Source: Candidatus Woesebacteria bacterium GW2011_GWA1_38_8 (GTDB lineage Bacteria > Patescibacteriota > Microgenomatia > UBA8517). Taken from it: 64,000 nt of DNA. The notes beneath the pieces were generated by a model. That model was not told the DNA's origin, ran no database searches, and saw nothing but the letters and a program-made list of their open reading frames with translations. Shown here piece after piece: positions 1-64,000 of the stretch. The stretch spans positions 29,699 through 93,698 of the forward strand of contig LBVJ01000001.1 in assembly GCA_000993025.1 (NCBI GenBank). Reading direction: 5' to 3'. How positions within the stretch are numbered: position 1 is the stretch's first letter; every line of letters starts with the position of its first letter. Made by a program: the position numbers and the translations under genes.

Positions 1-1
1 A

Positions 2-244
2 ATAGGGCTTATTACAGGAAGTATTGTAGCATTAATTGTTGTTGGTGGAATTTTTATAGTAGAGATAGCTTCCTCATTAATCCAGATAGCAGGTTGGAAA
101 ATATTGAAAAAACCGATCTTGCCGTTAGCTCCTCTTCATCACAGCTTTTTAACCTGGGGGTGGGAAGAACCAAAGATCGTATTCAGGGCATGGCTTGTAG
201 GAATAGTGCTTGCGATATTTGGTCTGTGGCTTTCGGTAATCTAG
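2..244 (+). CDS. mraY: Phospho-N-acetylmuramoyl-pentapeptide transferase MraY, C-terminal fragment (gene begins upstream of window)
   Basis: Open frame from the window edge ends ...PILPLAPLHHSFLTWGWEEPKIVFRAWLVGIVLAIFGLWLSVI*. This matches the conserved MraY C-terminus (APxHHHFE..GW.E..V..RFW). TAG stop at 242-244; ftsW and murG follow as in dcw clusters. Confidence 0.8.
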   Translation: MGLITGSIVALIVVGGIFIVEIASSLIQIAGWKILKKPILPLAPLHHSFLTWGWEEPKIVFRAWLVGIVLAIFGLWLSVI

Positions 245-274
245 TGATCTCTACCGTACGGTGTTTACTCTTGT

Positions 275-1372
275 ATGAAAATTAAACGCTTCACTAAAAG
301 TATATATTTTGATAAAAAATTAACTATCCCAATACTCATGCTGCTATTTGTCGGATTCATTGCAATTCTTGATGTTTCGGCTCCTAAAGCGATGGAAACA
401 TTTTCAGACAGATTCTATTTTGCGAAACAACAAGGATTGTGGATAGTTATTGGGTTAGTATTTTATATAATATTTTCTTATTTACCATATAAATTATGGG
501 AAAAATATGCTCTGCACTTGTTGATAGTATCATTTATACTCCTTGTACTTGTTTTGATACCGCATTTTGGCATTGAGACCCTTGGAGCAAGAAGGTGGAT
601 AGACCTCGGTTTTTCCAGCATACAACCTTCAGAATTTGCCAAACTTGCACTTTGTATTTATGTCGCAAGGATCGCTTCATCAGGAAAGGGTATCGCTGCC
701 TATCTTTTTCCTATCGTTGTTATGGTCCTACTTATTATGGCACAACCCGATTTGGGAACGGTGATCACACTGCTTTTTATATTTTTCATGCAATTATTTG
801 TTTCGGGAATAAGTGTCAAGAGCGTACTTTTATATGTTTTATTGGGAATCATATTGTCTTTGATTCTAATATTCTCTTCCGACTATAGGAGGGATAGAGT
901 AACGTCATTTATGGATCCATTCGCAAAATATTCAGATACAAACTATCATATCAAACAAGTGCTTTATTCACTTGCGAATGGCGGTGTTAGTGGTGTGGGT
1001 ATAGGCCAGTCAAGACAAAAATATTTATTTTTACCGGAAGCGACAACTGATTCGATCTTTGCAATAATTGCCGAAGAAACGGGATTTGTCGGAGTATTTT
1101 TAATACTTGTTCTGTATTTTACAATATCTGCAAGACTTCTTAAATTGGCATCAGGATTAAATGGTACCTATGAAAAAGTCCTATCAATAGGAATATTTTC
1201 GTGGTTTACAGGACAAACATTTATTAATTTGGGTTCAATATCCTCCACCATCCCTTTTACGGGTGTTCCTTTGCCTTTTATTTCCTACGGCGGATCATCT
1301 CTTCTTTCACTATTGATCGCATTCGGAATATTTAATTCATTGATTATATTTAATAAAGAAACATGGGCATAA
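275..1372 (+). CDS. ftsW: SEDS-family peptidoglycan glycosyltransferase FtsW (cell-division lipid II flippase/polymerase)
   Basis: 365 aa, about 10 predicted TM helices. SEDS motifs (RRWIDLGFSSIQPSEFAKLAL; PFISYGGSSLLS near the C-terminus). Position between mraY and murG. Confidence 0.8.
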   Translation: MKIKRFTKSIYFDKKLTIPILMLLFVGFIAILDVSAPKAMETFSDRFYFAKQQGLWIVIGLVFYIIFSYLPYKLWEKYALHLLIVSFILLVLVLIPHFGIETLGARRWIDLGFSSIQPSEFAKLALCIYVARIASSGKGIAAYLFPIVVMVLLIMAQPDLGTVITLLFIFFMQLFVSGISVKSVLLYVLLGIILSLILIFSSDYRRDRVTSFMDPFAKYSDTNYHIKQVLYSLANGGVSGVGIGQSRQKYLFLPEATTDSIFAIIAEETGFVGVFLILVLYFTISARLLKLASGLNGTYEKVLSIGIFSWFTGQTFINLGSISSTIPFTGVPLPFISYGGSSLLSLLIAFGIFNSLIIFNKETWA

Positions 1373-2520
1373 ATAATTTGTATTTTCGGAATGGACGCAA
1401 CGTTATTAAACCAATCGGAAACGAAATGGTCATTCTTTTAACAGGCGGACACGCCGGTTCGACCGCGTATTCATTGATCGAGAGAATAAAAAAATCCAAA
1501 CCTTTGTGGAGAGTTATTTTTGTAGGGGCAGGAAGTGCGTTTGAAGATAAGAAAGTTCCCACATTAGAGAGCGAATATTTTCCGAAGATCGGAGTTCAAT
1601 ACATACCGCTTACAAGCGGCAGGTTACAAAGAAAATATTCGATTTGGACGATTCCCTCGTTGATGAAAATACCTGTCGGTTTTTTTCAGGCATTTTATAT
1701 CTTGGTAAAAGTACACCCCAAGATCATTGTATCTTTTGGAGGTTTTACTGCTTTTCCTGTTGTAGTCATGGGAAAATTGTTAAATATACCTGTGATAATA
1801 CACGAACAGACTTGCGCTGCAGGAAGAGCTAATCATTTTTCTTCTTATTTTGCCAGTAAGATAGCACTAGCAAGAGAGGAGAGCAGGTCATATTTTAAAG
1901 GAAAAGATTGTGTAGTAATTGGAAATCCGATTTCGGAAGAGATAACTAAAACTAATAAAAAAAGTTCCGGAAAAAGACATTTCTCGATATTTATTACCGG
2001 AGGTTCGAGAGGATCTGTTGTAATTAATGAAAATATAAAACCTATATTAATTAAATTATTGCAAAAATATAGGATATATCATCAAACCGGAATGAGAAAC
2101 TATGAAGAGTTTCTAAATGTTAAGAAAAATATGGATGGAAAGTATAAAGACAAATACGAAGTATTCCCAACTACTGAGATGTGGAACTGGAGCCGTTATT
2201 TGGATCTTTCCGACATTATAGTATCCAGATCGGGTGCGAATATAGTATCAGAAATATTGTATCTTAATATTCCATCAATCTTGATACCGATCCCGTATTC
2301 CTTTCAAGATGAACAAAATAAAAATGCAAATTATGCAAAAAAGACGGGATTGGCGAAAGTTATAAAAGAAACCGAGCTCACACCCGATACGCTTTATAAA
2401 GAAATTCTTCTTGCTAGTAAGAATTGGAATACAATTGTTGAAAACGTAAAGCCTACTATGGTTGATGATGGGCGTGCTGCAGAAAAACTATTAAACCTGA
2501 TTCAAGAACAAATGAAATAG
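1363..2520 (+). CDS. murG: UDP-GlcNAc:lipid I N-acetylglucosaminyltransferase MurG
   Basis: N-terminal glycine-rich LLTGGHAGST motif; GT28/GT-B fold; conserved C-terminal region (IPSILIPIPY...NA). Follows ftsW. Likely true start is ATG 1426 (MVILLTGGH); the 1363 start overlaps the ftsW stop by 10 nt. Confidence 0.85.
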   Translation: MGINNLYFRNGRNVIKPIGNEMVILLTGGHAGSTAYSLIERIKKSKPLWRVIFVGAGSAFEDKKVPTLESEYFPKIGVQYIPLTSGRLQRKYSIWTIPSLMKIPVGFFQAFYILVKVHPKIIVSFGGFTAFPVVVMGKLLNIPVIIHEQTCAAGRANHFSSYFASKIALAREESRSYFKGKDCVVIGNPISEEITKTNKKSSGKRHFSIFITGGSRGSVVINENIKPILIKLLQKYRIYHQTGMRNYEEFLNVKKNMDGKYKDKYEVFPTTEMWNWSRYLDLSDIIVSRSGANIVSEILYLNIPSILIPIPYSFQDEQNKNANYAKKTGLAKVIKETELTPDTLYKEILLASKNWNTIVENVKPTMVDDGRAAEKLLNLIQEQMK

Positions 2521-2617
2521 GATTATGACCGTTAATCATATCAATGATCTCTCACATTTATTAATAAAAAATGAAGATATATAAATTACGGACAAGACTC
2601 AATGTAAATAATAAGGT

Positions 2618-3400
2618 ATGACCTTATCAAGAGAGAAGAAATATCGCATCCCGAGACGCTCGCGGGGAATTGGGCGGGTTTTACCCGGTCTTGGTTTTAA
2701 AATAAGCAGGTTGGGGATTTGGAAGATTTCGGGGATCTTTTTGGCGACTTTAATTATTTTTCTATTATTTAACTTAATTAAGATCAAAAGAGTAGGGTGT
2801 AAAAGTCAATTTACAAAGTGCAACTCAGCCATCATTAACGATCTGGCACATATTAATGATCAAAATATTATAAACACATATCGGGAAGTGAAAAATACCA
2901 TAGATGATAATATTTTGATAAATTCTTATTATATTCATTTTGATCTTAGGGGGGACCTAATTGTTTATGTAAATGAAAGGATTCCGGAACATTGTTTGAA
3001 CGGATCAAATGAAACTTATTACTTTGATGATGACTTTCTTGTATTAAAGATATCGGATGGGCAAGGTGAAAAATGTGTGAATAATCCAAATTCATCTTAT
3101 GAAGTGGGCGATCATCTGGAAAACAATGATAAATTTGCACACAGTTTATTTTCAAGAATTGCCAACATAACCCATATTGGGAGTTTCAAATACGAACACA
3201 ATTATCTGACGGTTGAATATTATGAAGGAATTAAGCTACTATTTCCTTTAGAAGGAAATTCTGAAGTATTGTCTGCAAGGGTCTATTATGTAGTGACACA
3301 GTTTGATAAAATAAAAAGAGGACTATTAGAAGATGGTATTTCTAAGGTTTCGGAAATTGATTTTAGGTATGATGGACCTGTTATGAGATATCAAGTCTGA
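2618..3400 (+). CDS. ftsQ: FtsQ/DivIB-like cell division protein (single N-terminal TM then POTRA-like extracytoplasmic domain)
   Basis: 260 aa; basic cytoplasmic N-terminus, one TM helix (ISGIFLATLIIFLLFNLIKI), then a beta-rich domain. Located between murG and ftsA, where ftsQ sits. Sequence itself is poorly conserved. Confidence 0.5.
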   Translation: MTLSREKKYRIPRRSRGIGRVLPGLGFKISRLGIWKISGIFLATLIIFLLFNLIKIKRVGCKSQFTKCNSAIINDLAHINDQNIINTYREVKNTIDDNILINSYYIHFDLRGDLIVYVNERIPEHCLNGSNETYYFDDDFLVLKISDGQGEKCVNNPNSSYEVGDHLENNDKFAHSLFSRIANITHIGSFKYEHNYLTVEYYEGIKLLFPLEGNSEVLSARVYYVVTQFDKIKRGLLEDGISKVSEIDFRYDGPVMRYQV

Positions 3401-3479
3401 GATATTCAAAATCTCATTATCTTCGGGATCTGGAATTGATAGCCGGTTTTAGAAGTTTTTTTGTAAAATATTTAGATAT

Positions 3480-4760
3480 ATGATGAAATCGAAAACAAGA
3501 ACAATTGCCGCTATAGATATAGGTTCGGAGAAAGTTACAACATTAATCGCAAATTTGCAAACAGAGCTTTCGGACATGTCGACAACAATTAATGTTACGG
3601 GTGTATCCGCAAGCGAATCCGGTGAGGGACGGGGTATAAAAAAGGGACAAATCGTAAATTTGGAGGAGGCAATCGAGGTTGTAATCGAATCTGTTGAATC
3701 TGCGGAAAGAATGGCGGGGTATAACATAACAAAAGCTTTTGTTTCGCTAGGTGGTGCTCATATTTCTTCTATAAATTCTCACGGTGTTGTTGCTATATCC
3801 AATCCGGAAGGGGAGATAACCCATGACGATGTCAATAGAGTTATAGAAGCAGCTTCGGCAGTAAATTTACCGGCAACGCGGGTTTTGGTGCATGTGCTTC
3901 CTCGTGAATATATTGTAGATGGTGAAAACGGCATTAAAGATCCGCTGCGGATGGAGGGGGTAAGACTGGAAGCCGAAGCGCATTTGATAACCGCATCTGC
4001 GTCGGCTGTAAAGAACATTGAAAAAGTACTGGATGAGGCCGGTATCAAAATTGAAGACTTTGTTTACTCCGGTATTGCCGCGTCCGATGCCGTACTTTCC
4101 AAAACTGAAAAAGAGTTGGGTTGCGTACTTTTAGATATCGGCGGAGGGACGACGTCGATCGCAGTTTATGAAGAAGGATCTATTAATTATTCCTATGTTT
4201 TACCAATTGGTTCCAGAAATGTAACAAAAGATCTGGCAACAGGTTTGAGAGTGTCTTTGGAATCGGCGGAAAAAATTAAATTATCCCTGCACACCAGCGA
4301 TAAAAGAGCAGGTATAGACAGTGATGATCAGATAGATCTTACAAAATACGGAATTGACGAAGATAAAAGAGTTTCACGAAAGACTGTCGTAGAGGGAATT
4401 ATCCGGCCGCGTCTGAATGAGATTTTTTCTATGGTAAAAGTCCAACTTGAAAAGGAAAAATTAATAAATAAAGTTCCTTCCGGTGTTATTATTACGGGCG
4501 GCGGAGCACAAGTTTTTGGCGTTGAGGAATCAGGAAAAAGGATGCTATCTTTACCTGTGCGCATCGGAAAACCAAGAGGTGTTCAGGGGTTGGTGGACGA
4601 GATAATGAATCCATCATTCTCGGTCCCGATTGGTCTTCTTATTAATGCTTCGAAAAAAGAATCTAAAGACCACTTGACAGGAACAACAAAAAGATTGAAA
4701 CTACCCACAATACGGTTTGGCGGTAAATTATCGAAGATATTTAAAGATCTTTTGCCGTAA
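3480..4760 (+). CDS. ftsA: Cell division protein FtsA (actin-like ATPase)
   Basis: 426 aa. N-terminal IAAIDIGSEKV phosphate-1 motif; DIGGGTT phosphate-2 motif; ITGGGAQ adenosine motif. Immediately upstream of ftsZ. Confidence 0.9.
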   Translation: MMKSKTRTIAAIDIGSEKVTTLIANLQTELSDMSTTINVTGVSASESGEGRGIKKGQIVNLEEAIEVVIESVESAERMAGYNITKAFVSLGGAHISSINSHGVVAISNPEGEITHDDVNRVIEAASAVNLPATRVLVHVLPREYIVDGENGIKDPLRMEGVRLEAEAHLITASASAVKNIEKVLDEAGIKIEDFVYSGIAASDAVLSKTEKELGCVLLDIGGGTTSIAVYEEGSINYSYVLPIGSRNVTKDLATGLRVSLESAEKIKLSLHTSDKRAGIDSDDQIDLTKYGIDEDKRVSRKTVVEGIIRPRLNEIFSMVKVQLEKEKLINKVPSGVIITGGGAQVFGVEESGKRMLSLPVRIGKPRGVQGLVDEIMNPSFSVPIGLLINASKKESKDHLTGTTKRLKLPTIRFGGKLSKIFKDLLP

Positions 4761-4874
4761 CAAGTTATAAAGTGATTAAGCGGTTTAGAGATTCAGTAAA
4801 TAAGTAATCATTAATATTGTCCTTCTGCCTTGTTTTTATCTTCTGCCTAATATACAATCTGCCTTGAGTAAAAT

Positions 4875-6023
4875 ATGGCATTGGTAAAACCCGATTCAGG
4901 TAGAATAGCGAAAATCAAAGTAATCGGCGTGGGCGGTGGGGGAGGAAATGCAGTTTCCTCGATGGTGGATGGTGGAAATATAAATGGGGTTGAATTTATC
5001 GTTGTAAATACGGATGCTCAAGTACTATTAGCTAATAAAGCTCCTACAAAACTTCAGATAGGTGAAAAGATAACGAAAGGTTTAGGTGTCGGTGGTGATC
5101 CGTCAATTGGAACACAAGCGGCGGAAGAATCTCAGGAAAAATTGAATGAGCTGATGTTAGATTCTGATATGGTATTTATCACGGCAGGTATGGGTGGAGG
5201 AACGGGAACGGGAGCCGCCCCTGTTATTGCCAAGATGTCAAAAGAAAGCGGGGCTTTAACCGTAGCTGTTGTGACAAGACCATTCCATTTTGAGGGTACA
5301 AGAAGGTCGGTTGTTGCCGATGACGGTATAGAAAAACTCAGAAAAGAAGTCGATACATTGATTGTAATTCCGAACCAGAGACTTATGGATGTCATTGATA
5401 GAAAAATGACATTGGTCGAGGCATTTAAGGTAGTTGATTCGGTTTTAGCTCAAGCTGTAGGTGGAATATCGGAAATAATTACGACCCCCGGACTTGTAAA
5501 TGTTGATTTTGCGGATGTAAAAACTATTATGAAAGACGCCGGATCGGCTCTTTTGGGGATCGGAACAGGTGTTGGTGAAAACAGGGCACAAATGGCCGCT
5601 CGGGCAGCGGTCGCATCACCGCTTCTTGACCTGTCTATAGAGGGTGCTACAGGAGTACTTTTTAACATAACGGGCGGGCCTGACCTTACAATGTTTGAGG
5701 TGGATGAAGCTGCCAGAATCATTTCATCTGCCGCTGAACCTGATGCAAATATAATATTTGGTTCCGTTATTAAAAATGATATGACAGATCAGGTAAGAAT
5801 TACTGTAGTTGCAACCGGTTTCGATGAAGCAAAGTCTAAACTTGCAAAGATGAGTCAAAAAGTCGAGCCGCAAATACAGGGGGTTGTTGGTGAGAAGAGC
5901 ATTGAGCAGGAACAAAAAGTGTATGAAAATGCTGAGAGCGAACAGGATTTTGAAGAAGAAGATGACGAATTCGGAAAAAAATTTGAAATACCGGCTTTCC
6001 TTCGTAAAATGAAACACCAGTAA
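4875..6023 (+). CDS. ftsZ: Cell division GTPase FtsZ
   Basis: Tubulin signature GVGGGGGNAV; NTDAQVL; GMGGGTGTGAAPVIA T7-loop region; acidic C-terminal tail. Confidence 0.95.
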   Translation: MALVKPDSGRIAKIKVIGVGGGGGNAVSSMVDGGNINGVEFIVVNTDAQVLLANKAPTKLQIGEKITKGLGVGGDPSIGTQAAEESQEKLNELMLDSDMVFITAGMGGGTGTGAAPVIAKMSKESGALTVAVVTRPFHFEGTRRSVVADDGIEKLRKEVDTLIVIPNQRLMDVIDRKMTLVEAFKVVDSVLAQAVGGISEIITTPGLVNVDFADVKTIMKDAGSALLGIGTGVGENRAQMAARAAVASPLLDLSIEGATGVLFNITGGPDLTMFEVDEAARIISSAAEPDANIIFGSVIKNDMTDQVRITVVATGFDEAKSKLAKMSQKVEPQIQGVVGEKSIEQEQKVYENAESEQDFEEEDDEFGKKFEIPAFLRKMKHQ

Positions 6024-6128
6024 GACATAAGTGATTAAGCGACTAAGCGAATAAGTAAGCAAGCAACAAATTAACCATTTAATCTCCCCTTCTTCAAATA
6101 CTTTAGGTAATATTGTAAAATTCTTAAC

Positions 6129-9065
6129 ATGGACAATAAAAAACCCTTTTATGACCCCGTTGATTCGAAAGTGAATTTTGTAGAACAGGAAAAACAACTT
6201 TTAAAGAACTGGTATGAAAAAGGGGTTGTAAAAAAGTATCTGGAAAAAAATAGTACTTCAGAAAAATACTTCTCATTTTTAGACGGGCCAATTACAGCAA
6301 ACAATCCGATGGGAGTTCACCATGCATGGGGAAGAACGTATAAAGACATCTGGCAGAGATATAAAAATATGAGGGGGTTTAAACAGAGATTTCAAAACGG
6401 TTTTGACTGTCAGGGATTATGGGTTGAAGTGGAGGTAGAAAAAGAACTTGGTTTTACGAATAAAAAAGATATCGATAAATATGGAGTTGCCGAATTTATT
6501 CAAAAATGCAAAGACCGTGTAAACAAGTATTCATCCATTCAAACCGATCAAAGTAAGAGGCTCGGGAACTTTATGGATTGGGATAACTCTTATTTCACGA
6601 TGAGTGATGAAAATAATTATATGATCTGGCATTTTTTAAAGGTCTGCTACGAAAAAAAGTTAATCTATAAAGGGAACGACGTTGTTCCTTGGTGTTACCG
6701 CTGTGAAACTGCGATATCTGAGCACGAAATTTTGACCGAAGATTATAAAGATGTTGAACATGCATCGATATATTTTTGTCTTCCTCTGAAAGACCGCGAT
6801 AATGAATATCTGCTTGTTTGGACAACTACTCCATGGACGATCCCTGCCAATATCGCTGTATCCGTTGATGGAAAAGGCGACTATTCACTAATTGAATTTG
6901 ACGGAAAGAAATATTGGATAATGGAAGCTTTAAAAACTGCAGTGTTTAAAGAGGGGGGAACTGTTATTAGAACGGTTAAAGGTAGCGAACTTGTCGGGCT
7001 TAAGTACACATCTGCTTTTGATGAACTTCCTTCAAATCAAGCATTTATGAATGATAAATTATTTCATACGGTTGTCTCCACAGATGCGATGATTATGCCG
7101 ATATCGGCAGAAGAAGGAACGGGGTTGGTGCACACTTCAACAGGAACCGGAGGAGAAGATCACAAACTCGGTAAGAAATTAGGACTTCCTGTTATGCCGG
7201 CAATCACTGACAGCGCGGATTACCTTGATGATTTTGGATCATTTGCAGGACAGAATGCAAAAAAGCATCCCGAATTGATAATTGATCACTTAAAAAGTCA
7301 TAACGGTGGAGATTTTCTATTTAAACTTCATCCGTACAAACACCGCTATCCCGCGTGCTGGAGATGTAAGAGCGAACTTGTCTGGAAACTTACCGATGAA
7401 TGGTATATCGCGATTGATCCTGTGAGAGAAGACATGAAAAATTTAGCAAAAAAAATAAAATGGATACCATCTTTTGGATTAAAAAGAGAGTTGGACTGGC
7501 TTTCGAATATGCATGATTGGCTTATCTCCAAAAAAAATCGGTATTGGGGTTTGGCTCTTCCTATTTGGGAATGCGATTGCGGACATTTTGAAGTAATAGG
7601 GGGATATGATGAATTGAAGAAAAAAGGGATCGAAGGATGGGAAATATTTGAAGGACATACTCCGCACAAACCTTATATAGATAAGGTTAAGATAAAATGC
7701 GAAAAATGTGGAGAATTGATGTCCAGGGTTTCTGATGTTGGAAACCCATGGCTCGATGCGGGGATAGTTCCATTTTCGACGGTTTCTAAAGATAACAGAT
7801 CAGATCCATTATACACCAGCAACAAAGAAGAATTTAAGAAATGGTTCCCTACCGATTTTATTACCGAAAGTTTTCCCGGACAATTTAAAAATTGGTTCTA
7901 CTCGGTACTTGCAATGAGTGCGATCCTTGAAAATGAGATTCCTTATAAAACAGTACTGGGATTCGGAACAGCCCTTGCTGAAGACGGAAGGCCTATGCAT
8001 AAGAGTTGGGGGAACTCAATAGAATTTAATGAAGCCTCAGAAAAAATTGGCGTTGATGTGATGAGGTGGATCTATTGCAAGCAAAATCCTGCTGATAATT
8101 TGCTTTTCGGATACAAAACTGCCGATGAAACCAGAAGGAGTTTTCATCTGATGCTTTGGAATATTTATAACTTTTTTGTGACTTACGCAAATCTTGACGC
8201 CTGGAAGTTCGATGATAAGAAAAGGGTGAATTTTGAAAATCTACTTGATGCTTGGATACTCGCGCGCTTAATTGAGGCTGTAGACGTTGTTACAAGCAGT
8301 CTTGAAAAATATGACGCAAAGACAGCGGTTGAAGGAATCGAATTTTTCGTTTCCGATATATCCTTATGGTATATCAGAAGATCCAGAGAGCGGGTAGGAG
8401 TCAGTGCTGAAAATGGCGCTGATAAAGACAATTTTTATGCTGTTTCACGGTTAATATTGGTAAATTTATGTAGAATTATGGCTCCGTTTACGCCGTTTTT
8501 GGCAGACGCTATATTTACAAATCTTACTAAATTACCGTCAGTTCATTTGACCGATTGGGTTGACGATGGTGAATTAAAAAGCTGGAAAGAAGATTTAGGC
8601 GGAGATGGGGCTATTGGAATATTGGTTAGGGAAATGGATCATATAAGACAGGTCGTTGAAATGGGGCATTCCTTAAGAAAAGATAAAAACATACCCGTAA
8701 GACAGCCACTTTCCGAAATCATAGTATATTCAGATCAAGATGTTAACTCAAGATTATACGATCTTATCTCCGCTGAGTTGAATGTTAAAAAAGTTTTATG
8801 GATCAAATCAAAGGAATTCAAAGTTGGGTTGAATACGATTATCTCTCCCGAACTTGAGGAAGAAGCGAGGACGAGAGAACTTATCAGAAAGATCCAAAAC
8901 GAAAGAAAGCAAAGCGGTGTTGATCTATCAGACATGATCAATGTAAAAAGCGAATGGCTGCCGGAAAATAAAGAACTTCTAAATCTTATAAAAAGAAAGA
9001 CACTTGCTGATAATATTCAAATATCCGGTTCGTTCGGAATAGAAAAAATTAAATTGAAAAAGTGA
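6129..9065 (+). CDS. ileS: Isoleucyl-tRNA synthetase (class I aaRS with CP1 editing domain)
   Basis: 978 aa. HIGH-region variant (PMGVHHAWGRT); editing-domain motif WTTTPWTIPAN; zinc knuckles (WCYRCETAI, CEKCGE); KMSKS-like HKSWGNS. Ile/Val/Leu family; the long N-terminal region and C-terminal layout favour IleRS. Confidence 0.8.
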   Translation: MDNKKPFYDPVDSKVNFVEQEKQLLKNWYEKGVVKKYLEKNSTSEKYFSFLDGPITANNPMGVHHAWGRTYKDIWQRYKNMRGFKQRFQNGFDCQGLWVEVEVEKELGFTNKKDIDKYGVAEFIQKCKDRVNKYSSIQTDQSKRLGNFMDWDNSYFTMSDENNYMIWHFLKVCYEKKLIYKGNDVVPWCYRCETAISEHEILTEDYKDVEHASIYFCLPLKDRDNEYLLVWTTTPWTIPANIAVSVDGKGDYSLIEFDGKKYWIMEALKTAVFKEGGTVIRTVKGSELVGLKYTSAFDELPSNQAFMNDKLFHTVVSTDAMIMPISAEEGTGLVHTSTGTGGEDHKLGKKLGLPVMPAITDSADYLDDFGSFAGQNAKKHPELIIDHLKSHNGGDFLFKLHPYKHRYPACWRCKSELVWKLTDEWYIAIDPVREDMKNLAKKIKWIPSFGLKRELDWLSNMHDWLISKKNRYWGLALPIWECDCGHFEVIGGYDELKKKGIEGWEIFEGHTPHKPYIDKVKIKCEKCGELMSRVSDVGNPWLDAGIVPFSTVSKDNRSDPLYTSNKEEFKKWFPTDFITESFPGQFKNWFYSVLAMSAILENEIPYKTVLGFGTALAEDGRPMHKSWGNSIEFNEASEKIGVDVMRWIYCKQNPADNLLFGYKTADETRRSFHLMLWNIYNFFVTYANLDAWKFDDKKRVNFENLLDAWILARLIEAVDVVTSSLEKYDAKTAVEGIEFFVSDISLWYIRRSRERVGVSAENGADKDNFYAVSRLILVNLCRIMAPFTPFLADAIFTNLTKLPSVHLTDWVDDGELKSWKEDLGGDGAIGILVREMDHIRQVVEMGHSLRKDKNIPVRQPLSEIIVYSDQDVNSRLYDLISAELNVKKVLWIKSKEFKVGLNTIISPELEEEARTRELIRKIQNERKQSGVDLSDMINVKSEWLPENKELLNLIKRKTLADNIQISGSFGIEKIKLKK

Positions 9066-10114
9066 AACTATTATTTGAACCTCTGGTTAAAGAACCTGTT
9101 ATAACTATTTGTACATTTTTGCTACTGCTTGTAAGTCTTTTTATACTAAATTCACTTTCACCGGATATATTTCCTCAATATTATCTATATGTAATTTTAT
9201 CGATTCTTTTCTTTTACATAATATATTATATAGGGTTTGATGTAGTTGTATTTTTCTCTCCCTATTTATATATAATTTCGTTGCTCCTGCTTATTTTGAC
9301 GTTGATATTAGGTGAAGTTACCCGTGGAACTATACGCTGGATACCTATTGGGGGATTGTCATTCCAGCCTTCTGAAGTAGTAAGGCCCTTTTTACTTCTA
9401 TTTTTTGCCAAAATGCTGATTGTATTTCGCGGTAAATTTAAAGATATAGGATTTATGATCATATTGGGATTAATACCTGTAATTTTAATAGCTATTCAAC
9501 CTTCGTTTGGTGTTTCACTAATAACTTTTTTAGGGTTTTTTGCGATGTTTTTTACAAAAGTATTTAAATTAAAATATTTGCTTCTTTTTGCAATGCTTTT
9601 TGGAATGATAATGCCTACAACCTGGTACTACCTCAAGCCATATCAGAAAGAAAGAATTATGAGCTTTGTCGAATATAATAATGATCCGAAGGGTTCAGGT
9701 TATAACACAATTCAATCGATCATATCTGTAGGTTCCGGCGGGATATTTGGAAGAGGCTTTAAGAAAGGTTTTCAAACCCAGCTGAAATATTTACCTGAAA
9801 AACATACGGATTTTATTTTTGCAGGTATATCGGAGGAGCTGGGGTTTTTGGGATCCGTTGCGGTTCTGGTATTCCTGTTTACTCTATTTTACCGAATAGC
9901 AACAATCGTTTCAGAAACACAAAATGAAATTTATTTGTACTTTGGTATAGGCACTATATCCATATTATTATTTGAGTCACTTATCAATATCGGAATGAAT
10001 TTGGGGTTGCTGCCGATCACCGGACTTCCCCTGCCGCTTGTATCTGCCGGAGGATCTTCTTTAATGTCTACATTTTTGAGTCTGGGGTTAATTGTAAGCG
10101 GCAGCAAAAAGTAA
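9062..10114 (+). CDS. rodA: Second SEDS-family protein (RodA/FtsW-like)
   Basis: 350 aa polytopic. Motifs RWIPIGGLSFQPSEVVRPF and AGGSSLMSTFLSLGLIVS parallel those of ftsW at 275. GTG start overlaps the ileS stop (GTGA). Confidence 0.75.
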   Translation: MKLLFEPLVKEPVITICTFLLLLVSLFILNSLSPDIFPQYYLYVILSILFFYIIYYIGFDVVVFFSPYLYIISLLLLILTLILGEVTRGTIRWIPIGGLSFQPSEVVRPFLLLFFAKMLIVFRGKFKDIGFMIILGLIPVILIAIQPSFGVSLITFLGFFAMFFTKVFKLKYLLLFAMLFGMIMPTTWYYLKPYQKERIMSFVEYNNDPKGSGYNTIQSIISVGSGGIFGRGFKKGFQTQLKYLPEKHTDFIFAGISEELGFLGSVAVLVFLFTLFYRIATIVSETQNEIYLYFGIGTISILLFESLINIGMNLGLLPITGLPLPLVSAGGSSLMSTFLSLGLIVSGSKK

Positions 10115-10156
10115 GCACTTGAGTTAATCACGGTTTACGGTTAAAATAGCAATGTT

Positions 10157-10459
10157 ATGGTCAAATACGCAGTTATAAAAATTAAAGGAAAGCAGTACAG
10201 AGTGTCCGAGGGAGACAAAATTGTTGTTGATAGAGCTAAGGATGAGCTCAATGAAAACACTTTACTATTAAGAGACGATGAGAAACTTATGATTGGTAAG
10301 CCTTATCTTGATAAGGTGAAGGTTGTTCTTAGTAAAATTAAAGATTTTCGAGGGAAGAAGATCGAAGTATTCAAATATAAAGCAAAATCAAGGTACCGCA
10401 AACATTCAGGTTTCAGAGCTGAACTTACCGAACTTTCTGTTGAAAAGATAACCTCCTAA
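10157..10459 (+). CDS. rplU: 50S ribosomal protein bL21
   Basis: MVKYAVIKIKGKQYRVSEGDKIVVDR matches the bL21 N-terminus (YAVI..GGKQY.V..G); 100 aa. Confidence 0.9.
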   Translation: MVKYAVIKIKGKQYRVSEGDKIVVDRAKDELNENTLLLRDDEKLMIGKPYLDKVKVVLSKIKDFRGKKIEVFKYKAKSRYRKHSGFRAELTELSVEKITS

Positions 10460-10524
10460 CTATATAAATATATATCAATATATAAACTCTTGACTTTCGT
10501 GAAAATATTAACTATAGTGAATTT

Positions 10525-10782
10525 ATGTCAAAAAAGAAGCAAGGTGGTAAATTAGTACAGCAAAAAAGAAAACTGCCTAAATATTTGGGTATTAAGGTTC
10601 ACGATGGAGAAAAAGTATTGGCTGGAAGCATCATCGTTCGTCAGCGCGGTACGAGATTTATGCCGGGATCTGGAGTAAGGGTAGGTAAAGATCACACATT
10701 ATATTCTACATTAAAAGGTACCGTGAAATTTAAAACAAAGCTTGGTCGAAAAACAGTGTGTGTAGAAAGTGATAAGAAATAA
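10525..10782 (+). CDS. rpmA: 50S ribosomal protein bL27
   Basis: KYLGIKVHDGEKVLAGSIIVRQRGTRFMPGSGVRVGKDHTLYS matches the bL27 core (RLG.K...G..V..G.IIVRQRGT...PG.NVG.G.D.TLFA). No prp gene between rplU and rpmA. Confidence 0.9.
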   Translation: MSKKKQGGKLVQQKRKLPKYLGIKVHDGEKVLAGSIIVRQRGTRFMPGSGVRVGKDHTLYSTLKGTVKFKTKLGRKTVCVESDKK

Positions 10783-10795
10783 GAAGTAAACAACA

Positions 10796-10830
10796 ATCAG
10801 CAGACAAAAATATTTTTACTTTCTGCTGAT
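10796..10830 (+). terminator. Hairpin downstream of rpmA (possible operon terminator/attenuator)
   Basis: ATCAGCAGA...TCTGCTGAT, an 8-9 bp inverted repeat around an A/T-rich loop, 14 nt after the rpmA stop. No clean downstream T-run, hence low confidence. Confidence 0.3.
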
Positions 10831-10844
10831 TCATATAACAAATT

Positions 10845-11702
10845 ATGGCAGAAGAAGTTATACAAATTCCGATAGATCAGCTTCAACCTAATCCTCTGCA
10901 ACCCAGAGGGTCAATTACGCCCGAAACACTTGTCGATCTTGTTGATTCAATTAAAGAACACGGAATACTTGAACCTTTAGTTGTTGCCAAGACACCTGCC
11001 GGTTATCAAATTATTGCCGGTGAAAGGCGTTGGAGAGCTGCAAGGTTGGCAGGTTTAACTCATGTTCCGGCATTGATCAGAGAAACTTCTCCAAAAGGAA
11101 TGCTGGAAATGGCGCTTGTAGAGAATGTTCAAAGAATAGATTTGAATGCGCTAGACAGAGCAAAAGGTTTTGAGAGGCTCATGACAGAATTTTCACTGTC
11201 TTCTTCCGAAATTTCAGTAAGAATAGGTAAATCAGTTGCTTATGTATCCAATTCGATAAGACTTTTGACGCTCCCCGACGCTCTTAAGGATGGCCTTCTC
11301 TCCGGGCTTATTACGGAAGGACATGCCAGAGCATTAGCGGCGATTGATGACCCTGACCTCATGGTAGAGGCATACAAGATCATTCTCAAAGAGTCCGGGT
11401 CAGTTAGACGGGCTGAGGAGCTTGCCAGAAGGATGAAAGCAAAAGCAAATCAGGATATGGACAGGTCAAGTGCAACAAAAGTAATTATGAGGATAGTCTC
11501 CGATGATATAGATAAAATGCAGGAAGATATGACAAATATATTCGCCAACTTCCAGAATGATGATAATAAAAAGAAAAAAACTTCCGTCGTAAAACTGATC
11601 CGTTCTCAAAGGGAAACTCGGATACAATTTATATTCAAAGGCAATTTGGAAGAGACTGAGGAAAGACTTCAAAAATTGTATAAAGCAGTTGCAGGTTCTT
11701 GA
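10845..11702 (+). CDS. parB: Chromosome partitioning protein ParB/Spo0J
   Basis: ParB N-terminal box IPIDQLQPNPLQPR; HTH region; GERRWRAARLAG motif. No parA adjacent. Confidence 0.85.
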   Translation: MAEEVIQIPIDQLQPNPLQPRGSITPETLVDLVDSIKEHGILEPLVVAKTPAGYQIIAGERRWRAARLAGLTHVPALIRETSPKGMLEMALVENVQRIDLNALDRAKGFERLMTEFSLSSSEISVRIGKSVAYVSNSIRLLTLPDALKDGLLSGLITEGHARALAAIDDPDLMVEAYKIILKESGSVRRAEELARRMKAKANQDMDRSSATKVIMRIVSDDIDKMQEDMTNIFANFQNDDNKKKKTSVVKLIRSQRETRIQFIFKGNLEETEERLQKLYKAVAGS

Positions 11703-11737
11703 AGAGATTATTCCCCTGCTTTAATAAAACCCAAATC

Positions 11738-12259
11738 TTACGGCGGCCAGTAAATTAGCCATGCTTTTCCGGTTATCTTATCTTTGGTTATAAAACCCCA
11801 ATATCTTGAATCGGAAGAATATTCACGATTATCTCCGGATACAAAATAAGATCCCTGAGGGACGATCTTTTCTGAATTGTTTGGTAAGAAAGATTTCCCT
11901 TTTGTATAAATGTTTGCGGGGATATAATCTTCTGACAAATTAACTCCATTAATAAAAAAATGCCCATCCTTGATTGAAATAGCATCCCCGGGAAGTCCGA
12001 TTATTCTTTTAATATATTCCTCTTCCTCATTGACTGGCGGTTCGAAAACCACAACATCACCCCTCTGTGGTTCCCGGAAGCGGTAAGATAGTTTATCAGT
12101 CAGCAGATATTGTCCGTCGTGGAAGTTGGGTTCCATGGAATTCCCGTTTATTTTATGGGGTTGAAGCACTAAAAGGTAGAAAAATAGAAATATTGCAAAG
12201 GATGTAACAAACACCTCTAAAATATCTAAAAAAAAATCGCCTAAACGCTGAAAAACCAT
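11738..12259 (-). CDS. lepB: Signal peptidase I
   Basis: Catalytic Ser box GNSMEPNF, Lys box YIKRIIGLPGD, box E GDNREYSSDSRYWGFI; N-terminal TM anchor. Confidence 0.85.
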   Translation of the reverse strand: MVFQRLGDFFLDILEVFVTSFAIFLFFYLLVLQPHKINGNSMEPNFHDGQYLLTDKLSYRFREPQRGDVVVFEPPVNEEEEYIKRIIGLPGDAISIKDGHFFINGVNLSEDYIPANIYTKGKSFLPNNSEKIVPQGSYFVSGDNREYSSDSRYWGFITKDKITGKAWLIYWPP

Positions 12260-12444
12260 ACAGATAATTATAGTAATACATTAAACATTTAACAATAAAC
12301 AGAAGTATTTAGGAAGCGATGTGTTGATAGTTTGGTAATAAATTTACATATACACTTTTTAAGTGGTCACCGTATATAAAACAAAAATATAGGATGGGAA
12401 TTACTATTTGACTATATACTTGATTTATCCAATAATTACTAATT

Positions 12445-13944
12445 GTGAAGACGTTATTAACAACCTTAAAAAATAAGGTCTCCTATTATAGCGGTGATTC
12501 GGCTTTAGCATTTTCGGATGTATATTTAGAACCTTCGTATTCGGATATAGTCTCGCGTTTCGGGAGTCAGATAGACACTTCAACTAAAGTTGCAAACAAT
12601 GCTCCGAAAATTAACATCCCCTTTATATCCGCGGGTATGGATACGGTAACAGAGAACGATATGGCATCAATTTTTGCTTTGAATGGAGGTATGGGAGAGA
12701 TACATAGAAATAATTCTCCGGACAAGCAGTCGGACATGATAAGAATAGTGAAAGAAAAGATGAGATTGATCGAAAAGAACCCACCGATCGTTTCCGAAAA
12801 TGCAACTATTAGTGATGCTCTATCTCTTCTTAAGATACATATGAGAGGTTATGTAATTGTGTATCGGGGAAATGATTACGATGGAAGATTCTGTGGAATT
12901 GCCACAAGCAGAGATTTTTTATCCGGAGACCCTGACACTCCTATTAAAAAAGTGATGACACCATATGAATCAAATGAAAATGAAAAACTGATCACAGCAT
13001 CAGTTGGTACAACTTTAGAAGATGCAGTTAAGATCATGAGAGAAAATAAGATAGAAAAACTGCCTATTGTTGAAAAAGATGGAATTCTCTTTGGTGTTTA
13101 CACATTAAAAGACTATGAGCATATCAAAAAATACCCGAAAGCAGCATTGGATTCTCAGGGAAGATTGGTGGTCGGAGCGGCTATTGGTGTACATAGTATA
13201 GATATTGAGCGCGCCCATAAAGTTGTAGACGCCGGGGCTGATATTTTGTTTTTGGATATAGCACATGGACACTCAATTTATTCATCAGAAATGATAAAGA
13301 AACTTAAAATTAATGAAAAGATCAAGACACCTATCGTAGTTGGGAATGTTGCTACAAAAGAAGGAGTTCTGTTTGCTTATGATATTGGTGCAGACGGTAT
13401 AAAAATTGGAATTGGTCCGGGATTTGTGTGTAAAACCAGAAATGTTACAGGTACTGGTATACCACAAATTACTGCTATACTTGAAGCGAAAGAAGTTTTA
13501 AGGGGAAGATCAAAAGCTCCGCCGATTATTGCAGACGGAGGAGTGCGTGAACCCGGAGATCCCCCTAAAGCAATTGCAGCAGGAGCAGATTGTGTGATGT
13601 GGGGAAGTCTATGGGCGGGAACGGATATGAGTCCGGGGACAATTGTAAGGACAAATGGTTTTTTGCAAAAACGTATTCGTGGAATGGCATCAAAAGCTGT
13701 TTTTGAAGACAGAAAAAAAATGGGGGATTCCACAACAGATTCAGATCTTTATGCACCGGAGGGGCGCGAGGTATTTACATCTTTTCAGGGTTCAACTAGT
13801 GCATTACTAAAGGAATATATAGGAGCTCTACGTTCTGCAATGAGCTATACCGGTTCACACAACATATTTGAACTTCAGAAAGCCAAACTGATCCACGTAA
13901 GTATGAATGGAGCAAACGAACAAGGAAGAAACCTCAATGCCTAA
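12445..13944 (+). CDS. guaB: Inosine-5'-monophosphate dehydrogenase (with CBS pair)
   Basis: GTG start; GMDTVTE, catalytic-loop region IGPGFVCKTRNVTGTGIPQITAI, and a CBS tandem insert; 499 aa. Confidence 0.85.
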   Translation: MKTLLTTLKNKVSYYSGDSALAFSDVYLEPSYSDIVSRFGSQIDTSTKVANNAPKINIPFISAGMDTVTENDMASIFALNGGMGEIHRNNSPDKQSDMIRIVKEKMRLIEKNPPIVSENATISDALSLLKIHMRGYVIVYRGNDYDGRFCGIATSRDFLSGDPDTPIKKVMTPYESNENEKLITASVGTTLEDAVKIMRENKIEKLPIVEKDGILFGVYTLKDYEHIKKYPKAALDSQGRLVVGAAIGVHSIDIERAHKVVDAGADILFLDIAHGHSIYSSEMIKKLKINEKIKTPIVVGNVATKEGVLFAYDIGADGIKIGIGPGFVCKTRNVTGTGIPQITAILEAKEVLRGRSKAPPIIADGGVREPGDPPKAIAAGADCVMWGSLWAGTDMSPGTIVRTNGFLQKRIRGMASKAVFEDRKKMGDSTTDSDLYAPEGREVFTSFQGSTSALLKEYIGALRSAMSYTGSHNIFELQKAKLIHVSMNGANEQGRNLNA

Positions 13945-13990
13945 TATTTTCCCCGGCATATTTTTTGAATAATGATAAAATATAAGTTAC

Positions 13991-14044
13991 GGACCCGTAG
14001 CTCAGCGGTATAGCGTTCGCTTTACATGCGTATACAGAAACGAT
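13991..14044 (+). pseudogene. 5' half of a tRNA-Val(UAC)-like gene (acceptor, D and anticodon arms only; no T arm)
   Basis: GGACCCG-TA-GCTCAGCGGTATAGC-G-TTCGC-TTTACAT-GCGTA folds as acceptor 5' strand + D arm + anticodon arm (anticodon TAC). It stops 11 nt later, directly abutting the intact tRNA-Val. A sequence complementary to its acceptor (CGGGTCCA) lies at 14221-14228. Confidence 0.4.
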
Positions 14045-14118
14045 GCTCGCTTAGCTCAGTTGGTTAGAGCGTACGATTCACATTCGTGAGGTCCCTGGTT
14101 CGAATCCAGGAGCGAGCA
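14045..14118 (+). tRNA. tRNA-Val (anticodon CAC)
   Basis: Cloverleaf: GCTCGCT/AGCGAGC acceptor, GCTC-AGTTGGTTA-GAGC D arm, TACGA-TTCACAT-TCGTG anticodon arm (CAC), CCTGG-TTCGAAT-CCAGG T arm, discriminator A. CCA not encoded. Confidence 0.85.
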
Positions 14119-14381
14119 CAAACCTTGTAATAATTAAACGTTTTCGTTTCAAATAACCACCCTTATTTAAACGAGAAGGTCGTTGGAAGTGGCACCAAGT
14201 TTCACTTGGACGAGACCAACCGGGTCCACAAATTATGGCTGGTGGGGCGTTCGCTTCATATCCGATACCCCCTAAGTCCACAGAATAGATTTTGCAACCA
14301 TAAAATATTTACAGTGTTATATTTTTAAGAAATACTATTGTGCTGATGCGTATTTATGATGTATAACTATATTAATTAATT

Positions 14382-15068
14382 ATGGACACGGACAGCTTAA
14401 GGTGGGATGAGATCCACAAAAAAATACCTCCGGATTTGGAGAGACATTCCCAATACGCAGAAAAAAGAGAAGTGTTATTTCCAAGAGAATCAAAGATATG
14501 TGATATGGCAGGCGGACTTGGGTATGACGCAATGTATTTTATAGGTAAAGGACACAACGTAATAATCCTTGATATTTCCGATTATGCCTTGAAAGGGGCT
14601 GTAAATTCAGCCAAAGCAAGTAAAATATCAAAAAAACTTGCCGTTAAGAAATGCGACTTCGGAACGGGAAAAATTCCTCTTAAGGATGGTTCAGTCGATG
14701 TTGTATTTTCTAGAATCGGATTTAACTATTTTCCATATAAAGAGACAAGGCTTCTATTAGCTGAGGCTTATAGGATTTTAAAGACTGACGGAAAAGCATT
14801 TATTGCTTTCAAATCTCCTGAGGATGTTGAAGATTACAAATTTTTAAAAACTAATGCGGTCGAACTTGAAAGGAATGTATTTGTGGAGGGAGAGCAGATA
14901 AGAAGCCGTTTCACAAAAGAGCAGCTTCAACAAATGATGGAGGAGATCGGTATTGTCGACTATTCCGTTGAGCAATTTTTGGAAGAAAGAGATACGATCA
15001 GGGATGAATTTATGAAAGCTAACAAGAATATACTGTACTTAAATGAAGTCCGCTTCAAAAAGATCTAA
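14382..15068 (+). CDS. Class I SAM-dependent methyltransferase
   Basis: 228 aa; motif I-like DMAGGLGYDA, motif II acidic residue (ILDISD), post-II VDVVFS; Methyltransf_11-like layout. Confidence 0.55.
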   Translation: MDTDSLRWDEIHKKIPPDLERHSQYAEKREVLFPRESKICDMAGGLGYDAMYFIGKGHNVIILDISDYALKGAVNSAKASKISKKLAVKKCDFGTGKIPLKDGSVDVVFSRIGFNYFPYKETRLLLAEAYRILKTDGKAFIAFKSPEDVEDYKFLKTNAVELERNVFVEGEQIRSRFTKEQLQQMMEEIGIVDYSVEQFLEERDTIRDEFMKANKNILYLNEVRFKKI

Positions 15069-15174
15069 CGCTTCTGTCTATTTAAATTATTGGGTACATT
15101 TTTTTCCAAATAGGTGCTGAAACACTAAGAGGTCAATATTCGGAAAAGTTCTTCAGGTAATATCAGATTAATAT

Positions 15175-16281
15175 TTACAATTCCAGAAAGAATTGTCCGA
15201 ACTCGGTTTGAGGTTTTGATATTCCGATATCTCTCATCCAGAGATAGGGAGAATCTGTGCTGCAACCACCTTCATTGCTGGGCAGTGCCCATCTATCGAT
15301 TGTGCTGTCGTTGCTCCAACCAGATGGGTCTTGAAAAGAAAGAATATTTCCATCGGAGGTTTTATATGTACAATAATGTTTTGGAGGATCGTCGTTTTTA
15401 ACAGATTGATTGGGTTCGGATTGGACGAGCAGTTCATCCCAGTCAAGAGTTGTTAAGGAGTTGAAGTCGGTATTTGGAGTTTTATCGATAAGCGTACCAA
15501 GATGCAAATGAACACCGCATTTTGGACCGCATCCGGTATTACCCATTTTACCGATAATGTCGGTGTATTTAACATTATCACCGGCTTTTGTGTAGATTTC
15601 AGAAAGATGGGCATAAAGAGTGTAAAGATTGTTTGCGGAGTGTTTGATGATCACAACACATCCGTAACTGTTCTTTGATATCATACATTTACCACTCTTG
15701 CTTGTGTCTGAAACATAAACAACTTCTCCGTCAGCCACGGGAAGTACATCATAATCACCTTGTATTTTATTTGCTGAAAAGTCGGTGCCGTTATGGGAAT
15801 CGTAGCAGGTAATTCCATAGACTCCGTTCGGGCAATCCTTCTTAATATATGTTTCGGTAGTAAAAGGTTGGAATCTGTTCCCCAATTTGTTGTGGTCAAA
15901 CGAAGCTGTCATTCTTTTCCAAAAGTTGTAGGCGAATTCTTCATGCGTCGGATTCTCCCGATTAGTGTATGGGAAGGGGAGATTGAATTTATTTGATTTA
16001 TATCTTCCTCTAACAATAAGATTGTCGTAAGATACGGAATTTTGATACCAGTTTCCATAAGAATCTTTTGATCCTGAAGTGTGAAGAAACATTCCAAATC
16101 CACCATTAGTAATGGGAGTGGGGTCAACGCACTCTAGTACTTTATTATTGTTAATGTAAAAAATAATATTGTTTTCTACTATCTCAACTTTTATCAAACT
16201 CGACTTCCCCAATTCAGTATTGTAGGTGTCAACAAGTCTGCATATTTCGTCTTCAACCCCTAATAATTCCACCTTTTTCAT
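15175..16281 (-). CDS. M23-family (LytM-like) metallopeptidase. Its N-terminal 150 aa look like the C-terminal half of a LamG/DUF1080-like jelly-roll (downstream part of a gene split by an in-frame TGA)
   Basis: M23 motifs HNGTDF, DGEVVYV and GNTGCGPKCGVHLHLG (HxxxD, HxH). The N-terminal region (FYINNNKVLECVDPTPITNGGFGMFLHTSG) resembles the end of a lectin/glucanase-like domain. No signal peptide of its own. Confidence 0.75.
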   Translation of the reverse strand: MKKVELLGVEDEICRLVDTYNTELGKSSLIKVEIVENNIIFYINNNKVLECVDPTPITNGGFGMFLHTSGSKDSYGNWYQNSVSYDNLIVRGRYKSNKFNLPFPYTNRENPTHEEFAYNFWKRMTASFDHNKLGNRFQPFTTETYIKKDCPNGVYGITCYDSHNGTDFSANKIQGDYDVLPVADGEVVYVSDTSKSGKCMISKNSYGCVVIIKHSANNLYTLYAHLSEIYTKAGDNVKYTDIIGKMGNTGCGPKCGVHLHLGTLIDKTPNTDFNSLTTLDWDELLVQSEPNQSVKNDDPPKHYCTYKTSDGNILSFQDPSGWSNDSTIDRWALPSNEGGCSTDSPYLWMRDIGISKPQTEFGQFFLEL

Positions 16282-16317
16282 ATAAAAACTCTCATACCAC
16301 TTGAATACATAACCTTG

Positions 16318-16665
16318 TCAACTGGGTTGTGAATAGTCATATCTAAATAAAAGAAATCTATCTGGTCCAGAAATTCCCAGAACTTCTACTTCTATCGAAT
16401 CAATAATCCAATTATTGTTGATGTAATAACTAAGAGAATTATAGGAGTGGAAAGGGTCTGCAGGCACTGTTATATTGTAACTTCCACTTAAAACAGAAAA
16501 AGCGGGAGGGTTCAGTACCTCTAACCAACCTAAAGGTTTTCCATTTTCACCAATGTTGTCAAAACTATCTTGAAATAACACGTCGGTTGATGAATAAACC
16601 ATTTTTGGTAAAGACAAAGAAAGAAATATAAGGAAAGCCGTTAAATGTAATGATATTTTCATCAA
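16318..16665 (-). CDS. Secreted N-terminal fragment (signal peptide + first half of a LamG/DUF1080-like domain); upstream part of the split peptidase gene
   Basis: Signal peptide MMKISLHLTAFLIFLSLSLPKMVYSS, then LFQDSFDN...GKPLGW..., typical of a concanavalin-like domain start. Ends at TGA 16318-16320, in frame with the M23 ORF 12 codons downstream. Confidence 0.5.
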   Translation of the reverse strand: MMKISLHLTAFLIFLSLSLPKMVYSSTDVLFQDSFDNIGENGKPLGWLEVLNPPAFSVLSGSYNITVPADPFHSYNSLSYYINNNWIIDSIEVEVLGISGPDRFLLFRYDYSQPS

Positions 16666-16729
16666 GGTATTAATGACTGCATCAACTTAATCATTTATAA
16701 TGTAAACATGTCAAGAATCGAAATGTATT

Positions 16730-17761
16730 ATGAAATCAAATAAAAAGATATTATTTCTGGCCAGACTTTTTATTCCGCACATCGGTGGTGTAGAGAAGCA
16801 GGTTTTTGAATTGAGCAAGCGACTTGTAAAGCGAGGATATAAAGTTAAGGTAATTACTGAAAAATATGACAGTTCTCTAAAAAATAAGGAAATAGTTGAT
16901 GGTGTTGAGATTGTCAGGTTTAATAAGCTCCCCGTAAAGTACTTCGGTTTATTATCAATATGGATATGGTTTTTATTCCACCTGAAATATTTGAGGAATG
17001 CAGATCTTGTACACGCTCATAGCGTTTATGTTTGGTATTGGCCTTTTAAATTTTTATTTCCAAGAAAGCCAAATTTTGTAACATTTCATGGTTGGGAAGG
17101 GATTTACCCAATTCCTTTTAAAAATAAAATAATTCGCAAGATTGACACCTTGCTTTCGAATAAGAACATTACTATCTCAGACTACGTTGAAAAACACTAC
17201 GGTATAAAAGCGGATGTTTTAATGTATACATCAGTGAATGTTAACACAAACACTGCTAATGGCTTGGTTAAAAGTAAAAACAGTTTACTGTATGTCGGGA
17301 GATTGGATGAAGACACGGGTTTGAGGAAAATCTTAAAATGCCTGTCGTTTTTAAAGAAAACAAAGATTCATGTCGAATTTTGTGGAGACGGTCCTTTAAA
17401 AAAAGATTGTATGAAATATGGGAAGGTGCGTGGTTTTGTAGATCCAACCGAATATTATAAAAAGTCGTTTATTTGTTTGTCTCCGGGTCATACCTCCATT
17501 CTTGAAGCATTTACCTACAAATGTTTGATTGTTACAACATATAACAATCCCGTAAAAAAAGACTATCTTTTAATGACACCGTTTAGGAGGTGGATTGTTG
17601 TTAGAAATTCACCCAAGAAATTGGCGGAGGAGATAAAGTATTTTTTGAAACACCCCGGAAAGGCAAAGGCGTTGACCGTTCCGGCATATGAGTGGGTGAA
17701 GACACAGAATTGGGACGAGGGGGTGAAAACATACATCAAACTTTGGGAAATAGAGAAATAG
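16730..17761 (+). CDS. GT4-family (GT-B) glycosyltransferase
   Basis: N-terminal LFLARLFIPHIGGVEKQVFELSKRL (GT4 N-domain); C-terminal EAF/sugar-donor binding region; 343 aa. Confidence 0.7.
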   Translation: MKSNKKILFLARLFIPHIGGVEKQVFELSKRLVKRGYKVKVITEKYDSSLKNKEIVDGVEIVRFNKLPVKYFGLLSIWIWFLFHLKYLRNADLVHAHSVYVWYWPFKFLFPRKPNFVTFHGWEGIYPIPFKNKIIRKIDTLLSNKNITISDYVEKHYGIKADVLMYTSVNVNTNTANGLVKSKNSLLYVGRLDEDTGLRKILKCLSFLKKTKIHVEFCGDGPLKKDCMKYGKVRGFVDPTEYYKKSFICLSPGHTSILEAFTYKCLIVTTYNNPVKKDYLLMTPFRRWIVVRNSPKKLAEEIKYFLKHPGKAKALTVPAYEWVKTQNWDEGVKTYIKLWEIEK

Positions 17762-17895
17762 TTACTTTGAAGGTTGTCATCACGCGAGGCAATAAAAAAC
17801 AGATTTTGAACCGGTCACAGTAATGTTAAGATAGCCGGATAAGCAATAAATGTAAGTGTCTTGCCTCAGCGTAAACAGTTTTATATACTTAAGTA

Positions 17896-18291
17896 ATGGA
17901 AGAGTTACGAAAAAAGGTAAATAAGACTTCAAGGATTGTCGATAACCTTATAAAAGTAGTTACTGTTATATCCTTTTTATTATTTTTGGTTTCATTTTAT
18001 ATATATAAATACAAAGCAGGCGAAATATTTAAAGATCAGGTGGTTCTTTGTGATGTTGTTTTAAGTCAGGGTTTAACGAAGCAAAATCCTTTGGAAAATC
18101 CTATACAATCAGCACTTTTGGGTGCAAAAAATAATTGTTTTAATAATGCTGGAAGAACAGCAGAAATGTGGGGAAAACTTGCTTTTATGGCTTTTGACAT
18201 TAGTTTTCTTTTACCTTTTGTTTACTTCGGAAGTAAGAAAGTAGTAAAGGATACGCACAGAAATATTGTAAAAGTACATGTATTTATTTGA
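17896..18291 (+). CDS. Hypothetical membrane-anchored protein
   Basis: 131 aa, one N-terminal TM (VVTVISFLLFLVSFYIY); no recognisable family. Confidence 0.35.
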   Translation: MEELRKKVNKTSRIVDNLIKVVTVISFLLFLVSFYIYKYKAGEIFKDQVVLCDVVLSQGLTKQNPLENPIQSALLGAKNNCFNNAGRTAEMWGKLAFMAFDISFLLPFVYFGSKKVVKDTHRNIVKVHVFI

Positions 18292-18330
18292 TATTGAATT
18301 AAGCCTAGCTACATTATAATATGAAAGCTA

Positions 18331-19317
18331 ATGTCCACACTTTCTTACATATTTAGCCACTATCTGCTGCCAGGTTATTCAAATAATCAAAAGGCAAAAT
18401 TACTGCATAATTCAACATTATTGTCTTTAATACTGTTTTTAGCTTTAGGAAGACTGATATTTCAAAATCTTCCCGGGTTGGGGATCGGAGTTCTGGGTTT
18501 TGCGTCACAACTTCCTGTAGAAGAGATAGTAAGATTGACCAATGAAAAGAGATCTCAAGTTGGTATGGGAAATCTTGTATATAACCCGACGCTTTCACAA
18601 GCGGCAAAAGCGAAGGGTGAAGATATGCTGGCAAAGGACTACTGGGCGCATGTTGCCCCTGATGGAACTCAACCGTGGAAATTTTTTACCGATGTTGGAT
18701 ATAAATACAAATATGCAGGAGAGAACTTGGCAAAGGACTTTTCTTCGCCATCATCAGCAATAGAAGCTTGGATGGCTTCATCTTCACATAAAGAGAATAT
18801 GCTGTCATCCAAATATGACGAGATCGGCATCGCTGTAGTAGAAGGAGATATGAATGGTGTGGATACAACCATTATTGTACAGCTTTTCGGAAAGAGATAT
18901 GAATCAAATATTGCAGCGGTAACATCCGAAATATCGGCAAAAACTGAAGTCGTGAAGAAAATAGAAGTAGAAATAACTCCAATTCCTTCTCCAACATTTA
19001 TTCCTCTTCCAACCGTTTCGGAAATAGTAAATAACAGAAATGACATAGAAGAAATAGGTGAATATACGTATAAGGAACCAACATACTTTCAAGTCTTAAT
19101 ATCACCCTTTTCCGTCAAAAAAGGGTTTTCTACAATTCTAACCCTGATCCTAATCATTGCTTTTATAATCGATGGTGCATTTCTGGTTAAAGGGAAAGCA
19201 TTGAGGGTCGGAGGCAGGACCTTTGCCCATATAATATTTTTGTGCTTAATATTTACTTTAATTATTTTATTTCAGTCGGGGGAACTAATGCCTCCCATAA
19301 CAGATTCGACAAAATAA
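18331..19317 (+). CDS. CAP/SCP/PR-1-like (YkwD-like) domain protein, membrane-anchored at both ends
   Basis: CAP core NPTLSQAAKAKGEDMLAKDYWAHVAPDG...YKYAGENLAKDFSSPSSAIEAWMASSSHKENMLSSKYDEIGIAVV (HxxP.G...GEN, SxxHxxN motifs). N-terminal signal/TM and C-terminal TM segments. Confidence 0.7.
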   Translation: MSTLSYIFSHYLLPGYSNNQKAKLLHNSTLLSLILFLALGRLIFQNLPGLGIGVLGFASQLPVEEIVRLTNEKRSQVGMGNLVYNPTLSQAAKAKGEDMLAKDYWAHVAPDGTQPWKFFTDVGYKYKYAGENLAKDFSSPSSAIEAWMASSSHKENMLSSKYDEIGIAVVEGDMNGVDTTIIVQLFGKRYESNIAAVTSEISAKTEVVKKIEVEITPIPSPTFIPLPTVSEIVNNRNDIEEIGEYTYKEPTYFQVLISPFSVKKGFSTILTLILIIAFIIDGAFLVKGKALRVGGRTFAHIIFLCLIFTLIILFQSGELMPPITDSTK

Positions 19318-19320
19318 TAT

Positions 19321-19572
19321 ATGAAGGACAAATATCGGATCACGCACTATTTACCCTTGATTTCTGTGTTGCTTGCTACATTATTGGGTTTGTTTTTATT
19401 TCCCTACGACAAATCTATGCGAGTCTCGCTCACTGTGGCCATGGGAATCTCTTATGTAACTTGGGGAATTGTTCACCACTATATTCACAGAGATCTGAAT
19501 ATGGAAGTGGCGCTGGAATATTTGTTGATCGCAATATTTGGTGTATCCGCCGCGATCTTTGTTTTGATGTAA
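19321..19572 (+). CDS. Small two-TM membrane protein (hypothetical)
   Basis: 83 aa, two hydrophobic helices. Starts one codon after the TAA of the CAP gene, in the same frame. Confidence 0.35.
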   Translation: MKDKYRITHYLPLISVLLATLLGLFLFPYDKSMRVSLTVAMGISYVTWGIVHHYIHRDLNMEVALEYLLIAIFGVSAAIFVLM

Positions 19573-19578
19573 GAGTGT

Positions 19579-20472
19579 TTAGGATTGATCGAGGTTTTTG
19601 AGGAATTCAGAAAAGTCTTTTCCGATATCTGATCTTTCAAGGGCAAACAAGACTTGGGTTTGCATATAACGAAGCGGATCACCTGTCGTCAGCCATTTTC
19701 CTTCAATAGGTTGAGCTATAACTTTTTTGCCGGATTGCGCAAGATTATTGAGAACATCAGTGATCCAAAGCTCATTATCCTTTCCGGTAGAAGTGTTTTT
19801 AACTTCTTTTATTACGTCATAACTGAAAACAAACCGTCCAAATTGAGCCATATTCGATGGGTTTTTCCCCAATGGCATTTTTTCAAGAATGGTAGAAATT
19901 TCATAGTTTTTTTCCTTGTTCTTATATTTTACGGTTCCATATCGTTCCACATCAATGTCGGGTACTTCCTGTACAGCCAGAACAGCAGATGGAGAATTAT
20001 TGTAAAAAACATCAATAAGCTGTCTGGTAACGGGCTTTTTAGAAATCGTCAGATCATCGCCGAACATATAAACAACCGATTCATAATTGTCGATAAGGGG
20101 AGCAGCAACCAGTAAAGGGGTACCGTTCCCGTAAGGCAGATTTTTTTTCTGCCGGACGTAGACAAAGTTGGCCATCTGCGGAATATCCCTGACTTTTTTT
20201 AAGAGATCATCTTTACCATTTTTATCGAGCATATATTCAAGTTCCAATGAACTATCGAAGTAATCCTCCATAATTCCTTGTCCGGATCTTGTGACAATGA
20301 TAATGTCTGTGATTCCAGATGAAACACATTCTTCAACCAAATGATGAATTATCGGTTTATCAATTATCGGAAGCATTTCTTTCGGTTGATTTTTTGTTGC
20401 AGGCAAGAAGCGTGTTCCATAACCTGCTGCAGCTATTATTGCTTTTTTTATCTTTCTTCTATTGGTTTTCAC
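19579..20472 (-). CDS. galU: UTP--glucose-1-phosphate uridylyltransferase GalU
   Basis: KKAIIAAAGYGTRFLPATKNQPKEMLPIIDKPIIHHLVEE is the canonical GalU N-terminus. I place the start at GTG (complement of 20470-20472), 9 nt downstream of a TATAAT. The ORF-track start at 20574 adds an unconserved 34-aa extension and would overlap the divergent ykuK-like gene. Confidence 0.75.
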   Translation of the reverse strand: MKTNRRKIKKAIIAAAGYGTRFLPATKNQPKEMLPIIDKPIIHHLVEECVSSGITDIIIVTRSGQGIMEDYFDSSLELEYMLDKNGKDDLLKKVRDIPQMANFVYVRQKKNLPYGNGTPLLVAAPLIDNYESVVYMFGDDLTISKKPVTRQLIDVFYNNSPSAVLAVQEVPDIDVERYGTVKYKNKEKNYEISTILEKMPLGKNPSNMAQFGRFVFSYDVIKEVKNTSTGKDNELWITDVLNNLAQSGKKVIAQPIEGKWLTTGDPLRYMQTQVLFALERSDIGKDFSEFLKNLDQS

Positions 20473-20533
20473 AGTATGTAAATTATACCACAATAATTTG
20501 CTGTAAATATGAAAAAAGACGTATAATTCCAGC

Positions 20534-21031
20534 ATGGAAAATGGAAATATATTTAATAGTCCGAACGGAAACATTTACAATACCGGCGAACTCTTAAGGG
20601 AAATAAAATACTTTGTAGATGAACAACCTGCAGAATTTTATTCACTGATCATAGGCACTGACTCACAAACAAAGAGAATAAATGGAGTTTCAGAAATTGA
20701 TTTTGTTACCGCAATAATAATCTACAGGAAGAAAAAGGGGGCTAGATATTTTTGGACTAAAAAACAAGAGATAAAAAAAGCCGTCTTAAGAGATAAGATC
20801 TATACAGAGACTCTATTGAGTCTTGAATATGCGGAAAGTATAGTGCCTGAAATCAGAGGAATCATACCGCCCTCGAAGTACGACCTTGAAATACATATCG
20901 ATGTTGGACCATTTGGTAAAACAAGAAACATGATCCGTGAGGTAGTTGGTATGGTGACCGGAAATGGTTATGTCGCGAAAACTAAACCTGAAAGTTGGGG
21001 AGCAAGTTCGGTTGCTGATAAGCATACTTGA
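20534..21031 (+). CDS. YkuK-family (DUF458) RNase H-like protein
   Basis: 165 aa; SLIIGTDSQTKRINGVSEIDFVTAIIIY matches the GTDSQ-containing YkuK signature as remembered. Confidence 0.45.
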   Translation: MENGNIFNSPNGNIYNTGELLREIKYFVDEQPAEFYSLIIGTDSQTKRINGVSEIDFVTAIIIYRKKKGARYFWTKKQEIKKAVLRDKIYTETLLSLEYAESIVPEIRGIIPPSKYDLEIHIDVGPFGKTRNMIREVVGMVTGNGYVAKTKPESWGASSVADKHT

Positions 21032-21106
21032 CCAAGCTGCGCTTGTTAATTTCTAATTTTTAATTACTAATTTCTAAATATTTATTTTTGGGGTAATATT
21101 ACACTC

Positions 21107-21829
21107 ATGAAAGGAATAATATTGGCCGGGGGAAAGGGAACAAGGCTGCGTCCCTTAACAATAATTACCTGTAAACAGCTTCTTCCTGTTTACGACAAAC
21201 CAATGATATATTATCCGATCAACACTCTGGTCACCTCAGGAATAAAGGACATCTTAATAATAATCGCTCCTGAATATTCAGGACATTTCTTAAATTTACT
21301 TGGATCGGGAAAAGAATTCGGAGCGCGCTTCAGTTACGCAATTCAAGATGAGCCCAGAGGTCTTGCAGACGCTTTTATAGTGGGAGAGGATTTTATCGAT
21401 AATGACAACGTCACTCTTATCTTGGGCGACAATATTTTTGAAAAGGATTTTTCAACGGAAATTGGTTCGTTTAAATCAGGTGGAATGGTTTTTGCGAAAA
21501 AAGTTTCTGACCCTGAAAGATTCGGTGTTGTAGAGTTTGATAAAAAAATGAAAGCAACAAAGATCGTTGAAAAACCTAAAGATCCAAAGAGTGATTATGC
21601 AGTTGTTGGGCTTTATGTTTATGACAAAAATGTGGTTAAAAATGCCAAGAATCTCAAACCCTCCGATCGTAGAGAGATCGAAATTACCGATCTTAATAAT
21701 CTATATTTAAAAGAGGATAATCTGAAAGTGAATATTTTTGACGGGATTTGGGAAGACGCAGGGGATTTTGACAGCTTGTTAAGGGTGAGTAATTATATGG
21801 CAGGAAAAGCAGCAAGAATTAAGGGATGA
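21107..21829 (+). CDS. rmlA: Glucose-1-phosphate thymidylyltransferase (short-form RmlA-like sugar nucleotidyltransferase)
   Basis: MKGIILAGGKGTRLRPLT (G-x-G-T-R-L) nucleotidyltransferase motif; 240 aa; heads a rmlABCD block. Confidence 0.75.
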   Translation: MKGIILAGGKGTRLRPLTIITCKQLLPVYDKPMIYYPINTLVTSGIKDILIIIAPEYSGHFLNLLGSGKEFGARFSYAIQDEPRGLADAFIVGEDFIDNDNVTLILGDNIFEKDFSTEIGSFKSGGMVFAKKVSDPERFGVVEFDKKMKATKIVEKPKDPKSDYAVVGLYVYDKNVVKNAKNLKPSDRREIEITDLNNLYLKEDNLKVNIFDGIWEDAGDFDSLLRVSNYMAGKAARIKG

Positions 21830-21878
21830 GTAATAAGTGAGAAGTACGGGGAAAAGAATGAATGTGGTCAAAAAGATT

Positions 21879-21905
21879 TTTCTAGTACTTAGTTTCTAGT
21901 ACCTA
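21879..21905. promoter_or_regulatory. Tandem near-palindromic 13-nt repeat (TTCTAGTACNTAG x2) just upstream of rmlB
   Basis: ttctagtacttag-t-ttctagtacctag; each unit centred on the palindromes CTAG/GTAC. 15 nt upstream of the rmlB ATG. Confidence 0.25.
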
Positions 21906-21920
21906 GTATATATCGAACTT

Positions 21921-22925
21921 ATGAATTTATTAGTTACAGGAGGGGCTGGCTTTATCGGAAATAATTTTATTCGATATTGGCTTAATAAATATCCGAAAGA
22001 TAAAATATTAAATTTTGACAAGCTCACATATGCAGGACATATCAGTTCCACAAGAGATTTTTCCCAAAATAATAATTACGAATTTATAAAGGGAGATGTA
22101 TGTGACGCAAAAGCAGTAGACGAAGCAGTAAAAAAAACTGACACCATAGTTCACTTTGCTGCAGAAAGCCACGTGGATCGTTCAATACTTGACCCTTTGG
22201 TGTTTGTTCACACAAATGTCATGGGAACACAGGTTTTACTCGAAGCTGCTGTTAAGTATAAGATCAACAGATTTCATCACGTTTCCACTGATGAAGTTTT
22301 TGGTGAGCTTAAATTGGGAACTAATAAAAAATTTAATGAAACCACTCAATATGACCCCAAAAGTCCATATTCTGCCAGTAAAGCGGCTTCAGACCATTTG
22401 GTGAGAGCTTATGGGAAAACATATTCCCTACCGATCACGATATCAAACTGCTCTAATAATTACGGACCCTTTCAGGATCCCGAAAAATTTATACCTCGTG
22501 CAGTAACGAATTTAATTGACGGTAAATCTGTTCCTATATATGGAGACGGTAAATATACACGTGATTGGCTGTATGTTGAAGACCATGTAAGAGCAATAGA
22601 GACCATATTAACAAAAGGAAAGGCTGGAGAGACTTATCTTATAGGAGGATTGACTGAGGATATTAATAATTTAGAGGTTGTTAGAATGATATTAAAAATA
22701 TTAAATATAAATGGGTCATACATAAAATATGTAAAGGACAGAGCAGCGCATGACAGAAGATATGCAGTCGATTGGAGGAAAATTCATAGTAAATTGAAAT
22801 GGAAACCTATGTATGGTTTTGATACGTGGCTTGAAAAAACAGTTGAATGGTATAAAAATAACGAATGGTGGTGGAGGCCGTTAAAGAAAAAGGCTGAAGT
22901 ATTTTATAGAAATACCGAAAAATGA
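21921..22925 (+). CDS. rmlB: dTDP-glucose 4,6-dehydratase
   Basis: TGGAGFIGNNF Rossmann motif; catalytic YSASKAASD (YxxxK); SDR extended family; 334 aa. Confidence 0.9.
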   Translation: MNLLVTGGAGFIGNNFIRYWLNKYPKDKILNFDKLTYAGHISSTRDFSQNNNYEFIKGDVCDAKAVDEAVKKTDTIVHFAAESHVDRSILDPLVFVHTNVMGTQVLLEAAVKYKINRFHHVSTDEVFGELKLGTNKKFNETTQYDPKSPYSASKAASDHLVRAYGKTYSLPITISNCSNNYGPFQDPEKFIPRAVTNLIDGKSVPIYGDGKYTRDWLYVEDHVRAIETILTKGKAGETYLIGGLTEDINNLEVVRMILKILNINGSYIKYVKDRAAHDRRYAVDWRKIHSKLKWKPMYGFDTWLEKTVEWYKNNEWWWRPLKKKAEVFYRNTEK

Positions 22926-22929
22926 TTAT

Positions 22930-23547
22930 ATGAAGTGTAAAAACTTGGACGTAAATAAATTAAAAGTAAGTTGTGAACCATACATAATCGACACTCCTAT
23001 AGAAGGAGTTTTTGCCGTTAAACGTCCAAGATACGGTGATTCCCGTGGCAGTTTTCAAGAACTTTTGAGAATTCCGGATATTTCCAAACGATTTCAAGAA
23101 ACACAGATAGATCAATCTCAAATATCTGTATCGAAAGTTAATGTCTTACGGGGGATCCATGCAGAACCCAGAGACAAGATCATTACACCAATTTTAGGTA
23201 GGATGGCGGCGGTGGTTGTTGATTTAAGGGTTGAATCACCGACTTTTAAAATGTGGGTTCGTTTTGATTTTGATAATACAAATCCTGAAAATGAATTTAC
23301 CACTCTTTTTGTTCCTTCAGGATGCGGAAATTCTCTTTGTGTGTACAAAAAATCCGATGATGCAGGGGATGGTACTGTAATTTACCATTATACCTACAGT
23401 AGTATTTATGATCCTAAGTGGTCGGGATCGGGAGTCAGATATAATGATCCCCAACTTGATATTATTTGGCCGATTAAAAATCCCGTTTTATCCAATAGAG
23501 ACAAGGAACTTCCACTGCTTGACGAATTTATTGTAAAATACCGATGA
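22930..23547 (+). CDS. rmlC: dTDP-4-dehydrorhamnose 3,5-epimerase-like cupin (RmlC)
   Basis: 205 aa cupin with DSRGSFQE and GIHAEPRDK region resembling RmlC active-site segments; positioned between rmlB and rmlD. Confidence 0.65.
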   Translation: MKCKNLDVNKLKVSCEPYIIDTPIEGVFAVKRPRYGDSRGSFQELLRIPDISKRFQETQIDQSQISVSKVNVLRGIHAEPRDKIITPILGRMAAVVVDLRVESPTFKMWVRFDFDNTNPENEFTTLFVPSGCGNSLCVYKKSDDAGDGTVIYHYTYSSIYDPKWSGSGVRYNDPQLDIIWPIKNPVLSNRDKELPLLDEFIVKYR

Positions 23548-24449
23548 ATGATAAGGTGCTAATTACAGGTTCCGACGGAATGGTCGGCTCAAGGTTTGTT
23601 GAACTATATCCAAATAAAAACGAACTGCTTGCTCCAACAATCGCCGAATTTGACCTGTTGAATCCTCATTCGATGGAAAGATATCTGAAAAATAACCCGG
23701 TTTCGTCTGTAATTAATTTTGCAGCCTATACGGATGTGAGAGAAGCAGAGAAAGATAGAGGAAATGAAAATGGACTGTGCTGGAATATAAACATTAAGGG
23801 AATAAAAAATCTGGTTAGTCTATTCGGATCGAAAGTTCATCTTGTACATATTTCAACCGATATGGTATTTAGCGGAAGTAAAGATGATAAGGGACCTTAT
23901 AAAGAGGTACGATGTCCCGAGCGGGATCCGAGCAAGGTTACATGGTATGGTTATACCAAAGGGGAAGGTGAGAATATTATAAGAGAGGCGGATATTAGTT
24001 CAACAATAATAAGAATAATATATCCGGTCAGGGCAAAATATGATAATAAATCAGATTATCTGAGAAAACATTTGAAGCTATATAATGATGATGCATTGTA
24101 TCCGATGTTTAGTGATCAGAAAATATCTGTCACCTTTATTGATGAATTATGTACGACTATCGGTAAAATATTATCCGATAAAATACGTGGTGTCTATCAT
24201 TGTTCCTCAAGTGATACTACCACACCTTATGAACTGATCAGTTATTTAATTGAGGCTAAATATGGAGTGAAAAATACCGTGAAAAGTGCATCTATACATG
24301 AATTTTTGAGAACTTCGGATAATCCACTGAGATATCCCATATTCGGAGGATTAAAATGCGGCATTTCACAAAAAGCACTTGGTATCAGGTATTCCACTTG
24401 TAAGCAGATCGTGAACAAATTGATCGGGCAAAATATTTCTCCTAGATAA
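23544..24449 (+). CDS. rmlD: dTDP-4-dehydrorhamnose reductase (RmlD-like SDR)
   Basis: N-terminal VLITGSDGMVGSRF NAD(P)-binding motif, YGYTKGEGE (YxxxK); 301 aa; last gene of the rml block. Confidence 0.7.
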   Translation: MNDKVLITGSDGMVGSRFVELYPNKNELLAPTIAEFDLLNPHSMERYLKNNPVSSVINFAAYTDVREAEKDRGNENGLCWNINIKGIKNLVSLFGSKVHLVHISTDMVFSGSKDDKGPYKEVRCPERDPSKVTWYGYTKGEGENIIREADISSTIIRIIYPVRAKYDNKSDYLRKHLKLYNDDALYPMFSDQKISVTFIDELCTTIGKILSDKIRGVYHCSSSDTTTPYELISYLIEAKYGVKNTVKSASIHEFLRTSDNPLRYPIFGGLKCGISQKALGIRYSTCKQIVNKLIGQNISPR

Positions 24450-24593
24450 TTTCATAACAGACCTTCATTCTTTTTTTACCACATTAATACTACTCTTCCA
24501 TAGTGCATAATAAATTGTATTATAGGATTATTTGTTATATAATATACCTCACTTTACAGGCTCGTACGGTATTTCTTAAACGAATTATAAGAT

Positions 24594-27572
24594 ATGGATA
24601 AATACATAATAAATATATATACAAGCAGCGATATTTCATGGAGAACTAAAGTCTATTTGAAGAAGATCGGACGATTATTTACTGGTAATAAAAATGTTTC
24701 AGTGCCGATGGGTGCTGTCTTTAACAAAAGGAACAGATACGAAAAAAATAATATTGTTTATGAAACATATAATGGACTTGAAAAAGAATTCTCGGCTTTT
24801 GAAACCCTGACTGATGGTCAGAAATTATATTGGTCGATAGTTATAATTTCTCTTTTGATCCTGGGACTAATTAATATTCACTTCATGCTTGTTCTTATAG
24901 TCGGCTCTTTGACGTTTATCTACTTTGCCGATTTTTTGTTTACGCTTCTTATTATTGCGCGGTCATTTGCAAATAAATCGGAAATTAAATTCACAAATGA
25001 TGAGCTCGTCGAATTGGATGATTTCACTCTTCCAAGATACACGATACTGTGCCCGCTTTATAAGGAATGGGAGGTAATTGAACAATTTGTAAGATCAATA
25101 GAGATCATCGATTGGCCGAAGGACAAACTTGAAGTAATACTCCTTCTCGAGGAAGACGATACAAAAACAATTAATAAGGCATATGATCTTAATTTACCTT
25201 CCTATTTTCGAATCGAGGTAGTACCAAACTCGCTTCCGAAAACAAAACCAAAGGCATGTAATTATGGCTTGTCTAAAACTACGGGAGAATTTGTTGTCGT
25301 ATATGATGCTGAGGATAAGCCGGATCCCCTTCAGCTTAAAAAAGCCTACCTTGCATTTTCAAGGCTTCCGGAGAACGTTTCGTGCCTGCAATCGAAACTG
25401 AATTACTATAACCAGAACCAGAATATTTTAACAAGGCTATTTACGGCAGAATATTCTTATTGGTTTAATATTGCCCTAACCGGTCTTCAGACATTGAATA
25501 CAATTATTCCTCTTGGAGGGACAAGCAACCATTTTAGGACACCTTTTCTTAAAGATCTGCAGGGGTGGGATCCTTTCAATGTGACCGAGGATTGCGATCT
25601 CGGTACGAGGCTTTTTAAAAAGGGATATAGGACATCCGTTATTGATTCCGAAACGCTCGAAGAGGCAAATTCCAATATTAAAAGTTGGCTCAAACAGAGA
25701 TCGCGATGGATTAAGGGCTACATGCAGACATATCTTGTTCACATGAGAAATCCTATGGAATTTTTAATCAGATATAAACACCACGCTTTACTTTTTCAAT
25801 TGATCATCGGAATGAGAATGGTCTTTATTATTATAAATCCGATCCTATGGCTGATGACTATAGCGTATTTTTCAATGTATCCGGTATTTGGACCTTTTAT
25901 CGAATCGTTATATCCATGGTACATCTTCTATCCGGCTGTATTTTGTCTGATTTTTGCGAATTTTACGTATTTGTATTCATTCATGATCGCATCGGCTAAA
26001 AAAGACAAATGGGAACTTATCCAATACATATTTCTGATGCCTTTTTACTGGCTACTGACAAGTATCTCAGCCGGAATCGCATTTCATCAACTTATAACTA
26101 ACCCATACTATTGGGAAAAGACTAAACATGGGCTTCATTTGGGTAAAAATGAATCGGTTGATAAGGTGTCGGGTATACTGGATATCACAACTACTCCCGT
26201 CTTTCAATTTCCTTACTTTAAATATTTACAAGGCTTTCCGGGTAAATTTATTGTGTCGATTAGGTTGGTGATAAATTTCAAACCTATGGGGATAAAAATA
26301 TCGACCATATCCTTAAGGGAATTAATTTATACGGCAAAAGCATCGCTATACATTAATATTATATCTTTCATCAAACTATTCGGAAATGTAAATATCTCAC
26401 GTCCGCATAATAATAAACAAAACATATTGATCCTGAACTGGAGAGATGTCGGACATGTATGGAAAGGCGGAGCGGAAGTATATGTTCAGGAAATCGCAGA
26501 AAGATGGGTAAAGGGTGGATATGGAGTTACGATCCTCAGCGGAAATGACGGTAATTCCATGTACGATGAAAAAATACACGGTGTAAATATTATGAGAAGG
26601 GGTGGGTTTTTTACCCTGTATCTGTGGGTTTTGATATATTATGTATTCCGACTCCGAAAACATTTTGACCTTATTGTTGATTGTGAAAACGGGATACCCT
26701 TCTTTTCACCCCTGTACAGTACGCTTCCGAAAATTCTTCTCATCCATCATGTCCATCAACAGATCTTCAGGGAAAATTTACCGCTTCCATTCTCCTGGCT
26801 GGCAATGTTTCTGGAGTCGCGTGTCATGAAATATGTCTATAGATCAACAAAAATTGTGACGGTTTCCGAATCAAGTAAAGCCGACATCGCCGGACTTGGG
26901 CTTTCAAAGATCGAGGATATTGAAATAGTAACCCCGGGTATAAACCTCAGGAATTTCAGGAAACTTAAAAAATACACATTTCCCACCTATTCATATCTGG
27001 GTAGATTGATGCCCTATAAAAATATTGATATTTTAATAAAGGCATTTAAAGAAGTGTTACAAAGTGTTCCGGATGCAAAACTTATCATTGCTGGAAGGGG
27101 TCAGTACGAAGAACATCTCAATAGACTTGTTCATAAACTTGATATAGAAAGATTTGTTGAATTTAAGGGTTATGTCAGCGAAAATGAAAAGAGAGAGATC
27201 TTGGGTAGAAGCTGGTTTCTGGTCCAGCCTTCGTCATTTGAAGGTTGGGGAATGACAGTAACAGAGTCAAACGCTGCGGGTACGCCTGTGATCGCGTCAA
27301 ACACCGCAGGATTGAGGGATTCCGTACTAGACGGGCAAACCGGAATACTGGTTAAAACGAAAAGCGTTAAAGAATTGGCAAGATCGATGATAGCGCTGAC
27401 AGAAATGGATGGATTCAGAGAAAGGATTTCAAGAAATGCATATGATTGGTCACGCAAATATTCTTGGAATGTTTCTGCAAGGTTATTTATAAATATACTA
27501 AACAGAGAATCCGTCTCTCCTGCACTAGTTGAGGAGGGTTCAGCAAGCTCAGTGGCGTATTTGGAGGAATAA
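24594..27572 (+). CDS. Bifunctional membrane glycosyltransferase: processive-type GT2 synthase domain (DxD, QxxRW) fused to a C-terminal GT4 domain
   Basis: 992 aa. N-terminal TMs; GT2 core with YDAEDKPD (DxD) and QRSRWIKG (QxxRW), followed by 4-5 TM helices as in cellulose/hyaluronan/NodC-type synthases. Residues ~600-990 form a GT4 domain (EGWGMTVTESNAAGTPVIASNTAGLRDSV). Confidence 0.7.
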   Translation: MDKYIINIYTSSDISWRTKVYLKKIGRLFTGNKNVSVPMGAVFNKRNRYEKNNIVYETYNGLEKEFSAFETLTDGQKLYWSIVIISLLILGLINIHFMLVLIVGSLTFIYFADFLFTLLIIARSFANKSEIKFTNDELVELDDFTLPRYTILCPLYKEWEVIEQFVRSIEIIDWPKDKLEVILLLEEDDTKTINKAYDLNLPSYFRIEVVPNSLPKTKPKACNYGLSKTTGEFVVVYDAEDKPDPLQLKKAYLAFSRLPENVSCLQSKLNYYNQNQNILTRLFTAEYSYWFNIALTGLQTLNTIIPLGGTSNHFRTPFLKDLQGWDPFNVTEDCDLGTRLFKKGYRTSVIDSETLEEANSNIKSWLKQRSRWIKGYMQTYLVHMRNPMEFLIRYKHHALLFQLIIGMRMVFIIINPILWLMTIAYFSMYPVFGPFIESLYPWYIFYPAVFCLIFANFTYLYSFMIASAKKDKWELIQYIFLMPFYWLLTSISAGIAFHQLITNPYYWEKTKHGLHLGKNESVDKVSGILDITTTPVFQFPYFKYLQGFPGKFIVSIRLVINFKPMGIKISTISLRELIYTAKASLYINIISFIKLFGNVNISRPHNNKQNILILNWRDVGHVWKGGAEVYVQEIAERWVKGGYGVTILSGNDGNSMYDEKIHGVNIMRRGGFFTLYLWVLIYYVFRLRKHFDLIVDCENGIPFFSPLYSTLPKILLIHHVHQQIFRENLPLPFSWLAMFLESRVMKYVYRSTKIVTVSESSKADIAGLGLSKIEDIEIVTPGINLRNFRKLKKYTFPTYSYLGRLMPYKNIDILIKAFKEVLQSVPDAKLIIAGRGQYEEHLNRLVHKLDIERFVEFKGYVSENEKREILGRSWFLVQPSSFEGWGMTVTESNAAGTPVIASNTAGLRDSVLDGQTGILVKTKSVKELARSMIALTEMDGFRERISRNAYDWSRKYSWNVSARLFINILNRESVSPALVEEGSASSVAYLEE

Positions 27573-27574
27573 AT

Positions 27575-28681
27575 ATGAATAATAAGAAAAAAATAGTTAT
27601 ATCAAATTATGATGATATTAAAAACCCCGATTATGCCGGGGGTGCTTCTGTCTCGATATTTAAATTGGCAAAACATTTGTCTCAAGAATATGATGTTTTA
27701 TTAATTACCGGTAAATACCCCGGTTCAAAGGACGAAATAGTGGACGGGGTGAATTACAAAAGAATCGGTTCATACATTATGGGTGGTAAAATCGGACATT
27801 TGTTTTATCTGCTTGCCTTACCCTTCGCATCGATAAGAAATGAATGCGACTTGTGGATCGAAAGTTTTACACCCCCATTCTCAGTTTCATTGGTACCATT
27901 GTTTCTGGGTAAAAATAAAGTTGTAGGTTTGGTACACATGTTGTCAGGAGTTGATATGAAGAGAAAATATAAACTACCCTTCAATAAAATTGAACATTTA
28001 GGTCTGAAGTTATATGAAAAATATATTGTATTAACTGAAGCATCAAGAAAAGAAATATTAAAATCAAATCCAAATGCACAAGTGTCGTTGATACCTAATG
28101 GAATTAATATCCCGTCAGAAAACAGTTTGAAAGTTAAAAAGAAATCGCAAATACTTTTTATTGGTCGTATTGAAGTAAATCAAAAAGGACTTGACCTGCT
28201 TATCAAAAGTTATAAGAAAGCTATTGATAAGATAGATGCAGAACTTGTGATTGCAGGAACAGGGATGAAAGACGAACTTCATAAGCTTGATTGTTTAATT
28301 ACCAAGTATAATTTAATAAATAAGATTAGGCTGGTGGGTCGTGTTGGCGGAAAGGCCAAAGATAAGCTTATACGTGAATCTCATATGATAATTGTACCAT
28401 CGAGATTTGAGACTTTTGGAATTACGGCGCTCGAAGCATTATCAAATAAAATTACTTTAATTTGTTTTGATATAACAGGTTTTAAATGGTTGCCTAAAAA
28501 CGTTGCATTCAAAATAATTCCATTTTCAGTTAAAGATCTTTCACAAACGATTATCGATCTTTTTAATAACCCCAGATTAAGAAATAATAAAATAGAAAAT
28601 GGTTATAGATTTTCAGCTCGTTTCGCATGGAAGGATGTCTTTTTGAAGTATGATGAAGTTATAAAAATATATATCAAATAA
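27575..28681 (+). CDS. GT4-family glycosyltransferase
   Basis: 368 aa; C-terminal IVPSRFETFGITALEALS (E-x7-E) donor-binding motif. Confidence 0.7.
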   Translation: MNNKKKIVISNYDDIKNPDYAGGASVSIFKLAKHLSQEYDVLLITGKYPGSKDEIVDGVNYKRIGSYIMGGKIGHLFYLLALPFASIRNECDLWIESFTPPFSVSLVPLFLGKNKVVGLVHMLSGVDMKRKYKLPFNKIEHLGLKLYEKYIVLTEASRKEILKSNPNAQVSLIPNGINIPSENSLKVKKKSQILFIGRIEVNQKGLDLLIKSYKKAIDKIDAELVIAGTGMKDELHKLDCLITKYNLINKIRLVGRVGGKAKDKLIRESHMIIVPSRFETFGITALEALSNKITLICFDITGFKWLPKNVAFKIIPFSVKDLSQTIIDLFNNPRLRNNKIENGYRFSARFAWKDVFLKYDEVIKIYIK

Positions 28682-28685
28682 ACAT

Positions 28686-30533
28686 ATGGATGAGATAGTA
28701 AATTATATAGTTATAAATAAAATAAAATGTTATTTTATATCCCCTCATCAGGACGATGCAATATTTTCGGCAGGGGGACTTATATCGTATCTTTCAAATA
28801 AGACGGAGGTAAAGGTCATAAACGTATTTAACGGTATCGGAAAACCACCCTATACTTTGTCCGGAAATGTATTTGTTAAAAGAAGCGGATGTAAGAGTGT
28901 CAAAGACCTGTGTGATAAAAGACACCTTGAAGATGCTTCGGTGTTTAAAGAGATGGGAGTAGATATGATTAATCTAAATTTTGATGATGCGTTGTGGAGA
29001 AAAAAACCAATTATTAAAACACACGAAAGGATTATCGGGAAAGTATTACCTGAGATATTGCACATATATCCAATTTACCGTACATCAATTGCGCATGGAC
29101 AGATTAAAAAATCGGATGAGAGTAACTTGGGAAAAATAGAAAAGGCCTTACGTAAAAACATTAAAGGCAAAAATGTGTTCGTTTTTTGTTCAGCGTCGAT
29201 TGGAGGACACGTTGATCATAAGATTGTAAGAAATATATGTGAGAGTAGCTTCAAAAACTTATATTTGTGGTCGGATTATCCTTACAACATCAGACTCGGT
29301 AATTATAAGAATTACAAAAGTATTTCGGAAAATGATTATTTTGAATTCAAATACGGTCAACCTAAAAGATTTGAAATGATCAAAAAATATATAACTCAAA
29401 AAAATGTCTTTAAAAATAACCAAATTAGAGTTACAAAGGAAATTTATTATTTCAAAGGAAAGTATGAAAATCTTATTAAAGAATCACGGGAGGGAATAAT
29501 TAACATAGAAACTAAACAGACATTAGATGAAAAACTTAAAAGTGATTGGATAGCGCTTTGGAATAGAAGCGACAACGCAAACATATCAAACTCACCTGAC
29601 TGGTTTGAAATATGCAATAAAACATATAAGTATAAGAATATCAATTTTGTATGTGCATACTGCGGTAAAGATTTGGTTGGTATCTTGCCGCTTCGGAAAG
29701 AGAAGTTTCTGTTTTTTGAACATTACACAACTATGGGTGGCAGGTATACCGACAAACTTGAGTTATTGACAGCAAGAAATTCCACAAATCTCTTGAATAA
29801 AATTATTCTGTACGCAAAAAAGCAATTTGACAACATTTCGCTTCCTGAATCTGATTTCGAAACTGCAATGTATTTGGCAAATGTATGGAATGCAAAATAC
29901 TCATGTTCTTCCGTGACTCCATATATTCCGGCAACAGACAACTATTTAGAGTTTTTATCCCGAAAACATAAAAAGGCAATGGACCATATTTTGAAAAGCC
30001 ACGGAGATAAACTGAAATTTAAAATTATTGGGGAGAAGCACCTGGATTATCTGGATCAAATTGTCCGTTTAGAAAGAAAAAGCACTAAATCAACCAAAAG
30101 AATCGGAACTATTAAATGTGCAAATGATATAAGATTTTTACGAAATATCATTTCAAAGTTTAACAAGAATATTTGTCTGGTTTTACTTTTTTACAATGGC
30201 AGGTTGGCTGCTTTTCGTATTGGGGCGGGTGTAAAGGGGGTTTATTATACATTTATGACTGCATACCGGGAATTCGCCAGGGAAGTTATTCCGGGAAGGT
30301 TGCTTCTTTATTATGTTTTAAGAAATAGACTTCGTGAAGGTATTTCGAAAGTTGACATGCTACGTGGTGATAATCAAATAAAAAGAGATTACACACCTTT
30401 CATGGAATACAGGTTTAACGTGTATCTGGGATACCGTCTATTTTCGTACAGTAATATATTATTTTGCAAATTAAAATATTTTATAGATCAGCATAGTTTT
30501 TTGTACAAAATATGTTTGTTGGTTAAACATTAA
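28686..30533 (+). CDS. Fusion of PIG-L/LmbE-like N-acetylglucosaminyl deacetylase (N-terminal) and FemAB/CelD-like (Acetyltransf_6/GNAT-fold) acyltransferase domain (C-terminal)
   Basis: 615 aa. N-terminal YFISPHQDDAIFSAGG (LmbE SPHPDDE-type zinc-binding motif) and later His-rich segment (GGHVDHKIV). The C-terminal ~330 aa resemble BioF2-like/CelD/FemAB acyltransferase domains (large GNAT-like, ends ...DMLRGDNQIKRDYTPFMEYRFNVYLG). Confidence 0.55.
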   Translation: MDEIVNYIVINKIKCYFISPHQDDAIFSAGGLISYLSNKTEVKVINVFNGIGKPPYTLSGNVFVKRSGCKSVKDLCDKRHLEDASVFKEMGVDMINLNFDDALWRKKPIIKTHERIIGKVLPEILHIYPIYRTSIAHGQIKKSDESNLGKIEKALRKNIKGKNVFVFCSASIGGHVDHKIVRNICESSFKNLYLWSDYPYNIRLGNYKNYKSISENDYFEFKYGQPKRFEMIKKYITQKNVFKNNQIRVTKEIYYFKGKYENLIKESREGIINIETKQTLDEKLKSDWIALWNRSDNANISNSPDWFEICNKTYKYKNINFVCAYCGKDLVGILPLRKEKFLFFEHYTTMGGRYTDKLELLTARNSTNLLNKIILYAKKQFDNISLPESDFETAMYLANVWNAKYSCSSVTPYIPATDNYLEFLSRKHKKAMDHILKSHGDKLKFKIIGEKHLDYLDQIVRLERKSTKSTKRIGTIKCANDIRFLRNIISKFNKNICLVLLFYNGRLAAFRIGAGVKGVYYTFMTAYREFAREVIPGRLLLYYVLRNRLREGISKVDMLRGDNQIKRDYTPFMEYRFNVYLGYRLFSYSNILFCKLKYFIDQHSFLYKICLLVKH

Positions 30534-30584
30534 AAGTATGAGAATAGGAGACTAATATAAATATCGTCATAATCATTATATGAA

Positions 30585-32120
30585 TTGGGTGTTTTCCAAA
30601 TATTTATGAAATTTTTAAGTACATTATATATATTCATAATTACCTTACTATTAATTTCACTATTAACGAAGGGTGTGCGTTCTAACATAATGCCGTCAGA
30701 TGTTTATTCTTTAAAGGATTACTCCCAACCCTTTGAACTTTCACCTGAGAGAGGAAGGTATGCTTTGACTCAATCAATTGTTGAGAATCATAGTTTGTTT
30801 CTCCCATTGGAAATTGCTGGATATGTCACACCCGATCTTGGTTATATTAATGGAAACTTTGTTTCTCTATTTGCGCCAGGAGTATCTTTTGTGGTTATAC
30901 CATTTTATTATATCGGTAAATATTTTAATGCAAACCAGCTTTTCACTTTTTGGTCTGTAGGATTGGCTGCTGTAATCAATGCGTATATCATTTCTGACAT
31001 TGTTAACCGTATTACTAAATCAGGATTTGGCTACATCGCGGGATTGTCTTTTATTTTTGCTACTTCCGCATTAGCTTACGCGACTACATTATATCAACAC
31101 CATTTTACGACACTGATTATTTTGCTAGCACTTCATATAACCATATTTTCAAATAATACAAACAATTCATTGTTAATGGGTGTCCTGTTTGGGGTAATGT
31201 TATTGATAGAATATCCGGCAGTCATATTTTTACTCCCAATTATATTGGTTTATATGTTTAGACATTATTGTTCACTTCAAAACAAAGAATCATTTAAAAT
31301 TTCGATAGATTCCAGAATAATGCTATTTATCTTATACGTATTCATAGGAATAATTCCAACTTTGATTTACAACAGTTATGTAAATACAAACCCCTTTAAA
31401 CTTTCCGGAACTGTAGAATCTGTCGAGAACATAAATATAAATAACAATGGTTCAGGTTATGAAATCATAAAAGGAGAAACTGATGAGTTTAAAAAAAGCG
31501 TTGGAGGATTTTTCAAATATGAAAACATTGCAAATAGTTGGTATATATTGCTTTTAAGTAGTGAAAGAGGAATTCTGTTTTACTCTCCACTGTATTTACT
31601 TACCATATTAATATTTAATTTGAAAAACAAAATATCAGATATCGAAAAATACCCATTTTATCTTTTAGTATCAATTAATTTTGCAGTATTATTGTTATAC
31701 GGTATGTGGGGAGATCCGTGGGGCGGTTGGGCATTCGGACCAAGATATTTAATTCCATTCTTTGCTTTTTCCTCAATATTATTGGGAATAGTGTTTAAGT
31801 ATTATGCATACAGTCATTGGTTTAAATTATCTTATTTTACACTTCTAGTTTACTCAATCTTAATAAATGTTGCTGGTGCTCTGACTACAAATGCAATTGT
31901 TCCAAGTAAAGAAGCAGAATCTGCATTGATGCCAACAATAAAATACCTATATAATTTTGAGTTGATTGGATTCGGAAAGTCGTCTTCATTTATTTACAAC
32001 ACATATTTTAGTAAGTACATTCCGCTAACCGTATTTTATATTCTTATAATTGCAATTATCGTTTTCTTGTTATTCCTCGCAAATAAGATGTCATCAGATA
32101 AAATATCTCATGAAAATTAA
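30585..32120 (+). CDS. Polytopic membrane protein, GT-C-fold glycosyltransferase-like (ArnT/PMT-like)
   Basis: 511 aa, >=11 TM helices. Conserved acidic/Arg motif in the first extracytoplasmic loop (SPERGRYALTQS), as in lipid-linked-sugar-dependent GT-C enzymes. Confidence 0.45.
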   Translation: MGVFQIFMKFLSTLYIFIITLLLISLLTKGVRSNIMPSDVYSLKDYSQPFELSPERGRYALTQSIVENHSLFLPLEIAGYVTPDLGYINGNFVSLFAPGVSFVVIPFYYIGKYFNANQLFTFWSVGLAAVINAYIISDIVNRITKSGFGYIAGLSFIFATSALAYATTLYQHHFTTLIILLALHITIFSNNTNNSLLMGVLFGVMLLIEYPAVIFLLPIILVYMFRHYCSLQNKESFKISIDSRIMLFILYVFIGIIPTLIYNSYVNTNPFKLSGTVESVENININNNGSGYEIIKGETDEFKKSVGGFFKYENIANSWYILLLSSERGILFYSPLYLLTILIFNLKNKISDIEKYPFYLLVSINFAVLLLYGMWGDPWGGWAFGPRYLIPFFAFSSILLGIVFKYYAYSHWFKLSYFTLLVYSILINVAGALTTNAIVPSKEAESALMPTIKYLYNFELIGFGKSSSFIYNTYFSKYIPLTVFYILIIAIIVFLLFLANKMSSDKISHEN

Positions 32121-34815
32121 CTTTATAAATCGCAAAGTGGTGATTTCTTTTAATGATAAATCAATAAAGAAATCATTGAATTTTTATAATAAACATGGTG
32201 TATTGGTTGTGACCATATTCACTTCAATTTTGAGTTTTATATCGATATTGGTTTCATATAAATACGATATTATCCTTGCATATAACGATTCTCGTGCCCA
32301 TATGAATATGGCAAGACTTGTGTTTGATAATTTGAAACCCGGGTTTGCCCAGTTGGGGGGGGTGTGGCTTCCCTTTCCTCATATTATGATACTTACACTT
32401 GTATGGAATGATTGGTTGTGGCAGAGCGGGATTGCTGGATCAATTTATTCAATGTCTTTTTATGTTCTTTCATCAATATATATTTTTAAGCTTCTTAGAT
32501 TTTTAATTAAAGATAAGGTAACTGTATTTATCTGCACTCTAAACTATGTTATTAACGTCAATTTATTGTACATGCAATCAACTCCAATGACTGAATTAAC
32601 GTTGATATTCTTTTTTATAACCTCTGTCTATTATTTACTTCAATGGGTAAATACTAAAAAAGTATTACATATGATTTTACTTGCATTATCGGTTTTTTTG
32701 GCAACTCTTACAAGATATGATGGATGGATGCAATTTCTAACAACATTGACTGTTTTAATTATTGTTGAATTTATGGAATTTAAGACTAATTTCAGAAAAA
32801 ATAATTTTGGTTCTATTATTAAAAGCATTTTATTGAACGCGAAGATGCGTTCAACTATCTTATTTTTTAGTGTTATGGCAGGTCTTGGAATATTGTTATG
32901 GATCCTGTGGAATTATTTGATATTTGATGACCCTATATATTTTGCAGTTGGTCCATATTCCGCAAGGGCTCAGCAATTTGCCATAGAAAGTGCTGGAAAA
33001 CTTTTTACAAAACACAATATTGCACTTTCATTATCTGCATATTGGTGGGCTGTATCCGATAACGTTGGAATAATCGTTTTGCTCACGGGTATTATAGGTT
33101 TTATATGTTTTGTAATGGAAAATCCAAATAAATACACTAAAATTGTGCTTTTAACACTTTTTTCTCCGGCTATATTTCATATTGCTTCGTTATATTTAGG
33201 AAGTTCAGTGTTGGTGTTGCCAGAAATGAATATTAATGTTGCAGAGGGATTGAAGGGAACACTTTTTAACGCAAGGTATGGATTGATAATGCTTCCCGCA
33301 GTAAGTGTTTTTATGGCATATTTTGCAAGGAGAAGCGTCTTCGCAAAGTCTATTGTATTTTTTGTTGTCATATTTACACCTCTTATGATGTTAAAGGATA
33401 ACTATATTATCACTTTGACAGATGGAAAAATGGGGTCAAGTTCACTTAGAGTGAAAGATGTTAGTGAATGGCTGAAACAGAACGCCGATGACAGTAATGA
33501 ATTAATATTGACAGCACTATCATACAATAGCGCACTTTCTTTCAGCACAGGATTTCCATTAAGCAGATTTATCCATGAAGGAACTGGAAAATATTGGGAA
33601 TCCTCTGTAGTTGATCCTGATCAATATGCGGATTGGATTGTAATGGCAAATGGAGATGTCGGGGATCCCTTGTATGACTCATTAATAAAGAAACATGATT
33701 CACAATTCTTAAGGAATTATGAATTGAAAAAACGATTTGAATTTATTGATGTCTATGTAAAAAAATATGTACCAGATGATTTTGTATATGTTAGAGATAG
33801 TGGTTTTTGGATGAATGGTGATAGATACAAGTTTCTTGGAGTAAATTCCTATGACCTAATTTTCCGCTCTCCAAATGAAGTTGCCTCGACACTGTCATCG
33901 GCAAAAAACAATGGAATTGATGTGGTCAGAGTATGGGTTTTTGGTGAAGGTAGTGAAAATTTAATACAACCTGAACCCGGAAAGTATAATTCAATACTTA
34001 TGAACAATGTGGATTATGTTTTGGCAACAGCATACAAGTTGGATATGAAAGTGATACTCGTCATGTCAAATTATTGGGAAGCATATGGGGGAATAAGACA
34101 GTATTTGCGATGGGTAGATTTACCTGACCAATCAGCTTCAGATTTAGATGCATTCTTTACCGATAGTCGAACAAAAGATATCTACAAAGACTTTATAAGG
34201 GAGATAGTTCTAAGAAAAAACAGTCTAACGGGAGAATTATACAAAAACGACCCCGCAATATTTTCTTGGGAGCTTATGAACGAACCTAGAAGTTCTTCGA
34301 CCGGAACAGCCGGAAAGGTTACTGAATGGATAGATGAAATGTCTAGTTTTATCAGAACATTGGATAAATATCACATGATTACGTCAGGCCACGAAGGACA
34401 CTTTAGTGACTTCTCAATAAACCCATATGCAACAGGTCCATTTATCGATCAGTTTGGTCATAAATCCGATTTTGATGCGTTGTCTGGACATTATTATATT
34501 GATCAATACATATCAGAAAAACCACTTTATGAATTTGAAATAATTGACAAGTGGAGCGACCATGCAAAGGAAATTGATAGGGCGTTTTTTATTGAGGAAA
34601 TCGGTTTTTCAAAAAGATCTGGGGAAAACTCTGGTTATGATAGATTGTTTCTTTATGAAAAACTTTTTGAATCGGCAAAGAAAAACGATGTACAGGGTGT
34701 TATTGTTTGGAATTGGGCTTTAAAAATTGATGATGATTTTGGTATTTCGCCACTCGATCCAAACGACGAAAAACTTATAAAGTTATTAAACTTATATTCA
34801 AAAAGTCTAAAATAA
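32110..34815 (+). CDS. Fusion: N-terminal polytopic GT-C-like membrane domain + C-terminal GH5-family (beta-mannanase/cellulase-like) glycoside hydrolase domain
   Basis: Start taken as ATG 32110 (MKINFINRK); the ORF-track start at 32050 overlaps the previous gene by 70 nt. Residues 1-480: ~12 TM with AYNDSRAHMNMARLV loop motif. Residues ~560-900: GH5 (beta/alpha)8 signatures, including the acid/base WELMNEPR (NEP) and nucleophile FFIEEIGFS motifs. Confidence 0.6.
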   Translation: MKINFINRKVVISFNDKSIKKSLNFYNKHGVLVVTIFTSILSFISILVSYKYDIILAYNDSRAHMNMARLVFDNLKPGFAQLGGVWLPFPHIMILTLVWNDWLWQSGIAGSIYSMSFYVLSSIYIFKLLRFLIKDKVTVFICTLNYVINVNLLYMQSTPMTELTLIFFFITSVYYLLQWVNTKKVLHMILLALSVFLATLTRYDGWMQFLTTLTVLIIVEFMEFKTNFRKNNFGSIIKSILLNAKMRSTILFFSVMAGLGILLWILWNYLIFDDPIYFAVGPYSARAQQFAIESAGKLFTKHNIALSLSAYWWAVSDNVGIIVLLTGIIGFICFVMENPNKYTKIVLLTLFSPAIFHIASLYLGSSVLVLPEMNINVAEGLKGTLFNARYGLIMLPAVSVFMAYFARRSVFAKSIVFFVVIFTPLMMLKDNYIITLTDGKMGSSSLRVKDVSEWLKQNADDSNELILTALSYNSALSFSTGFPLSRFIHEGTGKYWESSVVDPDQYADWIVMANGDVGDPLYDSLIKKHDSQFLRNYELKKRFEFIDVYVKKYVPDDFVYVRDSGFWMNGDRYKFLGVNSYDLIFRSPNEVASTLSSAKNNGIDVVRVWVFGEGSENLIQPEPGKYNSILMNNVDYVLATAYKLDMKVILVMSNYWEAYGGIRQYLRWVDLPDQSASDLDAFFTDSRTKDIYKDFIREIVLRKNSLTGELYKNDPAIFSWELMNEPRSSSTGTAGKVTEWIDEMSSFIRTLDKYHMITSGHEGHFSDFSINPYATGPFIDQFGHKSDFDALSGHYYIDQYISEKPLYEFEIIDKWSDHAKEIDRAFFIEEIGFSKRSGENSGYDRLFLYEKLFESAKKNDVQGVIVWNWALKIDDDFGISPLDPNDEKLIKLLNLYSKSLK

Positions 34816-34897
34816 TAGACGGGTTATTGATACGTCTGGAAGACATTGTTTACGCCTCTTCATATGGACACAGTTACGATATATAATATAGTTCCAA

Positions 34898-35845
34898 ATG
34901 AAAGTGTCACTTGTTGTTACCGTACTAAATGAAGAACCGTCGATTGCAGCACTTCTCGAGTCTATTATTTCTCAGTTAAAGAAACCTGATGAGATTGTTA
35001 TTGTCGATGGTGGTTCAACCGACAAGACTGTAAACATAATAAAAAGTTATCAAAAAATTATTAAGAATATAAAATTATATGAATTTAAGACTACAAGATC
35101 CGAAGCGAGAAATATTGGAATAGATGCATCTTCAGGCAATATTATTGTTACAACAGACGCAGGTTGCGTTGCCGAAAAACATTGGATAGAAAAGATTACA
35201 AAACCGTTTTATGAACCAAAAGTTGATATGGTTGCAGGATTTTATGAAATGATCGGCGGTAATTCTTCATTAAGGCTTGCAATGTCCGTATTTATTGGTA
35301 TAACACCTGACAAATTTGATGATAGATTTTTGGCGTCGGCTAGATCTTTGGCATTCCGAAAAGATCTTTGGGAGAAAGTAGGAGGGTTTCCTGAAGGTTT
35401 GAAAGATACCGCAGAAGATACACTTTTCAATTACAAAATTATTACAACAGGGGCGAAGATAGTACGTGTAAAAGATGCGGTTGTGTACTGGCAATTGCCG
35501 TTGACTTTGACGGAAGGGATCAAAAAAATGTATCTTTATGCCAAAGGTGATGCTTTATCCGGTATATGGTGGCATCCGGTAAAGAAATTATCGACCCACA
35601 ACATTAAGATCATCTCCGTATATTTAAGGTATGTAATTGGTATCTATATACTCCTTATGGCCACAAAATATGAATTGTTTAATTTACTGTTCGTATTGGG
35701 AATATTTTTTTATATGTTTTGGGCATTTAAGAAAGTATACTGTCGGACGAACAGTTTTAAAGCCGGTTTGTGGGGGGTAATTATACAGTTTGCTTCGGAC
35801 ATTGCCGTAATGCTCGGCTTCCTTATGGGATTGGTGTCAATATAA
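34898..35845 (+). CDS. GT2-family glycosyltransferase with C-terminal membrane helices
   Basis: SLVVTVLNEE...IVIVDGGSTDKT GT2 N-terminus; TTDAG DxD-like motif; C-terminal 3 TM. Confidence 0.7.
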   Translation: MKVSLVVTVLNEEPSIAALLESIISQLKKPDEIVIVDGGSTDKTVNIIKSYQKIIKNIKLYEFKTTRSEARNIGIDASSGNIIVTTDAGCVAEKHWIEKITKPFYEPKVDMVAGFYEMIGGNSSLRLAMSVFIGITPDKFDDRFLASARSLAFRKDLWEKVGGFPEGLKDTAEDTLFNYKIITTGAKIVRVKDAVVYWQLPLTLTEGIKKMYLYAKGDALSGIWWHPVKKLSTHNIKIISVYLRYVIGIYILLMATKYELFNLLFVLGIFFYMFWAFKKVYCRTNSFKAGLWGVIIQFASDIAVMLGFLMGLVSI

Positions 35846-35894
35846 CCTTCAGAAACATTTAAGGCATTAAGAATGATAAAATCAGATCATTGAT

Positions 35895-37112
35895 ATGGGT
35901 TACTTTGACACAAGCATGTCGGGTGTAAAATGGATTGGATCGTTTAAGATATTGAGTAGAATATTGTCACTGGTAAGAATCGCAATTCTAGCCAGAATTC
36001 TATCCCCCATTCAATTCGGAGTATTTGGAATTGCCTCTTTAGCATTATCAGTTGTTGAGACTTTGACTGAACCGGGGATTTACGTATATTTGATGCAGGA
36101 GAAAAAAAGTATCCACAAATATATTGATACGGCTTGGGTTATATCAATTCTCAGAGGTGTTTTATTGTTTACCACCCTGATTTTTTCTTCAGGCATTATA
36201 TCCGGCTTTTTTAACACACCGGAAGTGAAACATATTATAAACTTAATTGCACTGGTTGTTTTAATAAGAGGGTTCATGAATCCCTTGAGGGTCAATTTCC
36301 TGAAACAATTGGATTATAGAAAAGAATTTTCAATCAATAGTTTAGTCTTATCTGTTGATATTGTTGTCACTGTCTTATCGGTGGCACTTTTTAAAGACCC
36401 TCTTGGATTAGTTTTAGGATTGATCGCGGGTGCCATTGTGGAAGTGATTCTTTCTTTTGCTCTTATAAAATATCACCCAAAAATTAAATTTGATATTCGG
36501 TTGGCAAAAAAAATAACGTCTGCGGGAAAATGGGTTACCGGTAGCACAATTTTCAACTTTCTATTTAGCGAAGGTGATGACACCCTTGTGGGGAAGTTAT
36601 TAGGCAAATACGATCTGGGGATATATCAGATCTCATATAAAATTGCGACACTACCTCTTACAGAAATTACCAATGTGGCAAATACAGTAACATTTCCGAT
36701 ATTCGTACAGATCTCGAATGAAAAGAAACGCATTGCAAAGGTATTCATAAAAACAGCTTTGATTATTGGCTTATTGTCGTTTGTATTAAGTACTTTTATA
36801 TTTTTATTTGCTGACACAATCGTTGCGATACTACTCGGAAGTGCATGGAGTGACTCGGTAGATTTAATTAAACTACTGGTGATATTCGGATTCATTAGAG
36901 CAATCGCAATATCCTGCAACCCTCTTTTTAATGCATTAAAAAAGCAAAAATATGTTACGTTATATACCACAATCTCATTTGTACTTATGGCAATGACAAT
37001 TTTTCCATTAATGCAGAAATTTGGCCTGAGAGGTGTAATCTATTCAGTCATTATATCCTCGTCAATCTCGTTTTTAGTGAATGTAATAAATGTAATAAAA
37101 GTACTCAAATGA
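35895..37112 (+). CDS. wzx: Polysaccharide/O-unit flippase (Wzx, MOP superfamily)
   Basis: 405 aa, ~12 TM. N-terminal KWIGSFKILSRILSLVRIAILARILSPIQFGVF is typical of the Polysacc_synt family. Confidence 0.65.
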   Translation: MGYFDTSMSGVKWIGSFKILSRILSLVRIAILARILSPIQFGVFGIASLALSVVETLTEPGIYVYLMQEKKSIHKYIDTAWVISILRGVLLFTTLIFSSGIISGFFNTPEVKHIINLIALVVLIRGFMNPLRVNFLKQLDYRKEFSINSLVLSVDIVVTVLSVALFKDPLGLVLGLIAGAIVEVILSFALIKYHPKIKFDIRLAKKITSAGKWVTGSTIFNFLFSEGDDTLVGKLLGKYDLGIYQISYKIATLPLTEITNVANTVTFPIFVQISNEKKRIAKVFIKTALIIGLLSFVLSTFIFLFADTIVAILLGSAWSDSVDLIKLLVIFGFIRAIAISCNPLFNALKKQKYVTLYTTISFVLMAMTIFPLMQKFGLRGVIYSVIISSSISFLVNVINVIKVLK

Positions 37113-37954
37113 AAAGAGTTGACCCGAAATTATATACAAAAGAATATTATCTAAAAGATTGCGGTGGATATGAAGAATATCTTAACCATCGCGGAAATGA
37201 ACTTGATTCAAGATTACAAAGTGTTTTTAAAAGATTTTCGGATGTAAAAGGAAAGACTATTTTGGACATTGGTTGTGGACGTGGTGAATTGTGCGTTAAA
37301 TTCGCACGCGAAGGAGCGGTCAATGTCGTCGGTGTAGATTACTCAGCCGATGCGATAAAACTGGCTAACGAAATTAAATCTATTCAACCTGCAAAAACCA
37401 GAAATAAGATTAGATTTTACAATTATGACGCAAAAGATATCCTTCATCTTAAGAAAACATTTGATATTGTCATTATGACTGAAGTATACGAACACCTATA
37501 TCAGGAAGAGCTTGATTTTATCCTTGAAAATATTAAAAGAATTTTAAGCAAAGACGGTGTTTTATTTATTCATACATCACCCAATAAACTATTTTATGAC
37601 ATATTTTATAAGTTTTGGTGCTATCCCGTTTCTGAGATACTAATTAACATTTGGAATATATTTTCAGGAAAAAGTTATGGAAGATTAATAAAATATGAAG
37701 AACTTAGGAACCCGTATCATAATGTTATGCATGTAAATGAACCAACATACTTTGGTTTGTTAAATATTGTCCGAAAACACGGATACAAAGGTAAAATCAG
37801 AACGACCAATATTACAGCAATAAAACCGGTTTATTCCGCAAAAGATACAATATATAATTTTTTAGTATATTTTTACCCATTTAGTAAATTGTTTCCATTT
37901 AACATTATTATGGGGTGTGATTTTAATATAGTATTAAAATCAGATGAAAATTAA
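37109..37954 (+). CDS. SAM-dependent methyltransferase (Methyltransf_11/23-like)
   Basis: ILDIGCGRGEL motif I; VGVDYS motif II; 281 aa. Confidence 0.65.
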   Translation: MKRVDPKLYTKEYYLKDCGGYEEYLNHRGNELDSRLQSVFKRFSDVKGKTILDIGCGRGELCVKFAREGAVNVVGVDYSADAIKLANEIKSIQPAKTRNKIRFYNYDAKDILHLKKTFDIVIMTEVYEHLYQEELDFILENIKRILSKDGVLFIHTSPNKLFYDIFYKFWCYPVSEILINIWNIFSGKSYGRLIKYEELRNPYHNVMHVNEPTYFGLLNIVRKHGYKGKIRTTNITAIKPVYSAKDTIYNFLVYFYPFSKLFPFNIIMGCDFNIVLKSDEN

Positions 37955-38738
37955 ACTTAATAAACACGATTTATATCGACTAATAGAGAATTTTTGGTTT
38001 GCTCCCAATGATGCTCTTCTTCGATCAGTGGAGGTTTCTATATGGAAAAATATCAAATTCAAAAAACCTGTTATGGAGATTGGAGTGGGCGATGGAATAA
38101 TGGACAAGTTTTTATTTAAAAATAAAATAATCGACGTTGGAATTGATATTGATGCTAAAGGAATAATAAACGCAAAGAATAATTCATTGTATAAAAAGGT
38201 TGTCTTTATGTCTGCGGCAAATATGAATATTCATAACAGCACATTCAATACGATTATTGCAAACAGCACTTTTGAGCATATTAAATATGATCTAAAAGCG
38301 ATTTCTGAAGTATCAAGAGTACTTAAAAAAAATGGTAAATTTATCTTTTGTGTTCCAACAGATAGGTTTGCGGGTCTTCTTAGCCAAAATTCAAAAGATG
38401 AATCGGAAATATTAAGTTACAACAAAAGAGTATCACAATTTCATTACAGATCTTTGAGAGAATGGACAAAAATACTTAAAACCAACGGATTAAAGATCGT
38501 TGATTACAAATATTACTTTCCTGAAAATGTTTTTAAGATGTGGTATAAACTTCACAAATTGGTCGTGTTAAAACCTTACAAAAGGGAACTTTGGTCTTAT
38601 TTAAAAGACTCTCCATTAAGAAAATTTATTCCTGAAACTGTTGTAATCAAATTATTAAAAATATTACTATTACCATATTACTATTCGATAGTGTCGGATG
38701 ATGGTGTTTGGATATTTATAATTTCTCAAAAAACATGA
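37944..38738 (+). CDS. SAM-dependent methyltransferase
   Basis: [11 protein letters not shown] motif I, IDVGIDID motif [12 protein letters not shown] post-III; 264 aa. Confidence 0.6.
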
Positions 38739-39859
38739 ATATTGCCGTCTATCACAACGTTCCTCCGGGGGGTGCAAGGAGAACCGTTCTGGAGGAGGTT
38801 AAATATCTCTCGAAAAAGCATGTTGTAGATTTTTATCTAACCTCTCCAAGATATCCCGACATCATGGATGTAAAGCCGTATGTACGCAATTGTTTCAATT
38901 GGGATTTCAGCGTAAAAAACAGATTACCTTCTTTTTTAAATCGTTTAAAAATGGATTTAGATGTATTCATAAAATTGAAGCAGCTTCATAAAAATATTGC
39001 AGATGAAATTAACAGAAGGAATTACGATATTGTATTAGCCCACTCCGATGAATATCTCGAAGCACCGTATCTTCTTCGATACCTTAAGACTAACTCAATT
39101 TATTTTTGTCACGAACCATTAAGAATGGTGTATGAAGATGAACTAAAATTCAATAAGAAAGTGATATTTTACAAATATCTTTATGAGAAAACGGTTCGGA
39201 TTATGAAAAAGTATGACGAAAGATCGAACGTTTATTCTGCTGATTTAATAGTTACCTCATCGAGATTTACAAAGGACAATATATTGAAATATTATAACGT
39301 GGGATCTGTAGTGTGCTATCTGGGTGCGGACAGTATGATTTTTAAGCCCGGTAAGAATAAAACCAAACGACTTCTTTTTATAGGTAATAAAAACAGCATG
39401 GAAGGTTATGATCTTGCATGCAAAATAATCAAACTATTAAAACTCAATTATTTTACATTGAAGGTTCTTGATTTTAAAAACAAGAAGATGAAGATTACAA
39501 ACGATTTTGTTTTATCTAAAGAATATTCAAAGAGTTTTGCTACATTATGTCTTGATCAAAACGAACCCTTTGGTTTGAAAGCTATCGAATCGATGGCTTG
39601 CGGAACTCCTGTCCTGGCTGTAAATGAAGGGGGATACAGGGAGTCTGTAATAGATGGCGTAACGGGTTATCTTCTGCCCAGGAATGCAAAAGCTTTTGCC
39701 TATAAAATAATTGAACTAAATAATCACCCTTCACTTTACAAGAAAATGTCGAACGACTGTGTAAAAGTAGTAGGAAAAAAATGGTCGTGGGAAGATCATG
39801 GGAAAAGGCTGGAAAAGTCGCTGGAAAAGCTTGTAAATTTCAAACGAGCACTTAGGTAA
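38708..39859 (+). CDS. GT4-family glycosyltransferase
   Basis: C-terminal [29 protein letters not shown] motif; 383 aa. Confidence 0.7.
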
Positions 39860-39866
39860 TCAAAAT

Positions 39867-42128
39867 ATGATACAAGTAAAGTTATCCATAATAATTCTCA
39901 ACTATAATAGCGATAATAATACAATCTGCTGCATTGAAAGTATTAAAAGATCACGCTTTGATACCCGCTACGAAATAATTGTTGTTGATAATAGCGACAA
40001 GAAGTCCTTAGATCGTAAACTTCGCACAAGTCACAAAGGTGTTGTATACATTAAAAGCAAAAATAGAGGTTATGGTGCAGGAAATAACCTGGGAATAAAA
40101 TATGCAAAAGGGGAATACATATTTATAATTAATCCCGACAGTATAGTATTTCCCAAAACACTCCAAACCCTATCCGGATATTTAGATAAAAATCCCGATA
40201 CGGCAATTGTTGCACCGAATTTGTATGACAAAAATGAAAAGCTCTTTATTCAGATGGGGTCAAGAGAGTTGACACCTATAAGAGCCATCTTTTCATTATC
40301 TCTACTTAACAAGGTATTTCCAAAAAATCCGGTATCTAAACGATACTACCTTTTTGATAAACCATTGGACTGCTTACGGGAAGCCGATGCCGTTCCCGGA
40401 TCTGCATTTATGATGAGAAAAGCTATTTTTGTAAAAGCAGGAAAATTTGACGAAAATATGTTTTTGTATTTTGAAGAATCGGATCTTGGTAAAAGAATTC
40501 GTAAAATGGAGTATAAGATTGTGATCAACCCAAAGGCAAAAGTAATTCACAAATGGGAAGCTGTGAAAGAAAATGAGAACTTGGGTAAGCATTTTCAGGA
40601 TAGCCGGCTTTACTATTTACGAAAACACTTTGGCATTGTTCCGGCATTGATATCCGAGGCTGTGTGCAGACTATCGTTTTATGATATTGCATTCATAATG
40701 ATATTTATTATCGGAGCATTTTTTAGATTTTATAAGATCGATTCGCAATTTTATTTTGATTCGGAAACGGCTGACAACCTACTTGTTATGAAAAACCAGA
40801 TAGAAAATCGCACGATTCCGCTCGTTGGACCTCCGACCTCTCACCCATGGCTATATTTTGCGCCGTTATTCTATTGGCTATATATTCCGATAATGATTAT
40901 CACAAAGTACGAACCTCTCTATCATTTTATATTCGGGAATATTATTAACCTGTTGTCGGTGATTCTTTATTATATCGTTGTAAAAATTTATTGGGGTAAA
41001 AAAACGGCAATTCTGACATCTATATTTATGTCGTTTTCCCCCTATCTGATCACATTTTCATGGTCAGCAAGATTTTATACCTATGTACTTCCGCTTTCCG
41101 CGGTATATCTGCATTTTCTTTTTAAGTCATTTCTGGATAGCAAGTATATATTTTGGTTATTTCTTATACTTGGTGTATTTTGCAGTTTTCACTATACGCC
41201 AATCATCTTACTGCCGATAACGATGTTAATATTTTTGTTAAAACGGATGAAAATAGACCGTTATGTATTATTAAGCGGAATTGCAGGGTTTGTGATACCA
41301 GTGATTCCTTTAATAATCGATGGCATAAAGAATAATTTTTCTATGCTTGTAAAATTTCTGATTTGGATTCCGTACAGATTATTTGGATTTACCGGAGTGA
41401 CTTCAGAAAAAGAGATCTTTTCCACAAAAACAAGTGTTCTTTCGATAATGACATATTTCAATTGTTTATTCGGAATTAGTAGTAATTACATCTTTATTTC
41501 TTTTGTTATAGCATCCATTTTCATAATCGTGATTGCGCGAAGTTTTGCAGCAAGTCATATGCGAAATATTTTTATTAGTCCTCATAATCAAAATACGGTA
41601 GTGACGTTATACATCGTTTTATTATCGCTAATATTTTTATTTCTGCACGGAGAGGCACCTATGCATTATTATTTATTCATTACCCCAATGTTATTTATCT
41701 TGATTGCGAAAGCATTGCTGTTGATGGTCGGTCACTACAAACACATTGTACTTGTGACATTCTTTGCGATAATTATTATTATGATATTTAGCGACCTTTC
41801 ACTTATAAATTGCCGAGATAAAAGTGATTCATATAATATTTTGGAAAAAGCGACGGAAATTATTGCCGAGGATTGTAATGGCTGTCATTATAAATTGAAA
41901 AGAATTGGAGAGAATGATGATTTCACAAGAGATTTTGCACAAAATTATCAATATCTTTTAGAGATGAAGGGAATTAATCCAACTGCTGTTGGAGATATAA
42001 TAATATCAAGTGAAATTCCTGAAATTGAATATACGATAGTAGAAAATATAAAGATGAAAGAATATCTGGAGGAAGAAGAGATTCTGTTCGATGAGAACGG
42101 CATTGTTATTTTAAAAAGACTTATATGA
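39867..42128 (+). CDS. GT2 glycosyltransferase (rhamnosyltransferase-like) fused to a large C-terminal polytopic membrane domain
   Basis: 753 aa. Residues 1-260: GT2 (LSIIILNYNS, IVVDNSD, INPDS DxD-like). Residues 270-700: ~12 TM helices of GT-C/ArnT-like character. Confidence 0.6.
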   Translation: MIQVKLSIIILNYNSDNNTICCIESIKRSRFDTRYEIIVVDNSDKKSLDRKLRTSHKGVVYIKSKNRGYGAGNNLGIKYAKGEYIFIINPDSIVFPKTLQTLSGYLDKNPDTAIVAPNLYDKNEKLFIQMGSRELTPIRAIFSLSLLNKVFPKNPVSKRYYLFDKPLDCLREADAVPGSAFMMRKAIFVKAGKFDENMFLYFEESDLGKRIRKMEYKIVINPKAKVIHKWEAVKENENLGKHFQDSRLYYLRKHFGIVPALISEAVCRLSFYDIAFIMIFIIGAFFRFYKIDSQFYFDSETADNLLVMKNQIENRTIPLVGPPTSHPWLYFAPLFYWLYIPIMIITKYEPLYHFIFGNIINLLSVILYYIVVKIYWGKKTAILTSIFMSFSPYLITFSWSARFYTYVLPLSAVYLHFLFKSFLDSKYIFWLFLILGVFCSFHYTPIILLPITMLIFLLKRMKIDRYVLLSGIAGFVIPVIPLIIDGIKNNFSMLVKFLIWIPYRLFGFTGVTSEKEIFSTKTSVLSIMTYFNCLFGISSNYIFISFVIASIFIIVIARSFAASHMRNIFISPHNQNTVVTLYIVLLSLIFLFLHGEAPMHYYLFITPMLFILIAKALLLMVGHYKHIVLVTFFAIIIIMIFSDLSLINCRDKSDSYNILEKATEIIAEDCNGCHYKLKRIGENDDFTRDFAQNYQYLLEMKGINPTAVGDIIISSEIPEIEYTIVENIKMKEYLEEEEILFDENGIVILKRLI

Positions 42129-42865
42129 AAATATCGGCTGTAGTTTTGACAAAAAACAGTGCTGACAAAATAAAATCCCTATATACCTCGCTTAAAGGAT
42201 TTGATGAAATTATTTTTATTGACGACGGTTCAACAGATAAAACAAAAGCTCTATGCTCTAAATTCGGTATCACGTATATAAAAAGAGCACTTAAGGCTGA
42301 TTTTTCATCGCAAAGAAATTATGCTCTTGATACAGCAAATAATGATTGGGTCTTCTTTCTTGACAGCGATGAAAAAGTTAACTCCATCTTTACTAATGAG
42401 GTGCGGGAAAATATAAAAATAGGAGGATATAACGGTTACTATATAAAGCGGATAAATATATTTTTTGATCATAAAGTAATGGGAACCGAAATGGGTGAGC
42501 AGCATATAATCCGGTTGGCTAATAAATCATACGGAAGATGGAAAAGAAAAGTACATGAATATTGGGATGTTAAAAAGCCTTTGGGAGAAATATCTGAATC
42601 AGTTGTGCATACAACTGCTAATTCGATCACTGAATTTATAAATAAGATCATTATGTATTATGTAATTCACGCTGAAGAAAATATGGGGTCGGGAAAAAAA
42701 TCAAATTTTTACAAAGTAATATTATTTCCACTTCTTAAGTGTATTAAAAATTTTATTTTTCTGAATGGGTATAAAGACGGTGTTTATGGATTTGTGATAT
42801 CGGTTCTTATGTCCTTTCACTCGTATTTGTCCTGGTCGCAGATGTGGTTAAAAAGTAGACGCTGA
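42125..42865 (+). CDS. GT2-family glycosyltransferase
   Basis: ISAVVLTKNSADKI...IIFIDDGSTDKT, FLDSDE (DxD); 246 aa. Confidence 0.7.
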   Translation: MKISAVVLTKNSADKIKSLYTSLKGFDEIIFIDDGSTDKTKALCSKFGITYIKRALKADFSSQRNYALDTANNDWVFFLDSDEKVNSIFTNEVRENIKIGGYNGYYIKRINIFFDHKVMGTEMGEQHIIRLANKSYGRWKRKVHEYWDVKKPLGEISESVVHTTANSITEFINKIIMYYVIHAEENMGSGKKSNFYKVILFPLLKCIKNFIFLNGYKDGVYGFVISVLMSFHSYLSWSQMWLKSRR

Positions 42866-42915
42866 ATCATGTGGTTTGAATATTGAAATATGAACATAGA
42901 ATATTGGGATAATAT

Positions 42916-44091
42916 ATGAAGATTTTAAGAGTGTATGCTTGCATTCTATTCCTCTCCTTTTGCTTTCTTCTGCCCTTCGGACAATTGTTGAGGTATGAAA
43001 CCTATTTATTTAGTAAATATATTGTTATTCACCCCGTTGATGTTGTTGTCCTTCTATCGTTGCCGTATTTATTGCTATCAAAGAAGAACTCCTATTTTAT
43101 TCACTCAAACAAACTTATTCTGGTGTTAATATTTTCCATGATTTTTTCTCTAAATATTTTTATGGTTAAGGATCTTATGGTAGGCTTTTTGTATTTGATT
43201 CGGTTAATATCATATTTCTCTTTTGCGCATTCTATTTATTATTTGTCTACCGGGGACAAAGTGAAAGAAAAAATAATTACATTTCTATATTTATCTATCA
43301 CATCATTTTTAATTATTGGTTTTGTACAATATATATATTATTTCGACCTTCGTGATCTATATAATATAGGGTGGGATGATCATTATTTCCGATTTGTTTC
43401 AACATTGTTTGACCCTGCCTATACGGCATTGGTTTTAATCATAGGTTTAATAATATTGCTGGAATTTAACTTGCCGATATCGAAATATTTGAAATATATT
43501 TTCACTGTTCTTTTTATCATCTCTATATTATTAACCTTTTCGAGAGCGGGTTATTTAACATTGATAGGATACTTTTTGATTAAATATAAAAAATACGTCT
43601 TGAAGATTTTATTAATTTCAGTCGCAATAATTTTATTTATACTGATCCTTCCAAAGCCAAAAAGTTCCGGGGTCGAAATATATCGTACTTTTAGTATTTA
43701 TTCCAGGTTAGATAATTATTATGAAACTTTTAATATATTCAAGATTCATCCTTTATTTGGAATTGGCTTTAATAACATATGCCTTTATAGGGTTGGATAT
43801 CTAAATGTCGACAACATAAAGTCACATTCTTGTTCGGGAAGTGATTCGTCTATTCTTTTACTCTTGGCGTCGAGTGGAATATTGGGATTAGTAACTTTTA
43901 TTAATGTTATTTTCAATTTTATTAAAAATCCTATCACAAACTCTTACAACAGGATGTTATTTTATCTGATATTTATAACATTAATTAATTCGCTTTTTAA
44001 TAATAGCCTTTTTTACAATTATTTAATGGGGGTATATGCAATTATATTAGGTCTGGCGGGACCAGCTTTCATTCCTCAAAGAAAAGAGTGA
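42916..44091 (+). CDS. O-antigen ligase/polymerase-like (Wzy_C family) membrane protein
   Basis: 391 aa, ~10 TM. Periplasmic loop FSRAGYLTLIGYF with the conserved Arg, typical of the Wzy_C/O-antigen ligase domain. Confidence 0.5.
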   Translation: MKILRVYACILFLSFCFLLPFGQLLRYETYLFSKYIVIHPVDVVVLLSLPYLLLSKKNSYFIHSNKLILVLIFSMIFSLNIFMVKDLMVGFLYLIRLISYFSFAHSIYYLSTGDKVKEKIITFLYLSITSFLIIGFVQYIYYFDLRDLYNIGWDDHYFRFVSTLFDPAYTALVLIIGLIILLEFNLPISKYLKYIFTVLFIISILLTFSRAGYLTLIGYFLIKYKKYVLKILLISVAIILFILILPKPKSSGVEIYRTFSIYSRLDNYYETFNIFKIHPLFGIGFNNICLYRVGYLNVDNIKSHSCSGSDSSILLLLASSGILGLVTFINVIFNFIKNPITNSYNRMLFYLIFITLINSLFNNSLFYNYLMGVYAIILGLAGPAFIPQRKE

Positions 44092-44779
44092 TCTTCTTTT
44101 CAGAAATGTTACCGGCAGGGTCTGTTGATTTGATCGTAAGTATATTCTCACCGGTGTTTAATCTGTATTTAAAGATAAAACTACCGTCATCGGCTAGCCC
44201 AACATACCGGTCGTTAATCGTGACCGTAGAAGTACTATCGCTTACCCCCTTTATTTCAACCGTCATATTCTCAGTTCCATAAAATATCGTATTATCTTGC
44301 GGTAAGGATATTTCTATATCAGGCGGTGTTTTATCGAGAATAACATTATATTCAATGGTCTTCGAGCTTGAATTGCCGGAACTATCCGTTGAATAAAAAT
44401 AGAATTTGTTATCACCTTCCGTAAGATCTACCTTAAACAAAAAACTACCGGTGCTTCCAGCAACCACATCCGTTTTGCCGTGATTCGTTTGCAGTGTTAC
44501 TATAGAACCGCTTTCGGTTTCCCCTTTTATATCTATGGCTGAAGATGATGTATGGAGAGGAAGAGAGTAAATATATGGTATTCTCGGAGGAATATTATCA
44601 TAAGAAGGGTTACTTTGATCTGATATTTTTATATCAGTAATAAGATTAATAATGTTAACCAATATTTTTATTCCTAAGATCGAAAAAAGTAATACCGTAA
44701 TGATTGTCATAAAGAGAAATAATACAGACCGTTTGCGGTAATTCCTCTGTTTGTTTTTATTTCTGAGGGAATAATACAT
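44069..44779 (-). CDS. Membrane-anchored surface protein with Ig-like (Big-type) beta-sandwich repeats
   Basis: 236 aa; N-terminal TM anchor, then two ~80-aa repeats rich in T/S/G/D (TPPRIPYIYS..., TPPDIEISLP...) resembling bacterial Ig-like domains. Confidence 0.4.
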   Translation of the reverse strand: MYYSLRNKNKQRNYRKRSVLFLFMTIITVLLFSILGIKILVNIINLITDIKISDQSNPSYDNIPPRIPYIYSLPLHTSSSAIDIKGETESGSIVTLQTNHGKTDVVAGSTGSFLFKVDLTEGDNKFYFYSTDSSGNSSSKTIEYNVILDKTPPDIEISLPQDNTIFYGTENMTVEIKGVSDSTSTVTINDRYVGLADDGSFIFKYRLNTGENILTIKSTDPAGNISEKKITLFFEE

Positions 44780-44897
44780 ACATCTATAGATCGATAACTC
44801 GTACCATATTCCAAACTGAGCCGATGAGAGGAGTTGACAATTTTATAATAATTGGCTACTTTCCCCTAACCAAATTGCTCTACATGATTAATACTTG

Positions 44898-44970
44898 AGC
44901 CTACGGTCGGATTTGAACCGACGACCCACGGTTTACGATACCGTTGCTCTACCAACTGAGCTACGTAGGC
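44898..44970 (-). tRNA. tRNA-Thr (anticodon CGU)
   Basis: Reverse complement GCCTACG-TA-GCTC-AGTTGGTA-GAGC-A-ACGGT-ATCGTAA-ACCGT-GGGTC-GTCGG-TTCAAAT-CCGAC-CGTAGGC-T; anticodon CGT; all stems Watson-Crick. Confidence 0.85.
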
Positions 44971-45051
44971 ATTAGATTATTATTCAATATACAAAGAGAT
45001 ACCTGAAACAACCAAAAGAAACTTATGAAATTATAACAAATATTGAGGAAA

Positions 45052-45366
45052 TTATTCGTAGTAACCCGATTCTGATAGGCAATCGACGAGAGCTTCATCA
45101 AATGTTTTTTCTGTGTCTATTTTATAAATATCCTTTTTTTGAATAAGATTGGTGGTCTTTTCAGCAATGTCAGCACAGGATGCATAAACTATCTGGGGAC
45201 GGTAATTATTCCAAATTCCAACACCCAAAAATAAAGCTGAGGATACAAAGACAATTAAATACAATTTGCCTTTATATTTTTCCATACATACATTATGAAT
45301 ATTAATCAAAGGTTTTGTCAATAGATCCTCAACAAAAGAATTACAGAGCGGAATCTTGAGAAGCAA
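45052..45366 (-). CDS. Small hypothetical exported/membrane protein
   Basis: 104-aa ORF. More likely starts at the internal MEKYKGKLYLIVFVSSALFLGVGIW (hydrophobic N-terminus), giving ~77 aa; no family recognised. Confidence 0.3.
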   Translation of the reverse strand: MLLKIPLCNSFVEDLLTKPLINIHNVCMEKYKGKLYLIVFVSSALFLGVGIWNNYRPQIVYASCADIAEKTTNLIQKKDIYKIDTEKTFDEALVDCLSESGYYE

Positions 45367-45416
45367 TTTTGGTATGATCCCGTTCTTCAGGAAACCAATG
45401 CTTCCTTATCTGGATG

Positions 45417-45487
45417 AGCGGGTAAGGGGAGTTGAACCCCTTTCTGTTCCTTGGGAAGGAACCGTTAGGCCGATTAACTATACCCGC
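45417..45487 (-). tRNA. tRNA-Gly (anticodon CCC)
   Basis: Reverse complement GCGGGTA-TA-GTTA-ATCGGCC-TAAC-G-GTTCC-TTCCCAA-GGAAC-AGAA-AGGGG-TTCAACT-CCCCT-TACCCGC; anticodon CCC; short variable loop typical of tRNA-Gly. Confidence 0.8.
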
Positions 45488-45515
45488 AGAGTACACAGGT
45501 ATTATTTTAATTGCT

Positions 45516-46145
45516 TTATCGGGGTATTACAAATACGTTTCCGGAGTGAATAAGATTGGGGTTTTTGAGTCCATTAGCGTTTGCAATCTCGGTCCACTTA
45601 TACCCATCACCGTATAATTTTACCGATATGTTCCAAAGGCTATCACCCTTCGCTACAGTATAAGTTTCTTGAGATCCCCCGTTTTCATCACCGTCAGACA
45701 CTTCTTCGTTTTGAGAGGGCGTTGCAGATAAAGTCGGCAATACCTGTTCGGGTGTTGAAGAAATGTCATCACTTTCGGTTTCAGTTTCTGGGATAGATTC
45801 CTTTTCAGGTATAACCAACTCCTGACCTTCTTCAAGAATATATGGTTCCTGAATGTCATTAGCTTCAGAAATTAAAGTCCAATCATATCCGGATCCATAG
45901 TAATTTTCCGATATGTTCCACAGATCATCTCCTTTTTGAACGGTATATTTGTCAGAAATTGAGTCTTCTTCTGTTCCTATAGACGGAACTACTTCTCCCT
46001 CTTCTGTTGGGGAATAGTTTTTAATGCTAAATAAACCAACAATAACAATAACGATCGCGCCGATTATCATGCTTATTCCCGACTCGTTATTTTTAATAGT
46101 TTTTTCGATGCTATTGTTGCTGTTTTTGCTTTTGGTCTTAACCAT
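45516..46145 (-). CDS. Membrane-anchored protein with two LysM peptidoglycan-binding domains
   Basis: Two LysM repeats (YTVQKGDDLWNISENYYGSGYDWTLISEAN...ELVIP and YTVAKGDSLWNISVKLYGDGYKWTEIANAN...VFVIP) separated by an acidic S/T/E-rich linker; N-terminal TM. Confidence 0.75.
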   Translation of the reverse strand: MVKTKSKNSNNSIEKTIKNNESGISMIIGAIVIVIVGLFSIKNYSPTEEGEVVPSIGTEEDSISDKYTVQKGDDLWNISENYYGSGYDWTLISEANDIQEPYILEEGQELVIPEKESIPETETESDDISSTPEQVLPTLSATPSQNEEVSDGDENGGSQETYTVAKGDSLWNISVKLYGDGYKWTEIANANGLKNPNLIHSGNVFVIPR

Positions 46146-46357
46146 AATATTATGACTTATATTTTATTTATATAAAATGCAGCTTTAGTACTATTTATGA
46201 GTGGAATTTATACTATAAGTTTTATTTTGTCAATAGTAATGTTTAAATAATAATTTAGATTGCACATTCATATTCAATCATATATTACAAAATATCTTAT
46301 ACAAACAGGGGGATTACGGCATATAATTATGTAATTTTCTATAATATAATCTTAAAT

Positions 46358-47023
46358 ATGGACAAAGTAAAAATTATTTCTAACGAAGAAATTGCGAACA
46401 ATGTGAGATCGTTTAAAGTTGAGAAGCCAAAAGGCTACCGTTTCGTTCCCGGTCAAGCAGTAAAAATATTTATTGAGAAAAAAGAGTTTAGGGACGATGG
46501 TCATCCTTTTACTTTGACATCATTAAATAGTGATAATTTCCTGGAATTTTTTATAAAGCAATATCCGGAAAGTGACGGATTTACAAAAACCCTGCATCTT
46601 TTCAATCCGGGAGACAGCATTTTAATTGATGAGCTGTTTGGAAGCATCATCTACAAAGGAACCGGCTTGTTTTTAGCTGCAGGTTCAGGCATAACTCCAT
46701 TCATTTCAATTTTTAGAGATCTTATTAACAGGGGTGGTGTTTCCGATAACGGCTTATTATTCAGTAATAAAACATTTGAGGATATTATATTGTATAACGA
46801 GATAAAAAAAATGTTTTCACATAATGATAGATTAGTTTTCACTCTCTCTCAGGAAGAAAGAACCGGTTTTGCGTATGGACGTATTAACAGATGGATGTTG
46901 AGAAGATATATGCAATCCGGAGATAAGTTATATATTTGCGGACCCAAGTCATTTGTGAAAAATTTATCTTTGATCGCTTATGAATTCGGTAAATCAGAAA
47001 ATGATGTTATCTTTGAGAGATAG
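46358..47023 (+). CDS. Ferredoxin-NADP reductase-like (FAD-binding FR-type) oxidoreductase
   Basis: RFVPGQAVKI...HPFTLTS FAD-binding motif (RxYS-like) and NAD(P)-binding GSGITPFISI glycine motif; 221 aa. Confidence 0.6.
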   Translation: MDKVKIISNEEIANNVRSFKVEKPKGYRFVPGQAVKIFIEKKEFRDDGHPFTLTSLNSDNFLEFFIKQYPESDGFTKTLHLFNPGDSILIDELFGSIIYKGTGLFLAAGSGITPFISIFRDLINRGGVSDNGLLFSNKTFEDIILYNEIKKMFSHNDRLVFTLSQEERTGFAYGRINRWMLRRYMQSGDKLYICGPKSFVKNLSLIAYEFGKSENDVIFER

Positions 47024-47603
47024 TTGATCTTGTAAACACATAGGACATATTCGTAATGGTTGTAATATGATAATTATATTTACTCAATATACGAGTAATA
47101 TATTTATTCATATTTAATTTCTCTCCCATATCCTCTCTCTCAAGGCAGATTACTTCAGGGCTGATTTCTTCTTTGAGAAATGCTTTTACGATCGAATAGC
47201 TTAAACCTTCAGCATCAATATTCAAAAAATCAACCTTTATATTTTTAATAAATTTCTGATTTATATATTTAATACTTTTAACAGTACACACTTCGGAACG
47301 TATAAATTTTGATTGTCCTGACGTAATGACCGCTTTATAATTACTATAATTGAAAGTATTTAGCGCTTCATCTTCGAATATGTAGTATTTTTTAGAGTCA
47401 TTTTTAATACCTAATGCGAAATTCAGGTTAATGTCGCGTTTTCTTGCGATCTTAAATAACTTAATATTATTTTCATTAGGCTCAATGTTAATTCCGCTCC
47501 AGCCTTTCTGGTATAGCTTCTGAGTGTTTGAAAATTTATAAGGATGAAACGCACCAATATCTACATAAAATCCGTCCTTTTTATCCCTAAATATTCTCTC
47601 CAA
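47007..47603 (-). CDS. FkbM-family methyltransferase
   Basis: FYVDIGAFHPYKFSNTQKLYQKGWSGINIEPNENNIKLFK matches the FkbM-domain N-terminal motif (DIGAN.G..T....GW.G...EP). Confidence 0.6.
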   Translation of the reverse strand: MERIFRDKKDGFYVDIGAFHPYKFSNTQKLYQKGWSGINIEPNENNIKLFKIARKRDINLNFALGIKNDSKKYYIFEDEALNTFNYSNYKAVITSGQSKFIRSEVCTVKSIKYINQKFIKNIKVDFLNIDAEGLSYSIVKAFLKEEISPEVICLEREDMGEKLNMNKYITRILSKYNYHITTITNMSYVFTRSTISQR

Positions 47604-47790
47604 GATAAGATAAATACCGGTCTATGATCAAATCTTCCCCATCTTGGGAATAACTGGTATTCCAGTATAAAAAAGGTAGGTTTAGATGGCAGGATATATA
47701 CGATTTTATTATTCTTGAAGTAATATTTGTCATTAAAGATGTTGTTCAACAAAGAATTAAATAGTATAATTCCGTATATTTTATAATTTA

Positions 47791-47934
47791 TGGGGTCATA
47801 ACACAACGTTATGCCTCCACTACGTGGGGTCATAACAACCTCCGCTTTGCGGAGAACGTTGTGCCCCTAAAACAACTTTTGGGGTCATAAGAACATCTGC
47901 ATTGCAGATAACCTTGAGACCCCAAACAAACTTT
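47791..47934 (+). repeat. Three decayed tandem units, each beginning with the tRNA-Asp 5' acceptor sequence (T)GGGGTCATAA and carrying its own hairpin, directly abutting tRNA-Asp
   Basis: Units at 47791, 47825 and 47881 all start GGGGTCATAA(C/G)A, like the tRNA 5' end at 47935. Internal perfect hairpins differ but are compensatory (CTCCGC-ttt-GCGGAG vs ATCTGC-att-GCAGAT). Units 2 and 3 end in GTGCCCC / GAGACCCC, quasi-complementary to the 5' GGGGTCA. Confidence 0.5.
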
Positions 47935-48008
47935 GGGGTCATAGCTCAACTGGTTAGAGCGCTTCCCTGTCACGGAAGAGGTTGCGGGTTCGAGTCCCGT
48001 TGACCCCG
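47935..48008 (+). tRNA. tRNA-Asp (anticodon GUC)
   Basis: GGGGTCA-TA-GCTC-AACTGGTTA-GAGC-G-CTTCC-CTGTCAC-GGAAG-AGGTT-GCGGG-TTCGAGT-CCCGT-TGACCCC-G; anticodon GTC. Confidence 0.9.
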
Positions 48009-48021
48009 CAAATAAAAATAT

Positions 48022-48047
48022 CCTCACTAAAGTGTGAGGTATTTTTA
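48022..48047 (+). terminator. Rho-independent terminator after tRNA-Asp
   Basis: CCTCAC-taaagt-GTGAGG stem-loop followed by TATTTTTATT. Confidence 0.5.
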
Positions 48048-48091
48048 TTCGTAAAACGGGACGAGAAGTTTATGGTGAGCCAGCCGAACCA

Positions 48092-48114
48092 AGTCCCGTT
48101 GACCCCGCAAATAA
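48092..48114 (+). repeat. Direct repeat of the tRNA-Asp 3' end (att-like)
   Basis: AGTCCCGTTGACCCCGCAAATAA at 48092-48114 is identical to 47993-48015 (last 16 nt of the tRNA plus 7 nt). 23/23 identity, 76 nt apart. Confidence 0.6.
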
Positions 48115-48160
48115 TAATTTCTCCTTATTTTAGGTAATTTTTATATATTATAATTAAGCC

Positions 48161-48517
48161 ATGAAAACAAATGACTTTGGTTTTTGGGTTTCTTTAGAAG
48201 AAATAATAAAAAGTTCATCAATATTAATTGACCGACCCAAAGGTACAGCCCATCCAAGATATTCAAGTTTTATTTATCCAGTAGACTACGGTTATCTAGA
48301 AGGAACTACTTCCATGGATGGGGGTGGAATTGATGTTTGGAGAGGGACTGGAAATAATGGCTTTGATTCAATACTTTGTGTGGTTGATGGAATTAAAAAA
48401 GATTCAGAGATAAAAATTTTAATTAATTGCTCCGAAAAAGAAAAACAAGAAATATTAAAATGTCAGAATTTTGGAAAAATGAAGGCAATATTGATATATA
48501 AATTTAATGAAGATTGA
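48161..48517 (+). CDS. Hypothetical small protein with family-I inorganic-pyrophosphatase-like core motifs (truncated/divergent)
   Basis: 118 aa. DRPKGTAHPRY...YPVDYGYLEGTTSMDGGGIDVW parallels PPase EIPKGS.NKYE...YP.NYGFIP.T...DGDP.DVLV, but the protein is ~60 aa shorter than a PPase and lacks several catalytic Asp/Lys positions. Confidence 0.3.
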   Translation: MKTNDFGFWVSLEEIIKSSSILIDRPKGTAHPRYSSFIYPVDYGYLEGTTSMDGGGIDVWRGTGNNGFDSILCVVDGIKKDSEIKILINCSEKEKQEILKCQNFGKMKAILIYKFNED

Positions 48518-48683
48518 TAAAACAGGTTCTAACTGCGTCAATGGTTCGCCACCTTCGTCTCGCTGAAGCTCAACTTCGGCTATGTGAAACCCGCTTACAT
48601 TAAAATTTCAGCAAGGTAAAACCCTTTTATAGATAGCGAGAAATGCAGATTAAAGTTGCTCTAGGTTTGATATAATCAATTTA

Positions 48684-50564
48684 ATGCTTCAGAGCAAGGA
48701 AATGGATAATGTTGAGATCGCAAATTTACTTCGAAACGTTGCGGCAGCTCTTCAGATCCAAGACAAGGATGACAATAAATTCAAGATAATTGCCTATGAA
48801 CGTGCAGCTGATGCGATTGAGCATCTATCAAGCGAGGCAAAAGATATTTATGATGAGGGAAAACTTGAAGATATTCCAGGTGTCGGAAAATCGATCGCTA
48901 AACATTTAAGCGACATCTTTGAAAAGGGAATTTCAAAGGAACTTGATACCCTTCTTTCCCAAATACCGTCTTCTGTATTTGAACTATTGCCTCTTGATGG
49001 AATAGGACCAAAGCTTGCCTATAAACTTGTCACAGAACTAAAAATTGAATCACCTAACGCTATTTCAAAACTAAAGGTTTTTGCAGAAAGGGGAAAGATT
49101 GAAAACCTTGAAGGATTTGGAATAGAATCTCAAGCGGGTATTTTAAAAGCAATATCCGATTATAAAGGGAATGTAAAAAGACATTTACTCAATTATGCTG
49201 AAGGTATTTCAGGAATGCTGATTGGCTGGATGAAGAAAGATGAAAATACGGTTAGTGCAGATACCTTAGGAAGCTTGAGAAGAAGAGCTTCAACCGTGGG
49301 AGACATTGATATTGCAGTTGCTTCAAATAATCCCGATCGATCTATCGAGCATTTTATTAATTATCCCGATTCCAAAAGAACTCTCGAAAAAGGAGATAGA
49401 AAGGCATCAATATTAATACCCGGTAATATTCAGGTTGACCTTCGCGCGCAAGAACCCGATTCATATGGAGCATTACTTCAGCATTTTACAGGAAGTAAGC
49501 ACCACAATATTGCCCTTCGCGAATATGCATTAAGTCTAAGTCCAAGTTTAAGTCTAAGTGAGTATGGAATCAGAAAAATTAGTAAACAAGAAACAGTAAA
49601 CAGTAAACAGAAAACAGGATTCAACAAGCGGATTACAAAAATATTCAGAAAAGAAGAGGAATTTTATAACTATTTGGGACTGGAGTGGATACCGCCGGAA
49701 CTTCGAGAAGGTGGAAGCGAAATACAATTTTCACTAGAGAAAAAACTTCCAAAAATAGTCGACTGTACGGATATTAAAGGAGACTTGCAGATTCATTCAA
49801 ATTTTGATATTGAAACAAGTCATGATCTCGGCCTTTCTTCATACGAAGAGATAGTGGGTAAAGCAAATGCTTTGGGTTATGAATATGTAGCATTTACAGA
49901 GCACAATCCAAGTCGTTCGAAACATACAGATGCTCAAATTATAGATTTACTGAAAAGAAAGAGGGAAACAGTAGAGAAACTAAATGAAGCAATAAGCAAT
50001 AAGCCGTTAGAGATAAGCAGTAATCGGAAAACAGAAAACAGTAAACAAAAAACCGTTATCGGGATAAAAAGGGTGTTCAATTCACTTGAGATCGATATAC
50101 TATCCGACGGTAATCTGCCAGTACCTGAAAATGCACTTGAAACGCTGGATTTTGCGCTGGTATCAATACATTCAAATTTTAGATTAAATAAAGTAGAAAT
50201 GACTAAAAGAATTATTTCAGCTCTTTCTCATCCGGTAGTATTAGTATTGGCTCATCCGACAGGAAGGAAGTTGAATGAGAGGGAATCTATTGAGGCGGAT
50301 TGGGAAAGAATATTCGAATATTGCATTAATAATAAAAAATTGATCGAGATAAACGGCGACCCTATGAGACTTGATCTCCCCGATCATTTAGTGAAAACAG
50401 CTGTTAAAATGGGTGTGGTCTTCTCGTTGGGTACAGATTCACACCACATTGATCATATGGATAATATGCGTTACGCAGTAGATGTTGCAAGACGCGGATG
50501 GGCAGAGAAGAAGAATATTGTAAATACACTAACATTAACGGAGATTGAAGAAGTGATTAAGTGA
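48684..50564 (+). CDS. polX: DNA polymerase X family (Pol beta-like nucleotidyltransferase + HhH, C-terminal PHP phosphoesterase domain)
   Basis: HhH IPGVGKSIAKHL and DGIGPKLAYKL; catalytic GSLRRRASTVGDIDIAV; HFTGSKHHNIALRE; PHP domain (HSNFDIETSH..., AFTEHNP, HPTGR, GTDSHH); 626 aa. Confidence 0.85.
   Translation: MLQSKEMDNVEIANLLRNVAAALQIQDKDDNKFKIIAYERAADAIEHLSSEAKDIYDEGKLEDIPGVGKSIAKHLSDIFEKGISKELDTLLSQIPSSVFELLPLDGIGPKLAYKLVTELKIESPNAISKLKVFAERGKIENLEGFGIESQAGILKAISDYKGNVKRHLLNYAEGISGMLIGWMKKDENTVSADTLGSLRRRASTVGDIDIAVASNNPDRSIEHFINYPDSKRTLEKGDRKASILIPGNIQVDLRAQEPDSYGALLQHFTGSKHHNIALREYALSLSPSLSLSEYGIRKISKQETVNSKQKTGFNKRITKIFRKEEEFYNYLGLEWIPPELREGGSEIQFSLEKKLPKIVDCTDIKGDLQIHSNFDIETSHDLGLSSYEEIVGKANALGYEYVAFTEHNPSRSKHTDAQIIDLLKRKRETVEKLNEAISNKPLEISSNRKTENSKQKTVIGIKRVFNSLEIDILSDGNLPVPENALETLDFALVSIHSNFRLNKVEMTKRIISALSHPVVLVLAHPTGRKLNERESIEADWERIFEYCINNKKLIEINGDPMRLDLPDHLVKTAVKMGVVFSLGTDSHHIDHMDNMRYAVDVARRGWAEKKNIVNTLTLTEIEEVIK
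49531..49560 (+). repeat. Hexamer microsatellite (AAGTNN)x5 inside polX, encoding LSLSPSLSLS
   Basis: taagtctaagtccaagtttaagtctaagtg, in frame, in the linker between the polymerase and PHP domains. Confidence 0.5.
49583..49617 (+). repeat. Heptamer tandem repeat (xAAACAG)x3-4 inside polX; a related second copy lies at 50026-50054
   Basis: aaacaagaaacagtaaacagtaaacagaaaacag and ggaaaacagaaaacagtaaacaaaaaacc both encode the peptide NSKQKT; three units = 21 nt keep the frame. Confidence 0.5.
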
Positions 50565-50686
50565 GTTAATGTTTATTAGCGATTGAAATTGGATGGAGGT
50601 TGTTGGAAAATAGAAAGCGGTAATATATAAAAGAAATTTGTAGGTAGTATTACTTGCCAATTTCTCTGTTATATAAATGAAAGGCG

Positions 50687-51277
50687 GTGATAATGATATA
50701 TATGATTTGGATAATAATAATACCTTTAGTACTTATGGTGTTTTACGTTATAAGTATTTATAACTTTTTTGTTTCAAGCAAAGCAAGGATAAAAGCATCT
50801 ATTCAGGAGATCGGTAATCAATTAAAAAGACAAGCGGAACTTATTCCTAATTTGGTAACTTCGGCAAAAGGTTATCTAAAACACGAAAAAGGGATATTTG
50901 ATAAGTTGACAGAAGCACGAAAATCCATTGATAGAGCTATTGAATCCGGTGATGTTCAGAAGATGTCGGATGCCGGAGGGAAATTAGCAGAAATTCTACC
51001 CGGACTAAAAGTTGTTGTTGAAAGCAATCCTGAAATTAAAGGTGCTGAGGTGGTTACAAAATTGATGGAGGATCTCAGAGATACATCGGATAAGGTAATG
51101 TATGCAAGACGACTTTTGATAGATCTATCTGCTGACTACAATGTAAAAAGAGTAAGTTTTCCTTCAAATATTATAGCCAGTATGTTTAAATTCGAAGAAG
51201 TTGAGGGACTAAAGACCCCTGAAGGAAAAATGGAGGTAAAAGAAAGCGAGATGCAGACACCGAAAGCTGAATTATAA
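50687..51277 (+). CDS. lemA: LemA-family protein
   Basis: N-terminal TM then NFFVSSKARIKASIQEIGNQLKRQAELIPNLV...YARRLLIDLSADYN, matching the LemA signature (..QL.RR.DLIPNLV...Y.). Confidence 0.8.
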   Translation: MIMIYMIWIIIIPLVLMVFYVISIYNFFVSSKARIKASIQEIGNQLKRQAELIPNLVTSAKGYLKHEKGIFDKLTEARKSIDRAIESGDVQKMSDAGGKLAEILPGLKVVVESNPEIKGAEVVTKLMEDLRDTSDKVMYARRLLIDLSADYNVKRVSFPSNIIASMFKFEEVEGLKTPEGKMEVKESEMQTPKAEL

Positions 51278-51376
51278 TACTAATCAACTAATTGGGACTA
51301 ATGCAACCAATACCTACCAATATTAGAAATTGGTGGTTTGTTTTGGATGTGGAGAAATGAATTAGTAATTATTTGT

Positions 51377-52254
51377 ATGAAAAATTTTTACGAGGTTAAA
51401 CAAAATAATATTTTCAATTCCTATTTAATAGTAATTTTATTTTTTATATTTTCTTTTATTGTTATTTATGTTCTGACAAAGGCGTATGGAATGTATATGG
51501 GGTACGAAATTGGTGGATCAGGCTTTATAGGTATTGCTTTAATATTTTCTGGTGTATCTACATTCATTAGTTATTACTTTAGCGACAGGATCGTTCTATC
51601 CCTGTCCAGAGCAAAGCCGGCAAATAAAAAAGAGCACTATTATTTTTATACTTCTGTTGAAAATCTGAGTCTCTCGCAAGGAATGCCAATTCCAAAGCTT
51701 TATGTTATTGAAGATACGGCCCCCAACGCATTTGCTACAGGAAGAAATTACGACCATTCGGTGATATGCGCAACAACAGGACTTTTGTCAAAACTCAACC
51801 GAACTGAGCTCGAGGGAGTACTTGCTCACGAACTGACACATATTAAAAACTACGATATGCTTTTAATGTCTGTCGTATCTGTAATGGTGGGTATTATCGC
51901 ACTCCTTGGTGATTGGTTGCTGCGCTCGGCTTGGTTTGGGGGTAGAAGAAATAGCAACGACGATAATAAAGGACAACTGGGAGCTGTAATAATGCTATTG
52001 GGAATTATTTTTGCAATTTGGCTGATGCGGGTTCTGTTGAAATTACAAGACAACCAAGTGGACTTATTTCTGCTCTTCAAAAATTGTATCACGATAGAGA
52101 ACCTTTGGAGGCTGCGAATAAAGCAACCGCGCATTTGTATATAGTTAATCCATTTAAGGATAATATTAAAGGTGCTGTGGGATGGTTTTCAAATCTTTTT
52201 AATACGCATCCACCGATAGAGAAAAGGATCTCGGCACTCCAAGAAATGCTCTAA
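51377..52254 (+). CDS. htpX: HtpX-like M48 zinc metalloprotease with an apparent frameshift near 52013-52030 (pseudogene or assembly indel)
   Basis: Start ATG 51377 (MKNFYEVKQNN...). HExxH motif LAHELTHIKNYD and membrane helices in frame A up to ...GIIFAIWL. The conserved C-terminus (L)ADAGSVEITRQPSGLISALQKL...FNTHPPIEKRISALQEML continues only in another frame (ORF 52018-52254). Frame A after 52022 gives unconserved sequence. Confidence 0.7.
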
Positions 52255-52297
52255 ACTACTTGTTGACACTATACGTAATAAGTTGTTAACTTCAAAC

Positions 52298-52393
52298 ATG
52301 ACTGGACAAGTCGGTATTATAGTCTTGGTAGTTTTGGCGATTTCTGCGGTTGTCATCCTCATACTTGCAAATAAATTTACACATAGAAGATAA
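52298..52393 (+). CDS. Possible small hydrophobic peptide (31 aa), unannotated in ORF track
   Basis: ATG...TAA ORF MTGQVGIIVLVVLAISAVVILILANKFTHRR (single TM, basic C-terminus) in the 205-nt gap upstream of gatC; no clear SD. Confidence 0.25.
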   Translation: MTGQVGIIVLVVLAISAVVILILANKFTHRR

Positions 52394-52459
52394 AGCTTCA
52401 TTCTCCTTACATACATTAGTCTTTCGCATCTAAGTAAAAAGAGTTATCATTTACGGGAT

Positions 52460-52762
52460 ATGATTAAAATTAAGCACTCTGAAATAGTACATCTGGCAGA
52501 TCTGGCTCAAATAAAAATAAATAAGAAAGAAATCCAGAAACTTTCTCTTCAGCTTTCCAAAATCGTCGATTATGTGTCCGAACTAAATGACGTAGATACC
52601 AAAAATGCTGTTCCCACAAATCAGACTACTGGTCTAACCAATGTCACAAACGATGATTTGACTTCTATTTCTCTTAAGCAAGAAGATGCCGTCGGGCAAA
52701 GTAAAAATATTTATCAAGGTTTTTTTAAAGTCCCTATTACTATAAAAAACAAAATAATTTAA
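52460..52762 (+). CDS. gatC: Asp/Glu-tRNA amidotransferase subunit C
   Basis: 100 aa; EIVHLADLAQIKINKKEIQKLSLQLSKIVDYVSELNDVDTKNAVP matches the GatC pattern (V.H.A.LARL.L...E......L..IL.YV..L...DT..V.P). Directly precedes gatA and gatB. Confidence 0.8.
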   Translation: MIKIKHSEIVHLADLAQIKINKKEIQKLSLQLSKIVDYVSELNDVDTKNAVPTNQTTGLTNVTNDDLTSISLKQEDAVGQSKNIYQGFFKVPITIKNKII

Positions 52763-52765
52763 TTC

Positions 52766-54181
52766 ATGACTACGCAATCAACAATTGAAAAAAACCAAAA
52801 ATTGCTTCTTGAAAAAAAGGCCAGTATGCGCGAATTGGTCGATGCGTATTTAAAAACAATCCAAAAATACGATGGTGTTTTAAACAGTTTTATCACGGTA
52901 AATAATGAAATTTCTTTAAAAAAAGCAGATCTTGTTGATAAGTTGTTGTCAAAGAACGATAAAGTTTCTATTTTATCGAAGTTGCCTCTTTTAGGAACCG
53001 TTGTTTCATACAAGGACCTGTTTTTAACAAAGGGTATCCGAACAACGGCAGCCTCAAAAGTTTTGGAAAGTTTTGTACCACAATACTCGGCAACTGTTGT
53101 TGATAAACTAGAAAATGCCGGTTGTATAAATATTGGAAAAACAAACTGTGATGCTTGGGCTCACGGAAGTTCTGGTGAAAACTCCGATTATGGGGTAACT
53201 AAAAATCCTTGGGGTGTTGAATATGTACCGGGAGGATCTTCAAGCGGTTCTGCTGTATCGGTATCTGCAAATATGTGTACGGTCTCTTTGGGAACGGACA
53301 CATGCGGATCCATCAGATTACCTGCAAATTATACATATACTTACGGACTGAAACCTACTTACGGCGCCGTATCAAGATACGGTGTGATAGCAATGGCATC
53401 ATCACTGGATTGTATTGGACACTTTTCAAAAACAGCAGCAGATATTAAAAAAGTCTTTGAAATAACCAAGGGAAGAGATCTTAAAGACGCAACTCTTGAC
53501 GAGAAATCCTACAATAAAAAATTGACGAACATGGTGATTGGCGTACCTGATGAATTTTTCCAAAACGGATTATCCGATGAAGTTTCATTAAATATCAAAA
53601 AGGCAATCTCTCTATTTGAAAAGAACGGTGTTAAATTTAATAAAATTAATTTGCCGCACACTAAATACGGAATATCTGTCTATTACATCATCCAACCTGC
53701 AGAGGTTTCATCAAATTTATCAAGATATGACGGTATCAGATACGGGAAAGGAAGGGATGCTTTTAGCGAAGAAGCAAAAAGAAGAATCATGCTAGGCACA
53801 TATGTTCTATCTTCGGGTTATTATGATGCATATTATTTAAAAGCTATGAAGGTTAGAAGCGTTATCATTAGGGAAATTGACCAAGCTTTTAAAAGCTGTG
53901 ATGCGATAATCGCTCCGGTTTCCACAACACCTCCTTTTAAATTGGGTGAGAAAATATCTGATCCACTAAAAATGTATTTAACAGATATTTATGCGGCAAC
54001 AGCAAACCTCGCTGGAATTCCAAGCCTTGCCATTCCTTTTGGATTCACCAACGACGGTATGCCGCTTGGTTTCCAGATAATGGGACCAAGATATTCTGAA
54101 AATCTACTATTCCATCTGGCAGAAAATTTCGAAGCGTATTCTAATTATACGATCAAAAACCCTGACATATATAACCTTTAG
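52766..54181 (+). CDS. gatA: Glutamyl-tRNA(Gln)/Asp-tRNA(Asn) amidotransferase subunit A (amidase signature family)
   Basis: Amidase signature GGSSSGSAVSVSANMCTVSLGTDTCGSIRLPA; catalytic Ser-cisSer-Lys layout; 471 aa. Confidence 0.9.
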   Translation: MTTQSTIEKNQKLLLEKKASMRELVDAYLKTIQKYDGVLNSFITVNNEISLKKADLVDKLLSKNDKVSILSKLPLLGTVVSYKDLFLTKGIRTTAASKVLESFVPQYSATVVDKLENAGCINIGKTNCDAWAHGSSGENSDYGVTKNPWGVEYVPGGSSSGSAVSVSANMCTVSLGTDTCGSIRLPANYTYTYGLKPTYGAVSRYGVIAMASSLDCIGHFSKTAADIKKVFEITKGRDLKDATLDEKSYNKKLTNMVIGVPDEFFQNGLSDEVSLNIKKAISLFEKNGVKFNKINLPHTKYGISVYYIIQPAEVSSNLSRYDGIRYGKGRDAFSEEAKRRIMLGTYVLSSGYYDAYYLKAMKVRSVIIREIDQAFKSCDAIIAPVSTTPPFKLGEKISDPLKMYLTDIYAATANLAGIPSLAIPFGFTNDGMPLGFQIMGPRYSENLLFHLAENFEAYSNYTIKNPDIYNL

Positions 54182-54184
54182 CCT

Positions 54185-55537
54185 ATGAAAAAATACAATT
54201 ATGTTCCCGTTATCGGTCTTGAAGTACATATTGAGTTAAGTACTAAAAGGAAAATGTTTTGCGATTGTTCATCTGAGCATTTTCAGATCAAACCGAACAC
54301 AAATGTATGTCCAATCTGTCTCGGACTCCCCGGAGCTTTGCCATATCCAAATAAGGAAGCTGTCAAAAAATGTATCAAGTTCGGGATTTCTTTTAATTGC
54401 ATGATCAATAAATTTTCAAAATTTGACAGAAAACACTATTTTTACCCCGATCTTTCCAAGGGTTACCAAATTAGCCAGTACGACATTCCTTTTTGTGAAG
54501 GTGGTCATTGGAAATCGTCGGTCAATAGTGTATTTAGGATAAAAAGGATACATCTTGAAGAAGATACAGGAAAGATCCAGCATCGAAAGATTGGTAGTGA
54601 ATATTTTTCCCTTATTGATTTTAACAGAAGCGGAGTTCCTCTTATGGAATTGGTAACGGAACCTGATTTTTCTAATATAAATGATGTATTGGATTTCGTT
54701 AAAGATGTCCAGCTCGCGTCAAGATATTTAGAAGTATCAAATGCGGATATGGAAAAGGGGTCCATGAGATTGGAGGCTAACATTTCACTCCGGAAAGAGG
54801 AAACAGGAAAAAGAGATCAAATGAAGCGTCTCCCGGATTACAAAGTGGAGTTAAAAAACATAAATTCATTCCGGTTTTTACGGTCTGCCCTTGAAGCGGA
54901 AATTAAAAGACAGACGGATATATTGAAAATGGGTGATAAAGTAATTCAGGAAACCCGCGGATATAACGAAAAAACTCACCAGACTTATTCTCAAAGATCG
55001 AAAGAGGAAGCAAAAGATTACAGATACTTTCCGGAACCGGATATTCCTCCCATATTACACCAGAGCAAAGAGATTGATATCATTAAAACCGATATCCCTG
55101 AAATGCCTTGGATGAAACGACAAAGATATAAAAAAGATATTGGTTTAAAAGATGAATATACAGAGATATTTCTTAAAGACCGGAAACGTTCAGCATATTT
55201 TGAACAAATCCTCTTATTGAATAAAAACAGCGGTTTGGATCTATCATATATTGCCGATCAAATAGTAAATAAGAATTTAGACCTTAAATACCAAAGTCCT
55301 CAGAAACTATTAAATGCATTGAGTGTAGAAAAAAATAAAACATACGCAAGCAGTAAAGAAATAAAAAATGCTGCCGATTCCGTATTGAAAGAAAATACTA
55401 AAGCAATTGAAGATCTTAAAAATGGCAAGATACAAATACTGGGGTATCTGATCGGTAGCATACAAAAAAAGTTGAACGGCAAAGGGAATATAAACGAAAT
55501 CAGAAGATATATTGAGAACGCGTTGATGGAAAATTAA
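54185..55537 (+). CDS. gatB: Asp/Glu-tRNA amidotransferase subunit B
   Basis: N-terminal YVPVIGLEVHIELSTKRKMFCDCS; conserved HLEEDTGK motif; C-terminal YqeY/GatB tail; 450 aa. Confidence 0.9.
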   Translation: MKKYNYVPVIGLEVHIELSTKRKMFCDCSSEHFQIKPNTNVCPICLGLPGALPYPNKEAVKKCIKFGISFNCMINKFSKFDRKHYFYPDLSKGYQISQYDIPFCEGGHWKSSVNSVFRIKRIHLEEDTGKIQHRKIGSEYFSLIDFNRSGVPLMELVTEPDFSNINDVLDFVKDVQLASRYLEVSNADMEKGSMRLEANISLRKEETGKRDQMKRLPDYKVELKNINSFRFLRSALEAEIKRQTDILKMGDKVIQETRGYNEKTHQTYSQRSKEEAKDYRYFPEPDIPPILHQSKEIDIIKTDIPEMPWMKRQRYKKDIGLKDEYTEIFLKDRKRSAYFEQILLLNKNSGLDLSYIADQIVNKNLDLKYQSPQKLLNALSVEKNKTYASSKEIKNAADSVLKENTKAIEDLKNGKIQILGYLIGSIQKKLNGKGNINEIRRYIENALMEN

Positions 55538-55543
55538 ATATTA

Positions 55544-58500
55544 ATGGTGAAATTTGTTCATCTTCATACACATACAGAATATTCGCTTCTTGACGGAATT
55601 TGCAAGATAGACGAATTAATTTCCCATGCTAAACAACTTGGCATGGATGCATTATCTATAACAGATCACGGAGTAATGTACGGAGCAATTGAATTCTATA
55701 AAAAATGTAAAGCCCAATCCGTAAAACCTATTATAGGTATGGAAGGATATATAACAAAAGACCACAAAAAAAAGGATAGAACTTCCAGAACTAATCACGT
55801 CCTGCTTCTGGCAAAAAATGAAGAAGGATATAAAAATTTAATGAAACTGACATCGATATCACACCTTGAAGGCTTTTACTACAAACCGAGAATTGACCAT
55901 CAACTATTAAGAAGATATTCATCAGGTCTTATTTGCGCCACTGCCTGCGGATCCGGAGAAATTCCTCAAACGTTATATGAAGAATCTTACGAAAAAGTTA
56001 AAGATATTGCTGGAATATATACTGATATATTTGGAGACGACTTTTATATTGAAATTCAGGAAAGAGATTATTCTGACGCTATCAGTTCCGCAAAAAACGA
56101 TGAGATAAAAAACATCCTTCTCGAATTGAATAAATTCAAGGAGAAGGTTAATCCGCTCCTTATAAAATTAAGCAGGGATATGGGTATACCGATCATTGCA
56201 ACAAACGATGTTCACTATATCAAGAAAGATGACGCATTTGCTCAGGATGCCGCTGTATGTGTATCAACAGGAAAATTGGTAAGTGATATAAAAAGATTAA
56301 GATATATAGATTTTCCTGACTACTATTTAAAATCTCCGGAAGAAATGCTTGAACTTCACAACCATATACCGGATTCATTAGAAAATACTATTAAAGTTGC
56401 CGATAAGATAGACCTGAATTTATCAACTTTAGGCAAATGGTATTTCCCAAAATTCAACATCCCAAAGAAGATGGATGTTGATATCTACCTGAAAGAAGTA
56501 GTTTATGACAACTTAACAAAAATATTTCCCGATAGCACATCTGAAATGAAAGAGAGGGTTGAATATGAACTTGAGATAATTATTAAAAAGGGTTACTCGA
56601 CATATTTTTTAATAGTTATGGATTTTGTTAAATGGTGCGATGAGAAAGGAATTATAACAAATACGAGAGGGTCCGCCGCCGGATCATTTATCTCTTTTTT
56701 ACTAGGTATAACTAAAGTAAATCCTCTGATATATTATCTTCCATTCGAAAGATTTTTGAACCCATACCGTCCATCACCTCCCGATATCGATCTGGATATT
56801 GCAGATGATAAAAGGGAAGAGCTCATTAAATATATCTCCGAGAAATATGGTTATGATAAAGTAGCTCAGCTTTGTACGTTCGGAAGAATGCTCTCCAGGC
56901 AGTCTGTGAGAGACGTGGCAAGAGTTTTGGGATATCAGTATATAGTAGGTGACAATATCGCAAAATCAATTCCACCCCCTAAACAGGGGTTTCCTATCAC
57001 AATTCCTAAAGCCCTCGGAACAGTAGAAGAGTTTAAAAAGCTTTATGATTCCGATAAAGATTCAAAACTAATTATCGATTTAGCCAAACAGATCGAAGGC
57101 AATGCAAGACATATTTCTGTTCATGCTGCGGGTATAGTAATTTCACCTTCGGTGATCACAGATTTTACTCCGATCCAAAAAGAACCATCCGGAGAAAAAA
57201 TTATTACTCAATACGAAATGCACGCGGCTGAAGATGTAGGTCTTATCAAATTTGATATTTTGGGAATAAGAAATCTATCAATCTTGGGTGAAGCAATTAA
57301 TATTGTTGAAGCAACAAGAAATATCAGAATTGATATCCGAAACATCCCTCTGGATGATAGTAAAACGTTTGAAATGCTTGGCCAGGGCAATACAATGGGA
57401 GTATTCCAATTAAGCAGTGGCGGAATGACTAAATATTTGATCGATCTGAAACCTCAGAGGGTTGAAGACCTGATGGCGATGGTAGCCTTATACAGACCTG
57501 GACCGATTGCAGTTATTCCTGAGTATATAAAGCGTAAACAGAATTCCCATTTAATTAAATACCCCGACCCAAGAATGGAAAAATTTCTAAAAGCCTCATA
57601 CGGATTGATCGTTTATCAAGACGATCTTCTTTTTTCAGCTATAGACCTTGCGGGTTATACATGGGAAGAAGCTGATAAATTCCGAAAGGCAGTAGGAAAA
57701 AAGATACCTGAGGAAATGGCTGCCCAGAAAGAAAAATTTATTAAAGGAATAGTTGATAACGGGCAGACAAAAGATTTTGCAGACAAGCTTTGGAAATTAT
57801 TCGAACCGTTTCAATCATACGGTTTTAACAAATCTCACGCCGCTTCATATGGTATGGTGGCTTATCAAACTGCATATATGAAAGCCAATTACCCTGTGGA
57901 ATTTATGTGCGCGCTGCTTTCAGCCGAAAGCAAGGATAAAATTAAGGTGTCACAAGCTGTCCATGAATGTAAAAGGCTGGGAATAGTAGTATTACCTCCG
58001 GATATAAATGAAAGCGGCACCGGTTTTTCGATCGTTAAAGTTAACAACTCGATCGATAACATGGCTATCCGGTTCGGTCTTGATGCAATAAAAAATGTCG
58101 GAGCTGCTGCAATCGATAACATTGTTTCAGAGAGAAACGAAAATCATTTTAAGAACTTTTATGATTTTTTAACAAGGATCGATAATAGAAAAGTAAACAA
58201 AAAAGTGCTGGAAAGTCTTATAAAAGTTGGGGCTCTTTCTTCTTTTGGAAAAAGATCACTACTTTTGAAAAACCTTGATGATATTAGAAATAAATTAAAT
58301 ATACATAGGGCACAAAAAAATCAGCCTGCTTTGTTTGCACAAGACCCTAAGGATATGAACAGCATCGATTTTGACCTGAACGACAGTCCGGAGTTTACCG
58401 AAGAAGAAATTCAAGTGTATGAAAAAGAACTTTTAGGTTTTTCAATGTCCGGTAAATCAATATCAGAGTTAATATCGGGTTGCGGATATTTTATAACACA

Positions 58501-58987
58501 CAAGATAGTTGATCTTAATAGTGAAACCGACACATCGGTTGAAATAAACTTGGCTGGTGTTATTAACGAGCTTCGTGTAATCATTACAAAAAAATCCGGT
58601 AGAGAAATGGCTTTTTTGAAACTTGAGGATGATACCGGGACTTTGGATGTTGTAATCTTTCCAAATGTTTATGATAAATATAAATCACATTTAACTGAAA
58701 ATAAACCTATAATGATAAATGGAAAAGTCGACGAAAGATCAGAAAATGTGTCTTTTATCGCAAACGACATTTCAATCAACGACCCAGGCGTTATAACAAT
58801 CCGCATATCCAAAAATACAAAGGTAGAAAAACTGAAAAAACTTAAGGAATATCTTATTAATATACCGGGAGATCACCCGCTGTGTCTTTATTTTGAAAAT
58901 ACTCAAATGAAAAAGACAATCCCACTAAAAATTAGTTGGGATGATGATATATCCAAAAATATTTATAATATCCTTGATCAAAATTGA
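55544..58987 (+). CDS. dnaE: DNA polymerase III alpha subunit
   Basis: N-terminal PHP domain FVHLHTHTEYSLLDG; palm/fingers motifs (GRMLSRQSVRDVARVLG, FDILGIRNLSIL, YGFNKSHAASYGMVAYQTAYMKANYP); C-terminal OB fold; 1147 aa. Confidence 0.95.
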   Translation: MVKFVHLHTHTEYSLLDGICKIDELISHAKQLGMDALSITDHGVMYGAIEFYKKCKAQSVKPIIGMEGYITKDHKKKDRTSRTNHVLLLAKNEEGYKNLMKLTSISHLEGFYYKPRIDHQLLRRYSSGLICATACGSGEIPQTLYEESYEKVKDIAGIYTDIFGDDFYIEIQERDYSDAISSAKNDEIKNILLELNKFKEKVNPLLIKLSRDMGIPIIATNDVHYIKKDDAFAQDAAVCVSTGKLVSDIKRLRYIDFPDYYLKSPEEMLELHNHIPDSLENTIKVADKIDLNLSTLGKWYFPKFNIPKKMDVDIYLKEVVYDNLTKIFPDSTSEMKERVEYELEIIIKKGYSTYFLIVMDFVKWCDEKGIITNTRGSAAGSFISFLLGITKVNPLIYYLPFERFLNPYRPSPPDIDLDIADDKREELIKYISEKYGYDKVAQLCTFGRMLSRQSVRDVARVLGYQYIVGDNIAKSIPPPKQGFPITIPKALGTVEEFKKLYDSDKDSKLIIDLAKQIEGNARHISVHAAGIVISPSVITDFTPIQKEPSGEKIITQYEMHAAEDVGLIKFDILGIRNLSILGEAINIVEATRNIRIDIRNIPLDDSKTFEMLGQGNTMGVFQLSSGGMTKYLIDLKPQRVEDLMAMVALYRPGPIAVIPEYIKRKQNSHLIKYPDPRMEKFLKASYGLIVYQDDLLFSAIDLAGYTWEEADKFRKAVGKKIPEEMAAQKEKFIKGIVDNGQTKDFADKLWKLFEPFQSYGFNKSHAASYGMVAYQTAYMKANYPVEFMCALLSAESKDKIKVSQAVHECKRLGIVVLPPDINESGTGFSIVKVNNSIDNMAIRFGLDAIKNVGAAAIDNIVSERNENHFKNFYDFLTRIDNRKVNKKVLESLIKVGALSSFGKRSLLLKNLDDIRNKLNIHRAQKNQPALFAQDPKDMNSIDFDLNDSPEFTEEEIQVYEKELLGFSMSGKSISELISGCGYFITHKIVDLNSETDTSVEINLAGVINELRVIITKKSGREMAFLKLEDDTGTLDVVIFPNVYDKYKSHLTENKPIMINGKVDERSENVSFIANDISINDPGVITIRISKNTKVEKLKKLKEYLINIPGDHPLCLYFENTQMKKTIPLKISWDDDISKNIYNILDQN

Positions 58988-59029
58988 TGTCCTTGATAAA
59001 GTGAGGCTATATAAATTATAATACGAACC

Positions 59030-59404
59030 ATGACAAATACATTTTCATTTAATGACGTATCCATTGGGGTCGGCGACAAGGTTAAGATCACCACTAAAAC
59101 AGTAGAAAGCGGAAAAGCCAGGAAGCAAATATTTATTGGAACAATAATTAAGATAAAAGGAGACAGGGAAAGTAAAAGTATTACGGTCAGAAGAATTGGC
59201 GCAAATCTGATCGGTATTGAAAGGATGTTTCCCGTAAATCACAATATAATTGAGGATATAAGTGTTACAAAAGAAGGTCTTCGGGGATCCAAAAAAGCCA
59301 AACTTTATTATATTAGAGATAAGTCTAAAAAAGATATTGAGAGAATATATTCGAGAAATATCCGGAAAGACAGTAAAATAAAGACATCGGGAACCAAAAA
59401 ATAG
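59030..59404 (+). CDS. rplS: 50S ribosomal protein bL19
   Basis: GDKVKITTKTVESGKARKQIFIGTIIKIKGDRESKSITVRRIGANLIGIERMFPVNHNIIEDISV aligns with the bL19 consensus (GD.V.V..KV.EG.RER.Q.FEG.VI.....G...TFTVR.I..G.GVER.FP..SP.I..I.V). Confidence 0.85.
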   Translation: MTNTFSFNDVSIGVGDKVKITTKTVESGKARKQIFIGTIIKIKGDRESKSITVRRIGANLIGIERMFPVNHNIIEDISVTKEGLRGSKKAKLYYIRDKSKKDIERIYSRNIRKDSKIKTSGTKK

Positions 59405-59425
59405 TATTACTTAAAAGTACCCAAA

Positions 59426-59782
59426 ATGATCTCATCCGGAACATCAAAGGGTAGGGTAGGTGAACAACTTGCTTCAAAATATTTGATGTGTGCCGGTTTT
59501 AAAATCATTGAGAAGAATTTCCGTTCTTCTTTTGGAGAGCTTGATATTATTGCTATAAAATGCGGGATAATATATTTTTGTGAAGTAAAAACCCGATGGG
59601 GACTGCGGTATGGCTATCCCGAGGAATCTGTAAATGTAAAAAAGCTGAACAAGATAAGGAAGACGATCGATTATTATTTTTATAAAAATAAGATCACCGA
59701 TCAGAAAATAAAAATTATAGTGATTTCTCAGTTAATACAAAATAAAAAACTTATTTATCAAAAAATGATCGGGCTTAATTAA
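59426..59782 (+). CDS. yraN: YraN-family (UPF0102) endonuclease-like protein
   Basis: GEQLASKYLMCAGFKIIEKNFRSSFGELDIIAIKCGIIYFCEVKTR matches the UPF0102 signature (G...A..YL...G..IL..N.R...GEIDLI......L.FVEVK.R). Confidence 0.7.
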   Translation: MISSGTSKGRVGEQLASKYLMCAGFKIIEKNFRSSFGELDIIAIKCGIIYFCEVKTRWGLRYGYPEESVNVKKLNKIRKTIDYYFYKNKITDQKIKIIVISQLIQNKKLIYQKMIGLN

Positions 59783-60566
59783 TATCATTAAAACATAAGA
59801 ACGCACCCGGGGGGATCAATTCATTTATTTCAAAACTGCTATCAATATATGATGAGGCAGTTCCTCCATCAAAATTTATTGCACTTTTTATTTTTATTCC
59901 CTTATTACCTTCCAGATAACTTAGTATGGACAATATTGTTGAAAAATCCGGACCGCTAAAATAATCACTACTGTCATAAACCATTAAAATATAGGGGAAA
60001 TCATTTTCGTCAAGAATAAACACAGTTCTTCTCCCAACCGAGTTGTTTGAACTAAGATCCTGATTTTCAAATTGATAAACCAATAATGGTCCTGTTTGAA
60101 AAATGAATTTACAAAGAGGTTGTTCTTTGTCGCTCATATTGATCGACCAATTATCTGCTCCGCGGTAACAAACAAATGCATTAAATATCTCATTACTCTC
60201 ATAAAATGAACGTGTTTTCCCGTCAATAGCAATAAGTCCAATAGGGCTTCTGTCAGTATTAAAAAAACCGGCGTTGGTTATTGCGTCGCAACTATTTCCT
60301 TTTTTTGCCGCAAGAGTCGATAATTTCTCCTCAAAATTCGTGATCATTTTTGCATCATATCCGTCAAAGTTTTTTAGCCTTATATGGTATTTATCGTATA
60401 AAATAATTCCATCCTCATCCCGATTATCGTCATTTTTGTCTTCATCGCGCAATTTATCTACCGGTGCATTGTAAATCGACGGATTATTTTTATAAAAGCT
60501 TCCGATATTAAACAATACAGAAATGGCAATGATAAATATAGTCGATTTTAATATACCTTTTTTCAT
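59775..60566 (-). CDS. Phosphodiester glycosidase family (DUF2233/NAGPA-like) secreted protein
   Basis: Signal anchor, then NAGFFNTDRSPIGLIAIDGK and INFDGGTASSY motifs characteristic of the phosphodiester glycosidase domain; 263 aa. Confidence 0.55.
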   Translation of the reverse strand: MKKGILKSTIFIIAISVLFNIGSFYKNNPSIYNAPVDKLRDEDKNDDNRDEDGIILYDKYHIRLKNFDGYDAKMITNFEEKLSTLAAKKGNSCDAITNAGFFNTDRSPIGLIAIDGKTRSFYESNEIFNAFVCYRGADNWSINMSDKEQPLCKFIFQTGPLLVYQFENQDLSSNNSVGRRTVFILDENDFPYILMVYDSSDYFSGPDFSTILSILSYLEGNKGIKIKSAINFDGGTASSYIDSSFEINELIPPGAFLCFNDIN

Positions 60567-60623
60567 AACATTGCTAAATGTTTGATACTTGAATTTAGAT
60601 ATTTATAATAATACCATTTAAAA

Positions 60624-60860
60624 ATGGATGAAGAAGTAAATGTGGTAGAAAAGATGTCGGGTGGCAAAATATTTTTGCTTATTTGGTTTCTTTCTATTGC
60701 AGTCATGTATTTTCTCGCCTCACGTCCGGGGAATCCTCTAGTTCTTCCCGGTGATATTTATACCAGAAAGGGAATGAATAAAATATATCTTCCTGTCGGC
60801 AGTTCTTTATATCTGGCAATCATCCTCTATATTTTATTTAAATTTTTCTTTAAAATATAA
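60624..60860 (+). CDS. Small two-TM membrane protein (hypothetical)
   Basis: 78 aa, two hydrophobic helices, no family recognised. Confidence 0.3.
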   Translation: MDEEVNVVEKMSGGKIFLLIWFLSIAVMYFLASRPGNPLVLPGDIYTRKGMNKIYLPVGSSLYLAIILYILFKFFFKI

Positions 60861-60863
60861 TCT

Positions 60864-61532
60864 ATGCCAGAAAAAAAATCCTCAACGGTCAAAAGCAAAA
60901 GTAAGGGTGTTGTAGGGAATAACGCAAAATTGATCACATCCAGCGATCATAAGAATAAAAAGTTTATATATATTCTCTCTCTCAGTTTGATCCTTATCTC
61001 TCTCGTTCTATTTTTAAACAGTGCCTATAAAAGGATATATATCGCAAAAGTAAATGGCCGACCCATTTCAAGGCTTGAGTATATTAAAGAACTTGAAAAA
61101 AATGATAAGGGTGTGGTTCTTGACAATATGATCACCAAGTCTATTATTTTTCAGGAAGCAGATAAGAACGGTATAAAAATAAGCGATGCAGATATTCAGA
61201 CCGAACTTAGTAATATCCGCCTTTCTGTTGAATCTCAGGGGACTACGCTCGAAGAGATCCTTCTTTATCAGGGGATAACTTATGAACAATTGCTGGAAAA
61301 TATTGAAATACAAAAGATACTTGAGATAATTTTAAAAGACAATATTACTGTTACCGATGAAGAGGTCAAGGATAGTTACGAAGAGAATAAAGATATTTAT
61401 GGCAGCGAAAAAACATTTGAAGAATTAGAGGAAAGCATACGTTATCAACTTATACAATCAAAGATCACTGATTCATATAAAACTTGGCTTGATGGAAAAA
61501 AGAGCTCAAGCAACATACAAAAATATCTATAA
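60864..61532 (+). CDS. SurA N-terminal-domain-like periplasmic chaperone (no parvulin PPIase domain recognised)
   Basis: N-terminal TM anchor, then helical domain with the SurA_N-like pattern (ITKSIIFQEADKNGIKISDADIQTEL...). 222 aa, acidic. Confidence 0.4.
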   Translation: MPEKKSSTVKSKSKGVVGNNAKLITSSDHKNKKFIYILSLSLILISLVLFLNSAYKRIYIAKVNGRPISRLEYIKELEKNDKGVVLDNMITKSIIFQEADKNGIKISDADIQTELSNIRLSVESQGTTLEEILLYQGITYEQLLENIEIQKILEIILKDNITVTDEEVKDSYEENKDIYGSEKTFEELEESIRYQLIQSKITDSYKTWLDGKKSSSNIQKYL

Positions 61533-61538
61533 CAAAAA

Positions 61539-61811
61539 ATGACCCCCGACCTCGATAATATTTTTACAATAATTAGAAGCAACCCCATATTTTTGTTGCT
61601 TTATATGGCGTATAACGCTGTCCTAAAAGGACTATCGCTTTGGAGAGCTGCCAAAAATTCTCATAAATATTGGTTCATCGGCCTTCTTGTGGTAAATCTT
61701 TTTGGAATTCCAGAAATATTATATCTCTTATATTTTTCCAAAAAGGGTGGTGTGCAAAGAGAAGTACTCCAAAAAAATATTGTTAAGTCTAAAGTTAAAA
61801 AAGCAAAATGA
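61539..61811 (+). CDS. Small two-TM membrane protein (hypothetical)
   Basis: 90 aa; two TM helices then a basic C-terminal tail. Confidence 0.3.
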   Translation: MTPDLDNIFTIIRSNPIFLLLYMAYNAVLKGLSLWRAAKNSHKYWFIGLLVVNLFGIPEILYLLYFSKKGGVQREVLQKNIVKSKVKKAK

Positions 61812-62308
61812 TAATTTTAGGACTTGATCCGGGTACGGCAACGACTGGGTATGGCTTCATTAAGGTTGAGAAAAACTCTTTTTCAGTTATTAACTATGGC
61901 CTTATAGAAACCAATAAGGATCAAAATCCTGGAAAGAGACTGGTAGAAATATATAAAAAGCTTTCCCTTATTATCAAAAATTACAATCCCGATATTATAT
62001 CGATCGAAAAGATTTTTTTTGCAACGAATGCAAAAACGGCAATCTCTGTCGGTCAGGCTATTGGAATAATGATATATTGTGCTGAAAAACATAAGTTGAA
62101 TATATTTGAATACGCACCCGGAACAGTTAAAAAGCAAATATCCGGCAGTGGAAAATCGGATAAAAAAATGATGCAAACAGCTGTAAGAAAAATATTGGGT
62201 CCCAAGATCAAAAAAAAGAAAGGAAATAAAACACATTTTGATAATTCCGCCGATGCTCTTGCAATTGCCCTTTGCCACGCCGTAGTTACAGGAGTGATTA
62301 AGCTATAA
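61808..62308 (+). CDS. ruvC: Crossover junction endodeoxyribonuclease RuvC
   Basis: IILGLDPGTATTGYGFI (catalytic Asp in DPG), IISIEKIFF (Glu), HFDNSADALAIALCHA (His/Asp) motifs; 166 aa. Confidence 0.9.
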   Translation: MIILGLDPGTATTGYGFIKVEKNSFSVINYGLIETNKDQNPGKRLVEIYKKLSLIIKNYNPDIISIEKIFFATNAKTAISVGQAIGIMIYCAEKHKLNIFEYAPGTVKKQISGSGKSDKKMMQTAVRKILGPKIKKKKGNKTHFDNSADALAIALCHAVVTGVIKL

Positions 62309-62507
62309 TAATAAAACGAATTAATTTATATTATTAATGTTAGATATCTAACAACCGAAAATGGCTTGTTGAAATTAGAAAGTAGTAATAGAAAAATAGA
62401 TATTGGAAAATAGTAGAACAAATCTCAATTTTCTATTTTCAATAACCAATCACGATTTTTTATCAACAAATTTCTGTTTATTATTTATCGATTGGGGGTG
62501 ATAACAT

Positions 62508-62762
62508 ATGACTGATGTAAAGATCGGTAAAGTTACTCACTATTACGAAAAAATACAGGTTGCAATAATTGAACTATCGGCTGACCTTAATGTCGGAGAT
62601 TCAATTAAATTCCAAAGGGGCGGAGAGGATCTTTTTGAGCAGAAAACCGGATCAATGGAGGTTGAACACAGCAGTGTCGATAACGCAAAGGCCGGAGATG
62701 TGGTAGGATTAAAAGTTGATAATGAGGTTAAAGAAGGCGCTGAAGTATATAAGATTAACTAA
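62508..62762 (+). CDS. Small beta-barrel protein resembling translation-factor domain 2 (EF-Tu D2-like), function unknown
   Basis: 84 aa; KIGKVTHYYEKIQVAIIELSADLNVGDSIKF...GDVVGLKVDNEVKEGAEVYK resembles stand-alone GTP_EFTU_D2-like barrels. Confidence 0.4.
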   Translation: MTDVKIGKVTHYYEKIQVAIIELSADLNVGDSIKFQRGGEDLFEQKTGSMEVEHSSVDNAKAGDVVGLKVDNEVKEGAEVYKIN

Positions 62763-63189
62763 AGAAAAAAAGAAAAGAAGAAAGAAAAAAACTTCAAGTG
62801 CTGTTTTGTGGGAAAAAGCTTCAGATGTTGAAAAAGATCTAAAACGACTTATAAATCTCTCAAAACTCCCGTACGACATCAAAAATATTACGAGCTTGCG
62901 GTCATATAATTCTCGTGCACGGGCTTATGCAAGAATTTGGGGTCTTTCAAGAGTCTGGCAGATGTCGTTAAATGTACCCCCTCACTATATAATCGAGATC
63001 CTATCGGAAAAATTCGATGAATTATCAAAAGAAAGAAAAGACGAAGTGCTTCTTCATGAACTGGCTCATATTCCAAGTAACTTTTCAGGAAGTTTGTTAC
63101 CTCATATCAGACGCGGAAAGAGGAATTTTAAGAGTAAGGTGGATAGACTAATAAGAGAGGTTAGGATGAATGACGGGAAACGATATTAG
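62716..63189 (+). CDS. Putative HExxH zinc metallopeptidase (SprT/DUF45/WLM-like)
   Basis: HELAHIP motif preceded by the ARIWGLSRVW segment, typical of SprT/DUF45-like minimal metallopeptidases. Start uncertain: the ATG at 62716 overlaps the previous gene by 47 nt across a polypurine tract. Confidence 0.4.
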   Translation: MIMRLKKALKYIRLTKEKKKRRKKKTSSAVLWEKASDVEKDLKRLINLSKLPYDIKNITSLRSYNSRARAYARIWGLSRVWQMSLNVPPHYIIEILSEKFDELSKERKDEVLLHELAHIPSNFSGSLLPHIRRGKRNFKSKVDRLIREVRMNDGKRY

Positions 63190-63276
63190 GATATTGATAT
63201 ATTAGGAAATTGGGAAATTTATGTATCTTTAATCAAGTTTCTCTATGACAATTTATCAATTTAATTATTTATTAGT

Positions 63277-63954
63277 TTGATAAGTATGAACATTTATTTA
63301 ATTCACGGTGACAACAACCTAGCCTCGTATGACCGTTTGCAGGAATATGTGAATAAAGGGAAAGGAAGAGGTTGGGAAGTGACAGAGATTGAAGATAAAG
63401 AATTAAATACCATTGATATATTACGATCCAATAGTCTTTTCGGAAACAAACGTTTGGTGGTAATAATAAATTATCTATTATTAAATTCTCAAATTATCAA
63501 ATATATTAATACTTCCGATGATGATGTGGAGGTAATTATTTATAACAAAACTCCTATTCCAATTTCATTTATCAAACAACTCACCCGTGTCAAAAATAAT
63601 GAAGTATTTCCCCTCTCAAAATACTTGTGGAAATTCATTGATAGTTTTTATCCCGGAAATGTAAAGAATTGCCTGATATATTTTCACAAATCACTTGAAA
63701 ATGATCCTGTAGAATTAGTTTTTACGATACTTATCGGACAATTAAGGGATATCTTTTTGGCTCTTTATTCGGATGAAATTCTTCCATATCCTCCCTGGCG
63801 CCTGGGAAATATTAAAAGACAAGCCGGTTTTTTTGGAAAAGAAAAGATTAAAATGACTATCGATGAACTGGCAAAAATTGACATAAAAGTAAAAACATCG
63901 AGCGCAGATCTTAAAGATGAGCTTGATTTGTTCATTATGAGGAAGTTAGAATAA
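63277..63954 (+). CDS. holA: DNA polymerase III delta subunit (HolA-like, short)
   Basis: MNIYLIHGDNNL...LRSNSLFGNKRLVVI matches the HolA N-terminal pattern (Y.L.G.D......SLF...KLVVI); 225 aa. Confidence 0.5.
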   Translation: MISMNIYLIHGDNNLASYDRLQEYVNKGKGRGWEVTEIEDKELNTIDILRSNSLFGNKRLVVIINYLLLNSQIIKYINTSDDDVEVIIYNKTPIPISFIKQLTRVKNNEVFPLSKYLWKFIDSFYPGNVKNCLIYFHKSLENDPVELVFTILIGQLRDIFLALYSDEILPYPPWRLGNIKRQAGFFGKEKIKMTIDELAKIDIKVKTSSADLKDELDLFIMRKLE

Positions 63955-64000
63955 ATGACGCAAATGAAAATCGATTCATCAATCTTCAAAGCATATGACA

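Follow-up and report, generated by a model that had tools for sequence, protein, structure and literature searches.

A PIG-L deacetylase fused to a FemX-like tandem GNAT domain in a Patescibacteria cassette, and its possible role in re-acylating a sugar amine

The window analyzed here is a stretch of 64,000 nucleotides from Candidatus Woesebacteria. It encodes a 615-aa protein, annotated as hypothetical, in which a PIG-L domain is fused to a FemX-like domain. The gene sits in a cassette composed of a GT2-GT4 synthase, a GT4, a PIG-L, a tailoring slot whose content varies, and a pair of polytopic membrane proteins, of which one is predicted to have a GT-C fold. The neighbors at the locus are rml genes, the GT2-GT4 synthase, GT-C enzymes, Wzx, and Wzy. 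The main features are as follows.

24594..27572, + strand: GT2-GT4 synthase, 992 aa, the conserved first gene of the cassette
27575..28681, + strand: GT4 glycosyltransferase (GT-B fold, assigned with Pfam), 368 aa
28686..30533, + strand: ORF of the 615-aa PIG-L and FemX-like fusion
30585..32120, + strand: TM511, predicted polytopic GT-C-fold glycosyltransferase, the next conserved cassette gene
32050..34815, + strand: 921-aa protein, a polytopic membrane domain (TM921N) plus a GH5 beta-mannanase domain
34898-35845: GtrB/DPM1-like GT2, nearby
27451..34876, + strand: 7.4-kb block holding the GT4, fusion, TM511, and TM921 genes, swapped for a divergent allele in a near-identical strain

The GT4 and fusion genes lie on one strand with a 4-nt gap between them. 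An earlier, sequence-only reading of this DNA had placed both ORFs at exactly these positions, and its observation that the GT4 directly precedes the fusion is true here and in nearly every related locus. A GGAGG lies upstream of the GT4 ATG, within the end of the preceding gene. Scanning positions 20500-37500 for promoters and terminators gave 91 against 78 ± 7 and 12 against 8 ± 3 in shuffled sequence, which is about expectation and defines no operon boundaries. The 2- to 4-nt gaps and the common strand suggest that the cassette genes are co-transcribed.

The 368-aa GT4 matches Pfam Glycos_transf_1 (E 4.3e-28) and Glyco_transf_4 (E 1.4e-10), as a two-domain GT-B enzyme does, and among solved structures its closest relative by sequence is PimA (E 3e-9). 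We presume that it installs the N-acetyl-hexosamine on which the PIG-L domain acts; HexNAc is proposed as its donor because of the PIG-L partner, as the sequence does not itself reveal donor specificity. The GT4 and the fusion both lack membrane segments and are therefore predicted to be cytoplasmic, where aminoacyl-tRNA is available. TM511 (504 aa if counted from the NCBI start at 30606) has about nine hydrophobic segments, and its AF2 model (pLDDT 88.9, pTM 0.91) adopts a polytopic GT-C fold. Every significant Foldseek match to this model is a GT-C enzyme (ALG12 at E 2.6e-5, ArnT, ALG9, Emb, ALG3, STT3, AftB, and PimE). TM511 also matches the NCBIfam LA_3751/LA_3752 putative glycosyltransferase model (E 1e-9), and Pfam PMT_2 is present in one of its homologues. 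In most cassettes TM511 is followed by a homologue of TM921N. The 921-aa protein itself has hydrophobic segments in its membrane part, a Pfam Cellulase match (E 1e-15), and mannanase relatives in the PDB (9m20, E 2.6e-46). Finally, the 992-aa synthase is a membrane-embedded processive GT2 fused to a GT4 (Pfam Glyco_trans_2_3 and Glycos_transf_1), with five hydrophobic segments and a QRSRW motif that can be read directly. Its NCBIfam matches to PgaC/IcaA (E 2e-16) and CelA (E 7e-13) both fall under the cut-off; in the PDB it resembles BcsA (E 4.5e-9), and its GT4 part resembles MshA (E 6e-17).

The fusion is organized as listed here.

28686..29456, + strand: PIG-L/LmbE-type de-N-acetylase domain, residues 1-257
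28740..28757, + strand: SPHQDD motif, residues 19-24
29208..29219, + strand: HVDH motif, residues 175-178, second half of the PIG-L metal/catalytic site
29493..30434, + strand: tandem-GNAT (FemX-fold) acyl/aminoacyl-transferase domain, residues 270-583, Pfam Acetyltransf_6
30381..30383, + strand: Lys566, near-invariant
30435..30533, + strand: two C-terminal helices beyond the GNAT core, residues 584-615, then the stop codon

The AF2 model of the whole protein (pLDDT 85, pTM 0.85) resolves domains at about 1-257 and about 270-615, with a low-confidence linker between them at 261-268, so that the boundaries first proposed (1-240 and 260-615) were roughly correct. Residues 17-185 match Pfam PIG-L (PF02585; E 9e-13, 49.2 bits against a cut-off of 28.2), and the domain has the Rossmann-like LmbE fold. 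SPHQDD and HVDH align with the ISPHLDDA and H-P-D-H of Dbv21 and Orf2*. From published work on MshB and Orf2*, we take His21 and Asp24 to be zinc ligands and Asp23 to be the general base. Of the 19 fusion representatives, 16 have an intact SPHQDD, whereas P0006, P0008, and P0031 have a degenerate form (SP[AS]FGD); H175 and D177 are invariant in alignment A1, and the last His becomes Tyr only in the degenerate members. Thus, the metal-binding and catalytic motifs are kept, in agreement with the LmbE-type zinc site that the sequence-only reading had recognized, and the domain probably hydrolyzes the N-acetyl group of a hexosamine.

The C-terminal domain matches Pfam Acetyltransf_6 (PF13480; CelD/BcsL-type GNAT) at residues 440-567 (E 8e-13, 49.2 bits against a cut-off of 22), as do all 20 members of its family (best E 3.7e-17), and its model shows a tandem, or double, GNAT fold. 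The expectation that this half of the protein would belong to an acyltransferase family was therefore borne out. Its best structural matches are FemX and FemA; Fem enzymes and Sbb17 score above MprF-type enzymes, and PDB 9wqx, an entry that belongs with the Fem-like precedents Orf11, Sba18, and Sbb17, is also among the matches. At the level of sequence families, none of the 20 members matches Pfam FemAB (PF02388), FemAB_like, or LPG_synthase_C, even at E up to 1. The earlier label "FemAB/CelD-like" thus holds for the fold and for Acetyltransf_6, but not for the Pfam FemAB family itself. A profile of the 20 sequences (A2) had no meaningful match among PDB sequences, Fem and MprF included, and found only two proteins in a word-indexed protein database. 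Since the profile has no PDB match, residue-level equivalence to FemX is not derivable from sequence, and the Fem relationship is one of modeled fold.

The fold similarity to FemX and FemA raises the idea that the protein is a true Fem-type peptidoglycan-branching enzyme, which would add an amino acid to the precursor peptide stem while the PIG-L domain deacetylates a peptidoglycan sugar. We regard this as scarcely credible and reject it on gene context. Beyond the missing FemAB match, the cassette contains no mur or peptidoglycan genes, lying instead among the glycan genes named above, and the 7.4-kb block within it is exchanged between near-identical strains, as is usual for surface-antigen loci but not for core wall synthesis. 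In blastn comparison with the window, the related locus L002 is 97-99% identical across flanks 23430-27451 and 34876-36772, whereas between these flanks only short patches of about 70% identity remain and the proteins are 36-49% identical. Such allele replacement points to diversifying selection on the product, such as phage or host recognition could exert.

Several features of the C-terminal domain bear on its acyl donor. None of the 19 fusion representatives has the CoA pyrophosphate loop [QR]xxGx[GA] where it is expected, between beta4 and alpha3, and an invariant PG[KRN] takes its place; two stray regex matches elsewhere in the fusions are unconserved. Lys566, invariant in A1 and at least 90% conserved in A2, lies in the pattern G-x4-(hydrophobic)-K-x-x-F/Y-x-P, with I, L, F, or Y before the Lys. 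K305 of FemX and F328-K329 of DhpH-C are given as key residues of their enzymes (PMC12945691), and Lys566 is a candidate counterpart of the Fem-type catalytic Lys. The domain is also basic in every member (net +5 to +29), even where the N-terminal domain is neutral or acidic. The absence of the CoA loop, the PG[KRN] and near-invariant Lys in a Fem-like context, and the basic charge together support aminoacyl-tRNA as the donor.

The two C-terminal helices (584-602 and 604-614) are modeled at pLDDT 60-75. HfsK, a FemX-like tandem GNAT of the Caulobacter holdfast, associates with the membrane via its C-terminal end and requires a C-terminal extension to do so (PMC5362036), and by analogy the helices here may mediate membrane or partner association. 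Indeed, in P0026 and P0035 the C-terminal end runs straight into a GT-C membrane domain of the TM511 type, giving a triple PIG-L, FemX-like, and GT-C fusion. These triple fusions would also fit a noncatalytic tandem GNAT, whose part would be regulation, substrate binding, or scaffolding and which would link the deacetylase to the GT-C machinery in the membrane. HfsK is a c-di-GMP-binding protein with regulated localization (PMC5362036), and for this relative, the one considered here, enzymatic activity has not been demonstrated. We nevertheless judge a noncatalytic role very improbable. Polar and glycine residues are strongly conserved across 20 members that are only 18-35% identical (W19, W23, N33, P267-G268, G292, and K297 in A2 numbering), and the domain also occurs as stand-alone copies and tandem paralogues. 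Moreover, in the P0006 and P0008 lineages the PIG-L domain decays while the GNAT domain stays conserved.

The fused arrangement, which the sequence-only reading had not recognized from elsewhere, does recur but is rare, with about 18 clusters among 1.84 billion representatives. An identical fusion protein is found on nine contigs, and the same architecture appears in independent metagenomes at 27-42% identity; the fusion is therefore not an assembly artefact. At the ORF level in GTDB genomes, true fusions are limited to L008, L009, and a partial L010, and most other tblastn candidates are adjacent separate genes. Nor is the fusion accidental, since the order GT4, PIG-L, FemX-like, GT-C recurs across Patescibacteria in separate, pairwise-fused, or triple-fused genes. 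Nearly all related loci have a GT4 homologue immediately before PIG-L, and in three (L012, L019, and L020) the two are fused. Among 47 loci with this PIG-L subtype, the FemX-like domain is fused in 10, directly adjacent in 9, and elsewhere in the same cassette in 4.

The functional link between the PIG-L and FemX-like activities is strengthened by these separate, pairwise-fused, and triple-fused forms. It is strengthened further because an intact stand-alone PIG-L gene follows the degenerate fused one in two lineages, P0006 and P0008; in the third, P0031, no stand-alone PIG-L is present on its short 4-kb contig. The fusion, its split, pairwise, and triple relatives, and the restored stand-alone deacetylase together amount to "Rosetta-stone" support for coupling of the deacetylase with the FemX-like domain. 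About half of the related cassettes have no FemX-like gene and carry a GT2, kinase, or methyltransferase after PIG-L. Given this variable slot, re-acylation would be one of several alternative fates of the amine; clearly, not every free amine has to be re-acylated, and the FemX-like domain might act on a different nucleophile. The two domains might serve one pathway at different atoms, PIG-L leaving a free glucosamine and the FemX-fold domain esterifying a hydroxyl with an amino acid. Free amines do occur in GPI anchors and in partly deacetylated PNAG, and MprF aminoacylates phosphatidylglycerol. However, the tightest couplings, the 19 fused or adjacent loci, join PIG-L to the FemX-like domain specifically, stand-alone PIG-L is restored beside degenerate fusions, and the amine-acylating Fem and Sbb17 enzymes outscore MprF-type enzymes. 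Action at different atoms is, in our view, improbable.

We favor a scheme in which the amine exposed by deacetylation is itself re-acylated; as logic this is well supported, and we consider it somewhat more likely than not. The group put back should be something other than acetyl, because fusing a deacetylase to an enzyme that acetylates that very nitrogen would be futile. Given re-acylation of that amine, we lean slightly toward an aminoacyl-tRNA donor. The same order of reactions could instead draw on a non-acetyl acyl-CoA or acyl-carrier thioester to yield an N-acyl-glucosamine, as happens in teicoplanin (Orf2* then Orf11*), Nod factors (NodB then NodA), and lipid A (LpxC then LpxD). This thioester route takes up most of what remains of the case for same-amine re-acylation; taken by itself it is unlikely, if still worth serious attention. 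No gene for an acyl-activating enzyme or carrier protein occurs in the cassettes examined, which fits a housekeeping donor. Ala-tRNA(Ala), used by FemX_Wv, is a housekeeping tRNA. Across 20 related loci, no dedicated tRNA genes are associated with the cassette, which is neutral with respect to the donor, since FemX_Wv is known to use Ala-tRNA(Ala) (PMC2175331).

We tentatively propose that the 615-aa fusion works in the cytoplasm as a bifunctional enzyme, tailoring an intermediate of an envelope glycan or glycolipid pathway. First, at the inner face of the membrane, the upstream GT4 would transfer an N-acetyl-hexosamine, with GlcNAc the likeliest, onto a lipid-linked, membrane-bound acceptor. 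Second, the PIG-L zinc site would strip the N-acetyl group. Third, the FemX-fold tandem GNAT would place a non-acetyl group on the exposed amine, most likely an amino acid drawn from aminoacyl-tRNA. Finally, the modified intermediate would pass to the GT-C enzymes TM511 and TM921N, which may act on lipid-linked sugars at the outer face and help to assemble the polymer made by the GT2-GT4 synthase. We take this to be the best explanation of the protein, and the pathway to be widespread in Patescibacteria. It is possible, although we hold it with some doubt, that Patescibacteria N-aminoacylate lipid-linked glucosamine from aminoacyl-tRNA during assembly of a surface glycopolymer or lipoglycan, before the GT-C steps outside the cell.

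To our knowledge, the reaction of the FemX-like (Acetyltransf_6, HfsK/CelD-type) enzymes found in many exopolysaccharide loci has never been demonstrated. The only published idea that we found for such genes concerns HfsK, whose homologues are linked to EPS loci and which was proposed to re-acylate amines exposed by the deacetylase HfsH (PMC5362036). There the genes are unfused, whereas here a single gene joins a deacetylase to a FemX-like domain; the fusion thus provides independent genomic support for the proposed coupling, and a compact single polypeptide with which to test it in vitro. HfsH belongs to the CE4 family, not to PIG-L. The teicoplanin and A40926 pseudoaglycone deacetylases Orf2* and Dbv21 are of the LmbE family, and the N-acyltransferases Orf11* and Dbv8 act after them. 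In those systems, however, deacetylase and acyltransferase are separate proteins, and they work on a soluble glycopeptide rather than on an intermediate of an envelope glycan. Their acyltransferase is not of FemX fold and uses acyl-CoA. Orf11, Sba18, and Sbb17 do aminoacylate the amine of the amino sugar in streptothrisamine from Gly-tRNA (PMC12945691). Neither they nor FemX, FemA, and FemB have detectable sequence-level similarity to the C-terminal domain, and the context of these Fem systems is peptidoglycan or an antibiotic, whereas that of the fusion is an envelope glycan.

Our searches of the literature on PF13480/Acetyltransf_6, on FemAB with exopolysaccharide, and on LmbE with Patescibacteria returned no description of the fusion or the cassette. 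The cassette predicts an unusual, still unseen sugar decoration on a cell-surface glycan. If the donor is aminoacyl-tRNA, tRNA-dependent chemistry would extend to surface glycans, beyond the peptidoglycan stems, membrane lipids, proteins, and antibiotics known to receive it. As far as we know, no other tRNA-dependent modification of a cell-surface glycan has been described. If correct, the proposal would also explain what the widespread FemX-like (HfsK/CelD-type) genes of exopolysaccharide loci do chemically. Patescibacteria surfaces mediate an epibiotic lifestyle and are essentially uncharacterized; the cassette is among the few conserved envelope-glycan pathways visible in these organisms.

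The sequence-only reading had also drawn a parallel with mycothiol and bacillithiol synthesis, which stands as logic and fails as a pathway. MshA (TIGR03449) scores 92.9 on the 992-aa protein and 30.6 on the 368-aa GT4 against a cut-off of 462.5, BshA (TIGR03999) scores 65 and 44.3 against 273.7, and no MshC/BshC-type ligase was present among the neighbors scanned at the locus. With scores so far under the cut-offs, and a membrane GT-C and synthase context unsuited to a soluble thiol, we rejected both the MshA/B/C/D and BshA/B/C pathways. GPI core assembly draws on the same enzyme families as the cassette (PIG-A as GT4, PIG-L, GT-C mannosyltransferases, and DPM1 as GT2). However, the eukaryotic pathway has no FemX-like step, and a phosphatidylinositol acceptor has no support in the cassette. 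ArnC, ArnD, and ArnT follow a comparable logic with ArnD drawn from a different deacylase family. The resemblance to GPI and Arn is confined to logic and family composition; what GPI assembly and the cassette appear to have in common is a GT4, PIG-L-type deacylation at the cytoplasmic face, and GT-C enzymes that use lipid-linked sugars at the opposite face.

The sequence-only reading placed a GT4 glycosyltransferase gene directly before a fusion of an LmbE-type (PIG-L) deacetylase to an acyltransferase, and both open reading frames (ORFs) and Pfam matches bear this out. Within the AT-rich window (about 32–38% GC), the pair was located by ORF reading and Pfam as follows:

27575-28681, + strand: GT4 glycosyltransferase, 368-aa ORF
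28686-30533, + strand: PIG-L/Acetyltransf_6 fusion, 615-aa ORF

The fusion ORF starts four bases after the GT4 ORF. The 368-aa ORF matches Glycos_transf_1 (E 4e-28) and Glyco_transf_4 (E 1e-10). Fusion residues 17-185 match PIG-L (E 9e-13) and residues 440-567 match Acetyltransf_6 (E 8e-13), both above the curated thresholds. Hydrophobic membrane segments are found in neither protein. The 615-aa protein is annotated in the database as "hypothetical protein US67_C0001G0024," and an NCBIfam scan yielded no model for it.

Scanned exhaustively with HMMER, 1.84 billion representative proteins gave 1371 matches, most of them PIG-L-only. About 18 representatives span both domains, and two of these (P0026 and P0035, about 1140 aa) extend into a third. 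GTDB genomes, scanned at one per species, yielded 43 related loci; together with the contigs of fusion homologues, these formed a set of 47 loci carrying this PIG-L subtype, which was analyzed at the ORF level. A true PIG-L–FemX-like fusion occurs in 10 of the 47, with some redundancy among them. In nine loci the two are separate genes lying side by side, in four a FemX-like gene sits elsewhere within the cassette, and the remaining 24 lack one. Where the source of a fused or adjacent pair has an informative name, it is always a Microgenomates-type member of the Patescibacteria (Woese-, Davies-, or Amesbacteria); the others are named only as "Patescibacteria group." The fusion is a rare new architecture made from two known families. 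Nine loci (L008, L010, L013, L020, L022, L027, L031, L033, and L039) bear titles, either TPA metagenome bins of "uncultured Gammaproteobacteria" or "Bdellovibrionales" or "Pseudomonadales," that look unreliable against their cassette, which is that of named Patescibacteria.

In the confident AlphaFold2 model of the fusion (eight family members; pLDDT 85.2, pTM 0.85), residues 261-268 form a disordered linker between two domains. The N-domain is closest in sequence to the GlcNAc deacetylases of glycopeptide antibiotics, Dbv21 (E 4e-10) and Orf2* (E 7e-7), and its SPHQDD and HVDH motifs align to their ISPHLDDA and H-P-D-H. The query retains these metal-binding and catalytic motifs unaltered, as do 16 of 19 fusion representatives. 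The C-domain is a tandem GNAT (about residues 270-583) with two extra C-terminal helices. All 20 C-domain members examined match Acetyltransf_6 and none matches FemAB, FemAB_like, or LPG_synthase_C in Pfam, which rules out membership in the FemABX sequence family; a 20-sequence profile of the domain found no match among PDB sequences. By sequence and model, the domain is an Acetyltransf_6 member of FemX-type fold, lying outside that family. A rival reading has the C-domain O-aminoacylate another position, in the manner of MprF.

In a further rival, the transferred group comes from acyl-CoA. Of the CoA-dependent tandem GNATs, clavulanate ORF14 scores best against the C-domain (16.2); MshD reaches 13.0, a glucosamine N-acetyltransferase 12.6, and VipF 11.2. 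In sequence, the domain is remote from all of them. None of the 19 fusion representatives has the CoA pyrophosphate loop, [QR]xxGx[GA], between beta4 and alpha3; an invariant P-G-[K/R/N] takes its place. A near-invariant lysine, K566, lies in the pattern G-x4-(hydrophobic)-K-x-x-F/Y-x-P. According to a recent review (PMC12945691), the sole reactive residue of FemX (K305) and DhpH-C (F328-K329) is one lysine that follows an aromatic residue; K566 is a plausible candidate counterpart of FemX K305 and DhpH-C K329. Another rival has the C-domain noncatalytic. The domain is also basic in all members (net charge +5 to +29), including those with a neutral or acidic N-domain, a weak hint that it binds a polyanion, for example tRNA or an anionic membrane.

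The fusion sits within a larger glycan locus, whose other features are these:

24594-27572: membrane-embedded processive GT2 synthase with a C-terminal GT4 domain, 992 aa, QRSRW motif
30585-32120: TM511, a polytopic GT-C protein, the gene after the fusion
32050-34815: 921-aa protein, a polytopic membrane part (TM921N) with a C-terminal GH5 beta-1,4-mannanase (PDB 9m20, E 2.6e-46)
34898-35845: 315-aa GT2 with three C-terminal hydrophobic segments
35895-37112: Wzx, after the 315-aa GT2
42916-44091: Wzy
44897-45487: tRNA-Thr(CGT) and tRNA-Gly(CCC) genes, just beyond the end of the glycan locus

Across genomes, the cassette runs GT2-GT4 synthase, GT4, PIG-L, a variable slot, TM511, and TM921N, often with rmlA-D upstream. 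This Patescibacteria envelope-glycan cassette is conserved but undescribed; we found no account in the literature of either the cassette or the fusion. Homologues of the synthase (990 to about 1640 aa) open almost every cassette. Its GT2 part is weakly BcsA-, PgaC-, and CelA-like, and the best solved relatives of its GT4 domain are MshA, PimB', and TarM. The occupant of the variable slot is most often a GT2, on its own or fused; elsewhere it is an APH-like kinase, a methyltransferase, or the FemX-like domain, so N-re-acylation would be only one of several lineage-specific elaborations of a common GT4/PIG-L core. The 315-aa GT2 looks like a GtrB/DPM1/ArnC-type polyprenyl-phosphate glycosyltransferase and might provide the GT-C enzymes with lipid-linked donors. 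The GH5 domain is a possible sign that this strain makes a mannan-like polymer; in other cassettes, the gene after the TM921N counterpart (about 532 aa) is a separate one of about 355 aa, with neither a Pfam match nor similarity to the GH5 part. The nearby tRNA genes are probably a coincidence, since none of 20 related loci has tRNA genes associated with the cassette.

TM511 belongs to a family of >1100 unannotated proteins. Its model (pLDDT 88.9, pTM 0.91) matches only GT-C glycosyltransferases: ALG12, ArnT, ALG9, Emb, ALG3, STT3/AglB, AftB, and PimE. GT-C enzymes act at the outer face of the membrane with sugars linked to lipid phosphate. Because the soluble pair is covalently tethered to a GT-C protein in some lineages, it most likely acts at the inner face, on a lipid-linked intermediate bound to the membrane. 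A further rival gives the fusion a role in peptidoglycan. On the lipid-linked reading, the GT4 would add a HexNAc to a lipid-linked acceptor, and the PIG-L domain, as its family, fold, and motifs suggest, would strip the acetyl group. The FemX-fold domain would then put a group on the freed amine, presumably a non-acetyl one since re-acetylation would be futile, and outside the cell the GT-C enzymes would put the product to use or lengthen it. The earlier interpretation, which predicted a glucosamine N-substituted with a non-acetyl, possibly aminoacyl, group, is supported to the extent that computation can tell.

Loci keep the order GT4, PIG-L, FemX-like, GT-C, with every fusion state represented:

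All genes separate: L013, L015, and L044, for example
GT4–PIG-L fused, FemX-like gene separate: L020
PIG-L–FemX-like fused: the window, L001, L002, L006, L008, and L009
PIG-L–FemX-like–GT-C fused: P0026 and P0035

The GT-C part of P0026 and P0035 is 35-39% identical to TM511 over about 460-500 residues (blastp). In locus L037 the break lies exactly at the linker: the PIG-L protein has 257 aa and the Acetyltransf_6 protein 354 aa, and their genes overlap by 4 nt. In P0006 and P0008, the fused PIG-L domains have lost their ligands (SPAFGD, HxDY) and are undetected by Pfam; directly after the fusion, each of the two lineages carries a stand-alone PIG-L gene of this subtype, intact and encoding 256-258 aa. 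The third degenerate lineage, P0031, has no stand-alone PIG-L on its contig, which is only 4 kb long. These permutations, and the stand-alone PIG-L genes beside decayed fused domains, argue that the deacetylase and FemX-like activities are needed together.

In logic, the fusion resembles teicoplanin Orf2*/Orf11*, NodB/NodA, LpxC/LpxD, and MshB/MshC-D. Especially close is the deacetylase/FemX-like pairing proposed for HfsH/HfsK of the Caulobacter holdfast (PMC5362036). The cassette also recalls the families of GPI-anchor core assembly: GT4, PIG-L, GT-C, and a nearby GtrB/DPM1-like GT2. Membership in the mycothiol/bacillithiol pathway is ruled out by NCBIfam scores. The fusion is of value chiefly as genomic evidence for deacetylation-coupled, possibly tRNA-dependent, acylation of surface glycans, and as a tractable system in which to test it.

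The same PIG-L subtype also joins other partners. In L046, it is fused to a TM511 homologue in one 1103-aa ORF; in L018 and L032 (both about 975 aa), P0015, P0020-22, P0149, and L034, the further partners are a GT4 together with a GT2 (triple fusions), a polysaccharide pyruvyl transferase, and APH-like kinases. In Patescibacteria, the subtype acts like a hub domain for glycan tailoring. At two loci unrelated to each other (L037:9912-11312 and L051:2033-3415), the gene immediately after the FemX-like gene or fusion encodes a flavin monooxygenase (FAD_binding_3-type, about 460 aa), which may modify the transferred group.

Finally, the cassette differs in one near-identical strain. The DNA of the near-identical strain L002 (ENA ERZ4902915 NODE_2703) is 97-99% identical to the window on the flanks (23430-27451 and 34876-36772), but the 7.4-kb block between them (27451-34876; GT4, fusion, TM511, and TM921) is a divergent allele whose proteins are 36-49% identical. 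This swap looks like a serotype-style cassette replacement by recombination. Upstream, rmlB of L002 is only 74.6% identical to that of the window. One genome (CAYMJR010000005.1) carries two complete cassettes about 14 kb apart (L013 and L031), each with a GT4, a PIG-L, and an adjacent FemX-like gene, and tandem FemX-like paralogues occur in L009, L028, and L041.

Follow-up and report, generated by a model that had tools for sequence, protein, structure and literature searches.

The glycan locus of Candidatus Woesebacteria GW2011_GWA1_38_8 contains two adjacent genes for polytopic membrane proteins, the second of which carries a C-terminal glycoside hydrolase domain, and this raises the question of what a mannanase-like enzyme is doing in a locus that otherwise appears to build polysaccharide. 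We addressed this computationally through gene structure, folds, conservation of catalytic residues, predicted topology, synteny and domain fusions, taking as the window the entire 64,000-nucleotide stretch of DNA in which the genes lie. Both genes are on the forward strand at the positions given in an earlier note on this DNA. ORF1 was listed from a TTG codon (30585-32120), with an alternative ATG start at 30606 that is also the start of the GenBank homologue UT06_C0001G0057 (100% identity, 504 aa); from this ATG, ORF1 (30606-32120) encodes a GT-C-fold membrane protein of 504 residues with 12 transmembrane (TM) helices. ORF2 was also listed from a TTG codon (32050-34815), and its ATG at 32110 yields a protein of 901 aa whose coding sequence overlaps the end of ORF1, stop codon included, by 11 nt (ATGAAAATTAA). 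The range of 560-921 previously quoted for the hydrolase domain is counted from the TTG start. ORF1 and ORF2 are genuine genes and not chance reading frames, since their homologues are numerous (1109 for ORF1 and 1864 for ORF2 at E<=1e-3, the latter with 8000 candidates scored) and ORF2 has a Pfam match to glycoside hydrolase family 5 (GH5; PF00150, residues 590-869, E 1.1e-15).

The membrane domain of ORF2 (aa 1-430; 32110-33399) is predicted to have its N-terminus inside and to span the membrane with 11 TM helices, so that the earlier estimate of about 12 helices per protein holds for ORF1 but is one too many for ORF2. A Pfam search with the membrane domains of ORF1 and ORF2 returned no significant match, and no sequence similarity to ArnT itself was detectable. 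In the AlphaFold model of ORF2 (pLDDT 89.2) the membrane part matches DPY19 (7zlg, E 3.9e-8) and STT3 in Foldseek, and alignment of the ORF2 family with the ORF1 family by hhalign gave a probability of 94.6%. Judged from predicted structure, both membrane domains belong to the GT-C class, in agreement with the GT-C-like character originally ascribed to them. All of the motifs quoted at that time are present, namely SPERGRY in ORF1 and YNDSRAHMNMARLVFD, WELMNEPR and IEEIGF in ORF2. Invariant residues of ORF1 are E44, S46 and E48 (in the PFELSPERGR loop), D77 and H165, together with a GDPWGGWAFGxRY loop; those of the ORF2 membrane domain are D60, H64, R69 and D73 in outer loop 1, R202-Y203-D204 and R389-Y390-G391. 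D60, located in the first extracytoplasmic loop motif YNDSRAHMNMARLVFD (32281-32328), is a candidate catalytic aspartate. Each of D60, H64, R69 and D73 is kept in 41-42 of 42 aligned fusions, and the AY(N/G)DxxAH core, which includes D60 and H64, is found in all three phyla in which the fusion occurs; the fusions of Actinoplanes, Symbioplanes and Ca. Nephthysia have Lys at R69 and Gly or Ser at D73.

An alpha/beta linker domain (aa 431-555; 33400-33774), delineated from the secondary structure of the model, connects the last TM helix to the hydrolase. It is also present in family members of ~540 aa that have no GH5 domain, and TM-only homologues align to ORF2 residue ~550. The linker and the GH5 domain are predicted to lie outside the cell from the number of TM helices (eleven) together with the positive-inside rule, the mean density of Lys and Arg in 42 proteins being 0.235 in predicted inner loops versus 0.056 in outer loops; a cytoplasmic placement of the hydrolase is not borne out.

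The hydrolase itself (aa 556-901; 33775-34815) is a (beta/alpha)8 domain of the GH5_7 mannanase type by Pfam, phmmer against the PDB and Foldseek. Single-sequence matches include soybean GmMAN19-1 (9m20, 5.4e-47), BlMan5_7 (8gf3, 3.5e-40) and tomato LeMAN4 (1rh9, 4.4e-40). With a family profile, mannanases are far ahead of the best endoglucanase (3.9e-74 versus 8e-6), which favours the mannanase assignment suggested earlier; values for residues 556-901 against GH5_7-type beta-mannanases range from E 4e-74 to 1e-42. The fold is shared with these enzymes and with Thermotoga 3pz9 (TM-score 0.81-0.86), at ~26-35% identity, and the catalytic pair (NEP acid/base and nucleophilic Glu) aligns, as do all of the Arg, His, Tyr and Trp residues of the signature. 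E725 (codon 34282-34284), in WELMNEPR (34267-34290), is the predicted general acid/base, and E830 (34597-34599), the second Glu of IEEIGF (34591-34608), is the predicted nucleophile; they align respectively with the acid/base and with the nucleophile (Glu of AEFGKS) of LeMAN4. E830 is kept in 41/42 fusions and both glutamates in 40/42, as is the larger set of R607, N724, E725, H794, Y796, E830 and W867, which is also conserved in fusions from CPR, Dormibacterota and Actinoplanes. The catalytic sites of the two fusions designated P0043 and P0048 are degenerate. As far as conservation can indicate, the evidence supports a catalytically intact domain closest to GH5_7 mannanases, as had been proposed. 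GH5_7 mannanases are secreted or anchored by a single TM helix, whereas this domain is the C-terminal part of an 11-TM protein; the fused domains also form a single clade separate from the free mannanases, and mannose-precursor genes are lacking nearby. GDP-mannose genes are absent from the window, where the local precursor genes encode GalU and RmlABCD, and a mannan substrate is therefore unsupported.

The neighbouring genes, all on the forward strand, are those of a polysaccharide locus. It begins with rmlA, rmlB, rmlC and rmlD for dTDP-rhamnose synthesis (21107-24449; Pfam), followed by a gene for a 992-aa GT2-GT4 fusion (24594-27572) that contains a membrane-embedded cellulose-synthase-like GT2 domain; this domain carries QRSRW at residue 368, is flanked on either side by TM helices and has PgaC/CelA-like matches in Pfam and NCBIfam (BcsA at 3.4e-9). 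This protein is the likely source of the polymer acted on by ORF1 and ORF2. A QxxRW motif is not confined to processive synthases, since non-processive GT2 enzymes, for example glucosylceramide synthase, have it too. A GT4 glycosyltransferase (27575-28681; Pfam) precedes a 615-aa fusion of PIG-L de-N-acetylase and GNAT acetyltransferase (28686-30533; Pfam) directly upstream of ORF1, and PIG-L and/or Acetyltransf_6 occupy the same position relative to the ORF1-type gene in loci L009 and L010. Directly downstream of ORF2 is a GT2 of 315 aa whose C-terminal region is hydrophobic (34898-35845; Pfam). Its weak NCBIfam matches to ArnC (5e-6) and PgfS (1.2e-8), alongside generic GT2 matches in the PDB, hint that it might be a polyprenyl-phosphate-sugar synthase. 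A Wzx-type flippase follows (Polysacc_synt_3, 35895-37112; Pfam E 6.6e-61), and a Wzy_C/O-antigen-ligase-like membrane protein is encoded near the end of the locus (42916-44091; PF04932, E 2.9e-12).

Across 80 genome loci, an ORF1-type gene is directly upstream of the ORF2-type gene in 65 and a synthase gene in 8; fusion genes located by look-up had an ORF1 homologue directly upstream in 7/7 cases. The hydrolase is optional in the ORF2 family, because the family member has no GH5 domain in 73 of the 80 loci. A QRxRW GT2 gene lies upstream in 34 of the 65 loci with enough flanking sequence. GT-C-GH5 fusions are present in three phyla, represented by CPR, Dormibacterota and the Actinoplanes/Symbioplanes lineage, and in all three the fusion gene adjoins a synthase-type GT2 amid varying flanks; Symbioplanes and Actinoplanes, for example, have only the synthase and the fusion in common, their flanks being unrelated, and locus L008 is a compact operon of synthase, ORF1-like gene and fusion. 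A GT-C-GH5 fusion beside a polymer synthase gene is a recurrent arrangement that is not known to have been described before. Further fusions include an ArnC-like GT2 (8vxh, 1.5e-13) joined to the N-terminus of GT-C-GH5 in Ca. Nephthysia (L042, Dormibacterota), single proteins combining an ArnC-like GT2 with a QRxRW GT2 (L014 and L017), and a CE4 deacetylase fused to the ORF1-type protein (L060 and L064).

We propose, with a probability of roughly 0.55, that these genes form a surface-polysaccharide assembly module in which the synthase makes a beta-linked polymer, GT-C activity decorates it, and the tethered GH5 domain trims it or sets it free. ORF1 and ORF2 would be GT-C glycosyltransferases that are remote paralogues of each other and coupled in translation, transferring sugar from a polyprenyl-phosphate carrier to an acceptor at the outer face of the membrane, and ORF2 would be bifunctional, its 11 TM helices being followed by the ~125-aa linker and a retaining GH5_7-type (endo-beta-1,4-mannanase) domain. 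The co-encoded cellulose-synthase-like GT2 (QRSRW) may extrude a beta-linked surface polysaccharide that the GT-C modules decorate or anchor and that the GH5 domain cuts, trimming or releasing chains or clearing stalled ones, a role filled elsewhere by BcsZ, by KORRIGAN and by AtMAN2/5, the plant GH5_7 enzymes with a membrane anchor. GT-C enzymes with beta-linked polyprenyl-phosphate sugar donors are inverting and form alpha linkages, and the GH5 domain therefore cannot cut the product of its own GT-C partner. What the polymer is, that the donor is lipid-linked and that the hydrolase has a biosynthetic, as opposed to degradative, role are inferred; processing or trimming would be consistent with the conserved gene context. 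A glycanase in a polysaccharide locus had been called unusual, which is correct for Wzx/Wzy O-antigen loci but not for synthase-dependent systems, where it is normal, and the fusion is accompanied by a synthase-type GT2 with QRxRW and not by the Wzx/Wzy genes. Glycanases associated with such synthases include BcsZ (GH8, with BcsA), PslG, PgaB, PelA, AlgL and plant KORRIGAN. They resemble ORF2 in being extracytoplasmic endo-glycanases encoded with a QxxRW-type synthase, but each is a protein in its own right, soluble or with a single membrane pass, and none is known to be fused to GT-C.

It is possible, though unlikely, that the GH5 domain serves mainly as an endo-transglycosylase, passing polymer to an acceptor on another glycan or the wall, or as a module that binds the acceptor and presents beta-glycan to the adjacent GT-C site, in the way that carbohydrate-binding domains of EmbC and AftD hold the acceptor glycan. 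Family GH5 enzymes are retaining, the tether keeps the domain permanently beside the GT-C active site on what is predicted to be the same membrane face, and the P0043 and P0048 lineages retain it minus its catalytic residues, suggesting a non-catalytic contribution; pure binding, however, has no need of the full catalytic set found in 40/42 fusions and three phyla. GH5 beta-mannanases have been reported to transglycosylate (PMC4237917), but hydrolysis and transglycosylation are not separable by sequence. A membrane-anchored mannanase feeding on environmental or host beta-mannans, with the polytopic part as a mere anchor and its position in the glycan locus incidental, seems distinctly improbable, and the host glycan degradation that the earlier note had allowed for is the less likely role. 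The domain is ~30% identical to true degradative mannanases, including dockerin- and CBM2-bearing enzymes, and a GH43-CBM35 gene adjoins the Symbioplanes module on the opposite strand. An anchor, on the other hand, requires none of the residues D60, H64, R69, D73, R202, D204 and R389 that are invariant or nearly so in 42 fusions, and genes for a CBM, a sugar transporter or mannose catabolism are absent near ORF1 and ORF2 in the window. The persistence of the fusion beside a synthase-type GT2 in three phyla despite changing flanks, the ArnC-like GT2 fused to GT-C-GH5 in one lineage and the separate clade of the fused GH5 domains also argue against degradation.

We regard as very improbable a third possibility, in which the GT-C pair glycosylates surface proteins such as sortase substrates, in a Pgf- or PMT-like manner, and the GH5 domain edits the protein-linked glycan. 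Sortase genes and a conserved ~200-aa fn3-like protein are encoded just downstream in loci L004, L006, L009, L011 and L012, but neither a sortase nor an fn3 gene adjoins ORF1/ORF2 in the window, and the minimal module of Actinoplanes and Dormibacterota consists of synthase and fusion without sortase. The streptococcal Pgf system likewise combines two polytopic membrane proteins (PgfM1 and PgfM2) with a GT2 (PgfS) (PMC5856776), and the 315-aa GT2 of the window weakly matches PgfS; an endo-beta-mannanase-type domain would nevertheless be of no obvious use on short O-glycans.

The assembly module that we favour has partial counterparts among characterised systems. In ArnC/ArnD/ArnT and Bordetella LgmA/LgmC/LgmB, a GT2 charges polyprenyl phosphate with a sugar, which is edited by a deacetylase or deformylase and transferred outside by a GT-C enzyme; similarly, an ArnC-like GT2 is fused to GT-C-GH5 in Ca. 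Nephthysia, and PIG-L or CE4 deacetylases adjoin or are fused to ORF1-type proteins. Those systems possess one GT-C enzyme, whereas the Woesebacteria locus pairs two GT-C proteins and adds a GH5 domain as well as a polymer synthase. If CPR cells are monoderm, lipid A is excluded as the acceptor. ORF2 also resembles EmbC and AftD with their carbohydrate-binding modules, PMT with its MIR domains and PglB/STT3 with its C-terminal domain. All are polytopic GT-C proteins whose N-terminus is inside and whose outer face carries an acceptor-engaging domain, but in those enzymes this domain binds the acceptor, whereas in ORF2 it is an entire glycoside hydrolase whose catalytic residues are conserved. 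The Arabidopsis membrane-anchored GH5_7 mannanases AtMAN2/AtMAN5 are required for glucomannan synthesis by the GT2 CslA enzymes and so serve polymer making and not degradation (PMC13181414); by analogy the same may apply to ORF2, in which a membrane-tethered GH5_7-type domain of predicted activity is similarly tied to a processive GT2 synthase. AtMAN2/AtMAN5 have a single TM anchor and reside in the Golgi, whereas ORF2 has an entire GT-C glycosyltransferase as its anchor at the bacterial cell surface. A parallel arrangement is found in locus L004, where a PMT-GH8 fusion adjoins a GT2 with a QRTRW motif.

Two adjacent open reading frames on the forward strand had been described in the earlier note; both are present as claimed, and every motif quoted for them is found in the translations. 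ORF1, listed as opening at a TTG at 30585, has a GenBank counterpart in Candidatus Woesebacteria bacterium GW2011_GWA1_38_8 (UT06_C0001G0057, 100% identity, 504 amino acids) that starts at the ATG at 30606 (30606-32120). ORF2, listed from a TTG at 32050, gives a protein of 901 residues when read from the ATG at 32110 (32110-34815), and this ATG and the ORF1 stop codon overlap by 11 nt (ATGAAAATTAA), an arrangement typical of translational coupling. Directly upstream of ORF1 is a gene (28686-30533) for a 615-residue protein in which Pfam identifies a PIG-L deacetylase fused to a GNAT (Acetyltransf_6) domain, and which could take the acetyl group off an amino sugar and put another acyl group in its place. 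The PIG-L and GNAT domains are encoded by two separate adjoining genes in L009, one of the homologous loci found in other genomes (labelled L001 onwards). The window is chromosomal, with a GC content of ~35%, and the glycan locus is flanked on both sides by cell-division and other housekeeping genes. Right after the locus, on the opposite strand, are genes for an Ig-like/Glucodextran_B surface protein (44069-44779, - strand) and a LysM peptidoglycan-binding protein (45516-46145, - strand). Further along, amid housekeeping genes, a 157-residue ORF (62716-63189) matches PhageMetallopep, a putative phage metallopeptidase (E = 6.8e-19), and its neighbour at 63277-63954 has no Pfam match.

The C-terminal domain of ORF2 is recognised by Pfam PF00150 (residues 590-869, E = 1.1e-15). 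When residues 501-901 were compared with PDB sequences only beta-mannanases were matched, the best being soybean GmMAN19-1 (9m20, 5.4e-47), BlMan5_7 (8gf3, 3.5e-40) and tomato LeMAN4 (1rh9, 4.4e-40), and a profile of 42 fusion homologues, that is, ORF2-type proteins with a C-terminal GH5 domain, matched mannanases and mannosidases with E values from 3.9e-74 to ~1e-35, as against 8e-6 for the best endoglucanase. The best PDB matches of the domain, with profile E values of 4e-74 to 1e-42, are all annotated as beta-mannanase or beta-mannosidase; 8gf3 is explicitly assigned to GH5_7, homologues carry PF26410 (GH5_mannosidase), and GmMAN19-1 is a member of GH5_7 (PMC12512182). The AlphaFold model of ORF2 (mean pLDDT 89.2, pTM 0.77) contains a (beta/alpha)8 barrel, for which Foldseek gives TM-scores of 0.81-0.86 to mannanase structures. 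The catalytic glutamate pair, claimed to be intact, does align with the GH5 catalytic positions: E725, within the NEP motif (WELMNEPR), corresponds to the acid/base of 9m20, 8gf3 and 1rh9, and E830, the second glutamate of IEEIGF, to their nucleophile (AEFGKS motif in 1rh9). E725 is kept in 40 of the 42 fusions and E830 in 41, both across three phyla. Residues R607, N724, H794, Y796 and W867 are each conserved in at least 40 of the 42, Y796 being replaced by Phe in the fusions from Actinoplanes and Ca. Nephthysia. By alignment, the domain thus appears to be a catalytically intact GH5 of the GH5_7 type.

The exceptions are two homologues, P0043 and P0048, in which the GH5 domain is visibly degenerate. 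In P0043 the NEP motif has become NDP and the nucleophile region is absent, and P0048 has WEVRPP where the NEP motif is expected. Retention of the domain despite loss of catalytic residues suggests that it also has a non-catalytic role. In a neighbour-joining tree, a rough one without support values, the fused GH5 domains all fall in one clade apart from the free mannanases, and we found no free-standing close relative. One candidate for such a relative, P0241, was rejected as a fusion fragment at a contig end, since its sequence begins inside the linker domain.

Pfam gave no match on the membrane domains of ORF1 and ORF2 even at E<=10, and a match to PMT_2 (PF13231) or to a CAZy GT39-GT83-like family model is absent for the window proteins, with weak PF13231 matches in some of their homologues; for this reason we class both proteins as GT-C fold but outside PMT_2. 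No GT-C protein was detected by sequence among the PDB entries searched with the fusion-family profile, which returned GH5 matches only. The assignment comes from predicted structures, in which both proteins have the polytopic GT-C fold that the earlier note had suggested from their sequences: for ORF1 (model pLDDT 91.4) it is supported by Foldseek, and for the membrane part of ORF2 Foldseek returns DPY19 (E = 3.9e-8) and STT3. The two families align with each other over ~300 columns in hhalign (94.6% probability, E = 6.7e-8) and are remote paralogues. Conserved residues in ORF2 comprise D60, H64, R69 and D73 in the first outer loop, R202-Y203-D204 and R389-Y390-G391; across the 42 aligned fusions D73 never varies and D60 hardly ever; the fusions from Actinoplanes, Symbioplanes and Ca. 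Nephthysia have Gly or Ser in place of D73. ORF1 conserves E44, S46, E48, D77, H165 and a GDPWGGWAFGxRY loop, and E44, E48 and D77 are invariant. These residues are placed where the active site of GT-C enzymes is found.

Transmembrane helices, called from model helices together with hydropathy, number 11 in ORF2 and 12 in ORF1. In the ORF2 family (42 proteins) the density of Lys plus Arg is 0.235 per residue in predicted inner loops compared with 0.056 in outer ones, and in the ORF1 family (49 proteins) the values are 0.229 and 0.087. By this positive-inside analysis the N-terminus is predicted to be cytoplasmic, with a conserved acidic residue in the first extracytoplasmic loop, as in GT-C enzymes. 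With the N-terminus inside and 11 helices, the linker (residues 431-555) and GH5 domain of ORF2 are therefore predicted to be outside the cell and not in the cytoplasm, in keeping with the surface exposure suggested for the domain. The GH5 domain would accordingly share the side of the membrane with the acidic motif of the first loop; the evidence for fold and topology in both proteins is all of the predicted kind.

Each family has more than 1000 detectable members. Homologues of ORF2 comprise ~42 full-length fusions among the top matches, followed by hundreds of proteins of ~540 residues without GH5, and the ORF1/ORF2 gene pair is very common in CPR. Contig look-up placed an ORF1 homologue immediately upstream of the fusion gene, usually overlapping it, in all seven cases (7/7), and three distant ORF1-type genes each have a GH5-less ORF2-type gene immediately downstream. 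In a genome scan limited to one genome per species (80 loci, genes labelled by HMM), an ORF1-type gene is directly upstream of the ORF2-type gene at 65 loci, and at eight this position is taken instead by a synthase-type GT2, that is, a membrane-embedded, cellulose-synthase-like enzyme with a QRxRW motif. Of the loci whose upstream sequence extends for 6 kb or more, 65 in all, 34 have such a GT2 upstream on the same strand. The GH5 fusion occurs at seven of the 80 loci, the domain being absent from most family members. Fusions outside CPR are encoded by Ca. Dormibacteria (L017), Ca. Nephthysia (L042), an Actinoplanes sp. (L063) and, among cultured organisms, Symbioplanes lichenis TISTR 2343 (L033; NZ_JAUZQD010000002.1, around 696.6-701.4 kb), and all four conserve the GT-C and GH5 motifs. 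The Actinoplanes and Symbioplanes loci, whose flanks are unrelated, have only their synthase and fusion genes in common; ORF calls merged frames in these high-GC loci, and the order synthase then fusion was taken from HMM and tblastn coordinates.

Some loci carry more than one copy. The Gottesmanbacteria locus L001 (MFJL01000044.1) has three or four paralogous ORF2-type copies (10001-12691, 15731-17386, 17457-19947 and 20917-22539), one of them split into a membrane ORF of 517 residues and a GH5 ORF of 336 residues, and L006 has two complete pairs of ORF1 and fusion genes in opposite orientation. Many of the records for L016 to L092 (binchicken/SRP co-assemblies) are titled 'uncultured Gammaproteobacteria', 'Pseudomonadales' or 'Bdellovibrionales' despite CPR-like gene content, and are probably mislabelled bins of Patescibacteria.

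In the window the synthase is the N-terminal part of a 992-residue GT2-GT4 protein (24594-27572), with QRSRW at residue 368 and with the GT2 domain flanked at either end by transmembrane helices. Its matches are PgaC/CelA-like, the best in the PDB being BcsA (3.4e-9), and the equivalents in L004, L006 and L008 have QRTRW. A membrane-embedded GT2 with a QxxRW motif is thus co-encoded in the window, as in Bcs-like systems; the motif is not proof of processivity. Genes for GDP-mannose, sought as support for a mannan, were not found in the window, which has GalU and RmlABCD instead, and these local precursor genes suggest UDP-glucose and dTDP-rhamnose rather than GDP-mannose. In L042 the GT-C-GH5 protein carries an additional ArnC-like GT2 (8vxh, 1.5e-13; DPMS 5mlz, 2.7e-7) at its N-terminal end, which may be taken as indirect support for a polyprenyl-phosphate-linked sugar donor of the GT-C domain. 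L014 and L017 combine an ArnC-like GT2 and a QRxRW GT2 in one protein. The 315-residue GT2 downstream of ORF2 in the window, considered as a GtrB/ArnC-type lipid-sugar synthase, has generic GT2 matches only.

Other fusions involve the ORF1-type enzymes. For example, proteins of ~1129 residues in L060 (4501-7890) and L064 (4568-7951) carry an APH/choline-kinase-like kinase and a CE4 deacetylase N-terminal to the GT-C domain, a domain composition that suggests a deacetylated, possibly phosphorylated, sugar donor. A CarboxypepD_reg domain forms the C-terminus of the ORF2-type protein of L085 (7923-10748), and at many loci the GT-C pair is followed by a separate gene for a conserved protein of ~360-420 residues with a weak CarboxypepD_reg match (L009:10098-11177, L010:10292-11530, L011:10216-11454 and L001:12738-14003, the last on the - strand); no homologue of it was found in the window. 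In several CPR genomes the GT-C pair is closely followed on its downstream side by a sortase region, as in L004 (12733-13856), L006 (13678-14812), L009 (11273-12656), L011 (11552-12711) and L012 (3582-4142), usually with a gene for a conserved fn3-like protein of ~190-280 residues (41-51% identity between loci), which may be a surface-protein substrate tied to the glycan system. In L012 the sortase gene stands alone, at the contig end.

We consider it somewhat more probable than not (roughly 0.55) that a lipid-carrier-loading GT2, the polymer synthase, one or more GT-C transferases and the GH5 domain behave as one functional unit in which GH5 cuts the polymer made by the synthase. The synthase would most likely make and export a beta-linked polymer. 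At the outer face, the GT-C proteins would transfer sugars from polyprenyl-phosphate donors onto this polymer or its anchor, ORF1 perhaps handling an amino sugar because of its deacetylase partners, and the tethered GH5 would cut the beta-linked backbone, by which chains would be trimmed, released or cleared. From an alpha-linked nucleotide sugar an inverting GT2 should produce beta linkages, which GH5 could cleave, whereas an inverting GT-C that uses a beta-linked lipid-phosphate sugar should add alpha-linked branches, which GH5 would not cut; we therefore infer that the GH5 substrate would be the product of the synthase and not that of the GT-C domain. Synthase systems as a general rule possess a dedicated glycanase, and the proposed mechanism matches this rule. 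Its closest match is found in plants, where the GT2 CslA enzymes depend for glucomannan synthesis on AtMAN2/5, GH5_7 mannanases anchored in the membrane (PMC13181414). Extending this likeness, we put forward only tentatively, and as doubtful, an undescribed bacterial machine for a surface polymer of the beta-mannan or glucomannan type, in which an ArnC-like GT2 that loads the lipid carrier is combined with a QRxRW synthase, one or two GT-C transferases and a GH5_7-type endo-glycanase, with one origin followed by dispersal among CPR, Dormibacterota and Actinomycetota, and with the mannanase required for synthesis as in the plant CslA-MAN2/5 system.

The GH5 domain might instead serve as a transglycosylase or hold the acceptor, which in sequence would look the same as hydrolysis; we judge this reading unlikely. 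The degenerate domains of P0043 and P0048 give a hint that GH5 contributes in a non-catalytic way. That the protein is a degradative mannanase used in feeding is quite improbable, as both the conserved GT-C residues and the linkage to the synthase argue against it. Least probable is protein O-glycosylation resembling the Pgf system: sortase and fn3 genes are near the pair in several loci, but neither the window nor the minimal module has them.

Taken singly, the GH5 domain and the GT-C fold belong to known kinds. In the literature searched we found no description of a GT-C-GH fusion or of CPR GT39/GH5 proteins, of the conserved ORF1/ORF2 pair, or of its repeated association, in three phyla, with a QRxRW synthase. 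Hardly anything is known of the cell envelope in CPR bacteria, which account for a large share of bacterial diversity; the ORF1 and ORF2 families, which lack Pfam coverage, are now assigned a GT-C fold and linked with a polymer synthase. As modelled, the GH5-fused form indicates that a single membrane enzyme facing outward may unite glycosyltransferase and glycoside hydrolase, which would represent a new layout for polysaccharide maturation. As the fusion is present in Actinoplanes and in the cultured S. lichenis TISTR 2343, its function can be tested by ordinary genetics, beyond uncultured organisms.

A second combination of a membrane glycosyltransferase and a hydrolase is encoded in L004 (13857-16502, - strand), and also in L005, by a gene for an 881-residue PMT/PMT_2 protein with a C-terminal GH8 domain (E = 2.9e-46). 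In L004 it adjoins a gene for a 463-residue GT2 with QRTRW, an arrangement that parallels the GT-C-GH5 and synthase module and recalls BcsA/BcsZ.

Follow-up and report, generated by a model that had tools for sequence, protein, structure and literature searches.

Among the closest described systems is SegB of phages T4 and T6, a free-standing GIY-YIG homing endonuclease that is encoded in a tRNA gene cluster and cuts there. It also drives the tandem amplification of a segment comprising the tRNA plus segB, for which the 5' end of the tRNA and the 3' end of the nuclease gene supply a short homology (PMC2330249; PMC13096335). In Patescibacteria, tRNA-Asp and tRNA-Asn carry group I introns at position 35/36 (PMC13011429). 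The terms 'duplicat', 'GIY', 'truncated' and 'pseudogene' are absent from the text of the latter study, and 'fragment' occurs in its methods only. Literature searches on GIY-YIG and tRNA in CPR, on COG2827 and on the motif sequence found no description.

We analyzed a 64,000-nt stretch of a groundwater Woesebacteria genome (the window, by which we mean the whole stretch), in which the tRNA-Asp gene is whole and both its ends are copied in the flanks as hairpin-forming sequences (Table 1). The gene starts with TGGGGTCATAG and is uninterrupted, no intron being found in it with Rfam. At the level of the locus, the tRNA alone passed the Rfam gathering threshold, and nothing credible appeared at E-values up to 10. 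Two TATAAT hexamers precede the upstream repeat units, the second ending 5 nt before the first unit (U1), and by sequence reading none occurs between the units and the tRNA. The pair was not called by a consensus promoter scan, which requires a -35 box; we infer its promoter role from the sequence. As the only promoter-like hexamers precede U1, transcription probably runs through all three units, which would make up a 143-nt leader of the tRNA. Downstream, the terminator scan found a terminator-like hairpin with a T run at 48022-48046, between two 23-nt copies of the tRNA 3' end, where the initial annotation had placed it. The tRNA-Gly, tRNA-Thr, LysM, FNR-like and FkbM genes that it had listed as neighbors were all confirmed.

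Table 1. Features of the tRNA-Asp locus (window coordinates)
Feature	Position	Strand	Description and basis
Two TATAAT hexamers, putative tRNA promoter region	47765-47770 and 47782-47787	+	Sequence reading
Unit U1	47792-47824	+	GGGGTCATAA then short hairpin 47792-47818; -11.5 kcal/mol, z -4.5
Unit U2	47826-47879	+	Hairpin 47826-47867, then linker TAAAACAACTTT; -24.5 kcal/mol, z -6.0
Unit U3	47881-47934	+	Hairpin 47881-47923, then linker AAACAAACTTT; -22.6 kcal/mol, z -6.7
tRNA-Asp(GTC)	47935-48008/9	+	ARAGORN; Rfam tRNA 72.3 bits; discriminator G73; CCA not encoded
Direct repeat copy 1	47993-48015	+	tRNA positions 58-73 + 7 nt trailer
Terminator-like hairpin	48011-48049	+	Terminator scan and fold; core stem 48022-48039, T run 48040-48046, A/T extension flanking
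AACGGGAC + inserted segment GAGAAGTTTAT-GGT-GAGCCAGCCGA-ACC-A	48055-48091	+	Inverted repeat I15; fold
Direct repeat copy 2	48092-48114	+	Displaced tRNA 3' end; also left border of the pyrophosphatase block
Single-gene block, conserved	48115-48553	+	Small inorganic-pyrophosphatase-like gene 48161-48517; degenerate tRNA-like 3' segment 48525-48553

The initial annotation had described three tandem units that begin with the tRNA 5' end. They are indeed present and non-random: TGGGGTCATAA occurs at 47791, 47825 and 47880, each unit restarts with the first 10 bases of tRNA-Asp, and all three fold far more stably than shuffled sequence (z scores of -4.5 to -6.7). The hairpin of U2 consists of an outer stem of 10 pairs, an AAC/AAC internal loop, an inner stem of 6 bp and a loop of 3 nt, and the unit scores 80.8 bits against covariance model R1. 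U1 corresponds to U2 minus the inner hairpin (22 of 24 positions are identical after its removal), and U2 and U3 are tandem 55-nt copies with 78% identity. U3 is a near-palindrome, with 24-nt arms that are 79% complementary, the TTT of the leader included; its linker AAACAAACTTT doubles as the 5' leader of tRNA-Asp. The inner 6-bp stems (CTCCGC/GCGGAG and ATCTGC/GCAGAT) and the 3' strands (GTGCCCC and GAGACCCC) agree with the earlier description, and so do the compensatory changes, pairing being kept through double changes. The accompanying view of the units as tRNA minihelices reduces to a resemblance: the discriminator base is not retained, and the units are near-palindromes that take in the leader. 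A reading of the units as degenerate copies of tRNA positions 1-30 was also dropped, as the likeness past the first 9-10 nt is not significant.

The units are confined to this position. When the 64-kb window was searched with the covariance model, filters off, the locus itself was the only match, and in 100 CPR loci such a search found a unit in L059, the nearest other species, and in no other locus. In viral contigs, the unit pattern gave two chance matches, neither of which folds. A metagenome scan with TGGGGTCATAANAAC produced at least 120 chance matches and no real one among the matches listed.

On the 3' side, an exact 23-nt repeat with a 76-nt spacer had been reported, and this was borne out. 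The 23-mer AGTCCCGTTGACCCCGCAAATAA occurs exactly twice, versus 0 expected; it begins in the T loop, at A58, and lengthens to 28/30 identity. Duplication of the whole trailer after each copy was considered and rejected, since similarity is not significant past ~30 nt. The spacer is a copy of nothing nearby, and its motif has no match in viral contigs. Within the spacer, AACGGGAC (48055-48062) is complementary to the T-stem strand of copy 2, so that copy 2 resembles a T arm with a loop insertion of ~30 nt. The motif beside the displaced tRNA-Asp 3' end is common to the window, L120 and L023, and in the latter two the displaced fragment starts at A58, as it does in the window. A hammerhead-like interpretation of the TGAGC..GAA motif was discarded because of an unfit core.

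The tRNA-Asp locus is identical in the 12 near-identical contigs that cover it, with a bracketed segment of 76 nt in each. In L059 a single unit is present, its inner stem fully co-varying, and the 3' repeat is missing. L059 is also the only one of eight examined relatives with the same GGGGTCATAGCT tRNA 5' end that has a unit at all. For the initial annotation, identical architecture in all relatives with no strain-variable insertion, together with the lack of any similar att-like repeat at an integrase, would have spoken for local slippage and against integration. Neither size nor presence of the insert is polymorphic in the 12 contigs, and the architecture is not kept in L059. The proposed hotspot stands as a hotspot of rearrangement, because in close relatives the adjacent pyrophosphatase gene is found behind different tRNAs, namely tRNA-Ser(GGA), tRNA-Ser(CGA) or tRNA fragments. 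The contigs of several relatives stop at the tRNA region upstream of this gene or shortly before it. Synteny via pyrophosphatase homologs (~70% identity, L011-L016) was useless for the tRNA-Asp locus, as these have no tRNA nearby. Elsewhere in the window, a tRNA-Val(CAC) is nested between the 5' and 3' parts of another tRNA-Val, the 3' part having a 29-nt insertion in its T loop. The idea that these halves form a split functional gene was rejected, as no join of them was called as a tRNA.

Copies of tRNA ends recur in CPR. Among 107 CPR tRNA-Asp loci, an exact 11-mer copy of the 5' end is present within 400 nt upstream in 10; in 9, the window included, the 3' end recurs downstream as an exact 13-mer. 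Alignment scoring yielded ~20 loci with a 5' copy and ~13 with a 3' copy, compared with 4 of 228 shuffled flanks. End copies are present at tRNA-Gly, Met, Thr and Val loci in CPR, too. At tRNA-Asp genes in Peribacteria, and at tRNA-Gly genes, ORF-less units are composed of a 5' segment, an apical GC hairpin, the complementary strand and a leader. Related CPR loci have paired GTCATCC-TGAGCGAAGCGAA-GGATC palindromes adjoining tRNA 3' ends, and in L124 and L090 part of the tRNA plus its flank seems to have been simply duplicated in tandem. Displaced 3' copies in the CPR sample (loci of up to 8 kb) lie 39-283 nt away, apart from a single case at 783 nt, which contains no integrase-sized ORF.

In the larger CPR versions, the gap is filled by a gene for a GIY-YIG nuclease of ~85 aa and not by an integrase. 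In three of them (L044, L058 and L099), a 5' fragment of tRNA-Asp is followed by a hairpin, a GIY-YIG ORF (Pfam E-values from 1e-14 to 3e-18) and then the intact tRNA. L054 has tRNA-Asp, palindromes repeating its last 10 nt, a GIY-YIG ORF and a displaced 3' fragment. All 11 GIY-YIG ORFs sampled lie no more than 160 nt from a tRNA and on the same strand (P = 2e-9). In an independent sample, three of four database homologs (P0127, P0129 and P0133) end inside tRNA-Val(CAC), with T8-A9-G10 of the tRNA serving as the stop codon, and each is accompanied by an upstream tRNA-Val 5' fragment carrying a D-loop hairpin. This fragment closely matches the adjacent tRNA in L258 and L260 and is more diverged in L261; in the ORF-bearing tRNA-Val cassettes it is broken at the anticodon loop. 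Partial tRNA duplications border the ORF-bearing cassettes of L044, L058, L099, L054, L258 and L260, and the window has such duplications too (three 5' units and one 3' copy). The linkage to tRNA is not universal in the protein family, since a homolog from Marinifilum (Bacteroidota, L275) has no adjoining tRNA. The ~85-aa CPR proteins consist of the catalytic domain only, and their nuclease role is predicted.

The most likely explanation of the repeats, and one that we put forward tentatively, is that they are ORF-less footprints of tRNA-linked GIY-YIG (SegB-like) cassettes or of break repair. The tRNA-Asp gene itself is intact and functional, and the flanking repeats would be non-coding products of repeated break-and-repair or insertion events, of a kind that in other CPR genomes goes with the ~85-aa GIY-YIG genes beside tRNAs. 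In the nuclease-bearing version, the incoming DNA would bring its own copy of the tRNA end to replace the old one, which would persist as a fragment next to the whole tRNA. If it is the 5' end, the fragment would remain upstream beside the promoter; if the 3' end, it would lie downstream and start in the T arm. Either would bear hairpin insertions in the former D loop or T loop. What remains in the window would be, upstream, three near-palindromes, each made of the first 10 nt of the tRNA, an apical hairpin and a back-pairing strand, and, downstream, one displaced 3' end, the nuclease gene being absent. The repeats would be transcribed as leader and trailer of the tRNA, RNase P would remove the 143-nt leader, and local hairpins may prevent mispairing between the extra 5' strands and the 3' strand of the tRNA.

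In favor of this route are the recurrence of end copies in CPR, the GIY-YIG genes in the same layout and their linkage to tRNAs, the ORF-less units of shared design elsewhere, the motif in common with L120 and L023, the nested tRNA-Val of the window and the precedent of SegB. Against it, an HMM search of all window ORFs of at least 40 aa found no GIY-YIG ORF, nor is there one in L059; the link of these loci to the nuclease is therefore one of analogy in layout only. Nor did the 64-kb window and the 100 CPR loci yield a Woesebacteria-type unit with an ORF. Further, U1-U3 match the tRNA over 9-10 nt only, versus 19-34 nt for the fragments beside ORFs. Also against the cassette route, pairing in the unit hairpin survives double changes in two species, which could mean function and not debris.

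A bolder version of the cassette explanation, which we consider possible yet doubtful, is that CPR harbor an undescribed class of selfish cassettes nested in tRNA genes, with hairpin fragments as working parts, cargo that is moved, and the window as an ORF-less, immune end-state. Such a cassette would encode a minimal GIY-YIG nuclease of ~85 aa, with the tRNA promoter driving its expression and T8-A9-G10 of the tRNA serving as its stop, and would bring along a replacement for the tRNA end, by which the essential gene outlives the invasion. The fragments might protect the allele from being cut again, by disrupting the target site or acting as decoys, or they might be hairpin RNAs released by RNase P. 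The same borders would shift single cargo genes, here the small pyrophosphatase, between different tRNA 3' ends.

Alternatively, the hairpin units might be a functional structured RNA, either in the tRNA-Asp precursor or as small RNAs released by RNase P, with possible roles in the control of processing or stability, or as decoys showing a tRNA-like acceptor end. Covariation argues for this: when U2 and U3 are compared with the unit of L059, both sides are changed in 6 of 16 pairs while 97.9% of cells pair, which was reached by none of 500 shuffles, slid controls being ~40% paired. The set, however, consists of three sequences from two species, two of them paralogs at one locus and all of them palindromes, and fold-back copying or templated repair of a palindrome would give paired changes without selection on RNA. 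The stable folding, the identity of the sequence across the 12 contigs and the fact that the units open with the same leader and 5'-end junction that RNase P would recognize are likewise consistent with an RNA. Over 21 units, G-U pairs are more frequent on the sense strand (36 versus 19), but the sense strand is the more stable one in only 12 of the 21, which is not significant (Wilcoxon p = 0.24). Given also that the unit is missing from seven of the eight relatives with the same 5' end, varies in copy number (1 versus 3), has no Rfam match and, L059 aside, no further copy in the window or the 100 CPR loci, we regard a functional RNA as unlikely. Local replication errors would need neither mobile element nor nuclease: at a tRNA gene that is transcribed heavily and forms structure, slippage or a switch of template would produce partial tandem and inverted duplications that subsequently drift. 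The head-to-tail order of the units, their regular 55-nt period and the near-palindromic U3 that takes in the leader, as expected of fold-back copying, all fit this account. So do the apparent simple duplications in L124 and L090, and the extension of the 3' repeat into the trailer (28/30) fits local duplication better than foreign DNA. Replication errors nevertheless leave unexplained the GIY-YIG genes found in the same layout elsewhere, every sampled one abutting a tRNA, the non-tRNA motif by the displaced 3' end in three species and the 76-nt spacer that copies nothing nearby; we hold them, too, to be an improbable source of the whole array.

The initial annotation had preferred yet another origin, in which a tyrosine-integrase element entered tRNA-Asp at the T loop and then lost nearly all of its DNA, the 23-nt repeats being its attL and attR. 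The region from the T loop to the tRNA 3' end is a classical sublocation of integrase att sites. The repeat is exact and runs from A58 to the tRNA 3' end, and rearrangement beside tRNA ends is seen in relatives. Yet Pfam detected no integrase in the ten ORFs nearest to tRNA-Asp (42.9-52.1 kb), and there is none within 5 kb. The spacer, at an invariant 76 nt in the 12 contigs, holds no cargo, and displaced 3' copies in the CPR sample are similarly close, the lone 783-nt case being without an integrase-sized ORF. In viral contigs, the tRNA end gave one chance match, in a high-GC phage ORF. The 5'-end units are not accounted for by such an element, and the gap in CPR genomes of the same layout is occupied by a GIY-YIG nuclease and not by an integrase. 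This mechanism is accordingly very improbable.

If the footprint explanation is true, tRNA genes of these ultra-small bacteria are recurrently attacked by tiny nuclease cassettes, and a gene that is split by one is also rebuilt by it. This would be one way in which disrupted, nested and fragment-flanked tRNA genes arise in bacteria, and it would help to account for the frequent assembly breaks at the tRNA region upstream of the pyrophosphatase gene. For annotation, it would follow that a partial tRNA copy with a hairpin by an intact tRNA is, alone, no proof of a prophage or island. Minimal GIY-YIG enzymes gain a predicted target, the DNA of tRNA genes. The message of the window taken alone is modest: tRNA-Asp is intact, and the repeats are best read as non-coding leftovers, their present function being uncertain.

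Compared with known systems, U units resemble REP/BIME and MITE-like elements in being short tandem near-palindromes (43-55 nt). Unlike those elements they are not dispersed: across 64 kb and 100 other loci, they recur in L059 only, at the same position. The locus is like integrase attL/attR in that the 3' segment of the tRNA, from the T loop on, is directly repeated and, on the footprint explanation, in that a replacement end keeps the tRNA whole. It differs in having no integrase, only 76 bracketed nucleotides, copies of the 5' end and hairpin insertions in the loops of the fragments. The group I intron case concerns the same phylum and the same tRNA, tRNA-Asp being a frequent target of selfish insertion there (PMC13011429), whereas the tRNA-Asp of the window is uninterrupted. 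The break of the 5' fragment at the anticodon loop in the ORF-bearing tRNA-Val cassettes is a further likeness to the introns. SegB comes from phages and includes a DNA-binding domain, whereas the genes of the CPR proteins lie on bacterial chromosomes and encode a catalytic domain of ~85 aa with predicted activity, and the window, without a nuclease gene, shares the repeat layout only. As with SegB, however, the CPR GIY-YIG genes lie beside tRNAs and overlap the tRNA 5' end, and tandem partial copies are found there.

In the Rifle-aquifer Candidatus Woesebacteria genome from which the window derives, an intact tRNA-Asp gene is flanked on both sides by copies of its own ends. Each of the three upstream units (U1, U2 and U3) starts with TGGGGTCATAA, which corresponds to the base before the tRNA and its first 9-10 nt; these 9-10 nt are the only sequence shared by units and tRNA. 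U2 and U3 are tandem copies (55 nt, 78% identity) having a common architecture, in which a 10-pair outer stem beginning at the first G leads through an AAC/AAC internal loop to an inner stem of 6 bp capped by a 3-nt loop. U1 lacks the inner hairpin but is otherwise the same unit (22/24 identical). All three fold into hairpins much more stable than their shuffled versions (z = -4.5, -6.0 and -6.7, respectively). As the sole TATAAT hexamers directly precede U1, the units are probably transcribed as a leader. On the other side, the final 16 nt of the tRNA and 7 nt of its trailer are duplicated exactly after a 76-nt spacer, and the repeat, when extended, shows 28/30 identity. Since the second copy can pair through its T-stem strand with AACGGGAC in the spacer, it resembles a T arm with a loop insertion of ~30 nt. 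The initial annotation had described the tRNA, units and repeats correctly in every coordinate and detail.

Features of the tRNA-Asp and tRNA-Val loci (window positions unless a locus of another genome, L-number, is given)
Feature	Position	Remarks
TATAAT hexamers, the only ones	47765-47770 and 47782-47787	just upstream of U1
Unit U1	47792-47824	upstream of tRNA-Asp
Unit U2	47826-47879	upstream of tRNA-Asp
Unit U3	47881-47934	upstream of tRNA-Asp
tRNA-Asp(GTC), intact	47935-48008	+ strand
Exact 3'-end repeat copies	47993-48015 and 48092-48114	0 expected by chance
Terminator-like hairpin and T run	48022-48046	inside spacer
AACGGGAC	48055-48062	inside spacer
Stem-TGAGCnnAGCnGAA-stem motif	48073-48089; L120:531-580; L023:5880-5900, 6553-6570; L130:1690-1760, 2410-2470; L269	in L269, after tRNA-Arg
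Small pyrophosphatase-like gene	48161-48517	within conserved block 48115-48553 (gene and short flanks)
tRNA-Val(CAC)	14045-14119	flanked by a 5' and a 3' part of another tRNA-Val (13991-14231)
tRNA-Val 5' part	13991-14030	acceptor GGACCCG, anticodon TAC
tRNA-Val 3' part	~14186-14231	AGGTC-GTTGG-[29-nt insertion]-CCAAC-CGGGTCC-A

The region 47740-48165 is base-for-base identical in 10 contigs, independent assemblies that encode an identical neighbouring protein, and two others, L268 and L272, show no difference across the portion they cover. Unit number and spacer are therefore invariant within this population, and the variable inserts between the 3' repeats, which the initial annotation had proposed to look for, were not seen. 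Separately, the window differs from contigs L001 and L004, which are otherwise identical to it, by a 75-nt stretch with many indels and substitutions (47539-47611). This stretch splits an FkbM methyltransferase ORF into 198 aa and 90 aa (236 aa in L001/L004), and contigs L008 and L009 start within a few bases of it. Among the other species sampled, the nearest is Woesebacteria GW2011_GWA1_39_21 (L059), which has one unit at the same position and no 3' repeat. Its unit keeps the outer stem, and four of the six inner-stem pairs have changed, each with compensation. When U2, U3 and the L059 unit are considered together, 97.9% of cells pair and 6/16 pairs show changes on both sides, values that no shuffled or slid control approaches. 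L059 is the only exception among the eight relatives examined with an identical tRNA 5' end (GGGGTCATAGCT), the other seven being without a unit. A covariance model of the unit matched nothing further in 100 CPR (candidate phyla radiation) loci or in the 64-kb window.

The second 23-nt copy doubles as the left border of the conserved pyrophosphatase block. Whereas it follows a tRNA-Asp fragment in the window, relatives whose pyrophosphatase-like protein is ≥90% identical have the block behind different tRNAs or tRNA pieces. In L273 and L274 the tRNA is tRNA-Ser(GGA), and the gene lies between the copies of a 12-nt direct repeat, TCCTCCGCCAAG, of the tRNA-Ser 3' end; L269 has tRNA-Ser(CGA) in this place, and L270 and L271 have tRNA fragments. 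The genes downstream of the block also vary among L268-L274. Assembly chimeras may account for some of these joins. Two or more of the contexts were observed in independent samples. The locus is thus strain-variable at slightly greater divergence, and the label 'hotspot', introduced by the initial annotation, is fair.

The segment adjoining the displaced tRNA-Asp 3' end is a stem-TGAGCnnAGCnGAA-stem structure abutting AGTCCCGT. It occupies the same position in L120 and in L023; in the latter, the tRNA-Asp 3' end is present three times, and a 130-aa ORF separates copies 2 and 3. Other CPR loci have related GTCATCC-TGAGCGAAGCGAA-GGATC palindromes adjoining tRNA 3' ends. In several CPR genomes the motif often occurs beside tRNA 3' ends as inverted pairs of the GTCATCC...GGATC type; it has no match in Rfam and none in the literature searched. 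The nested layout, T-loop insertion included, recurs at tRNA-Val in the window. Neither part of the other tRNA-Val is called by ARAGORN or Rfam, nor is any join of these parts called as a tRNA by ARAGORN.

A scan for the anticodon arm of this tRNA-Asp in one genome per species yielded 120 loci, nearly all from Patescibacteria. Counting the window, an exact 5'-end 11-mer within 400 nt upstream and an exact 3'-end 13-mer within 400 nt downstream were found for 10/107 and 9/107 tRNA-Asp genes, respectively; the corresponding values are 3/42 and 1/42 for tRNA-Gly, 1/13 and 0/13 for tRNA-Met, 0/23 and 1/23 for tRNA-Thr, and 0/10 and 1/10 for tRNA-Val. Alignment scoring raised the tRNA-Asp loci to ~20 with a 5' copy and ~13 with a 3' copy (only 4 of 228 shuffled flanks reached the score). 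The acceptor in 5' copies is always the species' own (GGATCCG, GGAGCCA, GGATCAG or GGAGCCG), and 3' copies start in the anticodon loop or T loop. ORF-less units in Peribacteria and at tRNA-Gly of other lineages follow one common design, in which the tRNA 5' segment is followed by an apical GC hairpin (different in sequence in each species), the complement of the 5' segment and a short leader. In L133, a near full-length tRNA-Asp-like copy lies ~60-116 nt downstream of tRNA-Asp; perfect GC hairpins replace its D and anticodon arms, and it retains a T arm, an acceptor strand and CCA.

At three loci (L044, L058 and L099) the tRNA-Asp 5' fragment lies ~310-330 nt upstream of the tRNA, and between the two is an ORF for an ~85-aa protein in which Pfam recognises a GIY-YIG catalytic domain (E 1e-14 to 3e-18). 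The ORF starts soon after the fragment, immediately so in L044. Searching the CPR sample with an HMM built from these ORFs revealed 11 GIY-YIG ORFs (L033, L044, L047, L054, L058, L078, L095, L099, L112, L115 and L136; others are in L258-L263), all 11 within 160 nt of, or overlapping, a same-strand tRNA gene (Asp 8, Gly 2, Met 1). Only 16% of the sequence lies that near a tRNA (P = 2e-9). In several cases, L044 and L099 among them, the stop codon is the tRNA's own T8-A9-G10. Five of the 11 are located immediately 3' of tRNA-Asp; in L054 the tRNA is followed by perfect palindromes (CCA included, the tRNA's last 10 nt repeated), the ORF and a displaced 3' fragment. In a second sample, four database homologues selected independently of tRNAs, three proteins (P0127, P0129 and P0133) end within tRNA-Val(CAC). 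Upstream of each lies a tRNA-Val 5' fragment with a TTACCCG...CGGGTGAA hairpin in the D loop. This fragment is a close match to the adjacent tRNA in L258 and L260, and L261 has a more diverged one. A hairpin of the same family also occurs in the L044 tRNA-Asp cassette. L258 also carries (1822-1960) a degenerate tRNA-Val copy 3' of the intact gene, with the TTACCCG...CGGGTGAA hairpin in its D loop and again in its anticodon loop. In another CPR lineage (L014:189-829, L015), a 79-aa GIY-YIG gene lies immediately upstream of a pyrophosphatase-like homologue, with no tRNA nearby.

The best-supported reading takes the repeats around tRNA-Asp for ORF-less footprints that tRNA-linked events, either cassette insertion or break repair, have left. 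Comparable events elsewhere in CPR involve minimal GIY-YIG nucleases. For the window locus the connection is by analogy of layout only: the HMM search found no GIY-YIG ORF in the window, and no ORF-bearing version of its particular unit was found. That the units instead serve as a functional leader RNA is less probable but a serious alternative. The paired hairpin changes are not proof of RNA function; each unit, leader included, forms a near-palindrome, as fold-back copying would yield. Among 21 units the sense strand is the more stable in 12 (p = 0.24; G-U pairs 36 vs 19). Plain local duplication as the source of the repeats is an equally serious alternative of about the same probability. 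The tyrosine-integrase attachment scars proposed by the initial annotation make a weak and much less probable explanation: none of the ten ORFs closest to the tRNA (42.9-52.1 kb) is an integrase, the 76-nt spacer is invariant, viral scans found no counterpart, and the 5' units are left unaccounted for.

Our search of the accessible literature turned up neither an account of GIY-YIG genes fused to CPR tRNA genes nor one of these fragment-plus-hairpin units. A recent survey of group I introns in Patescibacteria tRNA-Asp/tRNA-Asn (PMC13011429) does not contain 'duplicat', 'GIY', 'truncated' or 'pseudogene', and 'fragment' occurs in its methods only. The closest known relative of the GIY-YIG cassette idea is phage SegB, a GIY-YIG nuclease that is encoded in a tRNA cluster, cleaves there and yields tandem tRNA-plus-nuclease repeats by way of the homology that the nuclease gene end shares with the tRNA 5' end (PMC2330249; PMC13096335). 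Free-standing homing-endonuclease cassettes and tRNA-end duplications are already known kinds; we rate the present finding as a variant of these, and the window as only a relic of that tRNA-linked variant.
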